Shown: piece after piece, positions 1 through 64,000 of the stretch
Layout of the letters: every line of letters begins with the position of its first letter
Position numbering within the stretch: position 1 is the stretch's first letter
Origin: Takakia lepidozioides
Taxonomy: Eukaryota; Plantae; Bryophyta
Assembly (NCBI GenBank): GCA_030704615.1
Contig: CM060732.1
Location: 58,280,001-58,344,000, forward strand
Direction: 5' to 3'
Length of the DNA: 64,000 nt
The notes under the pieces: model-generated
Told to the model about the DNA's origin: nothing
Databases searched by the model: none
The model's input: the letters and a program-made list of their open reading frames with translations, nothing else
Translations under genes and position numbers: made by a program

Positions 1-724
1 CAAGTCCCGGCCAAGGGTGGAGCCTCTCCAGCTCCTCCAGTGCACTCTTCTTGGCCTACTTCAAGGCCAAGGAACGATCCTCCCCGAGGATCGAATCGCC
101 TTACTGCAACACATTGCTTGCGATCGCTCATGATGCCGCTTTTGGCATCACCTTGAGCAAGGGTTCACCTGGAACCCTCTTTGACTAGGAAGATAACCTT
201 GAACCAACCGTGCGCCCCAATCACTACAATTGGGTCCGCCTTGGAATGCTGGCCTGAGGTACAGGAACACGCCGAAGCCGCACTACGACTTCGTCCCGAG
301 GCTACACGATTATAGTACGTGAACGGAAGCACGTAGCTTCCGCGTTAGCCCGCACTACAAGGCAACCCCCTCGGTAGCGCAGTTATAGTACGCGCACGCG
401 CCAGGTGCGCACTAGCACGTGAACTCCCAAATAAGGCGCAAGTTTCCTTGCCCCTTGGATGGGAGTCACCCGATTTCGGCACTGCGCAAACACACGATTA
501 ACTCAATTTACCTCTCCTACTTTTGTAAGCTAGCATGCATTCTACACACTAGTCAACCACACCATGCATCACCATTTCAAACATAATAGGACGCACAATA
601 TTTGGAACCCATTTCCTTTATAACAAATTTTGTACAATACAAGTTTTTGCAATCGGATTCCTGAGCTAGCTAAACCGGGCTAAGCATGCATTTCCTCCCC
701 CACGCTCCAAGGTTGATGTCCCCA

Positions 725-910
725 TCAACGTTTCTTCCGCTTTTGAGGTCGCCCTTCGAACGCTGCAACTGCCTCGGATGCGTTTCCCATTTCTGAGGCA
801 CGCACCCAAGATGCCTCCACAAGATGATAGCCCTTCCATTTGACGAGATACTCCGTTTCTCGGTTCTTGAACCTCCTCGACTTAAGTATTGCCTCCACCT
901 CGTACTCGGT
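725..910 (-). other. Group I chromodomain at the integrase C-terminus
   Basis: Hand translation in a frame missing from the ORF track: TEYEVEAILKSRRFKNRETEYLVKWKGYHLVEASWVRASEMGNA...KRKKR*. Confidence 0.88.
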
Positions 911-3900
911 TCATTTTCATGATCCAACAGCATAGGTGGCGGACGCAACACTTGCTGCCGATTCGGACGTGCTTCATCTTTGAAGTAAGGCTTCAAAAGG
1001 GAGACATGGAATACTGGGGCACCTTGCTGTTTGCCGGCAGCTCCAATTCATACACATCCTCATTCATAACCCTCCGAATGCGAAAGGGACCCGCATACGG
1101 AGGTACGAACTTCGGACTCACTTCCGGAGGTAGTCGAAAATTCTTGATGTTCAACCAGACCTCTGTGCCTGCCTCAAACTTCACTTCCCTCCGCTTCCAA
1201 TTCGCCTGCCTTTCATACCGTTTCCTAGCTTTGGCAATGTTGTACTTTGCGAGCTTCAACAAACGCTCGCGTTCTTCCAGCACCGCCGCTACTGCCGGTT
1301 CCTCAACGTCCTGGGCGGCCCAACTTGTCGGCACCAGAGGTGCTTTTCCATAGACCAACACAAAAGGGGAAATTCCCGTCGCGGAGTGTTCTGTGTTATT
1401 ATAACAGAACTCTGCCGCGTCTAAGTGTTCCATCCAGTCTGATTGGTCTGCCGACACGTAATTCCGCAAGAATTGCTTCACTACGGAATTCACTCTTTCC
1501 GTTTGGCCGTCCGTCGTAGGTCGGAAGGCGGTGCTCATCTTCAGCCTCGTCCCCATCTTCTTCCAAAGTGCTCTCCAAAATTTACTCGTAAACTTTGGGT
1601 CGCGGTCCGAGACAATATCCTTCGGGACTCCATGATGCTTTAAGACGTGGGCGAAGTAAAGTCGCCCTGTCTCCTGCGCAGTTGCCGTCTCCTTGGTGGG
1701 GATGAAATGGGCCATTTTACTGAACCTATCTACCACCACCATGATTGCATCGAATCCTTTTGACAGCGGCATAGCAGTCATGAAATCCATCGAGACGCTT
1801 TCCCAAGTCCCCTCTGGAATCGGCAAGGGTTGTAACAGCCCCGCTTGCTTTTTGTACTCGCTCCGGTTTTGTTGGCATGTGGTGCATGTCTTGACATACT
1901 CCTCTGCCTCCTCCCTCAGTTTGGGCCAGAAATACTCTTTCTTCAAGAGTGCCGCAGTGCGCTTGGCTCCGCCGTGGCCCGCAAGCAGGCTATCATGGCA
2001 TTCTCTCAAGAGGCTATCTCTGATCCCTCCCTTGGCACATAGAGACGTTTTTGCTTATACCGGAGCAGTCCTTTTGCAGTGGAACTGCGATTTAACCCCC
2101 ATTCTCAAGTCCTGCATCACGGCTTGCCAGCTCATCCTTCGGCAAGCCTTCCGGATCTTCCTTTGGAGCGCCGTCTCGCCCTTGTACACCAACAAGAGCT
2201 GCTGCTTTCTACTTAAAGCATCGGCCACCACATTGTCCCGTCCCGGTTTGTACTGGATATCCACGTCGAACACTGCCAAAGTATCTTGCCACCTAAGTTG
2301 TTTTGGGGACAACTTGGGCTGCGTGGCAAAATACTTCACCGTGACATTGTCCGTGAACACCTTCACTGGGTTGGAACCAACATAGTGGCGCCAGAGTTCA
2401 AGGCAATGCACCACCGCCTTCATCTCTTTTTCGTGCGTCGGCCACCGTCGCTCCACTTCATTCAGTTTCTTACTTTCGTAAGCCACTGGTCGTCCATCTT
2501 GCATAAGTACACCCCCAATCGCGAAGTCCGATGCATCTGTATGAATCTCAAACGGACGATCGAACTCCGGGATTTTCAAGACTGGAGCTTCCGTCATCCG
2601 CTGCTTCAATTCAGCAAAAGCTTGGCCACAAAATGTGTTCCATACCCAGACTTTGGATTTACACAGAAGGTCCGACAGCGGCCCCGCGATCTTGGCGAAA
2701 TTTCTCACATACTTCCGGTAATAGGAGGCGAGTCCTAGGAAGGATCGCACTCCCGGGACCGAAGTCGGAGGCTCCCAGTCCAAGATCGCCCTCACCTTTC
2801 TGTCATCCATTTTGATCCCATCCTGTGTAATCACATGCCAGGAACTCCACTTTTGTGACCCCGAATTCGCACTTTGAAGCTTTGGCATACAGCTTCCCGT
2901 CCCGCAATTTTTGGAACACCCTTTTGAGTGCTCCAGGTGCTCCTCCTTTGTTTTCGAGTACACCAAGATGTCGTCGATGTACACGATCACAAAGTCATCC
3001 AACCACTCCTGGAAAAGGCTGTTCATCAGCGTGCTAAATGTCGCTGGTGCATTGGTGAGCCCAAAAGGCATCACCAAGAACTCATATGAACCATACCTTG
3101 TCCTGCACGCGGTCTTCTCCTCATCTCCTTCTGCCACCCGAATTTGGTGATAGCCGGAGCGCAAGTCGATCCGGCTGAAATACTTCGCTCCTGCCAACCG
3201 ATCGAAGAGGTCGTCGATCCTTGGCAAAGGGTACCGGTTTTTGATAGTCACCTTATTCAAAGCCCTGTAATCGACACACATCCGCAGCGTCCCATCCTTC
3301 TTGTCTGCGAATAGCACCGGGGCTCCGTAAGGTGACTTACTCGGCCGGATGTACCCCTTGACATTAGATCCTTGAGCTGAGTCTTCAGCTCGACCAAACT
3401 CTTGTGGCTCAACCGGTAGGGCGCCTTGGCAGGCGGTTCCGATCCCGGTATCACCTCAATCTTGTGGTCAACTCCTCTTCGCGGTGGCAAGCCGCTTGGT
3501 AAATCCTCCGGCATCACATCCTGGTATTTCTCCAAAATCCCTTTGATCCAATCTGGGCTCGGCTCCCCATCGCCTTCTCCTTTCACTTCTCTAATGTAAA
3601 GCAAAAACTGGGACTCGTGTGCCTCCTCCACGGCCCACTCCTTGCTGACAGAAGGTTTATTCGCCCTCCACGGATTTGGGCGTTTCCGACACTCGTAAAA
3701 CTTCACCACCATTCCCACATGGCAGCGTGACTACTCTCTTGCGGCCATCTATGACCGCTCCGGATTTGCTCAAAAAGGTCATCCCCAAAATGAGATCCAC
3801 TCCATCGATCTCGCAGATAGTGAAGTTCTCACGTCCCTCCCAACTCCCCAGTTGAAGAGGAACATCAAACGCCAACCTTGTCGCCAACTGAGGTTCTCCT

Positions 3901-5275
3901 TTGGCAGAGCGCACCTCAATAGAGGCCCCCACGTCACTTGTCGGGAGTCCCAACTTTCGCGCCGCCGCCCGGCGTCATGAAGGAGTGCGACGCTCCTGTG
4001 TCCACCAACAACGACACGTTAGTTCCGGATATTATCCCATCCACGAACAATAACTGACTCCCTTTACGCAGGGCGCCAGTTTCCTGATACAACTCACAAG
4101 AATAGTTGCCTACCTTGCAAGTCCTGGCGACTACCGCTTCCACCAAACGACTGATGGTATCTTCCGACAGCTCCGTGGTCGCCCGAGTCATGTTCAATTG
4201 CCGGGGCTTCGTGCACTTCTTGGCCATGTGCCCGGGCTCCCCGCAATTGAAACACACTCCATCAAAGGTTCGCCTTCTGTCCGCCATAAGCCGCTCTACC
4301 CGCTTTTCCTTTCGAAGCACCGGGTGCCGCCTTGACGTGTGAAGGCCCTCCCTTCGATTTCCACGTGCCATTTTCGCCGCGTGGCCTATCCCACTTCTTT
4401 TCCGGTCGGGAGGAGTCACCTTCCCGCCGGGTCTTCTTGTGGTTCAGCTCCGTACGGTCTTGTCTCTCACCCCTAGGGACATCCGAGAAACATTCAGCTC
4501 TCTCAATTGCCTCGTTCAAAGTCTTGGGTGGCTTCTCCTCCAACTTCCGCCTAGCCCATGGGGCCAGTCCCGCCACAAAGTTGAAGACCATTTCTGGTTC
4601 CGCCATGTCCGCGACTTCGAGCAACAGCACATTGAAAGCCTGGACATACCCCCGAATGTCATCTGTTTGCTTCAAATTCCTCATCTTGTCCCGGGCAAGC
4701 CAGGATGCGTTGAGGGGCACAAACTGTCTCTTCATCAATTCCTTGAACCCACTCCAGTTCAAGGTTTCCGGGCTTGGGCCTCGGTCGTGAAGGCGTTTCT
4801 GCCACCATTGTTGAGCATAGCCCCTCAAATAGGTGGGAGCCACTTCCACCCGATCCTCGTCACTCAACTTGGCCGCCCGGAAGTACTGCTCTAGCTCCAG
4901 GAGCCAGGTGTTGAGTGCCTTCCGGTTTCGAACGCCCTCAAAGGTGCCGGGTTCCTTAGGCTTCACCTTAAACTTTGCCTTAGTGGAAGTGGCATTAGCC
5001 GCCTTCAACACGTCTTTCAACGCCCCGCCAAACTGCGCCAACAACCCTTCCCAAAAGGCTGCTGGCATGGGAGGCATCTCTTGGTTTGTCGGAGCTCTCG
5101 AGGATTCCTCGGGCTCCGACTCCTCGGATTCCTCCCGCTCTTGAGCGGCCTCGTTTTCGGAAACATTCATCGCTTCCTCAAACGGCCGCCTCGGTGACAC
5201 GTCGCCCCCATCGGGCTCACCGGGATCATCATCTTTTGGGCCGTTCCGCTTTCGCTTCGGCTTGCCCGACCCCAT
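725..5275 (-). CDS. gag-pol polyprotein with several frameshifts
   Basis: Gag (4262-5275), CCHC knuckle CFNCGEPGHMAKKC, protease LVDTGASHSF (~3990-4020), RT YIDD and RNase H TDASDFAIG (2055-3317), integrase HHCC/DDE and GPF (993-2009). Confidence 0.9.
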
Positions 5276-5316
5276 GATGAGGCCGATCCCAAGGACGATC
5301 GCGTACTGAACTCTAA

Positions 5317-5328
5317 GCTCTGATACCA
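5317..5328 (-). promoter_or_regulatory. Primer-binding site for tRNA-iMet
   Basis: TGGTATCAGAGC on the minus strand, 2 nt from the LTR end. Confidence 0.93.
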
Positions 5329-5330
5329 AA

Positions 5331-6054
5331 TGTCGCGCACCTCACTTCGGTAAACTCCCCTTCAAGTCATAGTTAACCGCTTTGATGCGCGCGCCTGACT
5401 CCCAACCTGGCCGCCGGGCCAACTTGGAGTTTCGGCTACTCACCGGGACATAACGGTCCCCATTTGCTTCCTCTAAAACCCTCCACCTATTTGGGACTAG
5501 GAGAATTCCCTTTGGTAGATGGCAGTCCGGAACAGCTCCCCACTCTTTGGTCGCTTTCCGGCTCGCACGATTACTCACTAGTTTTTGGTCACCAACGGGC
5601 TTGCACCGTTCTCGGGGTTACTACTCCCTATATATACTTCTGTAGCTGTCCGCGGGGGTTTCATAACCAGCCATGCCATTTTATGGCGAACCACCACGAA
5701 AACCCTCGACTCCCGGTGGTGAGTCGCGGTGAGTCTTGGCCCACTCACCGCGGCCCCAATGGACCATGATGAGTCCCAAGACTCCCCACGACTCCCACCT
5801 CGAGGTCTCCACCCCATGGTGAGTCCTATGCCACCCCCACTAAGTCCCACTACGCTACCACCACCCCTTGTGGAGCCACCTCCACCGCAACCCGGTGTGC
5901 GGGGCTCCACCTAGTGAGCGCCTCCGCCTCCTTGAGTGCCTTGGGCACTCAAGGGTGCTTCAGCCCCCCATACCTATCGTCGCCGCTGCCCCCACCACAG
6001 GGGCAGCCCCTCATGTGTCCCGACCCCCTGCCCTCAAGGCAAAGGGCCGCGACA
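5331..6054 (-). repeat. 5' LTR of the chromovirus
   Basis: Termini TGTCGCG...CGCGACA, adjacent to the PBS; TATATATA at ~5629-5636. Confidence 0.88.
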
Positions 6055-8230
6055 GTAACCCTAATAAGGCCCCGGCCGCACCTGGCCGCTAAGCGGCCTG
6101 CTAAGCTAGGTAGTAGCCGTTAACAGCATGGTGACGGCCGCACTTGCCCGTTACAACCCCAGCTAGTTAGCGGGCTCCTAGCAGCTGTTAAAGTTGACGT
6201 AGGGGTTCCTCCAAAATTTAGCACGTCCCCCCCAGGTGGTAAATCGCGGTCACCGACTAAAAATCGGGCACTCGATCTTGCACGCAACAGAGGTATGCAG
6301 CGTCTCCCCTTCCCTGCGATCTCTCCTTTTCTCCCTCCCTGCCTCTCTTCCCTCTCCATGCCTCCCTCTCTTTCATCATCTCTCAATCCATCTCTTTCTA
6401 TTCTTGTTCTTTCTTGTTTTTTGTTTTTGTTTTTGGTTGTTTGTGTGTTCATGGGGTGGGTGATTGCACAGCAGGGAGCGCGGGGCGGGCACGAGCAAGT
6501 CACTGGCAACCGTAGCTCAGTCAATGCAACTCGGTCGCAATTCAGCGAGTGCCATTCACATAGTGCTTTGTTGTACTCTGCACGGCTCGTCGTGCTTCCC
6601 CTCTCTGAAAAGAGAGTTGCCTTTGGCCTTCCTGCCTTGTTCCTCATCCAGAGCCTGCACCACCGATTGCCAGTCGTTGCCAACGCCCATGTGCGTGCTT
6701 TTGGTGGTTGTGGCCACGATAGTCCACTGGTACTAGAAATTGTTACAGATTGAACATTGTGCAGATGGTTTTTGCACAACATGTAAGAAAATCATCATGA
6801 GATTGTCGAAGTGCTTGCATTCAACTAGCAAGAATTTGGTAACAGGGCTGTGCTTGAAGGCTAGCATCACAGAATATAAAGATATCCAATGTGTAGTAGC
6901 ATTGGATATCATGGTCAGTGAAGATGCAAGACAGGTGTGGTTGTGATGGTAATGCCAGACAAACTATACCAAGGAAAGAACAAGGAAAGTGGCTAATTTC
7001 CTCCTGAAACTCTAACAACTCATGGAACAAGAATGCGCAATAAATAAAGCAATCACCAAGAAATCAGGCGTAATTGTGGCTTGAAATGGAGTTATTTGTG
7101 AAGGTTTAGTGTTCATTATTCAAGGGAGAGAGAGAGAGAGTAATGTAGTGCATTGCCCCTTTTCTAGGTAGAAGGGAGCTAGAATACATACAGGTACTGC
7201 AAATTGTAGTAACTTGGGAGATATCTGGTCAACACCCCTCCTTGCTTCCTTGTTGCCCCACTCTTTTCCTGCTTCCTAGCTTTGAATGTGGTGCTAGAAT
7301 ATGTAATATCATGGACAAACACATCTATTAGAAAAATGTCCTCCAAGTTGACCCTGTTTCTGTTTGTCTTGACCCATTGGATAAGGTCTTCATGTGCTTG
7401 TGTGAGAGAGGTAGGAGGAGGATGAAAAGAAGGATGTGTTTATGATTGTTGAAATTGATATGGAACAGCCTTACTGGCCACATACCAGGTGAGCTTGGGA
7501 AAATAAAGGTAGCTTCTACTTCCGAAATATACTGCCTGTGCATCCTCTATTACTGGCTCATTTGAATGATGAATTAGTGTTGATGAGCTCAATTCAATAC
7601 CCCCTTGGTGACTAGATGTGGGTTCTGTGTTATACAGGAGAAAGAGAATGAATCACGTTATGAGGGAGAAAGTAGAGAGAGGCCGTTGTGACCAGGGTAT
7701 ATTTGTTTGAGAATAAGACACCCTATGAGACCCACTACAGCGTGTTCAAAGTGCTTAGTGCCACCCACCTGATTGAATGGCCATTTCTTAATGCCTGTCT
7801 TATGCTTGTGTCATGCAATTGTGATTCAAGACGCTGGTGAGCCTTGATCTGTCTCACAACAACTTCACCAGCTCTATTCCCCACTCTCTAAAGAGAAGCT
7901 CTCTTCTCTTTCATTTTTGTAAGACCTCTCCCTTTTGTGTGTCTCCTTAAATTTGATGCAGGATGCTCAAGTTGACATCCAGCATAAATCTTTTATTTCG
8001 TACTTGCCTGCGTTTTGTACATGTTGCACATTACACTATGTCACAAGTAGGTTTACTCTGGCAACTCCGTCGTCACTAGACAGAGGGCAATGAGGGAGGT
8101 GACCTGCGAGTATTTCTGTTTGGATGATATATATAGGTTGCTTTTTGGTTGCTAAAACTGCAGGGTTACAGTCCCAAGCAGTTGCCCTTCCTCTGCTCAT
8201 GGGTGAAGGTTCAGTCTCCCGGATAGTACC
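6055..8230. repeat. Segmental duplicate (copy 1) of 22118-24360, including the left part of the PIF/Harbinger element (TIR at 6068)
   Basis: Near-identical to 22118-24360 apart from single-base indels and a short deletion near 8205. The homology resumes at 20242-20282, after the inserted retroelement. Confidence 0.93.
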
Positions 8231-8938
8231 TGTCGTGCGCATACATATCGCTACACAACTACATCGCTGTCCAAAACCACACAACACATGTGCACACCAC
8301 ACACTAGTATACCACTAGTCTACCACTAGTCCAGCCACTAGTCCAACCACTAGGCTACAACTAGTCAGTCACTAGGCTGCCACTACGCTGCCCACTATGG
8401 CAGTCACTAGTCCACACAATGATAAAGAAGAAGAATACAAGCACAAGCTCATGCGAGCTCACAAAGCTGAAGCATAAACTCATGCATATATAACCTCATC
8501 ACTCAAATACAAGTCAAGCCAAGTGCACCCCACGCCATGGGGAATCCACACTACGGCGCCATAGCTAGGCGCGGTGAGGCTCAACTCGAGAAAGATGAGC
8601 CTCCCGCGCTTGCCGTGAAGATAACCACTCCAGGGCCTAAATCTGCCTTGACCCCTGGATTGACACTTGGGCCAATCCCAAATGTCAATATGTAAAAGCT
8701 AGCTATTTCCTAGCTAGTTTCACACTAGTGGTAAAATAACTTGACAGCTGTCGTGCGCATACATATCGCTACACAACTACATCGCTGTCCAAAACCACAC
8801 AACACATGTGCACACCACACACTAGTATACCACTAGTCTACCACTAGTCCAGCCACTAGTCCAACCACTAGGCTACAACTAGTCAGTCACTAGGCTGCCA
8901 CTACGCTGCCCACTATGGCAGTCACTAGTCCACACAAT
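8231..8938. repeat. 3' terminal repeat block A-B-gc-A
   Basis: The two 190-bp A copies look identical by eye, with a 327-bp B copy between them. Junction palindrome GACAGCTGTC at 8743-8752; G-run (AGGGGGG on minus) at 8941-8947. Confidence 0.92.
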
Positions 8939-9196
8939 CGCCCCCCTAGCTGGTGCTTAGGTCCCTCTAAGTCCAGGTAGCCACAAGATGTGATAGTGAC
9001 CATAGCCTCACTAAGTCCTCCACCACTATCCCTACTACACTCAAACTCGATAGATCAAGAGGCCGGGTGCAAGAGTTGCCCCATCGTTAGTCGCCGTCTT
9101 GCAACCTGTGAACTTGAGCTTGGGATCTCATGTATTGACTCCTATGAGCTTGGCCTCCCATGTCTTGTTAGCTGCCTCCAGTCATGTCCACTGCCA

Positions 9197-9340
9197 CTAT
9201 CCCAAGCAGTGTGGACACAACCAATCTCCGTCAGGAACCTTCTCAAGAGGTGGTGTCAAGCATCCCATATGCCAACCCCTTGAGCATCGATCACACACCA
9301 GCATGGTGGCTGCCCCTTTGGCAGACCCACAGAGCATGCA
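9197..9340 (-). other. PHD finger (C4HC3)
   Basis: CMLC...MLVCDRCSRGWHMGCLTPPLEKVPDGDWLCPHC matches the canonical PHD consensus. Confidence 0.93.
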
Positions 9341-12331
9341 CCTCAAACCTGCAGGTACCACTGCCAAGTTTGGGTCAACTCTGCCATCGACATTGGGAAG
9401 GTGACATGGCGCACAATTACGCACATGGTCTTTCCAAGTCATGCCATCCCGACCCTCTAAGATCAGGACCCCTGAGGGCAACACCTCTCGAACCCTCAGA
9501 ATAACACGCCCTGCAGTAACATCCAGAGTCGTAGGAGCAGTCTGCTGCAAATAAACATAGTCACCAGGGCTAAACCTCCGAACCCCAGGACGATATCCTC
9601 CACCACGTATAGTGGCATACCTCAACGTATCACGGTGCTGTGCAATGGCAAGGTTCTCAAAAGCCATGGGCATGACTTTCTTGAACAACTCTGCACGCTG
9701 ATCACATGCACGTACCCACACGTCCGGATCGTCAAGGTTAAGGACTTGAGCAGTGTCCCTACGAATGGCTGCAGGCAAATCCGGCTCTCGGCCAAAGAGA
9801 AGGAAATATGGTGAGAAGGAGGCAAGTGATGCTTGTTTGCTGAACCTGTAGCCCATGGCTAACCAAGGAACCTGAAGATCCCAATCTCCTAGGTGTCCCT
9901 TCTGCAAGCCATACTTGCGCAAACCCCTCTTCACCGTCTGAACAACTCTCTCTGCTAAGCCATCGGCCTCAGGATGATCCCGAGAAGTGGTGCGGTGGTC
10001 TATCAAGGCTTTATCACACAAAGCCTGAAACTCCCCCAAGAACTCTCTCCCTTGGTCCGTGAGTACCTCAGCTGGAGCACCAAATCGGCTAAGCACACGA
10101 TCCAAGAATGCATACGCAGCCCCCTCACTAGCCTTGTCAGGCAATGGAACCAACTCAATCCACTTGGAGAAGTGCTCCACCATCACCAACACATATCTGT
10201 GGTGGCGCATAGTCAGTGGCAACGGTCCTGCGAAGTCAAGACTCCACCTGTAGCCCAATCCCATGATAGGTAAAGGATGCAACTGTGGTGTAGGGGCGTT
10301 GAATGAAGCACGCACCCTGTCACACACCATGCACCTAGCCACAAACTGTTGCACCTCTGTATGCATACCACGCCACCAATACTGCCCCTGCAGTAAACTG
10401 TGAGTGCGTCGCACTCCAAAATGCCCCAACTCCTCATGGGCATGCCGCACTAACCGTGCACGCTGTGTGGGGTGAGGCACAATCCTCACCCGACCATCCT
10501 CCCACACTCGAAGTAGGTGTATCCCCTCCCACTTGAACCTCTTGGCTCGTTGCAGGATCCGATCCCTCTCCCTGGCAGTCACAATGGCTGCCGTGTCTCC
10601 CGTGCGGAGGTAGTCCAACACAGCCGAATCCTCATGTATATCTCTGGCACCACCTAGCTCATCACTAGCCTCAGGGTCCTCAGACACTCCGTCTACAGTC
10701 ATCCCTGTTGTAGGTCCAATCTGACCTCCCGATGCCAAGATACACAAAAATGCAGATGCGTGCCATCCCGGCACCATCTCCTCGTCCGTCTCACCATGCC
10801 ACCGAGCTCCAGTGTCATCCTGCTGGCTCATGCATGGATTGCGACTCAATCCATCCGCATCCCGATTGACCAAACCCGGTCGATGCACAACCTGAAAGTC
10901 ATACTCCTGGAGTATAAGTGCCCACCGTGCAAGCTTCCCCGTAAGCTTGTCTGACTCCATCAACCACTTGAGTGGCTGGTGATCCGTGACAAGGGTGAAA
11001 AGATTGCCGTATAGATAGCACCTGAAGTGTGCCACGGCCCACACTGCAGCTAAGCACTCTCCCTCATATGAGCTGTACTTAGCCTCTGCAGCGTTGTTCG
11101 AGCGGCTAGCGTAAGCCACTACGAACTCTCTTCCCTCATCATCCACCTGTGTGAGCACCGCTCCAAGCCCCAGCATGCTCCAATCCGTATGCAGCTGAAA
11201 GGGACGCCCCCTGATAGGTCGTCTCAAGATAGGCGCCGAGGTCAACCTCGCCTTGAGCTCTTGAAAAGCTCGTTCCTGCTCATCTTCCCACTGCCACTCC
11301 TGGTCCACCTTGGTCAGCTTGGTTAGAGCCTTTGCAATGGTACTAAATCCCTTGACAAACCGTCTATAATAGTTTGCCAACCCCATGAAAGCTCGAACTC
11401 GGCTCACATCCGTGGGGCGTGGAATTTGTGCAATGGCCTCTACCTTAGTCTGCTGTACCCCCAATCCTCCAGGATATATCATGTGACCCAGATACTCAAT
11501 CTGGTTGTGGAAAAACTTGCACTTCCCCGGATGCAACTTCAATCCGTGCGCTCTCAAGCGCTCCAATACCACCTGAAGGTGTCTCTCATGCTCCTCCATC
11601 GTAACACTAAAGATGATGATGTCATCTATGTAGCACCGAGCAAAGTCCACCCCTGCTAGAATCCTATCCATGACTCTCTGAAACTCTGCAGGAGCATTCT
11701 TAAGCCCAAATGGTAAGAACCGCCACTGATATAGGCAATCCTTGCCGTGCTCATTGATCCCCCAGAATGCCGTCTTCTGCTTGTCCGCCTCCTTGATTGG
11801 CAACTGGTGATATCCGGATCGTAAATCCAAAGTGCTAAAGGCCTTAGCATGCCCGATGGCATCAAAGATCTCCTCTGGTGTTGGCATGGCATACTTATCG
11901 GACTTGGTCTGACGATTTACAGGCCGGTAATCACCGCACATACGTCTCTCCGTCCAATTGCCATAGACATCCTTCTTGGCTGGCATCACTGTGGCTGAAG
12001 CATACTCTCCACCAGAGAGCTCCACCAAACCTGCCTCCCAGAGATCTTGAGTCCTCATCTGAATCAAAGACCTCTCCATGTCACTGTATCTATAGGGTCT
12101 CCGAAAGATTGGCGTGTCAGTGGCCAACTCAATACGGATCTCTTGACCCTTCAGTGCTCCCAAGTCCTTCAAACTGAAGGCAAAGCAATTCCTGTAAGCC
12201 CTCAGGAACCGCCGTATACGTCGTCTCTCTCCTCCGGTGACAATGGGTCCAATGTCAGGCTCCCAATTGTCCTCCGTAACTACAACCTTAAGTCCAGTGG
12301 GCTTAGAGGTAGAGGACGCGTCCCGTGGTTG
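9197..12331 (-). CDS. pol: reverse transcriptase, RNase H, DDE integrase, PHD finger
   Basis: Uninterrupted frame. RT: LDLRSGYHQ, LPFGLKNAP, YIDD. RNase H: TDWS, EGECLA, TDHQPL, ADGLSR. Integrase: HEELGH..CMVC, LDFAGP, TDQGREF, GLAER. C-terminal C4HC3 PHD. Confidence 0.95.
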   Translation of the reverse strand, partial: QPRDASSTSKPTGLKVVVTEDNWEPDIGPIVTGGERRRIRRFLRAYRNCFAFSLKDLGALKGQEIRIELATDTPIFRRPYRYSDMERSLIQMRTQDLWEAGLVELSGGEYASATVMPAKKDVYGNWTERRMCGDYRPVNRQTKSDKYAMPTPEEIFDAIGHAKAFSTLDLRSGYHQLPIKEADKQKTAFWGINEHGKDCLYQWRFLPFGLKNAPAEFQRVMDRILAGVDFARCYIDDIIIFSVTMEEHERHLQVVLERLRAHGLKLHPGKCKFFHNQIEYLGHMIYPGGLGVQQTKVEAIAQIPRPTDVSRVRAFMGLANYYRRFVKGFSTIAKALTKLTKVDQEWQWEDEQERAFQELKARLTSAPILRRPIRGRPFQLHTDWSMLGLGAVLTQVDDEGREFVVAYASRSNNAAEAKYSSYEGECLAAVWAVAHFRCYLYGNLFTLVTDHQPLKWLMESDKLTGKLARWALILQEYDFQVVHRPGLVNRDADGLSRNPCMSQQDDTGARWHGETDEEMVPGWHASAFLCILASGGQIGPTTGMTVDGVSEDPEASDELGGARDIHEDSAVLDYLRTGDTAAIVTARERDRILQRAKRFKWEGIHLLRVWEDGRVRIVPHPTQRARLVRHAHEELGHFGVRRTHSLLQGQYWWRGMHTEVQQFVARCMVCDRVRASFNAPTPQLHPLPIMGLGYRWSLDFAGPLPLTMRHHRYVLVMVEHFSKWIELVPLPDKASEGAAYAFLDRVLSRFGAPAEVLTDQGREFLGEFQALCDKALIDHRTTSRDHPEADGLAERVVQTVKRGLRKYGLQKGHLGDWDLQVPWLAMGYRFSKQASLASFSPYFLLFGREPDLPAAIRRDTAQVLNLDDPDVWVRACDQRAELFKKVMPMAFENLAIAQHRDTLRYATIRGGGYRPGVRRFSPGDYVYLQQTAPTTLDVTAGRVILRVREVLPSGVLILEGRDGMTWKDHVRNCAPCHLPNVDGRVDPNLAVVPAGLRCMLCGSAKGAATMLVCDRCSRGWHMGCLTPPLEKVPDGDWLCPHCLG

Positions 12332-15300
12332 CTATGCTGCAACCTCTTGAGCAGTACTCCCTACCTGCTCAGTCAATGACAAGGCCTCATCCTGCCCCAT
12401 CATCTCATCCTTGAGGACCTCCTCAACCGAGAAGAATCCCCAACCTCATCCATCACAGCCGCCTTGGCTGCCAACTCCCTCTGAACCTCGAGCACCTCCC
12501 ACGTGTGCCATGGATGCATGCACCCCGTGGTCCTCATATGCTCGCCCCCACTCACTGCCTGTACCGTCTCGGTAGGCAGAGAGACCATTGAGGGAAGTGT
12601 ATTCCGCACTCTGCGTTGCTCAGCTAGAGCCAAGCTGATAATCCAGGTCAAGCAATTGAGATCCATTGCTTGCCCCAACACTTGACGACGTGATGCCTCA
12701 GAAAGAGACGACACCGCCGTGGTACCAGTGGTAAAACCCATTGCCCGCTCACGCTCGTCAGCATTAGGCTCCACTAACTGCTGCAACTGAGCATCCCACA
12801 GGAGGCCAGGTCCACTATCCCGGAAAGCATGCGATCCTGGGAAGCTGAGCAGTGTAGGTAATGCTGCTCGTGGTTGACCCACCTTGTTGACCACTGCCAA
12901 AGGCGAACGGTCATCGTGTCTCACACGTTGAGACTGCCTCCCTGTGTCCAGAATGTTATCCACTGTGAGATGTGCTGGCCGCTGCACCCCATCAAATGCA
13001 CGCTTGAGCAGTGCGGGTGGCATCATGTTAGTCCACCATAGCCGTGGACGATGAGCCCGTGACCCCACTGTAGCTGCATCTAGCAACACTGCTGACCCAA
13101 GCCACGACCGGACTTGATGCACACTGGCCATCACCCTGGCCCGAGAATCGCCCATCAGTGGCACATTCTCCAAGATGTATGCTGGAGATACAGCTTGATG
13201 AAGCTGCAAGTGGCGCAAAACCCGCACCATCTCCCAAAACAGACCCGACCTCGAGTCTCGCAATCCATTGCCATGCCCGGCTGATGAATGCCCTTGGCAG
13301 GGCCAACCTGCCACTACCAGATCAATGGAGCCAACCCGCTCCAAATCCTGCGCCCCCAGCAACGAAATGTCTGCTGGCAAGGCCTGCTGATATCCACGAA
13401 TTGCAGACACCGACAACAACTCAGGGTACCGCTGCACCAACTGAGCAACATGGCGAAGTGAAACGCGTCGTGCAGTCTCATCCCTCTCCACATACAGGTA
13501 ACGCCGAACTCGTACACCTGCCTGTAACACAGCAGCCAATCCGGTGCTGATCCCGCCAAACAAGTCCAGAAGACAAATGCCTTCATCCGGAGACTGCCAC
13601 ACAATAGGTGTGGTGTCCAATGGAGACAATTGAGGTGGTCCTGGTGCAATCCCCACACTCTCCTCCTCTCCTGACGGTACAAAAGCCTCCACCCAGGCTT
13701 GTTGCACCCGTCGATCAGCATCCCGCTGCAAATCCTTGCTCGTGCCCCACAATGGAGTCTGAGCAACCATGGTAGGCAACTCCGCCATACCATACATGTC
13801 ATCCTGCTCTCCCGGAGGTGGTACATCCTCTGAATGAGCATTGCCCTCAAGCAACTCTCTAGGCCAACTCACTGCCGCTGTGAATGCTGCTAGTGTCGGC
13901 ATCTTGCCTCGCTGGGCAACCGCAACTCCTCCTATGAACGTCACAGGGAGCTGCACACGCCGGCCCTCCCCTGACTGCCATGCAGGCCTATAGGAAGCTG
14001 ACTCCTCCCAAAAATCCAGGGTGAAGCCCATGGGGTACAACACTGCCCCACCAACCAGGACATCGTATGAGACTGCGTCTGTCACAATGGCCTTGGCTCG
14101 CATCACTGAGCCATCTGTAGGGTGATCCGGCCGTAGTCTGATAGCCAACTCATGCCGTGTCATGCCCCGAGCCTGCTCCGATCCTCCCAGAGACGTCTGT
14201 ATCTGGAAAGGACAAGGCTCCATATCCGCCTCCGTGAGGCCCAAGCCTGCAATAGCAGCTCTGCCCAGCATCAGTGGCTGAGCTCCCGAGTCCAACAAGA
14301 CTCGCAGTGGCCGGTACCTCTTGCCTGCCGGTCCACTCAAACAGAAAATGCCATCCTGGTTGTCTAACATGACAACTCCAGGTGTCACCATGGCGCGCTC
14401 AATGGCTGGCCTAGCTGGCAGCTCCATCAACCTGGCAGCTGCAGCTTGCCATGGCGCCGCCGTGGCAGTCTTGACCCTCAAATCCGAGGATCCCTCCGGC
14501 ACTACACCTCCCACTATCTCCGCAGAAGATGAAGTAACCTCCCCACTCTCACAGAGTGTAGCTGCCAGCCTGAACACCTCAGCTGGTCTTACCCCCGGCG
14601 TCGCAATCATGGTAGCCGAGAACAATGGAGCCTGGCACACAGATGTGGCCGCTCCTAGCAGCACACTAGCTGCCGTAGCCTTGGCAACACTAGGTAGTGG
14701 TGCTACCCGTGTAGCTCTCCCCAATGGCATAGTGACCTCCGCCTCGGTAACAGTCGGGCGAGAACTAGGTGCCATGGATGGCGTCGACACTGTCTCCGCC
14801 AATGTGAATGACTGAGGAAGCCTAGCCTGACGGCTTGCCTCCCCACGCTGTGGATCCAACTCCACCTCTGCACCTCGTGGCTCAGGAACTCGTGCTGCTC
14901 CTCGAGTCACGGCTGCAGCAGACTCCACCTGCACTAGTGGTAGTGCTGCTCCACACATGAATCCCATGCCTCCCATATCTCCTCCCTCAGGAGCAGGAGG
15001 TGGACCATCCGGCCTTAGAGCCGGTACCACCTGAGCTGTAGCCATGGCAGCGAGCCTCTGCTCTAGCTGCTGAAGCCGGTTGGCCATGCCTTGGTCAACA
15101 CCCTGACCTCCGCGTCCTTGGCCACGTTGAGCTTGCCCTTGGCCTGCACCTCGTGGCTGGCCACCTCGTCCTCTCTGGGCTGCTCCACCTCGCCCCCGGC
15201 CACCATTGTTCCCTTGGAACTGGCCTGGGCGCAACTCAGGATGCAAACTATAACACTGGGCCTCTCCATGCCCGTGCTTGCCACAATGCCCACACTGCAA

Positions 15301-16501
15301 CTGTGCAGGCTGTGCATGTGCCGACCCTTTGCCTCCCTCTGGGCAATCCTTCTTGACATGGGGTCCTCCACATGTCCAGCACACCACATCCGCCCGTTGT
15401 TGGCCAGCAAATGAAGGGAGAGACCCCTGCATTTGAGGTCCTCTCTGCCCTTCCCTGAGCTTCACCTGAGCCCCTTGTTGCCTTGAGCACGTTGAGGTAG
15501 TGGTTGGCTAGGAGCACCACTACCCCGTGGTGTCTCCTTAGCAAATCCCACCATGACCACTCGTTCCTCCACCATGTTGAGCTCTATCCGCTCTGCCAGC
15601 AAAAACACATTTGCTAAGGTGGGTTGGGCCGCTTGTAGGAGAGTTGCATCCCGCACCCTTCTCCTCAGCTCCTTGTCCAATATCCCATACCAGAATTGGA
15701 CTGCCTGAGCTTCCGTAACCCCTTGGGTTACATTTATCAAGCGCCTCATGCGAGTGAAAGCCTCCCTCAAGCTCTCGGTCGGCTTCCGTTGGAACTCTTG
15801 CAAGCTCCGCAACTTCTCTGTCCTCACCCCTTGGTAGTTCCCTCTCAACTCTTCGAAGAACTCCACAACAGGGTTGAAGGCAGGCACGGGTGCTAGTGCT
15901 GGTGCGGTAGTGGCTTGGGTGGACGTCGTAGCTACTGTACCACCAGTCCCACTGCTGCTTGCTGAAGCTGCCGGTGCAGCGGCAGGTGTAGCCACTGCCC
16001 TCGTGGCTCTAGTGCCCCTAGTGATGGAGACATAGTCGGGTGACCAGTACATCCTCCACTCCTCGATCTCAACCTCATGCCCCCGCCTGAACTCATGGTA
16101 ATCATCCATAGGCGCCCCTCAAGGTGCTGAAACAGCCCTTTCCATGCCATGAACGGCGTAAATAGTTGTGGATTGCGCATTTGCTGCAAATCACACCAAC
16201 TATCAAACTCTTGGATAAAATCATCCAACTCAATGGTGCCCACCGCCCCAGAGTACCTTCGTGGCCCCTTGGTAGCTCCATACATCTCCTCCATTGTGTC
16301 CCACAATAATGGCAAAGAAACAACTTGCACCGCCGGTATGAGCCCTCCTGATTCACAATCCGAATCAGAACCTTCCGTGGAAGACACAGGAGGTGAAGGT
16401 GGCCTAAACCGCACACCTCGTCTCGTGTACCCACTAGTATCGCTAGTGCTCGAACCGGCACTGTCCCCAGCAACTAGTGGCACCTCCGTGTTGACACTCA
16501 A
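12332..16501 (-). CDS. gag-protease-C5 DNA methyltransferase ORF; three breaks, each repairable by adding one G to a G-run
   Basis: Gag capsid-like region (15462-16501), knuckles CWTCGGPHVKKDC and CGHCGKHGHGEAQC, protease LLDSGAQ (~14290), DNMT domain. Breaks at ~16116, ~15481 and 12438-12441. Confidence 0.88.
12620..13580 (-). other. C5-cytosine DNA methyltransferase domain (Dcm/DNMT fold)
   Basis: Motifs in canonical order: I LDLFGGISTG, II YVE, III DI, IV GWPCQGHS (catalytic Cys, ~13300), VI YILENV (~13165), VIII AHRPRLWWTN (~13040), IX ERERAMGF, X RRQVLGQAM. Confidence 0.93.
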
Positions 16502-16759
16502 CCGGTCATGAACATGTCCCTAACCCCCTCTCCACAAGGTAACCGGGTAGAGAACCTGTTGCGGCTTATGGTTTGGAATACTAAGTTCCTAACATAGCCT
16601 ACACCTGAACTGCATGATCATGGGAATATCATGAAGATACTCCTCAAACCGCCCTCCACGAGCTTCAAAATTCGGCCTTCCAGACCACATGCCAGTCCTT
16701 AGTCCACCAGTGCCTCCACGAGTCAGCACAGGCCATCCACAGGTCAACACGGGCCACCA

Positions 16760-18380
16760 CAGACCAGCACAGGCCCACACAGCTCACTGGTCACAGCCGT
16801 CACAGTCCCACAGGCCACTGGGCACAGTCTGTCACAGCCCCTCACAGCTCGTCACAGCCTCAAAGGCCTCAGGCACAGCCTGTCACAGCCCCTCACAGCC
16901 CGTCACAGCCCCAAAGGCCTCAGGCGCGGCCTGTCACAGCCCCAAAGGCCATGGGCACGGCCTGTCACAGCCCCTCACAGCCCGTCACAGCCTCAAAGGC
17001 CTCAGGCACGGCCTGTCACAGCCCCTCACAGCCCGTCACAGCCCCAAAGGCCATGGGCACGGCCTGTCACAGCCCCTCACAGCCCGTCACAGCCCCAAAG
17101 GCCATGGGCACGGCCTGTCACAGCCCCTCTCAGCCCGTCACAGCCCCAAAGGCCTCGGGCACGGCCTGTCACAGCCCCTCACAGCCCGTCACAGCCCCAA
17201 AGGCCATGGGCACGGCCTGTCACAGCCCGTCACAGCCCGTCACAGCCCGTCACAGCCGCAAAGGCCTCAGGCACGGCCTGTCACAGCCCCTCACAGCCCA
17301 TCACAGCCCCAAAGGCCATGGGCACAGCCTGTCACAGCCCGTCACAGCCCCACAGGCCTCAGGCACAGCCTGTCACAGCCCCGCACAGCCCGTCACAGCC
17401 CCAAAGGCCACTGGGCACAGCCTGTCACAGCCTGACACAGCCCGTCACAGCCCCACAGGGCACAGGGCACAGCCTGTCACAGCCCATCACAGCCCATCAC
17501 AGCCTCAAAGGCCTCAGGCACGGCCCCTCACAGCCCATCACAGCCCCAAAGGCCATGGGCACAGCCTGTCACAGCCCGTCACAGCCCCAAAAGGCCACTG
17601 GGCACAGCCTGTCACAGCCTGACACAGCCCGTCACAGCCCCACAGGGCACAAGGCACAGCCTGTCACAGCCCATCACAGCCTGTCACAGCTTGCCACAGC
17701 CTGTCACAGCCCGTCACAGCCCGTCACAGCCCGTCACAGCTTGCCACAGCCCCAAAGGCCATGGGCACGGCCTGTCACAGCCCCTCACAGCCCGTCACAG
17801 CCCCAAAGGCCATGGGCACGGCCTGTCACAGCCCGTCACAGACCGTCACAGCCGCAAAGGCCTCAGGCACGGCCTGTCACAGCCCCTCACAGCCCATCAC
17901 AGCCCAAAGGCCATGGGCACAGCCTGTCACAGCCCGTCACAGCCCCACAGGCCTCAGGGCACAGCCTGTCACAGCCCCGCACAGCCCGTCACAGCCCCAA
18001 AGGCCACTGGGCACAGCCTGTCACAGCCTGACACAGCCCGTCACAGCCCCACAGGGCATAGGGCACAGCCTGTCACAGCCCATCACAGCCCATCACAGCC
18101 TCAAAGGCCTCAGGCACGGCCTGTCACAGCCCCTCACAGCCCATCACAGCCCCAAAGGCCATGGGCACAGCCTGTCACAGCCCGTCACAGCCCCAAAAGG
18201 CCACTGGGCACAGCCTGACACAGCCCGTCACAGCCCCACAGGGCACAGGGCACAGCCTGTCACAGCCCATCACAGCCTGTCACAGCTTGCCACAGCCCGT
18301 CACAGCCCGTCACAGCTCGCCACAGCCTGACACAGCCCGTCACAGCCCGTCACAGCTTGCCACAGCCTGTCACAGCCCCA
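16760..18380. repeat. ~1.6-kb minisatellite in the element's 5' leader
   Basis: 10-bp unit (C/T)GTCACAGCC in ~52-55-bp higher-order units punctuated by AAAGGCC-ATGGGCAC/TCAGGCAC. It produces the repetitive ORFs at 16689-18439. Confidence 0.95.
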
Positions 18381-18849
18381 CACATGGCCGCTCTGGCAGT
18401 TTAGCCATTTCTCCAAGGGTTTTAGCCACACCAAGCTAGGGTTTGTGTCTCTTGGACTCTAGGCTTCTTTCCACCGAGCTATGGTGGCTGTGAGGAAATC
18501 AGCAAGGTATCCTTGCTCTTTCGGCTCCCACACACCACCATAGTAGCCCTAAGCCATGAGGTGGTTGCCACAAACCAAGCCTTCTTTCTCACTTAGCCTA
18601 CCCAAACACGCCACTAAACTCAATGGCAAACAACCAAGCCCTGCTGGTTCCCAGCCCTTGTGAGCACTCATTCAAGCACTCTCCTTGGCCATAGCATCTG
18701 TCTTAGAGCTTCTTCCAGCCCCCTACACCTGCTGCTTCAAGAGTTGCGCTCCCTTCAAGCTTGAAGTTGAAACCCCAACTCACATAGGCCCTACAAGTGC
18801 TTTTCTTTCACTCCAAGTGGAAACCAGCCCTAGACCTTCCGTTCTAGCT

Positions 18850-19260
18850 CTCTAAAGCTTGAAAACAAGAGCCTCAATGGGCTGAAGGCATGCTCCACAC
18901 ATGCCCCACTCTCACCATAAAAGAATCAGCTCCTTTGCTTCATTTCTTGCACCCACAAACCTGAAAATACAAGCTTCAGCATGCTGAAAGCATGCTCCAC
19001 ATGCCCTACAGGGAAACCAGCCCCTTCCTTCCTTTCTTGCACTCCCACACCTGAAAGTGCAAGCCTTCACCAGGCTGATAGCATGCTCCACACATGCATT
19101 GCCCTCACGTAAGGGAAGTCAGCCCTTCCCTCTTCCTTGCTTGCCCTCCAAGCTTGAAGATGGAAGCTTCAATGAGCTAAATACATGCTCCACACATGCA
19201 ACCTCTTCACACAAGAGATATCAGCCCCCTATCTTGGCTCCTTGGCTCTTTGATGCTCTC
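18850..19260. repeat. Degenerate ~95-100-bp tandem repeats in the 5' leader
   Basis: CATGCTCCAC(AC)ATGC recurs at ~18889, 18991, 19083 and 19184. Confidence 0.7.
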
Positions 19261-19914
19261 TAAGACAAGACTAAGCACTCCATAGCCTTTGCCAAGCTCC
19301 TGGAACCCTAAGGCTTACATTTCCAGCCACAAGACACTTCTCTTGTGGTGCAAGAGCTCTTCTTCCAAGCTCTGTAACCCTAGGTGCACATTCCATGGCC
19401 TTGCCGCACCTCTTAGCTCCTATTCCAGCCCTGCTCTCGCCATGACAAGAGCCCTCTCAATGCTGAAGCTCGAGATTGAAACCCAATCTCACCATACTCC
19501 ACAAAGTGCACTGATTTGCCCCAAGCCAAATCAGCCCTTTCGCTTGGTCTTGCAATCCTTCACACAATGACAGCTCGCATTCCCAAGTCCAGTTCTCAGC
19601 TTTGCCACCAAAGCCACTATAACCTGCTCTTGACTGGTCCTCTTCCCAATCGTGCTTGCTCATGCATGTACACAATCTGAAACCATCAAGGTGCTCTGGA
19701 ATTACCTACAGTATGGTGCTTTCATCTCTGAAGCTGAAGATCGAATGCCAAGGTTTACCACCTCGTAACCCACATCGCCTCCGCTTCTAACAACCAAGAG
19801 CTCCACGGTGCTCCTTGCATAACAACTTGGTTTCTCTCATTCTCAAGCAAAAACCACAAGTGCTACAACTAACTCGTATCTGGCACTCATAGATACGAGC
19901 TGATCTTTCTCGAG

Positions 19915-20241
19915 TGATAAAGAAGAAGGATACAAGCACAAGCTCATGCGAGCTCACAAAGCTGAAGCATAAACTCATGCATATATAACCTCATCACTCA
20001 AATACAAGTCAAGCCAAGTGCACCCCACGCCATGGGGAATCCACACTACGGCGCCATAGCTAGGCGCGGTGAGGCTCAACTCGAGAAAGATGAGCCTCCC
20101 GCGCTTGCCGTGAAGATAACCACTCCAGGGCCTAAATCTGCCTTGACCCCTGGATTGACACTTGGGCCAATCCCAAATGTCAATATGTAAAAGCTAGCTA
20201 TTTCCTAGCTAGTTTCACACTAGTGGTAAAATAACTTGACA
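19915..20241. repeat. 5' terminal repeat B
   Basis: 327 bp; one mismatch seen against 8420-8746. TATA-like TTATATAT on minus at 19981-19988. Confidence 0.92.
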
Positions 20242-20282
20242 TACCTACCACGATTCCAGCTTTGACGATGTCAACATGGACC

Positions 20283-22030
20283 CTATCCCAGACCTCAATG
20301 TAGCAGTAACCTGGCTCCTCTCTGACACCTCTGACCTTCATCATTTTTCTCACCTTAGCAGTATCGTCCTACCTACCAACTGCAACAGAGATGTTCGATA
20401 GCAACACATGAGTTCCAGCATCTTGTCCATCCCACTCGAGAAAACATTTTGCCGCACGCTCTGCCACCTCCACATTGCCATGACTCCTGCAGGCACCAAG
20501 CAAGGCCCTCCACACATCCAGTTTGATTGGCATTTTATTGATCAAATCCTCTGCCTCGTCCAATCGCCATGCATGGTCAAGAAGGTCCACCATGCAACCT
20601 ATTTAAATGGCGAATGTATGAATCCCATCCAAATGATTTTTGTTTCTTTTCAAACTTATGAGAGCAGATCCTGGAGTCTTTATAGAGATTCTCTGTACCA
20701 TGCAGAGGCCCTTGGCAAGTAGGACCTGATTCTACATACCCTCAAACAGGTCCATGACAAGTACGGGATCAATCGAACTTCATTAAAATGGCAAATGTAT
20801 GAATCCCAAACAGGTCCATGACAAGTATGGGTGCTGCACTGTTGGAGTCAGGCCATGATCTTGACTCAGGGAATAAAAGAAGTGTCTGCCTTCATCTAGT
20901 AGGCCCCCCATGGCTGCATGCAGAGGGAACACATAAAGGTGAAATTGTTTGGCTTCAAGCCTTCATTTTGTATCCTTTCACATAGTTGTAGGACCTCCCT
21001 ATGACAACCATGCTGGGCATATCATGCGGTCATTGCATTCCATGCACATCTCGTTTAGCCATATTTTCAAACACTCCTTTGCATCATTGATGCTCCCACA
21101 CTTGGTGTACATGTCGATGAGGGTAGTATCAAAGATGATATTTGGCACAATTCCAGCTTTCATGATGTCAGCATGGACCTCTTTGTCCTTTTCCAGAGCT
21201 CCCAGGCTGGCACACACATTGCAAACACACACGAATGTTCACTGGTTGGGGTTCACCCCTTCTTGCATCAGTTGATCATAGGTTTCCAAAGCCTCCATCC
21301 CACACCCATGTTGGGCGTATCCTGTGATCATTGCAGCCCACAATACCACTTTTTGTTCAGCCATATTGTCGAACAGCCCCTCTGCATGCTTGATGCTCCC
21401 GCATTTGGCATACGTATCCACGAGGGTAGTGTCCAAGATGACATTTGGCACATTTCCAGCTTTCATGATGTCAGCATGGACCTCTTTGCCCTTTTCTAGG
21501 GCTCCCAGGCTGGCACATGCATTGCAAACGCAAACCAATGTGATCTGGTTGGGCTTCAACCCTTCCCACAATCGTTTGCTTATAGGTCTCCAAAGCCTCC
21601 ATTCCAAAACCATGCTTGGCATATCTGCAATCATTGCACCATATGTGCAGGCATATTGTCGAACACTCCCTTTGCATCCTTGAGGCTCCCACATTTGGCA
21701 TACATGTCGACAATGGACGTATCCAAGACGATATTTGGCACAATTCCAGCTTTCATGATGTCAACATAGACCTCTTTGCCCTTTTCCAGAGCTCCCAGGC
21801 TGGCACACACATTGTAAATGCAGACGAATGTGACTTGGTTGGGCTTCACCCCATCCTGCATCATTTGCTCACATATCTCCAAAGCCTCCATACCGAACCC
21901 TTGCTGGGCATACCCTGCTATCATTGCACCCCATGAAACCACATTTCGTTCAGCCATATTGTTGAGCACTCCCTTTGCATCCTCGATGCTCCCGCATTTG
22001 GCCTACATGTCATCTAGGGTAGTATCCAAG
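20283..22030 (-). pseudogene. PLS-class PPR-E pseudogene
   Basis: Repeated DMYAKCGS..A..VFDNM...VVSW.AMIAGYAQHG motifs and E-domain MVDLL...VWRALLGACRSHGNVE...VLLSNI; frameshifts and a ~230-bp insertion at 20600-20830. Confidence 0.88.
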
Positions 22031-22130
22031 GTCTCAAGGGTTTCCCTACAATATCACTGTTTCATATACCTTGCCATCAGTATATTCCTCGTATCTTGTT
22101 TCTTGCGCCCCGTTAAAGTAACCCTAATAA

Positions 22131-25100
22131 GGCCCCGGCCGCACCTGGCCGCTAAGCGGCCTGCTAAGCTAGGTAGTAGCCGTTAACAGCATGGTGACGG
22201 CCGCACTTGCCCGTTACAACCCCAGCTAGTTAGCGGGCTCCTAGCAGCTGTTAAAGTTGACGTAGGGGTTCCTCCAAAATTTAGCACGTCCTCCCCCCAG
22301 GTGGTAAATCGCGGTCACCGACTAAAAATTGGGCAGTCGATCTTGCACGCAACAGAGGTATGCAACGTCTCCCCTTCCCTGCGATCTCTCCTTTTCTCCC
22401 TCCCTGCCTCTCTTCCCTCTCCATGCCTCCCTCTCTTTCATCATCTCTCAATCCATCTCTTTCTATTCTTGTTCTTTCTTGTTTTTTGTTTTTGTTTTTG
22501 GTTGTTTGTGTGTTCATGGGGTGGGTGATTGCACAGCAGGGAGCGCGGGGCGGGCACGAGCAAGTCACTGGCAACCGTAGCTCAGTCAATGCAACTCGGT
22601 CGCAATTCAGCGAGTGCCATTCACATAGTGCTTTGTTGTACTCTGCCACGGCTCGTCGTGCTTCCCCTCTCTGAAAAGAGAGTTGCCTTTGGCCTTCCTG
22701 CCTTGTTCCTCATCCAGAGCCTGCACCACCGATTGCCAGTCGTTGCCAACGCCCATGTGCGTGCTTTTGGTGGTTGTGGCCATGATATGTCCACTTGGTA
22801 CTAGAAAATTGTTACAGATTGAACATTGTGCAGATGGTTTTTGCACAACATGTAAGAAAATCATCATGAGATTGTCGAAGTGCTTGCATTCAACTAGCAA
22901 GAATTTGGTAACAGGGCTGTGCTTGAAGGCTAGCATCACAGAATATAAAGATATCCAATGTGTAGTAGCATTGGATATCATGGTCAGTGAAGATGCAAGA
23001 CAGGTGTGGCTGTGATGGTAATGCCAGACAAACTATACCAAGGAAAGAACAAGGAAAGTGGCTAATTTCCTCCTGAAACTCTAACAACTCATGGAACAAG
23101 AATGCGCAATAAATAAAGCAATCACCAAGAAATCAGGCGTAATTGTGGCTTGAAATGGAGTTATTTGTGAAGGTTTAGTGTTCATTATTCAAGGGAGAGA
23201 GAGAGAGAGAGTAATGTAGTGCATTGCCCTTTTCTAGGTAGAAGGGAGCTAGAATACATACAGGTACTGCAAATTGTAGTAACTTGGGAGATATCTGGTC
23301 AACACCCCTCCTTGCTTCCTTGTTGCCCCACTCTTTTCCTGCTTCCTAGCTTTGAATGTGGTGCTAGAATATGTAATATCATGGACAAACACATCTATTA
23401 GAAAAATGTCCTCCAAGTTGACCCTGTTTCTGTTTGTCTTGACCCATTGGGATAAGGTCTTCATGTGCTTGTGTGAGAGAGGTAGGAGGAGGATGAAAAG
23501 AAGGATGTGTTTATGATTGTTGAAATTGATATGGAACAGCCTTACTGGCCACATACCAGGTGAGCTTGGGAAAATAAAGGTAGCTTCTACTTCCGAAATA
23601 TACTGCCTGTGCATCCTCTATTACTGGCTCATTTGAATGATGAATTAGTGTTGATGAGCTCAATTCAATACCCCCTTGGTGACTAGATGTGGGTTCTGTG
23701 TTATACAGGAGAAAGAGAATGAATCACGTTATGAGGAGAAAGTAGAGAGAGGCCGTTGTGACCAGGGGTATATTTGTTTGAGAATAAGACACCCTATGAG
23801 ACCACTACAGCGTGTTCAAAGTGCTTAGTGCCACCCACCTGATTGAATGGCCATTTCTTAATGCCTGTCTTATGCTTGTGTCATGCAATTGTGATTCAAG
23901 ACGCTGGTGAGCCTTGATCTGTCTCACAACAACTTCACCAGCTCTATTCCCCACTCTCTAAAGAGAAGCTCTCTTCTCTTTCATTTTTGTAAGACCTCTC
24001 CCTTTTGTGTGTCTCCTTAAATTTGATGCAGGATGCTCAAGTTGACATCCAGCATAAATCTTTTATTTCGTACTTGCCTGCGTTTTGTACATGTTGCACA
24101 TTACACTATGTCACAAGTAGGTTTACTCTGGCAACTCCGTCGTCACTAGACAGAGGGCAATGAGGGAGGTGACCTGCGAGTATTTCTGTTTGGATGATAT
24201 ATATAGGTTGCTTTTGGTTGCTAAAACTGCAGGGTTTACAGTCCCAAGCAGTTGCCCTTCCTCTGCTCATGGTGAATTTGAGTCTGGCAGGTGGGATGAG
24301 GTTCACGCGGTGATATCACCATTTTGCCCACCCTCATTATCAACAACAGGGCAGTCTCCCGGATAGTACCTACCACGATTCCAGCTTTGACGATGTCAAC
24401 ATGGACCTCTTTGCCGTTTTCTAGAACTGCCAGGCTGGCACAAGCACTGAGAATGCAACTGAGGGTGATCTCATTGGGCGTCACCCCTTCACAAATCATT
24501 TGCTCATAGGTCTCCAAAGCCTCACTACAACACCGTGTATCCTACTATCATTGAAATCCATGAGACAACATTTCGTTCAGTCATATGCCATCAGCCGGGT
24601 GGTCTGATCTGTGAAATGTTGGTGTTGACACGCAGCTGGCCTTCCACCTCCGCATGCTCAATGACCGCCACCTCTTGGAGTAGGAATTGTTCAGTCATTA
24701 CCATCATTCCCAAGCCAGACCTTTTTGTACATGATTCTGAATAGAGTCTATCCCTGCAACCTCTTGCCTCATCAATCACTTTTCCTAGGTTCTTTTGCCA
24801 TGCGAGAATGATGTTGTGTGCCCATCATACAGTCATTAAGGTTAAACTTTGCTTTACATGCCTTGTGACTAGAGACCAGCTTGTACCCCCTTTTCGATGG
24901 AGCAAGAAAGGGGCTTGAAGGGGAAGGCAGACTGGGGAGGAGAAGAACATATTTGGAATAAAACGAATATTCATAACGTCCACGGAAAGCTCAAAGAGCT
25001 TATGAGAAAGAGAAAGCATTAAACAAGAAAAAAATGAGCTCCTGAAGTGACCTGCAGGTACAGTCGAGGAGTTCCAAATTGACGAGCTCCCTCTTCCCTC

Positions 25101-25301
25101 TTCCCTGTAGGTTTCACAATCGAGGAGTGGAGGAGCTCCCTCTTCCCTGTTCATAGTCGAGGTTGAGCTGACGAGCTCTAGACGGCCATAGCCGCGGGGG
25201 GAGGGTGCAAGACGGGCGGGCAGCCCGAACTATTATTTTTTAGCGATCCAGTTAACAAACTGCGCGCGGCAGTTTGTTAGCGGGCAGGTGCGGCCGGGGC
25301 C
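22131..25301. mobile_element. Non-autonomous PIF/Harbinger-like TIR element carrying host gene fragments (Pack-type)
   Basis: TIRs GGCCCCGGCCGCACCTG(G/C)CCGCTAA at both ends; TAA TSD at 22128-22130 and 25302-25304; no transposase; internal LRR (23904-23960) and PPR (24350-24590) fragments. Confidence 0.82.
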
Positions 25302-25560
25302 TAACTTAGTTACTTAGGGCCCTTGCGTGCTTATTTTTTCCAGGCTCTTTTTAATGCAATTCCAGGGCCTCGAGTCTGTCCCCCTTTTATTATTTTGGTT
25401 TAAGAGCGAAAAAAGAAGGAATTGTGTAAGTAAGTTAGGGCACAGGGCAAGGCGTAGCGGGGGTGAGGGGGCAAAGCGAGGAAGGGCGAGAGAGGGGGTC
25501 TTTTGCACATCGCCATCGCTGCGAGGGAGCGGCCGCCACAGAGCAGGGACCAGCAGCGCC

Positions 25561-26121
25561 ATGTTGATCCCCAAGAAAAACCGCGTGGAGGTCTACAAGT
25601 ATCTGTTCAAGGAGGGCGTGCTGTACGCCAAGAAGGATTACAATGCGCCCAAGCATCCAGAGATCGACGTGCCCAATCTGCAAGTCATCAAGCTCATGCA
25701 GAGTTTTAAGAGCAAGGAGTATGTCAAGGAGAACTTTGCGTGGAGGCATTACTACTGGTACCTCACCAACGATGGAATAGAGCATCTCAGGACGTACCTC
25801 AATCTGCCTTCGGAGATTGTTCCTGCCACGCTGAAGAAGTCTGCGCGTCCGCCTAGCAGGCCCATGGGCGGGCCTCCTGGCAGTGAGCGCCCTCCGAGAG
25901 GGCCACCAAGATTCGAGGGCGATAGGCCTCCTCGTTTTGGCGGGGACAGGGATGGATACAGGAGCGGGGCTCCCCGTGGCGCACCTGGGGCCTTCGGAGG
26001 GGAGAAAAGCGGAGCACCTGGAGAGTATCGGCCTGAGTTCCGTGGAGGAGGGAGGGGAGGTTTTGGCCGCGGAGGTGGAGGTTTTGGGGGTGGTGGAGCT
26101 CCTGGCGCTATCACTGAGTAA
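25561..26121 (+). CDS. RPS10: 40S ribosomal protein S10 (eS10), intronless, 186 aa
   Basis: [93 protein letters not shown] followed by an RGG-rich tail. Confidence 0.96.
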
Positions 26122-27376
26122 CTGTCGTGGTGAGCTTGTCAGTACCTTTGTCTCCTGTCACTGTCTGTTCCCTGAAACCCAATCTCGCACAGAAGTCTTT
26201 AGGAGGAACGGAAATTCTTGGCAGCTTTTCTGCACGAAGCTTTGACCCTTAGGCAATCCCTTGAGCAGTAGTTATCTGGCTTCACTCTTGGTGTTTTATT
26301 CTTTCTTGTTTCTTGCTTTCCTATTGTCCCATAAGCTCTTCGGGCTTTCTGCAGACGTTATTATAGAAGCTCTTGGTAACACAAACTTGGTAACATGCAT
26401 GTACTTGCCATCTATACTCTGTTACAAGTATGTCGGGTTCTTGGTGCGTATCACTTTTAAGCTCGTGTGGATGATGGCTTATAGATTTGAGGGGTCTTAA
26501 TGTCTCGGGTCTTTTCCCGGCAGCAGGTTGCAAGAGAAGGTCAAAGGATCCTACTTGTTTTGATCTCGTCTGTTGTTGAGATTACTGCACAACGGTGGAA
26601 GGATGCTTTGTTGTGGCTTGGAATTCAGATTAGTTATAGTATTGAGCTGAGTTTGAAGCTGGGTCCACTCTAGCAGAATATGGGCCCGGGTCTGCCTTCC
26701 CTTGGGTTGTCCATCTTCTCATTTTTCTATGACAGGCCAGATGGGCAGAGGGGCTATATCGGAAGAGTAGGGAATCAGCATTCAAATGTCCCAATGCAAA
26801 ACATGCAATAAAACTTGATCGCAGTCACTGGCCGAAGTTTCATATCCCACAACCAGCTCCGGCCTGAAGGGTGCGACGAACCCTATATTCATAGGAAATG
26901 ATGGATACATCATGTTTCATCAGTCTCCCTTTCCTCCTATTTCTAAACTAGGTGCAAGGATTTAGTCAACAGCCTGCTGCAAGTTCTATACCTACCTCCT
27001 GCTATCTTTCCCTCCCTCCCGTGATTCCCCCCTCAAGCATAGAGGTCTGACACACTTTGAAGATCCTGTATGAAGGCTAGAGAATCATAAGCTTCGAAGA
27101 ATCCCATTCTTCCAAGTGTGTTGTGGTGAATGGGAAGGGACATCCATGAAGGTTTACACTGAACCATTCACAATGGTGCACTTTTCTTCTCCTTCAATCA
27201 CCACATAGCGTGTAAGTCCCTTCATAAGAGTTTGATTGAGACACTGTTGTCTGGAAACCCCTTCGTTAGGACCACAGTTGCAGTGCATTGTATAATATGG
27301 CACAATAAGTTGTTTATGTTTCAGCATCCCACATGTCTTCGACATAGAAGCTAAAGAAACATACAGAGAGACTTAC

Positions 27377-29000
27377 CGAAGGGTGTCAAAGGGCTGGTTG
27401 GTGCGCATGCAGTGAATGAAGGCCTCATTTGTGGCTTGGCAGAGAGCCTCCTCTACACCAACCACCACTTCTATACCTGCTTTCTGCAGGGTTTGCACTC
27501 CCTTACCTGTCCCACACGTTCCCAATAACGGTTAGTTTGAAATTTAGTGGCTTTTTGGTACCCATTAAACCACAGTTTCCATGGGGTTATAAGAGTTGGA
27601 TGGGTAGAGATTGAAGGAAAAAGTTGGGCTGGACTTGGGGACAATTGAAGTTTCGGTTCTTCACCTTACCACCATTTACCCAGCAGCTCCTTGGACAGAA
27701 GTTGCAAAGGTAGAGGGTCTCGATCTTCAGTTTATCAGCTTCATGCCATGTTTACATGTGACAAGCAAAAGTGTCTGCATCTGTATTGAGGGGCTAGTTT
27801 GGAAGTTGATGACAGACTGATAATCAGTAATGTACTGTCAGCCATTCTAGTCTCTCGTGTCAAGCCTCTTACAAAAGGCATTCCAGACGATTTAATAGAT
27901 GCCAAACAGTGTATCTCCTCTTGTAATTTCCTGACTGTGGCTGCTTTGCTCTGTAACAGATTCTGTTGTAAAAAAAACTCAGAACCTTGAATTGGGTGAT
28001 CTTGACTAGAGGGCATTGGCATGTTGTTAGGCAGCATGATTGCTACTGTAGCATTCTACTGGAACGAAGTAATCACAGAATCTGGCTGTGCTTGCAAGTT
28101 GGGGAAAGAGGGGGAAAAGATGTACTCATAAGACTTTGTTTGCCGTAGCCTTGTGGCCATAGGCCCCACGCCCAGTTTGGGCGAAACAAAAGGGACCAGA
28201 AACTACCTTTGTGAGGGGCTAAAAGAGGGGGAAAAGAGAGGAAGACAGAGGGATATACATAAGAAAACAAAGAAGTGGCAAGGGCTTGCCTGCAACCTGG
28301 GGTTGGGGTCGACCATGCCCACATGCCCACTACCACCCGGCTGAGCTGTGCCTTGACCAAAGCTTGACTACAGGGGGGGTCCTGCCATAGTGATTACAAG
28401 GCTCTAGGTTCACATATGCTGTTGCACCCTTAGCCATTTTCCCCGCTTCTCTCAATGCAAAAACCTGCACATATGACCATGGATTGACAACAAATTGTAC
28501 CAATCAAACTTCAAACTGTCATAGAAAGCTTCGTATTCTTGAAACACGGAAAGATTGACCGACAATCACTCAACAAGTAACAATGAAACGGTACTCATGC
28601 AACACTACATGACTTTATAGTGTTTCCAGGCTATCTGCATATCTGAAGTGAGGACATTTATATTCTAATCTACAAAAAGAGGAGGTAGCATCCTAACTGA
28701 CCTCTGCATGGGGCTCTCTAGCTTTGGGATGATATCCTTGACCTACAATCACTCCATCTTTCACAATCACACATCCAACCATGGGATTGGGAGATGTCTG
28801 GCCCAGGGCCTTCATTGCCAGCTGCACGCATATCCTCATATACTCTGCATCATCTTTGGTAGCTCCTTCCGGCCGGGCGCCGTTGTGCCTGTTGTTTTGA
28901 GAGGACAGAGCACTGAACTATCCTCCTGGTCCCCTTGCCTGCAATCTCAATGCAGCAATCCCGCTGTACACATTTCCTTTACATTGGCATCCCACAAAGA
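27377..29000 (-). pseudogene. PYRD: Riboflavin pyrimidine deaminase PyrD (RibD-type), N-terminal exons, disrupted
   Basis: Exon ending at 28702: DDAEYMRICVQLAMKALGQTSPNPMVGCVIVKDG...HPKAREPHAE. Exon 28290-28464: VFALREAG...[13 protein letters not shown]...VDPNP. Exon 27377-27506: GKGVQTLQKAGIEVVVGVEEALC...PFDTLR. An 8-bp duplication at 28314-28329 shifts the frame. Confidence 0.88.
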
Positions 29001-30093
29001 ACTAGAACTAGTGTATCTCAAGGTATCTTACAAGAGGACAGTGTAAAGAATTCCAGAACAGTATGGTAATGAAGGGACAAGCAATTCCCACTTTCCATGT
29101 TAGCCAAGCAAATTTTTCACTCACAGGTTGAATCTTGACACAATTCTGAGCATTTGAAGGGTTAAATTACGGGGGAGGACACTGAAACAGGGGAGGGCTG
29201 GGCAAAAATGGAAAAAGACATAGTGGTCATGCGGGAAACGGCTGCTATCTCAAGCAAAACGGACAACTTAGAAGGGATGAAAGATAAAACTCTGCAGAAA
29301 CAATCTTGCTTATTGCCACGTTCTCTAGGATCCCAAATCTGAAATGCTCCAAGACCCAACTGAAAGAAACGTGGATGTGAGGGCTGGGATGCTGTTGTTG
29401 TCCCAGGAGTAGGCCATGTGAAAAATCGAAGAGAGTTTACCTCTTTGCTCATCCTCATGAGTACGGCAGGGGTTACATTGTGTCCAAGTCAGAGTGGCAG
29501 GCATAAAGGCCGAGAAAGACAGAAATATTCATTTCATGTGCTTGTTGCAGTCCTACACATGATGGAAGCAAGGTACAGAATGAGGTGTGCGCACTGCCAT
29601 GGAAGATATGAAGCCAAAAGCTCACCAAATATGAGTAACTGTGAACCCCAGCACAAACATAAGTAAATTTCTAACCTCACAGTATAATGATGCTTTCCTT
29701 GAGTGCAGCAGCCCCATTGAGCCAGCATAATTTCTGGAGTCTTGACCCTCTCTGAAACCAATGACATGCAGGACCTGCTGAAAACAGGACAGAAATTGTT
29801 CAGAATGAATCACTGGACCTTTGAGTGCATTCAGTGTTTGCCTGACACAAAAGAGACAACGCCCTGATAATCACTACCATTACGTAATATAAAGCAGATA
29901 TGCAAACATTGCATGAAGAAAAAAAAATCCATTCGAACTGTGTAGCTTACAGGGAAGAGAGTGTCATCTGGGTCTTCTGTAACTTGAACATGACGCATCC
30001 AGGCATGCTTGATGGGGCTCTAGGCCTACCCTCTGACCAGGACTGCTCCGCCCCTGCAGATCACAAGGACTATGACAAGTCAGGATATTTAAA

Positions 30094-30593
30094 NNNNNNN
30101 NNNNNNNNNNNNNNNNNNNNNNNNNNNNNNNNNNNNNNNNNNNNNNNNNNNNNNNNNNNNNNNNNNNNNNNNNNNNNNNNNNNNNNNNNNNNNNNNNNNN
30201 NNNNNNNNNNNNNNNNNNNNNNNNNNNNNNNNNNNNNNNNNNNNNNNNNNNNNNNNNNNNNNNNNNNNNNNNNNNNNNNNNNNNNNNNNNNNNNNNNNNN
30301 NNNNNNNNNNNNNNNNNNNNNNNNNNNNNNNNNNNNNNNNNNNNNNNNNNNNNNNNNNNNNNNNNNNNNNNNNNNNNNNNNNNNNNNNNNNNNNNNNNNN
30401 NNNNNNNNNNNNNNNNNNNNNNNNNNNNNNNNNNNNNNNNNNNNNNNNNNNNNNNNNNNNNNNNNNNNNNNNNNNNNNNNNNNNNNNNNNNNNNNNNNNN
30501 NNNNNNNNNNNNNNNNNNNNNNNNNNNNNNNNNNNNNNNNNNNNNNNNNNNNNNNNNNNNNNNNNNNNNNNNNNNNNNNNNNNNNNNNNNNNN
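30094..30593. other. Assembly gap (500 N)
   Basis: Run of N of round length; true size and the relative orientation of the contigs are uncertain. Confidence 0.99.
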
Positions 30594-31950
30594 CCGACTC
30601 CAGCAATGCCTCCATTTCCTTCTCATCTAGAGGAACTCTATCGGAGCCGTCTTCCGACATAATTCTGGCCAATGCCATCTTATGGGCGGCTTTGGGCTTA
30701 TCTTTTGGGTTTGGCACCACCCGGTCTCAACTTAACCTCCTCCTGAACGAGCTGCTCTGCCTCGTGGGCAAGCCTCCCGCGAGTTCCCCCTCGCCAATTT
30801 GTGACAATAGGAACCAACGGTGTTGCAAGCTCCGGTTGAGGTCAGGAAACAGTGCAACAGATATAACTGCTTGGCATTACAACCGACATGCAGTGTGGTG
30901 GTTTCGGTGCAATGCGCACACTTAAATGTGGAGTTTGGCACCTCTCCTGAGCTCGAAGTGGTTGATAGGCTGTGCCTTCCAATCGGTCTCGTCCCTGTTA
31001 CCTCTGGTTTAAAGTGGAAGCAAGTTGGGGAGAAACAACCGCAATGCGTCCCTCACCAACAACGTAGCGCACCCGCACACCATCGCATCTTCAGCTAGTG
31101 GTTTTGGTAACTCACCAAGATGACCGGTCATGTTTCCGATTCCATAGCTGTCAACATTCCGATGGTATTTCCGGACGACCCTCGAGTTAGTCCGCCCGAG
31201 GAGTGAACTCACGAGATATTACCCCCGTCCACGTCGGCGGGAAGGCATGTAACGATTTAATTGCGAACTTGTTGTAGTCCCGCCCTGCCACAGCTCCGAC
31301 CGGTGTCTCTCCATGTGAAGCCCCCACTGTAGAATTTCAAGAATAGATCGAACTGCGTGGTCATGCTGGGATATGACTCCCCTCCTCCACTGACGTCCCT
31401 TGAGGACTTGCCTGCTGATTCTCCCGGACGGCCTCGAACTTCATGACCTCGTCTGATCGGACAGGTGTGAACAACCCGGTTATCTCTCTTCTTCATGGAT
31501 GGGTTTTCGGCTCTTTATTACTTTCGTTGTCGGACTTCTCTCTTTGAGGTAGCCACTCTCTTATTCGCGGTTGGGTTTCTTGAGGCGCAAGGTAGAAGTT
31601 GCATTGGCGGGCAAAGAAGTCCCCAACAGCCTTGTATATAACGCTGTCCGATGGTGGAACTCCTCCATTCCTGCCCATCCCCTTGCCATCCGCCAATCAT
31701 CGTGGAGCTACAACAATACTCTCGACACAAGGCAGGCCTTTTGAAGTCCTTCCTTTCCTCTCCAAAAAAACCGACCACCGGTTTCAGTGGTATCGAACGC
31801 ACAGATATTTCTCCATCACCCGGCAGATTGTCCCCTCTGCACGGAAATGAAGCTCTATGCTCGTGAGGAGGGCAGTACACTGTAGCGCTCGGGTTTCCGC
31901 CATGGGAGATGTGCACACGACTGTTGCAATGGCGTGCGGAATCTCCCTGT
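30594..31950 (-). CDS. Unidentified, frameshifted Cys/His-containing protein running into the gap
   Basis: Chain of overlapping protein-like frames (e.g. HCGCFSPTC...KCAHC...HVGC; KPKAAHKMALARIMSEDG). No family recognised. Confidence 0.3.
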
Positions 31951-32199
31951 AGAAGGGGAATGCAGCGATGGGAAGGAGCGGTGGCCGTGCCGATTTGTCT
32001 GAGCGATGAAGCTGATCCAAATCCATGGAGCCAACTATCTCAAAAATCCACAGTCCTTAGTGTTTAATGAACCTTGTCTCCGGATGCGGCCCCTGGTCTT
32101 GCGCATAATGCCAAACGGTAATGGCAGTCAGAAAGTGGGGGCCGTCCGGATGATGACGCTGAATGGGAGAAGCCGGCACTGTGCCGTCACATTACCCCC

Positions 32200-33420
32200 C
32201 CGAATGGAAGTTCGGCACCCCCTATCCACCAGGGCCGCACGGATGAGTCGTCTTGGGCAGAGATGTCGCACCTGTCCGACAGACAACACCCCCGGATGGA
32301 AATTCAGCGCCGAATTTCGCATTCGGATCCCCCAAAGGAGTCATGTCGGGGGGTCAGGCCGAAAACTAGCCGACATAAAAACCTACCAGATGGAAAAACG
32401 GCGCCGAATTTCCATCCGAGGCCTTTTCGGATGCAGTCGGCTCGGGGGAAAGGACGCCATCTGGCCCTCACATTACAACCCCCGGACTGAAATTCGCACC
32501 GAATATACAACAGGAAGCCCGGATGAAGCCCTCGGGCGCAGAGGCCGGCGAGTGTGCCGACAGAGAACATCCCCTGGCAGGAGATTCGGTGCCGAATTTC
32601 CATCCGGGCCCCCCCAAAGGAAGTCGTGTCAGGGGGTCAGGCCGAAAACTAGCCGGCATAAAAACATCCCTAGATGGAAAAACGGCGCCGAATTTCCATC
32701 CGGGGCGGTCGGATGCAGTCGGGGTGGGGGAGAGGGCCGCACCTGGCCCGTCCATTTCAACCCCCGGACGGAAATTCACACCGATATCCAACAGGGGCCC
32801 CGAAGGAAGTCGCCTCGGGCTAGAGGCCGGCAACGTGTTCGACATAGAGCATCCACCTCCTCCTGGATTGAGATTCGGCGCCGAATTTCCATCCATCCGG
32901 GACTCCACTTACCACCTGCTGGATGGAAATTCGGAGCCGGATTTCCATCCATTCCGCTTCGGAACTACCTGTGTCAGGAAATTTGTCGTGCTGCCCTACC
33001 TGCGGCGGATGGAAATCCGTCGCCGGATTTCCATCCATCCGCTTCTGAATTACCTTCGTGAGGGAAATTTGGCGCGCCGCCCTACCTTCGCGGATGGAAA
33101 TCCGGCGCCGTATTTCCATCCATCCGCGTCGGAATTACCTGTGTCAGGGAAATTTGGCGCGCCGCCCTACCTGCGCGGATGGAAATCCGGAGCCGGATTT
33201 CCATCCATCCGCTTCTGAATTACCTGCGTGAGGGAAATTTGGCGCGCCGCCCTAACCTTCGCGATGGAAATCCGCGCGGATTTCCATCCTGCAGCGCTCC
33301 GAATTACCTTACTCTACGTTGGAAATTCCGGACCGAGTTCTCGTCGATTTTCATCCGACATAGAGGGCTTCATCCGACATTTAATTGCGCATTGGGGCAA
33401 TAAATTTCCACCGCCATCCC
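32200..33420. repeat. Array of palindromic repeats
   Basis: About 5-6 units of ~85 bp, each with GGATGGAAAT-CCGGCGCCGG-ATTTCCATCC-like dyads (32865-33300), plus a ~280-bp duplication (32330/32610). A related GGCGCCGAATTT motif recurs at 36415-36650. Confidence 0.88.
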
Positions 33421-33899
33421 TTTCATTCGGGCTGCCGAGACAATGGCTTCCTGGATACGTACCCTAAATCTGATGCTAATCTTGGCTTAACATGCTATTC
33501 GAGGCATGTACCCCAAAAGAAGGCTGCTTGTGCATGTCATTCCCAGGCAATGGTTGCATTGTTTTTCATTGTTGTTGCATGGCTCTCCATACTTCCTAAC
33601 TTTTTATGTTTCATTTTTGTTACACATTATTGCTATGGTGGTTGCGCTGCTCGTGCGATGCTGGTTTAGGGACCGATGTTGGTTTTCACAAATTCTTGGG
33701 ATGACAGAGTGACACAAGCCCGGCAACTGGTGGTATCAAATCATCGACAGCTCCACTCATCGCATGTTTGAATCGCCCAACTTGGGGGAGAGGGCAAACT
33801 TAAACCTTTTGTTGGTGGACGGTAGGACTTGCAACGAATACGACAGAATAGGCATTGGGAGGTTGGTGCAGGCGGCATGGCAGTGAAGGGCGTGAGGAC

Positions 33900-36800
33900 A
33901 TGAGGACAGCAGATCCGGCAATGGAGGTTGTTCATGCACATGCAGTAGGGCCCGCCCACGCAAAGAAAAAGAAGAAAGCTAAGCACATGCAATCCCTGGC
34001 CGAGGAGCCGTCACGGGCTTGCGGAGGGGGGAGTGAGCAGTGCGCGCGAGTGTGTCAGTTCGCCTCAATCAAGGTGGTCGTCCTGGAGGGCTCCCCCCTG
34101 CTGCAGCCCTAGTAAGAAACAGAAAGCCCGTAGAGGCAAAAGAGAGGGCAAAAGAACAGACGAGACAAAATGCAGCCAGGAGGAAAGAGAAAAGGCCACT
34201 GAAGAGGCAAGGGGTGCCCAAATGACAGATGCCAATGTAAGCGAGGGACGCACAGAGACGGTGGGATCCTCCAAGACCCACAGAGAGGCAGTAACACACC
34301 GTTTAGACCATCGCGGGCAAGAGCAGCCCCTGCAATTACCCATACGGTGGAGAGTGGAGGAGAGAAAGAACACCAGAAAGAGCACGGATTGTGCAAGTTC
34401 GAGGTGAAGCCAGGGAGAGGGCAGTAGAGATGGGGAGAGTGCTGGAGGTGGTTTCGCAGGTGGCTGACCCTGTTGAGGAGGACGACAGGGAGCTTTCTGA
34501 CCAGGATGACATCCTCCCGGACATCCCCAGGCCCAAACCCGGAGCATACAGGCTGGATTTGGGCGTCCCTGGTGGGCTGCCAGAAAACCCCTCTGCAGCA
34601 GACTCATGTCCGAGGCGGATATGATTTGGCCGCTGCCATATGTTGGAGGCAACCCACAGCAACATTGGCAGGGTGCTGGGGCTTTGTGTACCCGGCCAAG
34701 CTTCGAATTCCCCCCTTTGCCGCTTGGTGTCATTGCAGGTGTGTGAGACCTGCCCTCCCAGGCCGATATCGACAAGCTGAACATTCTCTTTCCGGATGGA
34801 TGCGATGGGGTCTGCCGCGTTTACGTTTCCATTGAGAACGACCACGGAGCTTCCCATGCCCACACTTCCGAATGAGGTGGACAAATGGGGTCCCCATTGG
34901 CAAACGCGAATGAGGAGTTCGAGCGAAATCTATTGCTAGTGATCCTCTTTTCTTAGCACTTGTCCGGAAGATGTTCTACGTGTGGGACGGCAATCATCGC
35001 CTCCTGGCATGGATGGATCACATTGCCCAAGCCCACCCAACGACCCTCGATTGGCATTTCGCCGTGGATTGTGTTTGTGCTGAAGGTTGCGGGCCCAGAT
35101 CGCAGTCTTCTCAAAGCTGCAATGGCCGACATCCACCGCGTAGCTAAACAACGCCCTCTCGCTTGGACTTGAATTTGGAAGTCATTTCATTGCGAATCCT
35201 CATATATGAGGAAAATTCCCATTCAGTATTGTTGATGAAATGTGGCCCTGCAGGGTGACTGAGAAGTGCTCTTCATTGCCACCAACTTGTCCCATATGCT
35301 CTTTTTCGAGTGAAGGTTCGGGAAGCAGGGGTGCAAATTTTGCCACTTCCCTCAGTGCGACCTCCTGCGTAAGTCGGAGGCCAGGCAGACAGAACCTGGT
35401 ATAGGCTGAGCGTCGACGCCATGGTGGACTACATATTTCGGTAACTCCTGACAGTTTGTTGAGCTAATCGGTCTCCCTCCCCCAATAGAAGAAATTGTGT
35501 TGAGCAGGATCTCTAATTTATGTGCGCATTCTTGACAGACGAAAATACAGCAGGATTTGGCACATCGCGAGTTCTACATGGAGTTTTTTTTCAGAGAAAC
35601 GAATCCAACCCTCCCCGGAACTCGAATCGTATGTCAAAGCTCTGCTGAGGTGAGGGCCCGCATACAGTACAATCGCGGATGGTAAAGTACGTGGCCATAG
35701 CTGATCCCGCCTTTTGGTGCCCCGCTTTCTGGTGGAGGTGGGGAAGCACTACTCCGCGCTCTTAAGCACACGATGACATTGGAGAAGTCCCTCGTTAGCC
35801 ACATCCTTGTGGATGCAACAAAAAGGTGATACATTCTTAACCAAATTGTGGTGGCAACAACTCCTTTTTTGTGGTGTTTGGCGCTTACGAATATGCTGGG
35901 TGGTTGGACAGACCCGGTGGCTCCAAATCTGGAATGGTTCCCAAAGTTACCAGGGACATGTGGAGCTTCCCCAAACCGGACAAACTCTCTAACACCCCAC
36001 ATTCGACATGTGGATGAACCGCATGACATGGTGGTTTCAGTACTTCCCCACGCTTCGTTTGGGGCTTCTACTCTAGTAGGGGGTGGATTCATTGTATTTT
36101 TTCAGGAAAGCCTCTGATGGAGAATCTCCACAGGTGACGACGATAGCGCAAGAGCAGCTGGACACACAAGCACATCAGTTCAAGATGGAGATATCTCCTG
36201 CAGCAGAGAGCCTACGTGACTATGTGACGAGGTACTTTCTGCTCTACAAAACCAACCTATTCTTTCGGGAGATAGCAGATGTTCGCCGGAGCCACGAGTT
36301 CACCGACCAGCCGAACGCGGACAAAGCAGCAATGCGCCTTCTGTACAGGTACATACGCGCTGCCTTTCTTTCAAGTCCTTGCATTTCAGGATGTTAGAAG
36401 CCTCATGTGGTGTTAGGAAAATGGCGCCGAATTTCCAGTCAGGGCTCCGAAAATGGCTAAGTCCCTAGACTGGCTGGCCCTGAACATCTTCGGGTCAAAC
36501 CGGGAAAAATGGCGCCGAATTTCCAGTTCAGGCTCCCAAGATGGCTAAGTCCCTAGGGTGGCAGTCACCGAAAACCGAAATTCGGCGCCATTTTTCCATT
36601 TCTAGGCCCACTCACATCCGCCCCAACCTGGGAAAATGGTGCCGAATATGCATTTCAAGGACCTCATTGTGTTTTTCATGAATGCAGGTACTGCAAGTTC
36701 TCCCTTTTGGAGAAAGGTCATCTGTCTTTCAAGCCACCGTTCTTCCTGGCATGGAGGAACCCTGGGGCTGACTCCATGTACACTGACGATATTGTGAAGG

Positions 36801-39041
36801 AGTGGCATCTAGAACATTTGCGTGATTGCCCTTGGTATATGGACCTTCCGCCCGGCTCGCTCGACCCATCCGAGTTTCAATTGAAGCTGGATGCTGAATT
36901 CCGACGAAACCGGGCTCCGCTGCCTCCGTTGGGTGCAAAAGAGGCAAAAGCACTTACAAACTCCAGGAAAGCGGCAGAGCTTGCTCAGGCAGGAATTCAG
37001 GAGAAATTGCATGAGAAGAGTAAAGGCCAAAGGAAAAGGACAAGGAAACAGGTGAGTGCAGTAACACCCAAAAAGAAGAAAACCATCGGGGCATCGGAGG
37101 AGGCGTAGGAGGGGACCCAAGAGAGTGACTCGGACGACGACTTTGTTCAAAATCCTGCCACTGTTGTTGCTCCTACCCAGTCACCGGTCGTCCGGGTTCC
37201 CAAGTCAGTTCGGAGTGGGACTGGCTCTGCCAAGAAGTTGGCATTTGAGGGCGAGCCTACACGGCGGTATTCGGCGGTGACGTTTACGCACAGGCCAAAG
37301 CTAGAACCTCCAACCATCATCCAATGCGTCAATGAGAGCTTCCTTGACGCTCTCGCTGCCAGGGCGAAGAAGGTGGCACACAGCAAGTCTCTGGCGGAGC
37401 AGAAGGGGAAAGCCAAGAAGAGGGCTGCCGGTACAGAGCCTAAAGACACCCTGGTTTTTGAAGCCATGATGGAATTCTTCACGGTTGTGAGCACGAATTG
37501 CAAGAGCACTCGGGGGGGGGGGGGGTTGAGGTGGAAAGAGCTTGCGACATGATTCTCCTCGACATTCCAGATGGGGAGCTGCTGGAGGGCCTGGATGGTG
37601 TGCCCACCTGGAACAGGTTTACTAAGGACTACTGGAAAACCGGGTTTGGGCTGGCGGGGATGCTTCTGGATGACGGTGGATGTGTGGTTGTCCTTGCCAC
37701 GAGAGGGAAGACAACAGAGAATGCGGTGGCAAGGTGGACACCGAAAGTGTCACCCCGGTCCTCCTCAGAAAATGGTTCTACATCAGTACACAGGGTTGCG
37801 AACAGAGGGCCAAAGTGTAAGTTATCAATTTATTGCATTCACTTCATATTGTGGTGTATGTTAAGTAGACCCTGGAGTTGATCCCTTCTTTGTTGGATGT
37901 GCAGACATTGGTGTTTGAGGCATATTGCTTTGTGAAGAGAGGGTCTACGTTCAAATTCCGCAATGACGGTCGTCTTGTTGATGCCGATGTGGACCCTGTA
38001 ACCTACGATGTCCTCTACAACTATGTGCCCCACTCCAGTATGCCGAAGGACACAAAGACATGCAAACCGTGGCGGTACAACTGGACCCGGAGCCCTGCTT
38101 TCATCCAAACCCTCATGGAGACGTGCTCGGATGTCCAAGGGCGGATTCTGGACCTCACATGCGGCACGGGTAAGCCTTCACGTGCTCAGTTTGTCCCCTG
38201 GCCCGATTGCAATTGCATGCCGCAAGCTATTAACCGCCCGCTTTGTTCCTCAGGTGCTTCAATGTGGGCAGGGACGTTGTCCAACAGGCATGTGTTCGCC
38301 TTCGAGCCAGATACTGCCCTCCACAACTCGGAACTTGCAGCGGCTGAACGTCTGCCGAAAGAGGAAGAGGCATCCTCGGAGGATGAGGAAATATCCGAGA
38401 AGGAGCAGGGGGAGGAAGTTGGGATTGAGGCCGAGGAGCCCCTGGTTTACGAGTGAGTGGTGGCATTGTAAGTTGCCTCCAAATTTCGTGAGGCACCTCC
38501 CTCCGCTCTCTTATTTAATTGAAAACCATTTCTGGTTGTGCTGGTATTGACATTCTTGAAGTGGATTTGTTCTTACTGTAGGATGCCAAGTACTGCCGGA
38601 GGGACGTCTACACCGGAGTTCATGGGCAGGAGGAACGTGCCTTTTTTTGCCAGGGGGGATTTCATGCCTAGTCCAGAAAGGGAGTACATCCTTCCTACTT
38701 ATGCTGCCTGGCTTGCTTCGGTGTCCATTAGGAGGTGTTCCGAACGTAGTCGTGTACAGCAGATTTTAGACGAGGCAAGCCTCAAGAAAATGAAGATGAG
38801 GGAGGAGGCAGCAGCTATTAGAGCCCGTCGGGCTCGTAGATTTGTCTTGGATTCTGCTGAGGAAAGTGGGGGAGAAGACGCAGAAGATTCCCAGGAGGTG
38901 AGGTGGACAGTCCCCCAAGGAGAGGACGGGATTTTTGAGAGGCATAGTGGAACTGATGCATCACAGAGCTCGGAGGATGAGGGGGATGAGGAAGATGAGG
39001 AAGAAGGTGGGGCAAGTTCCTCGGAGGGTGTAGGAGAGTAG
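33900..39041 (+). CDS. Multi-exon ParB/Srx-like plus beta-class N6A/N4C DNA methyltransferase-like gene with many indels
   Basis: MFYVWDGNHRLLAW at 34971-35012. DMILLDIPDG...LLDDGGCVVV at 37545-37695. RSPAFIQTLMETCSDVQGRILDLTCGTG|ASMWAGTLSNRHVFAFE reads across the GT-AG intron 38170-38253. Acidic C-terminus. Start codon is approximate. Confidence 0.72.
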
Positions 39042-39229
39042 TGCCCATTCCGGCTATGACAGTTAGAACACACTTGTATAGACGTGGCTTGCCACAAAAT
39101 TTGCAATAAAATGTTGCATTTCAAGTCCACTGGTGCCACATTCCAACTTCACATGACCCTATTTCCGTGCCTCCTAACCCTATTTCCGTGGACTCACAAT
39201 GGTCTGCTCATGCTTTTTTTTTTTCCGCT

Positions 39230-39510
39230 CATGCTCATGCCGCTCATGAAATAGCAGCCCCCCATTGGCAGTTCGACAATCAAATCGCCTGCCTCATCCA
39301 ATATCCCCGGGCGGCCAAGAACCTCCACCATGACCAATAGTCCCACATGACTGCAAGCAGAGATAAGTGGAATAAAGGTGATACTGTCTGATGTATGATG
39401 CATTCCTACTTTGATGAGATAAGCATAGACTTGCTTGCCCTTCCCCAGGTATCCAAGGTTGGCACATACATTGACTCCACTAATGAAAGTGACCATGATC
39501 AGTCACACCC
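39230..39510 (-). pseudogene. Degenerate PPR fragment
   Basis: ITFIPLISACSHVGL..MVEVLGRPGILDEAGDLIVELP. Confidence 0.75.
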
Positions 39511-39620
39511 CTTGGAGTGACCTTCCTATGTTGCATCTTGTGTTCCATCTCCACTGAGTGAATTTGCTCGACCACATCATAGAGAGTCATTGCAATGGTA
39601 TGTTTGAATGGCTATCTATT

Positions 39621-39960
39621 TGGGTCTGGATTAAGATGGCGCCGACGCTAGCTTAATCTCCACCCCTCTAAGCTCAAGGAAACTGAAAAAGAGAAAAGAA
39701 GCAACCACTGAAGTCCTACTGTCTGTTTGTGTATCTGTCTGCCTGTCTGTTTGTGTATTTGTTAGTCTGTCTACCTATCTGTCTGGGTGTGGGTTAAGAT
39801 GGCATTGACACCAGCTTAATCTCTACCCCTCTAAGCACAAGGAAATTGACAAACAAAACAACATAAACCACTCAAGAACCCTGTCTGTCTGGGCCTGGAT
39901 TAAGGTTGACGCCAGCTTAATCTCCACCCCTCTAAGTAGAAGGATATTGAAAAACAAAAA
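39621..39960. repeat. Three ~70-bp hairpin-containing repeats
   Basis: GGATTAAG...CTTAATCTCCACCCCTCTAAG at ~39628, 39791 and 39897. Confidence 0.75.
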
Positions 39961-42049
39961 AGCAACAACCATTTTTTTTTAATTTATTTTTTTATGGTCT
40001 CTAGGCTGGAATTAAGCTTCTGCCAAATTAAAATACACTTATTTAAACTCAACAACACATACAATTTCCGTTGAGCTTCTTTATGACACTTGAATTTTTT
40101 CCACCTATTCTTTTAAATTTAAGCCTCCTTTCATTTCGCTTCTCCACCTCTTCTACATTGTCGTTGGTTGGGTTTATTCTGTAAGGTACACTTTCACGAA
40201 TTAGGGTTACCGTTCTGGGTTTGTGGTTTCCGTTTGTTCTTTTGGGTTTGCGGTTGACGGTTTATGAGTGCGGGCTTGGGTTTTAGGCTTATGGTTTGCC
40301 TTTGGGGTTTGGAGTTTGGGTTGCGGGATCACTGTTTGTGGTTACGGTTTCCCGTGTTTCCTGGGTTTAGAATTTGTCGTGTTTGCCGCGTTTGCCGTAC
40401 AATCAATCTTATTTCAGTCCATCCATGCTCCATTAATCAATGCAGATTTTCATTCCACATTCATCCATCATTCATCCCTTCACTTCTTTCATTTATCCAT
40501 GCTTCTTTCATTTGGCAATTTTTCATCACATATTCATCCCACATTGCATGCATGGAGCACAACATCTTTGGTCCCTGGGCTGCCAACGTGAATTTCCATT
40601 CAGAAGTGTTTGCATCCACGACAATAGGCCCTGTATTACCTCGGTTGTAGGCTCTACTTCCCTAATCTGCTCACTTTAAAATGTGCTCAAGCTTAAGGGA
40701 ATCATTCTGCTCACGATTAGTGTGCAAAGCGTGAGCGTGCTCATGTGAGCTGCTCACACGTACGGGAGCTACCCTCGTGGTCCACTGCCCTATTCCAATT
40801 CAGGAACGACCTATGCATTCAGTATCTGGTTGTGGTAAACAACTTGCAGTATCGACTGGTTCTCGACCTCCTTTACGTGAAGTTCCTATAAATCCTATGA
40901 ATCCCGTGAATCAATCGGTTGGGGTCTCTTTCCATCAATAGATAGTTGATGCTTTGTGTGCCCCTAATAGTACGCCAGATTCTATTGATCACAACATGAT
41001 GTCAGCTCACTACAACGAATCGCCAAAATAATGACTCAAAAAAGACTGGAAACCCAGTCGTTTCAACCAAAAAATGACTGGGCGACTACGAGTCCGAAAG
41101 GACAAGACCTATCGGACAACCCAGTCATTCCGGTCATTACGTGGTCGGAGTTGTTCTTGTCAGTCGTGATGCCGACTGCAGGGTAATTTTTAAGGTGTGG
41201 CCACGTGGCGTCGCCACGCGCGGCGTTGACTGAATCTTGGACCTTGACCACAGTGGACTTTTGACCGGGGGGTTCCGACTTCCCCACCGTGTGCATGCCG
41301 GGAACACAGCCGCATGGTTCAGTGTGAAAACTCCACGTGTTCACTTAGAGGCTGGACACGCGCCGTAGCCGCGTTGCTTCACACTGCTGAATAGTTACGA
41401 ACTTGTACTACACGAGCACTAACCACTCGTTCAAAAATAACTAGCAAGACGTTTCAACGACTGCACGGTCAGACTGCGAAGTTGTGAACTACGTCTCGGA
41501 GTGTTGGACTCGTAGTAGCGACCGGACTAGCAGTTACCTTCAAGGACACGCGTGGCTTCCCGGGTCTCGCCACGTGCAGGCCTAAGGCCACAGCACGTGG
41601 CGGAGTGAGTTGTCTGCTGGTTGCCTTCATGACTTGCAAGTGGAGTCGACAACTGGAGTGTTGAAGTGACAAATGCAACTTGAGGTTTGAAATGCACTAC
41701 CTCACTAGTGACTACATCGACTGTGGGTTGGGAACCAGGCACTCATGTTGGTTGCACTGACTTGGGGGCTGTGACTTGTAGTTCATACATGTGTAGTATT
41801 GTTTCTACTGTGTCTGAATAGCAACACAGATGCTATGATCCATCTACTACGGCATTGCAACCAACACAATCCCTGCACACTCATGTCATTGCCTATGTGA
41901 TTCAGACTTCATAACATACAGACCACGCCATCAATGCATGAAATCAAATGAACTGCATGAAGAAGAACACGTGACAATGTATTAAGATAACACCTCAAAA
42001 CTGCCCCATACAGTGCACAAATGCATGAATCTGCAACAACCAAGATTAG

Positions 42050-44205
42050 AACCTGTTTCTGGATATTTGTGTATCGTCACTTTGGCAGTATCATGTCAAA
42101 GTCACTCCAAACTATCAAAGGTTCACTCAACCAGCTAACTTGCAGAATTCAACATGAAAATTTAGGGCCGATTCTCATAAGAGGGGAAAACAGGGTGAAA
42201 TGTGTTGAAGAAGGTGCCTTGATTAGCAGTGACTAATTTTATGAATTGTGCCACTGCTGCTATGGCTTCCAGTTGACTATGTACCTGGGCATACAGGTTT
42301 TGCTTCCACAAGGAGTCATAGGTAATCTGGAGCTTGAAATTTGGCCCTCTTAGATGAATCTGGACCCACACTCTATCCCTGCTCCTTCAGCTATCCATGC
42401 GTCTGCACAAATCATGCATTCATCCTTGCACTTGTTGCTAGCAGATGACAATGACAGCATAGAGTTGTTCTAGGAAACACCCAACTTAGCTTATCACTCT
42501 AATTCTTATGCTGAATTGTGTCGGCTACTCTCTGTAATCTAACAGACATTCACCTTTTGGTCTCGATTGTCCCACCGTTGACTGGGGTCAGAAATGTGTT
42601 CATTCCCCAGTTTCTCCTCATCTCTGTTACCTGTTTTCCGATACTTTCCTGGTGTCACATTGGCAGTATCATGTCAAAGTCGCTCCAAACTAGATTCACT
42701 CAACCAGCTAACTTGAAGAATTCAACATGGAAATTTAGGGCCGGTTCTGATAAGAGGGAAAAACAGGGTGAAATGTGTTGAAGAAGGTGCCTTCATTAGC
42801 AGTGCCTGATTTTTATCAATTGTCCTGCTGCTGCTCCGGCTTCCTACAGTTGAACATCTTCCCATGCAGGTTTGTTGTAGCTATCCTTCCACAGGGAATC
42901 ATAGGTAATCTGGAGGTTGAAATCCGGCCCTCTTGGATGAATCTAGACCCACACTCTATCCCCGTTCCTTCACCTATCCATGCCTCTGCACAAATCATGC
43001 ATACATCCTTGCCTTGCTGCTAGCAGCTGACAATGATAGCCTATATTTGTTCTACGAAACACCCAACTCAGCTTATCACACTCATTCCTATGCTGAATTG
43101 CGTCTACTACTCTCTGTAATTATACAAGCGTTTACTTTTTTGCCTCTGTTGTCCCACCATTGACTAGGGTCAGAAAAGTACTCATTCCACAACTTCTCAT
43201 CATCTCTGTTACATGTTTATGGATACTATACTGTTGTCACTTTGGCAGTTTCATGTCAAAGTCACTCCAAACTATCAAAGGTTCACTCAGCCAGCTAACT
43301 TGCAGAATTCAACATGGAAGAAGAAGGATTCTGATAAGAGGAAAAATCAGGGTGAAATGTGTTGAAGAAGGTGCCCTCATTAGCAATGCCTGATTTTATC
43401 AATTGTGGCGCCACTGTTGCTGTGGCTTCCAGTTGACCATCTACCAATGTAGGTTTCTTGTAGCTATCCTTCCACAAGGAATCGTAGGTAATGTGGAGCT
43501 TGAAATGCGGCCCTCTTGGATGAATCTGGACCCACGTTCCGTCCCCGTTCATTCACCTATCCATGCCTCTGCACAAATCATGCATACATCCTTGCCTTGC
43601 TGCTAGAAGCTGACATTGACAGCCTACATCTGTTATAGGAAACTCCCAACTCAACTTATCACTCTAGTTCCTAGTATGCTCAATTGCATCTGCTACTCTT
43701 TGTAATCCAACAAGCATTCATTTTTTTGCTCGATTGTCCCACTGTTGACTGGGTCAGAAAAATATTAATTCCACAGCTTCTTCTCGTCTCTGTTACCTGT
43801 TTCTGGATACTAATATTGTTGTCACATTGGCAGTATCATGTAAAAGTCACTCCAAACTATTTAAGGTTCACTGAACTAGCTAATTTGCAGAATTCAACAT
43901 TTAGGGCCGAATCTGATCAGAGGGAAAACAAGGTGAAACGTGTTGAAGAAGGTGCCTTCATGAGCAGTGCCTGATTTTATCAATTGTGTCGATGCTGCTA
44001 CGGCTTCCAGTTGACCATCTACCCATGTAGGTTTCTTGTAGCTATCCTTCCACAGGGAGTCATAGGTGATTTGAAGCTTGAAATCCGGCCCTCTTGGATG
44101 AATCAAAACCCATACTCCATCCCTACTCCTTCATCTATCCATGCCTCTGCACAAATCATGCATACATCCTTGTCTTGTTGCTAGCAACTGACAATGACAG
44201 CCTAG
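42050..44205. repeat. Four tandem ~580-bp units (first one partial)
   Basis: GTCAC(T/A)TTGGCAGT(A/T)TCATGT anchor at ~42076, 42654, 43236 and 43821. Confidence 0.92.
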
Positions 44206-44448
44206 AATTCATGCAACAAACATGACACCACATCTCGTTCAGCCATACCACCCAAACCCAGAATTAGGACAACACTCTGATTCCATCCACTGTTACCAAA
44301 GTCAGTCCAATATCACCTCTTCAAGTCAAATTCAATTATGGGCTGACTTCCCACCTATGCTGGGTAGACCCCACTATCATTTCCCATGGAGATGCCAGAA
44401 CCAATGGCTAGCTTCTCACTGTGGTGGCAAAGAGAAAATTCCTTTTCC

Positions 44449-46531
44449 TTATATAAAGTGCCTGTTAGGCACATACCCCACCTCCTTCATCTTCCCAGCC
44501 AATCTTCTCAACTCAGCATGGATTTCTTTAATTCTAGGATGCAACTTGTCATCTATAACAAAGGTGTGCACCCTGTTGCCAACCTCCATGCAGCAGCGAC
44601 TTGACTCGTTTTTAACCCCTTTGACCTTCATCATTCTTCTCACCTTTGTAGTATCATCCCACCTGTCAGCTGCAGCATAGATGTTTGAGAGCAACACATA
44701 AGTCGCGGCATCATGTTCAGCCCACATGAGGATAGATGTTGCTGCACGTTCAACCATCTCCATATTGCCATGGATTCTGCAGGCACCAAGCAAGGCCTTC
44801 CACACCACAACACCTGGATTTATGGGCATTTTATTAATCATGTCCACTGCCTCATCCGGTTGTCCCTCACGTCCAAGAAGGTCCACCATGCAGCCAAAGT
44901 GCTTTACTGTCGGAGTGACATCATGATCTTGACTCAGGGAATCAAAGTAGCGTCTTCCTTCATTCAGTAGGCCAGCGTGGCTGCATGCAGAGAGAACACA
45001 TATAAAGGTGATATTGCTCGGCTTCAAGCCGTTCTTTTATATTCCTTCAAATAGTTGCACGACCTCCCTATGACAACCATGTTGTGCATATCCTGCAATC
45101 ATCGCATTCCACGACACCACATCTTGTTCAGCCATATTGTCGAGCACTCCCTTTGCATCCTTCATGCACCCACATTTGGCATACATGTCCACCAGGGCAG
45201 TGTTCAGGATCACATCTGGTACAATTCTAGCTCTGACGATGTCACCATGTACCTCTTCACCCTTTTCCAGGGCTGCCAGGCTTGCACACGCACTGCAAAC
45301 GCACACAAACATGATGTGGTCGGGCTTCACCCCGTTGCACATCATTTGCTCATAGGTCTCCAAAGCCTCAATCCCATGTCCTTGTTGTGCATACCCTACA
45401 AGCATCACACTCCACAACACCACGTCTCGTTCAGCCATAGTGTTGAATACTCCCTTTGCATCCTCGATGCACCCACATTTTGCAAACATGTCCACCAGGG
45501 TCTTGTTCATAATGTCATCTGGTACAATTCCAGCTCTTAACATGTCGCCATGCACCTCTTTCCCCTTTTCCAGAGCTGCCAGGGCAGTGTTTAGATTGAC
45601 ATTTGGTACAATTCCAGCTTTGATGATATCCCCATGCACCTCTTTGCCCTTCTCCAGGGCTTCCAGGCTTGCACAAGCATTACAAATGCGCACAAACATG
45701 ATGTGTTTCCCCCATCATTTGCTCATAGGTCTCCAAAGCCTCCATCCCACGTCCCTGCTGTGCATACCCTGCAAGCATCGTACTCCACGACACCACATGT
45801 CGTTCAGCCGTAGTGTTGAACACTCCCTTTGCATCCTAGATGCACCCACATTTTGCAAACATGTCCACCAGGGTATTGTTCAGAATGACATCGATTTGGT
45901 ACAATTCCAGCTCTGAAGATGTCGCCATTCACCTCAATCTTTCCCCTTTTCTAGAGCTGCCAGGGCAGTGTTTAGAATGACATTTGGTACAATTCCAGCT
46001 TTGACGATATCCCCATGCACTTCTTTGCCCTTCTCTAGGGTTGCCAGGCTTGCACGAAGCCACATCATGTCCAGCCATAGTGTTGAATACTCCCTTTGCA
46101 TCCTAGATGCACCCACATCTTGCAAACATGTCCACTAGGGTATTGTTCATAATGAAATCTGGTACAATTCCTGCTCTGAGATGTCGCCATGGACCTCTTT
46201 CCCTTTTTCCAGAGCTGTCAGGGCTGTGTTCAGAATGACGTTTGGTATAATTCCAACTTTGACGATATCCCCATGCACCTCTTTGCCCTTCTCTAGGGTT
46301 GCCAGGCTTGCACGAAGCCACATCATGTTCAGCCATAGTGTTGAATACTCCCTTTGCATCCTAGATGCACCCACATCTTGCAAACATGTCCACTAGGGTA
46401 TTGTTCAGAATGAAATCTGGTACAATTCCAGCTCTGAGATGTCGCCATGGACCTCTTTCCCTTTTTCCAGAGTTGCCAGGGCTGTGTTCAGAATGACGTT
46501 TGGTATAATTCCAGCTTTGACGATATCCCCA
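44449..46531 (-). pseudogene. PLS-class PPR-E/E+ pseudogene, no DYW domain, 5' end truncated by a CACTA-like terminus
   Basis: ITFICVLSACSHAGL...MVDLLGR...WKALLGACRIHG...YVLLSNIYAAA...HP...MKEVGYVP. Internal ~246-bp duplications at 45900-46530; frameshifts. Confidence 0.9.
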
Positions 46532-46800
46532 TACTACAGGAAAAGGGGGGCCTTTGCGACGCCCAAGCCACGCCGCAATGTCGAGAAAACGTCCTTTTCA
46601 GGCATGCGGCAGGCGCAAAATTTGCAACGCCCGGCTGTCGCCTGACAGTCGCATGGGCATCGCCAAAATGACGTCGCAAAATGCGACATATGGGGGTCGC
46701 GAGCCCCTGCCCCAACTCCCACGACTACCGGACGTCGTTTTTCAGGCCGTCCGCGCCGATGGCAGGGGCTTCCTTCGAGCGACGTCTCGGATGACGAGGA
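46532..46800 (+). mobile_element. CACTA/EnSpm-like terminus
   Basis: TACTACAGGAAAA (one change from the CACTACA start of CACTA TIRs), followed by clustered GCGAC/GTCGC subterminal repeats, exactly where the PPR sequence stops. Confidence 0.62.
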
Positions 46801-46869
46801 AATATACAACTGCATTCGAGATTGGTGGACTTCATCTGATGTAGCTAAAATTTTTAAGGGAAGTTTCAG

Positions 46870-47480
46870 TCACCCCGGAGGTTGCATTCATCGAAGCTTT
46901 GCATTTTTGTATGTGTTGCGCTTGCATATTTTCCACAATATGTTTCTTTGTATGAATATCAAGACTCTGACCCCATTGAAAGGCACACACTCTCTCTCTC
47001 TCTTCCTTCCAAAGGGCCTGTATTCTCTGGTTCTCCATACACCTATCTTATTGCAGCCCGATTGGCCCCCGCTCCATCAACCATAAAACCTTTGAAGTTG
47101 TCGTCGCCCGTTTTCTTCCATGACTCTGTTGATATTTTCCCACATTAACATATGTGATGCTGTATCTTCGCCTTTCATTTCACACACAGTAGTGGTTAGC
47201 CGTTGTCGACAATAAGGCTCATAAACATGACATGTCATTGTACTCCATCCATTGATTATCTTCACATGGTCAACATCACCCAACAATTCTCTAATACTCC
47301 ATTGATATTCATCATGTCCACAATTTCAACCCCACCGCCTACTCCATGGCTTGACATTTTGAAAAAAAAAACCCGTGATGAAATGTTGTCAAAATTTCCC
47401 ACTACTGGAGATGCCCAAGGAGCCTAAGACCCTTGAGTCTTTGGGGCATGATTCAATGCAGTACTTCATTGCAAGATGGC
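46870..47480 (-). pseudogene. Degenerate MULE/Mutator-type transposase fragment
   Basis: DHVKIINGWSTMTCHVY...NFKGFMVDGAGANRAAIR*VYG...CAFQWGQS, resembling the MULE second-Asp and CxxH region; stops and frameshifts. Confidence 0.6.
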
Positions 47481-47859
47481 ATCACGATCAAACTCATAAG
47501 TACCTACCATTTAATTCATTCAACTTTGGCTGGTGATTGACCTTTGACAGTGGCTTTGCTTGTGATGCCTTGTTGTCTCCCATGGAAATAGAGGCGAAGA
47601 AAGGTCATAGTCTGGAATTCCTCTTTTCATACAGTCTTCAAACTATTGCGCTCCATTCTTGACTGGTGGTTGCACTAGAGCTGGTAGCCCAGTGGTTGGG
47701 AGTTTGTGCCCTTGCCTGTGCATAACCTAGGTGATCTCGGTTGAAGGTGTCCACCCTCCAATGGAAGGCAGTAGTCCCTCGGGATGAAGAGCATAATTTA
47801 CGCTTCCTTTGAGAGGTGTCATCCTCTTTTTTGACTGATGGAAATCTTTGTTGCTATGA

Positions 47860-48312
47860 GACCTTCCATTGGAGTCCCATGTGTTTGATACCTCACATGC
47901 GCCCACACTAGTTCTGGCTGATCAAAGCGCACTAGTGGAAGATGTTCAAGGCTATAGTCGACAAGTAGGGCAATCTATGGAGTATCGACTGCGTGCAAGG
48001 GGGGTGGATGTAGTAACCATGAAAGAGCTCAGTCTTGACCATGTTTTAGATGCATGCTACCAGCGAGGTGCTTGCTATGTGCTGTTAGACTCAAGGGGGC
48101 CTGATCTTTCAGGACTTGAAAGCTTTATGGCCCAACAAGCTCTGAAGGAAGAAATCACACATAAATTGGTTGTTAATATCTCACCTACCATTCTCGGGGA
48201 ACGTAGAACGAAACCTGGATTTGGTGTGGAAAACGATTTAATCAAGTTGGAGAGCGTATCAACATGTGTGTCAGGAAGGGAAGTAGTAGTTGAGGCCTAC
48301 TTTCCTAAGTAG
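47860..48312 (+). pseudogene. PYRD: PyrD C-terminal exon (vestigial reductase domain), detached
   Basis: GVDVVTMKELSLDHVLDACYQRGACYVLLDSRG...HKLVVNISP...VVVEAYF resembles the C-terminus of plant PyrD. Confidence 0.78.
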
Positions 48313-50221
48313 ATCTTACAATGACAACATTTGTCAGTCTGACTCAATTTCACTAGATTGAAAGGAAAACAAGCCACGTTTCATACATTTTCTTTGTCAT
48401 GAAGTCTGAAAAAATCATGGTGCTGAGTAGGAACTTGTGAACCTCCAAGGTCCTTTTTATTGCTCGAAAAAAATTGGTCTTTCTTATTGGCTTGCCAGTG
48501 AAACATGGACTGGGCTTTACCAGGCATGCAAGGTGGACTGCAAACTTCAATTCCATGTAGACAGTAGTTGAAATCATGGATTCTGATAAAACCCCTATAT
48601 CCTAGCTGATAGACCCTCCTAGCCGATAGATCCTATTGGCGCTAGAGTACCCTATGATTGATGTCCGGGTCCTATATCAGTGCCAGAGTGGTTAGTATGC
48701 TTGTGCTTTGAAACCTTGTCCTCTAGGACGGATCTGCCCCCACATTAACTCCCTGTCTCATTGAGCTATCCCACCCTCCAGAACAGAAAATCACAGGTAA
48801 TGACAACCCAAACTTTACTGGCAACTACCTTCCAGGCTCTAGAACATACTATGAATTGGTAACAGGAATACAAAAACATGTCTGAAGGAGAGAGGGAGAG
48901 ATTAATCCACCTCTAGCACAGCCTCTAGCCTTGTAGCTTGCGAGAGGTGCAACAACTGTGTATGGGGTTGTGGGATTGTGCAGTGAGAACACAGACACCC
49001 AACTTAGTGCCTCGCTTGTTGCACCGTGGACTGAGGTTCCAAAAATATTCCTTCCAAACGTCCTCCCCTCCATATATTGGCTTTCCAGATCCTTGCCTAT
49101 TCCAGCAACTCTCTTGCTGAATTTTGATCACTGCTGGACGTAACTACTCATATTTCTCCACCTCCAGGTAGTCTCCTTTCTAATCACCCTGTCCATAAAC
49201 CTCGTCCTCCTCTATTGCTCTTCAATCGTCAACAATTGGCTTGAAACTGCTGTTCGAAACAAATCTGAATGTAACACAGTTTGTAAAATCCCCTGTTGAA
49301 TCTTTCATTACAGGATTAGAGAGGGCACACAGAAATCCCTAGGTCAGAGTTACGTTACCCAGGGCTGCCATGCATGCTCCCACAATTTCCTCTCTGTCGT
49401 CGGGGTTTCAGAGACGTAGGACATTCGTGGGCTTGAACATAACTCGTCGACGAACGTCTAATGTACGTCCAACATTTTCTGCGCGCGCACCAGGAGAATC
49501 TCTCTGCTTGGCATAACAGATTGCTTACGAAGTACTTTATTAAACCACTCTCCAGCTATTCTTAACCTACTCTCCGCCCTAGAAAGTGAGAGGCACGTAT
49601 CTGTTCATGGAAATCTCCAACCCACTTTGAAATCTGTTTTCCTTTCATTGCAGAGAAGACCTCCTCATTGTGCTGAATTGCTCGCTTGGAAGTGTTGAAA
49701 TGCTTGATGTTTTAGGTGAGCCTGCAGCGCTGTGTTGTTTTGTTAATCTTCCTCACCAAACTGTGCCAAATTTGGGCACTTGTTGGGAGGGAAATGAGAG
49801 AATCGCCTCCTTTTTTTCAAGTTTTCCAGTACAGCGTGCTAGAACAAGTTTAAACTACACAATAGTGAGCACTTCTCTAGTAAGATTCTTCTAGGGGGCT
49901 GAAAGTTGAATGATGCCTGGGGATGGGCATTGCAGGGTATCGAAAAAGAGTATATAAGAAGGAAACATAAGAAACTTATTGCTGTATGTAAAGAGTTGAG
50001 ATGACGGAAACAGAAACAGTAAGTTTTGAAGTTGCGATTGTGCCGTGGCAATGGAACAGATCAGGGTTCAGGAGACATCGTGTAGGGCCTGCACACAATG
50101 TCATTGAAGATATCTAAGCCTATTCCAGCCGCGACCAAGCGCACCGGACCCCCTCGATGGGAGACTTTGTATGATAGTGAGGTACACAACAAGTTCCAAG
50201 AGATATACTGACATCGCATTT

Positions 50222-53200
50222 TGTAGTGTGAGAAAGAAGGGGCGTGAATCCCCTTCTGGGTGATTCTAATCTGTACTCCTCCCCAGTTGAAGTCAAAGCA
50301 AAAGGAAGGAACGTTCTAGTGATCCAACCATCTTCACATGGCTGTGGGTTTCCCTCAGTTCGTTCGTGATCAGAGTTCATGCAATCCTCATCCACGCCGC
50401 AGCGGAAGAGAAGACATGGATGGGGAGTTTTGAATTGTTCTTGCTCTTGGTTCTACTTTTATACAACAGCCTTGCCCTATGATCATAGCGCCAGCAGTGC
50501 TGCCATGATCTTTTCTGTGATGCAACCAGCCCTATGACAGCGCTAAACACGACCCTTAATGTGAAGCTCCCTTGAGCAGTGACACGTCGGAAGCCCCCTT
50601 TGTAATGGTGACACAGATTTAGAGGGAGGCAGCTCAGATCTGCCATGAACTGCAGGGCCACTGGTCTCTTTCAGGGTTCATGTTTCTTCATCTCATCTCC
50701 CCAAATTGGCCATCCCCCATCAACCCCTTTTACTGAGCAGCTCTCTCCCTTCCCAAATCCTTTTCTCTCTCTCTCTTTTTCCCTTTTTCTCTCTGTTTCT
50801 TTTCTCTCTCTCTCTCTCTCTCTATCTTGGTCTACAGGTTCCTCACTTCTTCAATAGCAGCATATCTATCATGCAATGCAATGCACACTCAGCCAGGCAT
50901 CCAGTGCACCCAGCCTTGAAATCATCCTCGGTCACACAAGACATAACCATCCCATTCATCAGTCTCTCTCTCTCTCTTTCTCTCATGCCAATGTCCAACC
51001 CTTCACACTACCTTTTTCCAAAAGAAACCATTGCCCAACCAGCTCTCAACCTTTCTACAGGTTTCAACCAAATACCCCAACAGCCCTCCTTCCCTTCAAC
51101 TATGAACCTCAGTTGTTCATACCCTGAGACCATACTGGAAATCAGTTCCAAAACCAAATCAGTGTCGGTGTTGCTTCCCCATCCACATTATCCTTTCTCT
51201 GTTTTCAACAGTTCTAACTAACCCTCATTGGTGTTTTCAATCAGCCAAGCTAGGTCTACATTGGTTCTAGTGTATCAATACCCAGGGCAGCATTGTGTGC
51301 AGGTTCATAACACTGAAACAAAGAACAAGAATGAAGACAAACAGTGACCATTCTGATTCAGTGACAAGCCGTCTCTCCCTCCACTCATTTCTCCTACTGA
51401 CACTATAACATCAAGTGCATCCATCCTTTCCCTATCCTGGTTTGAAGTCCAGAGTCTCTATTCCATTTCCAAAACCTTTTTCCTCCATCACATATCTCTA
51501 CCTCCTTCTCTTCTACAAAGAGCCAGTCCTAAATCCACACCAAAACGATTTCTAAGTGCCCCAAAAACGGAAGCCCACAGTCTACGAACTTATCTGTTTT
51601 ATCCTCCAGTGAAGCGGTGGGTCTGCCTGCCAAGATGGCACCTCACCATCTCCTGTCAGCAGTCACTTCAACGCCTCTCCTTGTCTTGGTTCCAGTAGTT
51701 ATCATGCCATGATGGCTCCTCTTCATTCTATGGCAACATCCTGTGGCTTGCCAACTAAACACTCTATCGTTCTATGCGTGCAATTCTTCCCTAAGAATTG
51801 ACATGGTCCTATAGCAAGAAGACACAAAAGCAGCTATAAGCTTTGATTACAGATAACCTGAGTTGCCATCCAGCCAGCATTTCACATGCCTCATCCCCTC
51901 CATTGATTGTGCCCACAACTGACTTCCTTGTGCTTCCAGCAGCTGGCCATTTCCCTTGCTTGCTCATCTGCCCATAACTGTTTTCTTCAAGGCAATGGCG
52001 GCAGCGGTGGTGCGCCGCTCTTCTTACATGCTCCTACTCCAGGAATTGATCATCACTACGAGAAAAGCGGCACCGCTTCCCTTTACACAGAATACCAAGC
52101 AGAAGCACTTAATGCCGCTCTCTAAACCAAGCAGAGTCCCATAGCGTAGGTACAACCTCCCAAAAACAGATTGCCCTGCCAACCCCACTGCTCGCAGCAG
52201 CTGCTAAGAGTTGCCCGTCATCTTCCTCTTCGTTTTCCTCAACCCGCGTTTCTAGGTTAAACACCTGGGATGAAAACGTTCATCCTATGGATGAAAATAC
52301 GCATGGTCATGACTTAGCCATTTTTATCCTGGCAAAGCATAAGCACAGTATGCCCATGAAATTACCTGTATGCAGGGATATATCCCTCCTGCAGTTGTAC
52401 CCAGGCACTCCCGTTGTAGTGATGTAGGGTCTTAACGGTAAAACAAAAATGTAATGTCACTCCCCTGCATTCACACTACATATGTAGTGTGTCCCCCTTT
52501 TTAAGTGTCAGGGTCCTCACTGACCACCTTCACTGGCTGAACACCTACTGCTGGTATGAAAGGTTTCAAATCACGCCTACTTCTTACCCATTCCTTGCCT
52601 GGTCCATCTTTCAGCCTGCACCATCGGCCCACTTCCCTTCCAGGATCATAAGGTACTCCCAACAGGTACATTGTGTTAATTCCCCTTCTATTTCTGCTCC
52701 AGATATCTTGGAGAGGTCCGTTTATAATATTGTTTTTGATTGTCATGCCTTGGCCTTCAGCAAAGGAAAGCCCCTCTCTGCTCATAATCTTCATGGCCAC
52801 TTCTGTCTGGCTGGTGCAAGCAGTGTTGTTCTCAAACTGACACCACCACCTGGTTTCCATGCAGCTTATCATGCCAATTTCATGGCCTTCTTCCTTGGCC
52901 ACAGTTTTCGTGCTCCATCCCTGAGCTTGCATCGTCGTCCAGCCTCTCATGTTTAAGTGACAGCGCCCCGGCTGTCCATCTTTTCCGCCGGCCAGAGCAA
53001 ATCCAATTTGTGACAATGCCTTCTTCCTCTTCTTGTAGTTCATGCCAGGCAGGTCCTCATCTCCTTCCAACTCTTTGATCTCGGATATGCCCACATCTGG
53101 TCCGACCAATGCAAAGGAACAAACCCTTCTTTTGATGTCAATTTGCGTTGAATCGGGCAACTGGGCAGATATGGTCTCTTGAGTTGGATACTTGAAGGCC

Positions 53201-56200
53201 TCGGGGAATTGAATCTGGGTTGAATCTGGTCCTAGATCTACATTCCACACAAACCGGCGTTTCCCAATTTTGTTGTTGCTCCCTGGCTCCTTGTTTTGAA
53301 TCTCAGCTGCCAATTGTGCTCCCTTCGACACTCACACCTTTCGTACTGCCTCATTTCCTGCATGCAGGATTTTCTCAACAGCAGGCTGCAATTTCATTTG
53401 CATTGTTGGTGACAAGTCATGGGCAACCATCTGGTCACCATGCCTTCCTTCTCCCCTTTCAACCAACTTGCCCTCTTTAAGAGATTCAGGGCTGGTGTAT
53501 GCCTTGCAAATAGAAGTGATCGTGACATGGGCAGGCTTCATAGCCTCCCACATCAACTGCCCATCCATCTCCTGAGCCTGAATTTCACAACCATGTTGGG
53601 CATATCCTGAAATCATTGCACTCCATGAGAGCAGATTGGGTGGCATACCTTCCTGCTCCTTTTGTTCAAACAGTTGCAAGGCCTGTCCTTCAGAGCCATG
53701 CTGGGCATAACCTGCAATCATTACTCTCCATGACCCCACTTTTCTATGAGACATATTGTCAAACACTTGTTGTGCACCCTTCATGCTCCCACGTTTGGTA
53801 TACCTGTCAACAATGGCAGTCTCCATAATGATAGCTGGTGCAATACCAGATTTGATAATGTCAGCATGGACCTCTGTGCCTTTTACCAGGTCTGCCAAGT
53901 TCGCACATGCATTCAATACACACATGAACGTCTCCTAGTTGGGCTTCTCCCCTTCATTTCCAGCATCTGTAGAAAGCTCATTGCCTCTCTGAATTGCCTC
54001 TGCTGGCATAGCCCTAACCCCTTCAGTTTCAATGTCAAGGCACTCTTCAAGGCCATTAGCACCCGTGTGATGCCAATGATCTAGGTATGTTTGGGGATGA
54101 TGGCACTCAGCCCGCATCGTTGCTTTATCTCCGCTCTTGACTTTAGTGACAAAGTGTAATGACCTTCTTGGCCTTCCCCTTGCCATGAATGCTTTGTCCA
54201 ACAATGCTACAGTGACCTGCATTTCTGGTTTCTGAGGTCTCGTCCTTGAACCTCCCTCCTCCAAGCCCAGGCTCCAACTATGAGTACTTCCAGCCTGCAC
54301 ATCACTCTGAACAACAAGGTCTCCTGCAACAATACTCACCTTCATCTCTCCTTCATACAGCACCACCGAGTCACCCTCTTCACAACCTTCCCCACTTCTT
54401 TCCTCCATTAAACTGTCACTTGGTGGAGCGGCTGTTCCAGAGCTGCTCTGCTCTTGCTTTTTCAGCTCCATAGGCTGCAGATTACTCTCTACAAAGACAT
54501 GACTTGTCCTGAGCTGCCTCCCACACAAGATATGCAGCTCCTTCTCTTCAATCCTTGAGCTTGCATTGAGCATTCTCAGATCTCCTAGCTTCCCCAGGTC
54601 CCATGCCCTTTGCTGGTCACAGTTCATTGGCTGACCTCTGAACATTATCAGGTCAACCATGGTCTTCTTAGCAGAAAGGCCAACCTTCTCTTTCTCTTCC
54701 CTATGCATCCTCTAAGAGAGTCAAACTTTGATGCTAGTTTCCCCATATTCCAGATCAAGAATGAACACAACAAGAGTGTTGAACCGTGAGAAGATTTCAA
54801 ACCTTTCTCGTGAACGGTACTCAAATCTCCCATCTTTTGCTCTGTGGGTGGGAATTCAAGTATCCTTGCATCAACATCTACAGTTTCAAGAGTTGGAGAG
54901 ACACTCTGGCTTTTGGCACGAACTGGTGATTTCAGCGGACTCACATCTGATCCCAAGTTGTCATGCAAGTTGATGTCTCTTGTGCTCTCAACCATCATCC
55001 TTCTGAACATACTATCCTCCTTTTCCCTTTCCTCCTTCCCTTTTTTAAAAAAAATAATAATTCTGTAGACATCTTGTGAACCAAAGTATGTTGTGGTTGA
55101 TGAATGACTTCGTTGTGCCTTGCCTCCATTTTTGACACCATTTGTTCTTTGTTTTCGGCAGATCTGTTCCTCGCCGAATCACCTCATTGTTATGCATCTC
55201 CTTTTTGTGAATCTCCTCTTCAGGATGCAAGCCTTCGCATGTCCACACTCTTGGCTTCCCCACTTGGTTCTCTGCCCCTTCGTATGCCCTAATGACTTCT
55301 CCACTCTTTTCATCATCACATACAAGCTTAGGTGTCATCATGTCTCGATCCTTCAGGCTATCCCCTCTCCTTATCACCATCTTCGGGGCCTCTCCATCGT
55401 ATGAATGCTTCCACACCTGATACTCCATGTTCCCTTCATCTCCCCCAGCATTTGTCAATGCTTTAACATCCAAAGAAGTTTCAATTTCCTCTTCCTTGTC
55501 CTGAACTAGTGTCTCTGGTACCCCCATGAACATGTCATTGACTGATGATGTGCGTATCTCCAAGAGCAGGTGGAGCCATTGCAGCTCGGTCTGAAGATGC
55601 TTGTTATCACTACGGAGCTCATCCCAGTACTCTTCTTTGGCCTTGCTCAGTTCTTGATTGGATTTCTCGAGTGCCAATCGTAACTGTTGAATTTCCATGA
55701 CCAAGTCCTCTACCTGGTTTTTAGTCTCTCTCTGTAGTGCTAGGGCAGCCGCAACGCTATCTCGTGCATCCTTTACCTTTGATTTCTCCTCCTGTGCAGC
55801 CGCAAATTTGGTGTGCAGCCCTCTTAATTCTCTTCCTGTATCCAGCGATGCTTCTCCGTTCTCCAACTGTATATGAGTTGAGCTACTTTGTGGCCCACTG
55901 TTGCCCCCGTCATCATGTTGTAACTTACCGTTGTGAGAACCTCTTGATATCTGAGCCATGTTGTACTCTTCATTCCCCAACACGCTCAGTCCTCCCTTAG
56001 AGACACCAATCCTTGGTGATATGGCAACATCATGCGCAAACTCTCCAAGCAGGTCCTGATCTAGGTGTACATCCTTCTCTAGATCCATTCTAGTTTGAGC
56101 AAGCATCGTACATTCTTCCTCAACCCATTCCATCAGGTCTGTCCAAGACTCGTTGTCATCTTCCTCTACCATGACACTCACTTCACCGGTTGCACCACTA

Positions 56201-58279
56201 TTGCTTGGGGAGTTGGTGGTATCATGCCCAAACTCCCCAGGTATGTCTTGCCCTACATGTGCCTTGTATAAGACCTTGGGAACTGCACAGGAACTTGCAA
56301 TCTAGGTGTACACTCTTCAGTGACACCTGATTGATCCTCTGTTGAACAAAAGATGTCTTCCATGATCTCTCCTTCCTCATCACAAAACACATTCACAACG
56401 TTTGTGCCAAGAGAGCTTACACATTTGCACTCCATCCTTCTGCTGCTCTTCGATTCCCATTGTTCAAACATTCCACAGCATGAATCTTGCATTCCACATG
56501 TTCCCACTTGCAGCCCCAGCCGGTCACTTCGGATCTGATTCTGTCTTGATGGACATGCAGTGCAACACTCTACTTGCTGCCTTGTGCTGTTCAAGCTGAG
56601 AACTCGAGGAAGCATTGCATGGACTTCGCTGATTTGGTTCTTCTCCCTAAAGCACCTCCGTGACATGGTTTTGTGATCTGGTATAGGTTCATGATCAATA
56701 GAACTCACAGGTGTGAACCTGTTGTGAGTATCCTTCTCAATCAGAGACAATTTCTCTTCCATTCCTGTAGCCGACTCTTCCACATTTGTATCTATCCCAT
56801 AAAACTTCCTTGCTAACATCACTTTACTCTTACTTAACAGCTCTCAACCTTTCTACAGGTTTCAACCAAATACCCCAACAGCCCTCCTTTCCCTTCAACT
56901 ATGAACCTCAGTTGTTCATACCCTGAGACCATACTGGAAATCAGTTCCAAAACCAAATCAATGTCGGTGTTGCTTCCCCATCCACATTATCCTTTCTCTG
57001 TTTTCAACAGTTCTAACTAACCCTCATTGGTGTTTTCAATCAGCCAAGCTAGGTCTACATTGGTTCTAGTGTATCAATACCCAGGGCAGCATTGTGTGCA
57101 GGTTCATAACACTGAAACAAAGAACAAGAATGAAGACAAACAGTGACCATTCTGATTCAGTGACAAGCCGTCTCTCCCTCCACTCATTTCTCCTACTGAC
57201 ACTATAACATCAAGTGCATCCATCCTTTCCCTATCCTGGTTTGAAGTCCAGAGTCTCTATTCCATTTCCAAAACCTTTTTCCTCCATCACATATCTCTAC
57301 CTCCTTCTCTTCTACAAAGAGCCAGTCCTAAATCCACACCAAAACGATTTATAAGTGCCCCAAAAACGGAAGCCCACAGTCTACGAACTTATTTGTTTTA
57401 TCCTCCAGTGAAGCGGTGGGTCTGCCTGCCAAGATGGCACCTCACCATCTCCTGTCAGCAGTCACTTCAACGCCTCTCCTTGTCTTGATTCCAATATTTA
57501 TCATGCCATGATGGCTCCTCTTCATTCTATGACAACATCCTGTGGCTTGCCAACTAAACACTCTATCCTTCTATGCGTGCAATTCTTCCCTAAGAATTGA
57601 CATGGTCCTATAGCAAGAAGACACAAAAGCAGCTCTAAGCTTTGATTACAGATAACCTGAGTTGCCATCCAGCCAGCATTTCACATGCCTCATCCCCTCC
57701 ATTGATTGTGCCCACAACTGACTTCCTTGTGCTTCCAGCAGCTGGCCATTTCCCTTGCTTGCTCATCTGCCCATAACTGTTTTCTTCAAGGCAATGGCGG
57801 CAGCGGTGGTGCGCCGCTCTTCTTACATGCTCCTACTCCAGGAATTGATCATCACTACGAGAAAAGCGGCACCGCTTCCCTTTACACAGAATACCAAGCA
57901 GAAGCACTTAATGCCGCTCTCTAAACCAAGCAGAGTCCCATAGCGTAGGTACAACCTCCCAAAAACAGATTGCCCTGCCAACCCCACTGCTCGCAGCAGC
58001 TGCTAAGAGTTGCCCGTCATCTTCCTCTTCGTTTTCCTCAACCCGCGTTTCTAGGTTAAACACCTGGGATGAAAACGTTCATCCTATGGATGAAAATACG
58101 CATGGTCATGACTTAGCCATTTTTATCCTGGCAAAGCATAAGCACAGTATGCCCATGAAATTACCTGTATGCAGGGATATATCCCTCCTGCAGTTGTACC
58201 CAGGCACTCCCGTTGTAGTGATGCAGGGTCTTAACGGTAAAACAAAAATGTAATGTCACTCCCCTGCATTCACACTACA
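50222..58279 (-). mobile_element. Non-autonomous LTR retroelement with a chimeric PPR-containing internal ORF
   Basis: Left repeat 50222-52480 (TGTAGTGTGA...TCACACTACA); its last ~1441 bp (51040-52480) recur at 56838-58279 with about ten differences. PPT-like AAAAAGGGGGA on minus at 52492-52502. Flanks ATTT/ATGT. Confidence 0.78.
52501..56822 (-). pseudogene. Decayed long ORF: coiled-coil region, PLS PPR repeats, integrase-tail-like end
   Basis: ORFs 55045-56181, 53935-54708, 53332-53925 and 52501-53331 share one frame. PPR motifs at 53440-53945; ends ...RLKDGPGKEWVRSRRDLKPF. Confidence 0.65.
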
Positions 58280-59268
58280 ATGTCTCAAAATTCAGGATGT
58301 GGAGAAGTTCGGGGTCGAATCGTCGGAATCCTCAGTCCATTTTCATTCGCTTTGTCAGTTCTCGCGCTTCTGAGAAGCGTTTTATGCTATGAGCTTGCCC
58401 AACTAGATTCAGCTCGGAAGTAGCTGAGTGTAGTGCTTTGCTCCCCCCGAACGCTTTACCCTCAGGGTCACTGTATGTTACGCAGGCTGTCTTGCTATAC
58501 AACTAACATAGCTTTCCACAATCAACACCTTATCCCCGTACAAAAGCCCGCATTACTCCCATGAGTAGCTTCACAAGAAAAATGGAACCCAAATTTTCAT
58601 CTGCTTATCTTGTTTCTTCATTCAGGAAGAAATCAAACTAACTTATTTTAAGAACGTGAGCATAATTTGGATGTCGTGTACATATGCCAGACCTGTAAGT
58701 CAATCTTGACAGCAGCAGCACTGAAGATTAAACCATTGCATACTTGAAGTGACCTCACTACAGTGTTGGACTCATTGGGTAGGCTATAGTGCGTGCAGAG
58801 CAGACAAGGCCATGCAACACTGCCAGCCCCTCATCCCCCACATTCCCCGACTGCGTGTTCTCATCCTGCACTCTATCCCCTCTTTTTCTCATATGTAGAT
58901 TGTTGAGAGAAACCTCAATTTAGTCCACTCTGTCCATGGCTACAAGGCAAGGTTTCTCTCTGTATTGTGCTCGTGGGGGTTAGTTGATGTTCTAAAGTGT
59001 CCCTCTTGTTGCCAATCCAGTACACTACACCAGACCCCAAAGACTACTCAGGACCGAAGGAAGGCGGTGGGTGGTTTTGACATCCAAACAAAGCACCGCG
59101 AAATGTTTTCCCGTTCAAAACGGACATTACACTTTACAAGTATGTTTCTTTCGTCTTGTATAGGTCTGGCGTCCACAGCACTGGGGGTAGTTTGTCTAGC
59201 ACTCTCCCTTAGAAAAGAGTTTTCATTTTGGTTGAATGCTGGCATGTGTAGACCTGTACTTCTATCAG

Positions 59269-61591
59269 AATATGTAACTCCTGAAGGCTGAATCAATGAC
59301 TGCAATCCGCAGTGTAGAGTACTCGAGAATCAAAATTCCAGAAGGGTGGGATATGGAGGTATTGCCAATTGACACAAATGATCCTTACATTAAGTACCGG
59401 AAGGGCTTCCCAACAAGGGTGACCTACGACACAAGCTACTCTGACATGAGCTTCTTGAGAAACCAGGTGCCCTTGCCTCACCCCGTACTTTGACACCGAA
59501 TCCCCAATTCACGAGCAATTCACACACGAAATGCAACTAAGCTGCAATGTGCTATCGCCCTTCAGCTCCACTGACCTTTTGACACAATCTATCCTAACAA
59601 CAACGCTACTATAATTAGTCTGTTCAGAGCACTTACGAGTTACTTGAAGCTCCCTCGTGCTACTAGAAGGAAATGTCAGCTCGATATCTGTTGAAGCAGC
59701 TAATCGTGCAGAATTGTGTCATTGTATTCCAGTTTCTTGCAAAATTTTCCAAGTCTTTTAGGAAACTCTGGCATCCATTTGTTGGCTCACAAAGCTAGCA
59801 TGGTCCAGCTGCAGCTACATCGGCGTAGCTGTCTGGAGTTCCTATTATGTACCAAAGGTGTGGAGTGATAAGTCCCACGATAATGCATATCTGTTGCTTA
59901 CTTTTGTCCGTTGTGAAGCTTCTTGTTGACTGACTGTTTCTTCTTTGGCCTCTCTCCCTCCCCACCAAAGATACATGAAGGAGCCGAGAAAGAAGTCGTC
60001 GCTGCTGAGGAGTATGCGAAGGTCAGCTCATCCTTTTGATTGAAAGTAACGTGAGATTAGTCATTTCTTTTCAATTCCTTGTATTGGTGTATATAGCACT
60101 CCCTCCAGACTTCAGGCGCTTAACACAGGTGGGCTCTACGGCCATAATGACGCTGCAAATAAGGACTCATAATCACGTACCATCACATCTCTGCAATTGA
60201 TCTTGTATTCTCATCTATGATATGCAGAGAAGGGAGAAGGAAGAACAAGAAAGAGAAAAGGAAGAATAACGTTGGAAAAGACTAGAGAAGGAGTTTCAGG
60301 AGCAGCATCATTTGGAATGTGGTCACCCCGGGCACGTGAAGCCTGTATCAGATAAGGAAAACCTTGACAAGTACCCCAAAACGGTTGGCCTAAGAAGCCC
60401 CTTATGACCCGTTTCTAGGAAATGAAATCGTTCGTTCTGTTCTGTGTTTCAGCTGCGTATATGTATTCAAGGTCTTTGCCAGTGAATTCTGAGAGTTGAA
60501 AGAGATTACTATGTCGTTCTTTTAAATTCCAGAACACTATCTACCCCAAAGAACCAGGGAGATGCTTTTGCAACGAGCTAGTTGTGTAATGTGATCACTT
60601 GCTGGTGAGGGTCGGGATACCCAGGGCAGTAGAAAGAAAGCTCTTGTTGTCGTGATATACTGAATGCATTTAATAGGCATGAGAGAGGGGCAAACAAAGT
60701 TTGAATACCAAACAAAGGATTTCATCTATAGGCCAAAATGGGTACGTAAGCCTATAACATCTTTGCTCTGATTGAAGCAGATGATGAGCCCGGAGAATGT
60801 GGAACACGATCACCCCTTCCCTCCAGTTCCCAAAGAAGTTTATACCAAGCCCGAAAGAGTTACAAAGGACGACATGCGGAATGAAGTCCAATATGTCAGT
60901 GTCATCCTTCCCATCTCACACACCTTCACCAATCTGTCCCTTCTTCATTTCTCAGTCTCTTAGTCCCGAGATGTAACGTTCATTGCCTCAGATGATTGAA
61001 CATGTGCACTTTAGATTAGCTTTCAGAGAAAACACAACAAACTGAAGAATACCACGAGGTAAACAGCGCCAAAAAACAACAATATGTCTATAAATTGTTC
61101 TCCCAATGGGAATTGAGCCCTTTGTTCACATTCTGTGATTGGTTTCACTCTGATATCATAGAATAATATGAGAGTGGTTTGCAGGCTTACAGAGGCACAA
61201 AAGGGGTTTTCTCCTTAGGCAGCGGTGGAGTGCCATCAGTTCAAGGACAAGTGATTTCCTCTTCCATTTTGAAACTTTCCAGCTCTACACTAGCCTTGTC
61301 TGAGTCATGGAAGAGCTGAAACAACCGAACAATTCAGGCAAGCCCCTCTTTTTTTTTTCGTGCAAATAGTACCTAGTAGTGTTGTAGAGCATAATACCTA
61401 TCACGGTCACAATCACTATCACCGTCACTGTCATTGTCACATTCAAGCTTCCAGCAATGCATTTCTGACAATTGATTCAACCATTGTTGCAGGCCGCAGC
61501 AAACGCTTACTACGGGAATGTTCAACCTTTTGGAGCAACACTGGCCGCCATGGACGCCTCGAAGGCCATCGGATCTCGACATATGTGCTAA
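59269..61591 (+). pseudogene. Multi-exon gene of unknown function with premature stops; possible upstream exon at ~50050-50181
   Basis: AG/GT-bounded protein-like segments at ~59269-59466, 59971-60021, 60228-60344, 60781-60894, 60995-61058 and 61493-61591; in-frame stops in some. Confidence 0.4.
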
Positions 61592-62631
61592 TCAAGTCTC
61601 TTGCACTAGGCTAGACACCAAAAACATGTAATGGGGCCAGTCCTTGTGTGGTGCAGTAACGCTTCCTCGTGCTGCTTTACTCCTTGTTGATGAATGATAT
61701 GTTATTGTTCGGATCAAGACAGCAATTGCTAGTTGGCATGCCTACAAGCTAAGCTAAAGTTTTGTCTCACATCAACAGTTAGATTAGTTATGGTCTAGCT
61801 CAAGTGCAGCACCTAGATGAAATTTGGGCATCATATGAATATGTAGAGCAGTTTCATTCGGGCCCTGATTCTAGAGTGGTCCAGGAATTACTGTGGCCAG
61901 GAATTAGAGTGGGGCGCTTATGTAGGAAGGCCACGTGTATTGAGGAATGAGATGAGGGGGTCCAAAAAAAAAAATGGAGGAATTGGCCAAGACTAGAATA
62001 TGGAGACTTGTAGGGTTGACATGTGTCCAGGGCCTTCTAGAAGGGTCCCACCGCCATGAGAGGGTATATAAGGGAGGCCACCCCCCCCTCTTACTACCTA
62101 CTAACTTATTATCTATTAAATTAGTAAATAGTGGGCTCTGCAAAGGCAGGCCCCAAAAAAAAAACAGCAAACATGAATCAATTAATTAATAGAAATCACA
62201 ATATGTCAATATGAATGAAAGCCCCTTGGAACAAGAAGTGGCCAATAAGCGTAAAGCCATGAGAAGCTTTTAAATAAAAAAAGAATTGTCTAGATTAGCT
62301 AGCTTCGATATTATGGGAAAGAATGACGAGACCTCCAAAAAATGTATATAAGGATGTGTGTCAAGTCTATACCAATGTTGACTCGTATTTGTGGGTCTTC
62401 CCAGCTATCAATAGTAAGGATCAGCAGGTTCTTCGAGAACCTACCCGACTGGTAGGTGGTAGGTCAAATACCCATGGCATATCATGGATTACGGTTTGGA
62501 GCTCTCATTTCATAACCGAGGTATGGAGGCATTTTCCGTACATGGCAACATTTAATTTGTCCTGGACAGACATGTCACCCGCCGTAGTCCACCACTGTAG
62601 CCCAATACATCCAGAAACCTCGGTTATGTCC

Positions 62632-62706
62632 GGTAGACAAGGAGGCGAGACTGGCTACGAGGTACACCTGTACCCCGTAGCCAGTCTCGCCTCCCCGACT
62701 ACCTAG
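62632..62706 (+). mobile_element. Long hairpin followed by CTAG, possible Helitron 3' end
   Basis: GGAGGCGAGACTGGCTACG...CGTAGCCAGTCTCGCCTCC (19-bp perfect stem, 62641-62694), then 8 nt, then CTAG|T. Confidence 0.45.
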
Positions 62707-64000
62707 TCAATATCAGGCCATTACCATTATTGTGTAGCTATGAGAGCTTAATATTCATACTACATGCACGAATCGCTGGAGATTTGGTTGTCATCCCCAG
62801 TATGATATCGCAAACATTAAAGGCACATAATGGGGTGATAGCTCCTTAGGATATCTCTTTTGTCGCGGGAGTTTTATTTGGCAGCTGCGATTTTGGTGCT
62901 TAGGGCCCTGCTTCGCTCTTCCGTTTGCCCCATGGCATTTCAGTATTAGAATGGCCAATTTAGGCTATTCAATTGGCCATTTCAATACTGGAATAAGCCA
63001 TTTGAATAGCTCAAAAAACAAGTAATATTGATATCCATATGGATATTCAACTGATTTTTTTATAAAAAAAAAACCATACTATTGATACCATATATTGTGC
63101 ATATCTAAGGGAAATACATATACCAATATATTATTTGTAAATTGGTCATTCTGCAATACTTATACCAGAGTTAAAAAACAAAGCACTCCTCCAAAACCTA
63201 CCATGTCTAGTATATTAAAGTATTGATACCCGCACAACACACGTCTATACACATAATACATAAGACAACAACGGATAAAGAACCTGCAACAGCGAGTTAT
63301 CTCTGATTTAATATTTACAAGGATGCAATATTATTAGTATTATTATTAGTATTGTTTGGGAGGTTATCACGTTCCTGTCCTTCCGTCTCTCACGGATCTT
63401 TGTTTTCTCTTGTCTCTGCAATTTATAGATTTTCTATTTCAAGAAAGCTAGCATGAACTCTTAGCAATTGCACATAGTATTAGAACGCATCCAGTCCTCC
63501 CAGCCACCACATCATGCGCATTTCACTCATGTTTCCACTTATGTTCTTTACTTTTGGGCACTTATTTTTTATGCCCCCTTCTGTCACAACTCACAGCCCA
63601 TATCTACAAGTGTTACAGAGAGAAGGAGAACCCTAATGTCATTCATTATATCACATTCTTATTTTTCTTCATGTCACCTTCATATATGACCATCATCCTG
63701 ATCACTTAAAATCAACCACATCCTGCTACTTCACGCGATAGCTCTGTCTTCAGCTCCTCTTTCTCACTATACACCTGTGTATGTAGGCTGACCGTTTCAA
63801 CTGCTCCCCAAACCTATCAGAGGTTCAAGTCTCCATAATCGTTATAGAGGTTTAATTGCATAGACGTCTCAATCTCTTAGTCATTTTACTTTTAAAATGT
63901 TCAATTATTACAACTTAGAACTATGGAGAGACCAAGATATCCGTTCAACTTACAAATCCTATCACCTAATGCATTCACGCATGTTGCACTTGAATGGGAA

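Follow-up and report, generated by a model that had tools for sequence, protein, structure and literature searches.

Retrotransposons that carry a DNA methyltransferase (DNMT) have been described from algae and dinoflagellates. The lineage nearest to the element studied here is KnitGypsy-Dnmt3 of the alga Klebsormidium nitens, which shares with it the Gypsy domains together with a DNMT3-related domain, DIRS-like repeats (the split-repeat layout is given in the legend of Fig. 4c) and kept catalytic residues, and whose Ka/Ks is below 0.2 (PMC5890265). In the same work de Mendoza et al. (2018) obtained no methylation in yeast from the K. nitens enzyme, a result they regard as inconclusive; SymbioDIRS-Dnmt3 methylates CG in yeast, and a cDNA-methylation purpose was proposed for DIRS elements (PMC5890265). 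SymbioDIRS-Dnmt3 and SymbioLINE-Dnmt are likewise retrotransposons encoding cytosine methyltransferases, but they belong to other classes, hosts and captures (PMC5890265). EpiLTRs also combine a methyltransferase with a chromatin reader, but their DNMTs are sister to DNMT4 and the reader is a chromodomain (bioRxiv 10.64898/2026.05.21.726589). One line of that 2026 preprint names “streptophytes (Gypsy-DNMT3)”, land plants being unnamed in the part available.

Our search, which lay mostly outside subscription papers and Repbase, met this kind of element in print only in PMC5890265 and in that preprint line; the available parts of PMC11982613, 10.1101/363937 and PMC11244446 hold nothing on a Gypsy-DNMT3 family. 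For KnitGypsy-Dnmt3, the available text of PMC5890265, figures apart, mentions neither a PHD finger (0 occurrences), self-priming, a junction palindrome nor a TSD, and its supplementary text, as available, is without the terms Marchantia, Sphagnum, PHD, readthrough and split direct. In the literature accessible to us, no mention was met of four features reported below: occurrence in land plants, a readthrough stop, a self-priming pair and circle-permuted ends.

The window (the whole 64-kb stretch of DNA analysed) contains on its minus strand, from 20241 down to 8231, a retrotransposon that is a land-plant variant of the lineage described in Klebsormidium as KnitGypsy-Dnmt3. In the K. nitens protein P0060 the domains follow one another as PR-DNMT-RT-RH-INT; its DNMT shares 45% identity with that of the window element over 260 residues, and its RT falls in the same clade as that of the window element. 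Two differences nevertheless appear: KnitGypsy-Dnmt3 has few copies in the alga and its DNMT lies in the Pol ORF (PMC5890265), whereas the window family is very abundant and recently inserting in a land plant, and a readthrough-type stop separates its DNMT from RT. The initial annotation had presented such an element as unusual for land plants; the recent land-plant insertion stands, but the element descends from a lineage already described in an alga. Its boundaries and repeats are as follows.

8227..8230, TSD TACC, left copy (from repeat comparison and the empty paralogous site)
20242..20245, TSD TACC, right copy
19915..20241, minus, repeat A1, 327 bp, 5' end of the element, starts with TG
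8938..8947, minus, polypurine tract (PPT) AGGGGGGCGA
8749..8937, minus, repeat B1, 189 bp, directly after the PPT
8743..8752, 10-bp palindrome GACAGCTGTC where B1 meets A2: CA of the right end, 2-base spacer, TG of the left end
8420..8746, minus, repeat A2, 327 bp, inner copy of the 5' terminal repeat, 1 mismatch to A1
8231..8419, minus, repeat B2, 189 bp, 3' end of the element, ends with CA, 0 mismatches to B1
16791..18378, tandem array, 5' non-coding region: about 152 copies of a 10-bp unit, with a higher order of 51 bp

The 4-bp TSD that had been claimed is real, because a near-identical second copy of the flank (about 24345-24407, 98.9% identical) is free of the element and has one TACC fewer. 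Since the terminal repeats differ at only 1 of 516 bases, the insertion is young, in relative terms. The near-identity and the recent insertion reported in the initial annotation are thereby upheld, but these repeats are not an LTR pair. The element has the Gypsy domain order PR-RT-RH-INT in a Pfam scan and shows the canonical Ty3/Gypsy traits (TG...CA ends, a TSD within 4-6 bp, a PPT), yet the canonical paired LTRs are absent: its two ends are different repeats, A and B, and the layout A1 (327 bp), ORFs, PPT, B1 (189 bp), gc, A2, B2 is one of split direct repeats. The initial annotation records neither this layout, nor the junction palindrome, nor the self-priming signal described below. The same window also holds PPR genes with E and E+ motifs, which in PPR proteins are a mark of land-plant editing factors and thus indicate a land-plant host.

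Two coding regions can be read. The main piece of ORF1 (12400-15507, minus strand, 1035 codons) contains two zinc-knuckle-like motifs, the protease and the DNMT domain; ORF2 follows it.

15462..16519, minus, gag, in pieces in this copy (Retrotrans_gag E 0.0011, below the cut-off)
15268..15381, minus, two CCHC-like zinc knuckles, read from the translation and without Pfam match
14020..14313, minus, aspartyl protease, LLDSG at 14298 (weak Pfam Asp_protease_2, E 0.052, below the cut-off)
12628..13578, minus, DNMT3-fold C5 cytosine methyltransferase domain, motifs I, II, IV (PCQ), VI (ENV), VIII, IX and X
12420..12450, minus, one-base frame break in the spacer after DNMT, in this copy as assembled
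12326..12334, minus, TAG CAA CCA, stop plus CARYYA, putative readthrough signal between ORF1 and ORF2 (the TAG itself at 12334-12332)
9197..12331, minus, ORF2, 1044 codons without stop: RT, RNase H, integrase, PHD finger
about 11947-11477, minus, RT (Pfam)
about 11290-10901, minus, RNase H (Pfam)
about 10471-9960, minus, integrase (rve and H2C2 matches)
9206..9340, minus, C-terminal PHD finger on the integrase (Pfam PHD, E 1.8e-10)

The protease region is 40% identical to that of K. nitens P0060. No tyrosine recombinase was matched by Pfam in the four element ORFs scanned. An intact pol had been claimed: ORF2 is indeed open through RT, RNase H, integrase and PHD, but ORF1 as assembled is broken by three one-base frame breaks, near 16113, 15470 and 12426, all upstream of the UAG stop. 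These breaks are either copy-specific mutations or assembly errors. Assembly error is plausible because at each break contigs from all four sequencing runs are one base off the window sequence, each break coincides with a short single-base run, and the comparison of the duplicated flank yields more gaps (15) than mismatches (7).

The DNMT domain is complete. All five motifs quoted in the initial annotation at about 12620-13580 are present, and the domain matches the Pfam profile DNA_methylase (PF00145) with E 2e-12. Its best sequence match in the PDB is DNMT3A (E 1.5e-11), followed by DNMT3B and DRM, with HhaI weakly matched (4e-4). An AlphaFold model built on a 15-row alignment has a pLDDT of 87, and its best Foldseek match is again DNMT3A (E 1e-18, TM 0.70/0.81). 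Motifs I-X follow one another unpermuted and the fold is that of DNMT3. We aligned 187 full-length domains (186 taken from 231 proteins, plus the window), at about 35-75% identity: the catalytic Cys is kept in 182, the Glu of ENV in 187 and the two Arg in 185 and 184.

A bacterial or phage origin was weighed against this assignment. Over motifs IV-VI a phage methyltransferase scores 53 bits against 47.5 for DNMT3A, the candidates having been pre-selected by that very motif; phage and streptophyte DNA_methylase clusters of the ESM Atlas score alike (0.96). The 17 viral loci align only in part to the domain (24-48%). Motifs VIII-X and the modelled fold favour DNMT3. The conserved residues suggest that the enzyme is probably catalytically active.

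The domain search retrieved 70 proteins of like length and 19 longer ones. The named relatives are Calypogeia fissa (75%), Marchantia polymorpha (up to 77%), Sphagnum, Klebsormidium nitens, Closterium and Cymbomonas; an RT-RH search adds Riccia, and a look-up Coleochaete. The closest named relatives are liverworts, which makes a bryophyte host likely; the 120 matches listed include no named vascular plant, only about a quarter of the proteins carrying names. At E < 1e-30 there are 264 cluster representatives, and the DNMT occupies the same position in liverwort, moss and algal relatives. Contigs from all four sequencing runs cover all 30 bins of 8940-16600 (85,903 contigs from one run alone); two of the four runs are one sample, perhaps the window's own source, and a run with a second species label yields a DNMT with 4 differences in 963 bases.

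Selection was estimated on the DNMT domain in 13 pairs. In five of them, between unsaturated or moderately saturated relatives, dN/dS is 0.09-0.16, and among stop-free copies it is 0.09-0.12. For the window against its relatives it is 0.06 once, near saturation, and is left undefined by saturation in three pairs. Four pairs of stop-ridden, decayed moss-type copies give 0.35-0.56, and in the one decayed pair that allows the comparison RT is equally relaxed (0.57). Among the top 25 DNMT variants listed within the host, 13 change a residue and 12 are synonymous, which speaks rather against constraint. The low dN/dS values of the five pairs indicate that the DNMT domain is under purifying selection.

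A methyltransferase gene captured once from the host or a bacterium, and now carried as a decaying passenger, might be thought to account for the frame breaks of this copy and for the dN/dS of 0.35-0.56 in the decayed moss-type copies. That reading is hardly credible: the domain holds the same position in liverworts, mosses and algae, the cluster representatives below 1e-30 number 264, RT is as relaxed as DNMT in the comparable decayed pair, and stop-free copies remain at 0.09-0.12. A one-off capture is refuted by the relatives, the run coverage and dN/dS; the family is abundant in the host. Absence from other copies, a dN/dS near 1, or the lack of a C5-MTase profile match had been proposed as grounds for rejecting a functional domain; the family covers every bin in all four runs, the five pairs stay at or below 0.16, and the Pfam profile matches.

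Two trees bear on the history of the domain. In the DNMT tree (FastTree, midpoint root) a clade of 117 domains includes 91 with readable context, all of which lie between RNase H and integrase; the other 70 domains lie before RT or are without context. In the RT tree (FastTree), made with one in-window outgroup and without named reference lineages, 161 of 173 rows fall in one clade with the K. nitens DNMT elements (support 0.998), and the after-RH group (57 rows) is nested inside it among the before-RT groups. The simplest reading of these trees would be a single capture of DNMT followed by a positional move. The nearest named non-plant relatives of the RT are animal Gypsy elements, and the chromodomain has no match in the element.

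DNMT and RT do not share one open frame. The initial annotation had placed the domain in frame from protease to RT; this holds for the protease, both lying in the 12400-15507 frame, but an in-frame TAG precedes RT. This stop stands in the RT frame, as TAG CAA CCA, immediately ahead of ORF2. UAG followed by CAR YYA is the essential readthrough context of TMV and gives 6-32% readthrough in plant reporters (PMC2754532). The window has the same stop and hexamer, but here, as read from the sequence, it lies between PR-DNMT and RT (PMC2754532 for TMV).

Out of 34 related metagenome loci, six are without the region, and 28 were scored. At the DNMT/RT boundary 26 of the 28 show TAG or TAA followed by CAR-YYN; L006 and L009 are without a stop context. 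The exact UAG-CARYYA occurs in 5 of the 26, with three hexamers (CAACCA, CAGTTA and CAATCA) coding QP, QL and QS. The other 21 are a single decayed family with CAA CCC (14 TAG, 7 TAA), which is one base off the consensus, then has ATG, and counts several copies more than once, from separate assemblies. The 26 contexts thus represent about five independent lineages only. Directly after the boundary stop, the stop-free loci L015 and L019 run on in a frame of 1047 codons. A host contig diverged by 6% keeps all nine bases of TAG CAA CCA, none of its 25 differences falling there, and of the 36 proteins in the clade of the window element and in the sister clade, 31 terminate not far beyond DNMT.

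Reinitiation at ORF2 is disfavoured because ORF2 has its first Met only within conserved sequence that precedes RT. DNMT is joined to RT or RNase H in five land-plant proteins, all of them gene models from genomes; since the spacing is 119-141 codons in the three measurable ones and 76 in one, against 199 in the window, these models likely splice over the stop. Readthrough of UAG-CARYYA is, on the sequence evidence, very probable. In algal relatives one continuous frame runs from DNMT to RT. ORF1 is then Gag-PR-DNMT, and the leaky stop is likely a later feature of the window's clade. By analogy with the reporter values, DNMT output would be several- to fifteen-fold above that of RT and integrase.

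We propose that the leaky stop makes RT-RNase H-integrase-PHD a minor product, so that DNMT would be packed in excess over RT, and that the protease would free DNMT to methylate the element's own cDNA. Release by the protease appears fairly probable, and cDNA as the main substrate somewhat favoured. CpG odds ratios are 0.16 and 0.31 in the element, 0.57 and 0.57 in the neighbouring DNMT-free Gypsy and 0.09 and 0.11 in host PPR genes, in a comparison made without the L019 row. The depletion is not specific to self-methylation because the host PPR genes are as depleted. An excess of CA at codon junctions had been considered as a sign of strand bias; it was dropped, first-position changes being a confounder.

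The domain could instead be kept as a shield that binds DNA or RNA, or as a building block of the particle, transferring few or no methyl groups to DNA. Consistent with this are the inactivity of the K. nitens enzyme in yeast (PMC5890265), an amount at Gag level that exceeds what a catalyst needs, and a CpG depletion that is not diagnostic. We consider it unlikely, given that the catalytic Cys, Glu and both Arg are kept throughout nearly all of the 187 aligned domains (182, 187, 185 and 184).

The PHD finger raises another substrate. By PDB sequence search its nearest solved relatives are CHD4, KDM5B/KDM5A, PHF12 and ATXR5, with the fingers of PHF21A and AIRE also close. The fingers of CHD4, KDM5, PHF21A and AIRE are readers of unmethylated H3K4, and the PHD likely tethers or steers the integrase to chromatin. 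DNMT3A, for its part, is guided by its own ADD domain. In an uncleaved readthrough product, the integrase PHD could similarly guide DNMT to chromatin, at the new insertion, its flanks or in trans. Beside the kinship with CHD4, KDM5, PHF21A and AIRE, this would suit the second clade, where DNMT lies directly before the integrase (91 of 187 domains), and the algal relatives with one continuous frame. In the window's clade, however, the stop parts most DNMT molecules from the PHD, and for this element action on chromatin is rather improbable. For the same reason the pairing of a methylation writer with a histone reader, proposed earlier, is retained in part: the reader is present on the integrase, but lies beyond the stop and would be joined to the writer only in the minor readthrough product. 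The overall reading of an old green-plant Gypsy lineage that makes DNMT at Gag level through a leaky stop, and likely methylates its own cDNA, has in our judgement a little better than an even chance.

We then consider how the split repeats are made. The signals for the start of reverse transcription lie in and beside A1.

19903..19915, minus, primer-binding site at the end of A1, without the TGG start of the tRNA type; complement of the leader
20079..20091, minus, leader, 13 nt, exact complement of the primer-binding site; predicted RNA 5' end

The leader lies within A, 177 bases upstream of the primer site, and a 13-nt match arose in 2 of 20,000 shuffles. L022 has a leader/primer pair of different sequence (17 nt, 0 of 20,000 shuffles) and L015 a 16-nt pair, so that the complement covaries across three families. 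Predicted folds close the leader/primer pairs. L022 and L015 have TATA-like hexamers about 25 bases upstream of the leader; the window has no clear one. Self-priming from the leader complement is strongly favoured by these sequences. In Tf1/Sushi and Tcn1 the primer site is, as in the window, the complement of an LTR-derived segment and not of a tRNA, but those elements are chromoviruses with ordinary LTRs, whereas the window element has a PHD and no chromodomain match (PMC6317226, PMC2864245).

L022 repeats the A/B layout, the palindrome and a 4-bp TSD with repeat sequences unrelated to those of the window. The junction GACAGCTGTC is common to the window, L022 and L019, and reads CA-gt-TG in L015; it is thus conserved while the repeat sequences are not, and is predicted to be the integrase cutting site. 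The first 9 bases of the PPT AGGGGGGCGA recur in L009, L011, L013 and L022. Whole split repeats were found in only 1 of the 18 self-compared loci of at least 6 kb (L022), most of the others being decayed or without one end; the full-length elements seen are therefore two, both opened at the same junction.

These features are compatible with the following route. The RNA would start at the leader and prime itself. With the self-primer and the PPT as starting points, reverse transcription would yield an ordinary linear DNA with an LTR B-gc-A at both ends, which would join into a two-LTR circle bearing the A2/B2 junction. A2/B2 is the join of primer-site end and post-PPT start, matching at every base in the window and to within one base in L022. 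The integrase would then cleave each strand of the palindrome behind its CA and insert the DNA with a 4-bp duplication, so that the circle, opened at CA-gc-TG inside one LTR, takes the integrated layout A-ORFs-B-A-B. If the circle is symmetric, its second junction might be opened as well, whereas both full copies show the same opening. On the sequence evidence we give this circle model for the ends an even chance. The DDE integrase of foamy virus cleaves a palindromic two-LTR junction to give a normal provirus (PMC1180852), but in the window the cut would fall inside the LTR and yield a permuted element.

The same ends might instead be rebuilt by template switching of the DIRS/PAT type on RNA or cDNA, giving a linear, end-ready DNA without a closed circle. 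The order A1-B1-A2-B2 defines PAT and Ngaro elements (PMC4157794), and both full copies of the present family carry the same permutation. But PAT, TOC and Ngaro, which share the arrangement A1-ORFs-B1-A2-B2, have a tyrosine recombinase (PMC4157794), whereas the window element has a DDE integrase, TG...CA ends, a PPT and a 4-bp TSD. Moreover, the PPT is standard and stands with the primer site at LTR-type places, A2/B2 is the exact join of primer-site end and post-PPT start in two families, and the palindrome is conserved when the repeats are not. Template switching, which concerns the ends only, is accordingly the less probable origin, though a credible one. Returning to the circle, the full conjunction of a DDE integrase, a two-LTR circle opened at its palindrome, and a leaky stop that would load an active DNMT3 onto cDNA before integration is put forward only tentatively and is, as a whole, rather doubtful.

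In retroviruses the circle as integrase substrate is a long-disputed route; the ends of this element offer an example from nature where a circle may be what a DDE integrase normally acts on. For annotation, tools that search for paired LTRs likely miss or mis-trim the Gypsy-DNMT3 family, and bryophyte annotations likely count too many DNMTs on account of its domains: several Marchantia gene models labelled methyltransferase or hypothetical are Gypsy-DNMT3 elements. The leaky stop predicts both the amount of the enzyme and its destination. With a young and abundant family in a land plant, and relatives in the genetic model Marchantia, the purpose of a retrotransposon-borne DNMT becomes testable.

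The DNMT-bearing Gypsy retrotransposon inserted at the end of a PPR gene. The window also has the following features:

996-5341, minus strand: second Gypsy element, unrelated to the DNMT-bearing one and spread over several frames
6054-8217 and 22117-24285: first local duplication, ~99% identity
20250-22030, 44450-46530 and 53335-53955, minus strand: cluster of PPR genes, several of them fragmented
25318-26118, plus strand: open frame with a complete, intronless ribosomal protein S10 domain
30094-30593: gap of 500 N
32180-33310 and 42050-44250: tandem repeats, with units of ~85 bp and ~580 bp
47860-48309, plus strand: fragment of a RibD C-terminal domain (E 2e-5)
51040-52485 and 56838-58283: second local duplication, ~99% identity

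The copies of the first duplication differ by 7 mismatches and 15 gaps, and this duplication reaches as far as the empty insertion site, i.e. the second copy of the flank, which lacks the element. One PPR gene of the cluster has E and E+ motifs, and the S10 frame is possibly a retrocopy. The second Gypsy element, which was used as the control for CpG content, retains Ty3 capsid, CCHC, RT, RNase H, integrase and SH3 domains; the domain scan gave no DNMT match in it.

Among the related proteins, a large clade (P0041, P0049, P0054, P0077-P0088 and others) has the same DNMT positioned between RNase H and integrase. The catalytic Cys is kept in all of them (117/117), and the Pro that precedes it is often replaced by Glu. 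P0337, a protease-RT-RNase H protein, bears a Dam adenine methylase domain (PF05869) and is basal in the RT clade of the DNMT-bearing elements. P0364 is a pol of the DNMT element family labelled at NCBI as from an uncultured Synechococcales cyanobacterium; its source is likely plant or algal DNA inside a bin.

In the related metagenome locus L014 (13150-13400) an A-like repeat is followed ~15 bases on by the start of B, which may mark a family member that lost its interior by deletion. Read by eye, the short peptide GYTR.G.RF is common to the window (16430-16400, minus strand) and metagenome locus L001 (~500-530). This shared peptide lies upstream of the first gag Met, a hint that translation starts further upstream at a non-AUG codon or that the leader is spliced.

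Follow-up and report, generated by a model that had tools for sequence, protein, structure and literature searches.

The window, the whole 64,000-nt stretch of DNA analyzed here, contains a Ty3/gypsy retrotransposon on its minus strand that carries a DNMT3-like methyltransferase (DNMT). Its parts, in the direction of the element and followed by the repeats, are:

16115..16294, minus strand: N-terminal Gag stretch in a third frame, with its ATG at 16294-16292 (residues 1-60 of the Marchantia protein P0003, 85% identity)
15465..16118, minus strand: Gag (capsid-like) stretch, its frame offset by one base from that of the next stretch (P0003 residues 46-257)
12403..15507, minus strand: main open stretch of ORF1 (translation and motif positions)
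15343-15381 and 15253-15294, minus strand: two CCHC knuckles in ORF1 (motif positions)
14281-14298, minus strand: protease motif LLDSGA in ORF1 (motif position)
13546-13560 (FGGIS), 13291-13302 (PCQG) and 13159-13170 (ENVP), minus strand: motifs of the DNMT3-like C5 methyltransferase in ORF1
9197..12331, minus strand: pol frame 3' of the TAG, with 1044 open codons to the stop at 9199-9197 (translation, Pfam)
11477-11947, minus strand: RT (Pfam RVT_1, 5e-33)
10901-11290, minus strand: RNase H (Pfam RT_RNaseH, 1e-35)
9971-10471, minus strand: integrase zinc finger and core (Pfam Integrase_H2C2, 2e-16; rve, 2e-13)
9206-9340, minus strand: PHD finger (Pfam PHD, 2e-10)
8420..8746 and 19915..20241: inner direct repeat B, with TG...CA ends (99.7% identity)
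6054..8217 and 22117..24285: outer direct repeat A (98.9% identity)

The domain order of protease, RT, RNase H and integrase is that of Ty3/gypsy elements; the last three were placed by Pfam and the protease, upstream of them, by its LLDSGA motif, while in relatives the protease was detected by Pfam itself. The methyltransferase domain matched Pfam PF00145 at 2e-12, and the top 16 solved structures were all DNMT3A (best 2e-9; these are sequence matches, with no tree). Residues 271-1243 of P0003 match the frame that follows the capsid-like Gag stretch. The two pairs of direct repeats are nested in the arrangement A B ... B A; at pair B, a search for matching 5-bp flanks and for an adjoining TGG-type primer site found neither.

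Elements of this kind have been described as KnitGypsy-Dnmt3, or streptophyte Gypsy-DNMT3 (de Mendoza 2018, PMC5890265), a name used again in bioRxiv 10.64898/2026.05.21.726589. The window element resembles KnitGypsy-Dnmt3 in being a Ty3/gypsy element with a DNMT3-like methyltransferase and, according to the figure legend in PMC5890265, in its two sets of direct repeats arranged A B ... B A. We nevertheless rejected KnitGypsy-Dnmt3 of Klebsormidium as its identity, since the nearest named proteins in a protein search came from liverworts and Sphagnum. The position of the methyltransferase also differs: PMC5890265 places it inside the Pol polyprotein ORF, whereas the window has it after protease and before RT, on the 5' side of a conserved stop codon.

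The junction between the methyltransferase and RT contains the following features:

12326..12334, minus strand: TAG-CAA-CCA, a predicted type I (stop-CARYYA) readthrough signal, with TAG at 12334-12332, CAA at 12331-12329 and CCA at 12328-12326 (sequence read directly)
12335..12445, minus strand: tail of the Gag-protease-DNMT reading frame, translation GWGFFSVEEV...EVAA* (translation)
12400..12402, minus strand: TGA that terminates the DNMT frame in the window copy as sequenced (ORF list and translation)
12426..12428, minus strand: one base absent relative to many other family copies (contig depth with a base inserted at 12425-12427)
12438..12441, minus strand: G4 run proposed earlier as the site of the missing base (no indel listed at at least 2% or at least 5% of depth)

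Sequence and translation confirmed the original prediction that no stop other than the TAG at 12334-12332 separates the end of the DNMT frame from the frame encoding RT, RNase H, integrase and the PHD finger, and that this TAG lies 54 codons upstream of the annotated pol ORF, which is listed from a TTG at 12172. The preceding stop in the pol frame is a TGA at 12448-12446, and the frame is open over 12445-12335; its first ATG comes only within RT. The hexamer that follows the TAG, CAA CCA, fits CAR-YYA. TAGCARYYA occurred six times across the window, where 3.79 occurrences were expected, and 18 of 100 shuffles had at least as many. The count itself is not unusual; the place of the motif and its conservation exceed chance.

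The DNMT and pol frames are offset by one base, and therefore any single base added within 12445-12403 takes the DNMT frame to the TAG. By the same token, the tail at 12335..12445 sits in the pol frame in the window copy because one base is missing upstream. The original prediction had placed that base in the G4 run at 12438-12441. The arithmetic held and the site did not: no indel in the run 12441-12438 was listed at 2% of depth (four runs) or at 5% (four runs), and the absent base maps 11-14 nt past it, at 12426-12428. Many family copies carry an extra base at 12425-12427, and in these the DNMT frame runs straight on to the TAG at 12334-12332. The depth of the inserted form over the total was 92057/322294 plus 8131/446596 in run X2, 266.7/515.4 in X5, and 53.1/158.6 and 51.2/214.2 in X6; it was 24.4/24.4, 19.4/23.8 and 13.4/13.4 in X11, X12 and X7. 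The short form, in which the DNMT frame stops at 12400 and the TAG is never reached, accounted for at least about half of the depth across the site in X2, X5 and X6.

Relative to the intact P0003, the window Gag-protease-DNMT region contains three frame changes. Judged by these, the window copy is either defective or mis-assembled and does not represent a working example. As sequenced it would not make pol by readthrough, given the base missing at 12426-12428 and the two frame changes upstream; in the window, the upstream ORF reaches the stop that precedes the long pol ORF only if the missing base is counted, whereas a related metagenome locus, L032, shows this layout without qualification. 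All three changes could be assembly errors in a copy that is really intact, which we regard as possible but unlikely. Each is a one-base loss at or near a G run (GAGGGGCG near 16120, AAGGGGCT at 15474-15471, and TCGGTT at 12428-12427). Against this, both forms at 12426-12428 appear in contigs of three studies (X2, X5 and X6), so the short form exists in reads, although the assembly may itself derive from runs X1-X4.

The frame changes could instead be taken at face value, with the window form reaching pol through programmed -1 frameshifting within the 45-nt overlap at 12445-12403, or with splicing removing the stop region. Successive ORFs do step back by one base each time, and they overlap by only 42 and 45 nt. 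However, direct reading of the overlap in the ORF1 frame found no X XXY YYZ slippery heptamer, and a frameshift within 12445-12403 would still meet the TAG. The upstream changes are located within Gag and ahead of the nucleocapsid knuckles, in what is a single intact ORF in Marchantia, and therefore look like lost bases and not signals; intact relatives need no frame change at all. Splicing finds an apparent precedent in three gene models from Marchantia and Sphagnum (P0007, P0012 and P0034), which treat the stop region like an intron, but the stretches skipped differ from model to model. We consider both frameshifting and splicing extremely unlikely. A leaky stop would explain these models as annotation artefacts that bridge a stop with invented introns.

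ORF1-type proteins that end at the homologous place were found in Marchantia polymorpha (P0003, P0004 and P0009) and Calypogeia fissa (P0002), as well as in P0005 and P0006. When longer proteins were searched, none of the 23 matches listed was a fused ORF1-pol protein above 47% identity. Among relatives the methyltransferase occurs in three arrangements: before the stop, fused before RT, and between RNase H and integrase. The last, an RT-RNase H-DNMT-integrase-PHD order in one ORF, was confined to relatives at 37-45% identity. In P0033, a distant relative, a continuous ORF aligns Y-Q-L to the stop-Q-P of the window.

We then asked how far the stop and its context vary within the family, which is of very high copy number (6454 contigs of run X2 on 500 bases). 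Variants were taken from Logan contigs, with X2, X5, X6 and X11 compared at a 5% threshold and X2, X12, X7 and X13 at a 2% threshold; the latter four carry three organism labels, and X11 is an RNA run by guess only. Among the indexed runs listed as containing the element, none is recorded as RNA. About 57 of 501 places varied at at least 5%. Of the 40 listed, none lay within 12326-12334, a count to be read with 17 variable places outside that listing and with the loss of rare variants from Logan contigs. Likewise no variant was listed in these nine bases at either 5% or 2%, over about six runs in all; in the 2% comparison the TAG stands 33 bases from the end of the compared stretch, and a variant at 12324 found in the 5% set is absent.

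For deeper comparison we used 53 related metagenome loci (L001-L053), 36 of which matched DNMT as well as pol. For 25 of these 36, one and the same stop closes the DNMT ORF and opens an in-frame pol, and in 34 the first stop upstream of pol is TAG or TAA followed by CAR-YYN. With L011, L017, L039-41 and L050 added, TAG or TAA plus CAR-YYN was present at the homologous place in 40 of the 53 loci, with no sense codon. The 39 tabulated loci comprised 30 TAG and 9 TAA stops, again without a sense codon, and the hexamers that follow were CAACCC (32), CAATCA (3), CAGTTA (2), CAACCA (1) and CAACCT (1). The fit to CAR-YYA is therefore exact in 6 of the 39, the other 33 having CAA CCC or CAA CCT. The loci together with the window form seven clusters at 90% DNA identity and five at 80%, and exact TAG-CAR-YYA occurs in four of those five. 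The codons that flank the stop vary by cluster (..VAA*QP.. versus ..D*QL.. and ..D*QS..), leaving the stop and CAR as an island of identity within a divergent linker.

These results bear on several points of the original prediction. It had proposed looking for conservation of TAG-CARYYA across copies, which was seen, as TAG or TAA plus CAR-YYN, in 40 of 53 loci and in five clusters including the window. It had also held that sense codons at the TAG in other copies would count against it; there were none, either as contig variants in the nine bases or among the related metagenome loci. The remaining counter-case it named was a genuine G4, with the ORF ending at 12400, combined with a motif that is not conserved; the G4 is genuine, and the motif is conserved in relatives. 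Its core proposal, a leaky-stop context that separates Gag, protease and DNMT from RT, RNase H, integrase and PHD, is thus strongly supported by the conservation of both stop and motif.

Conservation of a stop does not by itself require that ribosomes read through it. Expression of pol might not depend on ORF1 at all: ribosomes could re-initiate or start internally, or a subgenomic transcript could be used, with the stop serving as a plain terminator. The largest cluster of relatives, in which CAA CCC or CAA CCT lacks the final consensus A, has an ATG two codons past the stop, which would permit re-initiation. There is also a precedent in Tca2 of Candida albicans, where, according to a passage of PMC2194720, an in-frame UGA lies at the junction and yet pol expression from that junction, taken in isolation, is largely independent of gag translation. 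However, the ATG is not conserved: the corresponding codons are CGG GAC in the window, GTG TTG in L003 and GAG GCC GTG in L032. Independent expression needs no shared frame, yet pol is in frame with a single shared stop in 25 of 25 loci with an unbroken DNMT frame, and it leaves the conservation of CAR-YY after the stop in five deep clusters unexplained. Independent expression of pol is, in our judgment, improbable.

Alternatively, the stop could have arisen by chance as a nonsense mutation in a dead lineage whose copies use the proteins of others or decay, and the motif would then be without function. Three breaks interrupt the window copy, and most copies of the largest metagenome cluster are decayed and full of stops, so that the TAG-to-TAA changes in that cluster may be neutral. 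The relatives as a whole argue against such a history. L032 is intact, with 1369 open codons (protease and DNMT), TAG CAG TTA, and 1047 open codons (RT, RNase H, integrase and PHD). Comparison of L032 with L035, both with TAG-CAR-YYA, gave dN/dS values of 0.06 for pol and 0.19 for ORF1 at a dS of about 1.2, and across clade II the ratio ranges from 0.06 to 0.23. The stop stands at the homologous place in all five clusters, between which synonymous sites are saturated (pS 0.76-0.85). Stops have been exchanged only for stops (the nine TAA), and the chance that CARYYA follows a given stop is about 1/512, assuming even base use. These comparisons show directly that relatives keeping the stop and CAR-YY have diverged under purifying selection, and we regard a dead lineage as very improbable.

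We therefore return to readthrough. The stop in TAG-CAA-CCA at 12334-12326 is conserved and closes the Gag-protease-DNMT3 frame of a Ty3/gypsy family; it is probably leaky, and the prediction is that a small share of ribosomes passes it, so that a fusion would be the only source of RT, RNase H, integrase and PHD. Recoding is the means by which retroelements fix how much structural protein they make relative to enzymes. Here a near-cognate tRNA would decode the stop, aided by the six bases that follow, and low-frequency readthrough of the TAG would leave Gag, protease and methyltransferase in excess over RT and integrase.

The proposed signal would be the linear type I of tobamoviruses, which needs no downstream RNA structure. 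The original prediction had equated UAG-CAR-YYA with the tobamovirus readthrough context, in agreement with a passage of PMC3542737 (citing Skuzeski 1991) that gives it as the type I motif and reports UAA and UGA as also working; in a portion of PMC5397192, a C directly after the stop is the base that matters most. Like the tobamovirus signal, the window has UAG followed by CAA CCA, linear and with no conserved downstream structure found, and the TAA plus the same hexamer in relatives fits the UAA activity mentioned in that part of PMC3542737. It differs from the tobamovirus consensus in that the largest related cluster has CCC or CCT and not YYA. Tobamoviruses are moreover RNA viruses, whereas this is a nuclear LTR retrotransposon of a bryophyte-like genome in which readthrough is predicted from sequence.

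Murine leukaemia virus and other gammaretroviruses (type III) likewise have one in-frame UAG between their structural and polymerase parts, and the predicted fixed low ratio of fusion protein to short protein is a further likeness. The murine virus requires a spacer and a pseudoknot, as stated in a passage of PMC3542737, whereas RNAalifold on nine representatives found no conserved pseudoknot or stem-loop about 8 nt past the stop (0 pairs). Folded as a single sequence, the stretch downstream of the stop gave a weak signal (z = -1.97) that 10 of 200 shuffles equalled. The murine virus protease lies after the stop, to judge from the title of Yoshinaka 1985; here protease and methyltransferase both precede it.

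Among LTR retrotransposons the closest parallels differ in other respects. SIRE1 is a Ty1/copia element with a suppressed stop between pol and an env-like ORF. As part of PMC2194720 describes it, an in-frame stop likewise separates two ORFs in SIRE1, a plant LTR retrotransposon from soybean, and Tca2 has its stop between gag and pol, as here. The Tca2 stop is a UGA with a possible pseudoknot, according to the same source. Since its pol is made mostly independently of gag translation, Tca2 is best read as a warning and not as a model: an in-frame stop does not prove readthrough. Passages of PMC5009743 and PMC6317226 describe plant LTR retrotransposons mostly as single-ORF or frameshifting. The main text of PMC5890265 does not use the words readthrough or frameshift and mentions stop codons solely for mutated Symbiodinium copies, and we found no description in the literature of readthrough in DNMT-carrying or bryophyte gypsy elements, although the supplements of PMC5890265 may show ORF maps. 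DNMT3-carrying gypsy elements and CARYYA readthrough are thus each known already; the combination, a DNMT upstream of a CARYYA stop, was not found in print.

Taken across the clade, the domain orders and the conserved stop incline us, by a modest degree, to a broader reading: that DNMT3 Ty3/gypsy elements of bryophyte-type genomes hold the methyltransferase and protease upstream of a tobamovirus-type leaky stop, so that DNMT would be dosed like Gag and RT and integrase would be about ten-fold lower. The arrangement would have arisen from single-ORF ancestors that persist in distant relatives, and would be the first CARYYA-driven gag-pol recoding in a plant retrotransposon. If true, it would provide a comparative and testable case of in-frame readthrough on a purely linear signal in a family with an epigenetic enzyme. 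The position of the stop would decide whether DNMT is as abundant as Gag or as scarce as integrase, and the three DNMT arrangements, side by side, would amount to a natural experiment on why a transposon carries a DNA methyltransferase.

The retrotransposon carrying TAG CAA CCA occupies the minus strand of the window, and the motif stands where the original prediction had placed it, between the Gag-protease-methyltransferase part (ORF1) and the reverse transcriptase part (pol).

Features of the element and of repeats in the window
16294, minus strand: ATG, start of the Gag region, seen in the sequence
From this ATG, 5’ to 3’, minus strand: Gag region, two CCHC knuckles, protease motif LLDSGA, C5 DNA methyltransferase (DNMT; Pfam PF00145 at 2e-12; motifs FGGIS, PCQG, ENVP), short linker
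12448-12446, minus strand: TGA, the stop before TAG in the pol frame
12402-12400, minus strand: TGA, end of the DNMT frame, one base out of register with the pol frame
12334-12326, minus strand: TAG CAA CCA, after the short linker, seen in the sequence
Same frame as TAG, minus strand: pol, 1044 open codons encoding RT, RNase H and integrase, with a PHD finger at the C-terminus
6054-8746 and 19915-24285: nested direct repeats arranged as A, B, coding region, B, A (outer A, 2.2 kb, copies 98.9% identical; inner B, 327 bp, copies 99.7% identical, TG...CA ends)
16758-18384: long tandem array within the leader that separates inner repeat B from the Gag start, with ~51-bp units 80-88% alike
20831-22030 and, 23 kb away, 44899-46532: satellite arrays of ~258-303 bp units, 77-92% alike, the first array between the element’s repeats B and A
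51040-52485 and 56838-58283: further direct repeats, 1.45 kb, 99.2% identical, 5.8 kb apart, probably the LTRs of another element

The best solved relatives of the methyltransferase were DNMT3A (2e-9). No matching duplication flanks repeat B; on the plus strand, A1 and B1 are each followed by an identical string of ~21 nt. The same nine bases as the motif, TAGCAACCA, also occur once per copy of repeat A (8146-8154 and 24215-24223, minus strand), probably by chance, since the degenerate motif has 6 matches against 3.8 expected.

The context of the TAG matches UAG-CAR-YYA, the type I readthrough signal, which is described as acting through the six bases 3’ of the stop, with UAA and UGA also active (PMC3542737); the C immediately 3’ of the stop is reported to be the most important base (PMC5397192). 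Gag-PR-DNMT would be the main product, and occasional readthrough of the TAG would yield Gag-PR-DNMT-RT-RH-IN-PHD. Whereas gammaretroviruses use a pseudoknot-type signal, an alignment of nine representatives of this family contained no conserved pairs downstream of the stop, which disfavours that type here; a single-sequence fold was marginal (z = -1.97).

Scanning metagenome contigs yielded 70 loci, the true relatives being L001-L053. DNMT and pol matches were both present in 36; one common stop closed the DNMT ORF and opened an in-frame pol in 25 of these, and the first stop upstream of pol was TAG or TAA followed by CAR-YYN in 34 of the 36. Once loci lacking a pol match were included, the motif was found at the homologous place in 40/53. 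Six loci do not extend to that place (L008, L025, L037, L047, L049, L051) and seven have no clear motif there: L019, L024 and L044 are broken or unresolved, L026 reads TAG TAG CCA at the junction (1789-1800) and appears to have a second TAG in place of the CAA codon, L030 has a premature stop and then an in-frame TAG CAA CCA near its end, L046 differs in domain order, and L053 is only 33% identical. The stop in 39 tabulated loci was TAG (30) or TAA (9) and never a sense codon, and the hexamer after it was CAACCC (32), CAATCA (3), CAGTTA (2), CAACCA (1) or CAACCT (1). An intact example, L032, has 1369 open codons (protease, DNMT), TAG CAG TTA, and 1047 open codons (RT, RNase H, integrase, PHD).

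Grouped by DNA identity, these sequences and the window formed 32 clusters at 97%, 7 at 90% and 5 at 80%; an exact TAG-CAR-YYA is present in four of the five deep (80%) clusters. Synonymous sites are saturated between the deep clusters (pS 0.76-0.85), against a pol pN of 0.15-0.28; within one clade, comparing L032 with L035 gives dN/dS values of 0.06 (pol) and 0.19 (ORF1) at a dS of about 1.2. The lineages therefore diverged as working elements that kept the stop and its context, and this deep conservation rules against a nonsense mutation of a dead lineage, a very improbable origin for the stop. Codons beside the stop vary by clade (..VAA*QP.., ..D*QL.., ..D*QS.., ..K*QS..), the second codon after it changes amino acid and keeps its YYN pattern, and the stop with CAR forms an island of identity within a divergent linker in the nine-representative alignment. 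Judged from these sequences, the constraint at the stop context is on nucleotides, not protein.

Initiation of pol independently of ORF1, as reported for Tca2 (PMC2194720), might draw on an ATG two codons past the stop in the main cluster of relatives. That ATG is not conserved, however, and such initiation, which we consider unlikely, leaves both the strict frame sharing and the conserved hexamer unaccounted for. Frameshifting or splicing at the stop region found no support and is scarcely credible. The comparative evidence supports the leaky-stop reading, with readthrough predicted.

As sequenced, the window copy is not intact. Against P0003, a Marchantia polymorpha protein with a single 1278-residue ORF, it shows three frame changes of one lost base each, near 16120, near 15471-15510 and near 12427. 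All have G runs at or adjoining them (16120; 15471-15474; 12427-12428), a pattern that would fit either systematic sequencing error or real mutations. The first two lie inside Gag and just before the nucleocapsid knuckles and thus are not recoding sites; reads were compared at the place near 12427. One added base was predicted to carry the DNMT frame to the TAG, and it does, though not at the G4 run proposed (12438-12441), which had no length variant among the public contigs compared. Many family copies instead have one additional base at 12425-12427, giving the frame ..SSR-VEEVLKDE...QEVAA up to the TAG; the shorter form seen in the window is likewise frequent in three studies.

Extra base at 12425-12427 in public sequencing runs (depth / spanning depth)
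X2: 92057 / 322294; second position, 8131 / 446596
X5: 266.7 / 515.4
X6: 53.1 / 158.6 and 51.2 / 214.2
X11: 24.4 / 24.4
X12: 19.4 / 23.8
X7: 13.4 / 13.4

The family is highly abundant, with 6454 contigs of run X2 aligning to 500 bases. About 57 of 501 places were variable at a 5% threshold (X2, X5, X6, X11); none of the 40 listed, with 17 others not shown, falls in 12326-12334. At a 2% threshold over 12300-12460 (X2, X12, X7 with another organism label and X13 with a third), no variant was listed in 12326-12334, the TAG being 33 bases from the edge of this stretch. Rare variants are lost from contigs, which limits both comparisons.

Among named proteins, the closest are not those of Klebsormidium but those of liverworts (Calypogeia fissa, 70%; Marchantia polymorpha, 65-71%) and of Sphagnum. 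ORF1-type proteins end where the window TAG aligns (Marchantia P0003, P0004, P0009; Calypogeia P0002; also P0005, P0006). Public gene models P0007, P0012 and P0034 (Marchantia polymorpha and Sphagnum fallax) skip the stop region in joining DNMT to RT, probably as annotation artefacts, with introns invented because of the in-frame stop. Lower-identity relatives have DNMT-RT in a single ORF without a stop (P0031, P0033, P0041, P0058, P0073) or RT-RH-DNMT-IN-PHD in a single ORF (P0038, P0039, P0042, P0044), the latter order also occurring in most longer matches, including green-algal proteins with names from Scenedesmus and Monoraphidium. The DNMT3 and PHD gypsy superfamily thus shows three layouts, PR-DNMT-stop-RT, PR-DNMT-RT fused and RT-RH-DNMT-IN-PHD (P0038, P0039, P0042, P0044, P0058-P0079). 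In the continuous ORF of the distant P0033, Y-Q-L aligns with the window’s stop-Q-P across a poorly conserved linker, which hints that the stop may be derived from, or read as, a tyrosine codon.

In the literature searched we found no report of readthrough in DNMT3-carrying gypsy elements. Such elements are known from Klebsormidium nitens, with repeats described as DIRS-like (PMC5890265), and a streptophyte Gypsy-DNMT3 is named in a 2026 preprint (bioRxiv 10.64898/2026.05.21.726589). The window element shares the odd A B ... B A layout of the K. nitens element, resembling the ‘DIRS-like’ of the KnitGypsy-Dnmt3 figure legend. In K. nitens, however, the Pol ORF is described as containing the DNMT (PMC5890265); what is new here is a DNMT between protease and RT, followed by a conserved stop.
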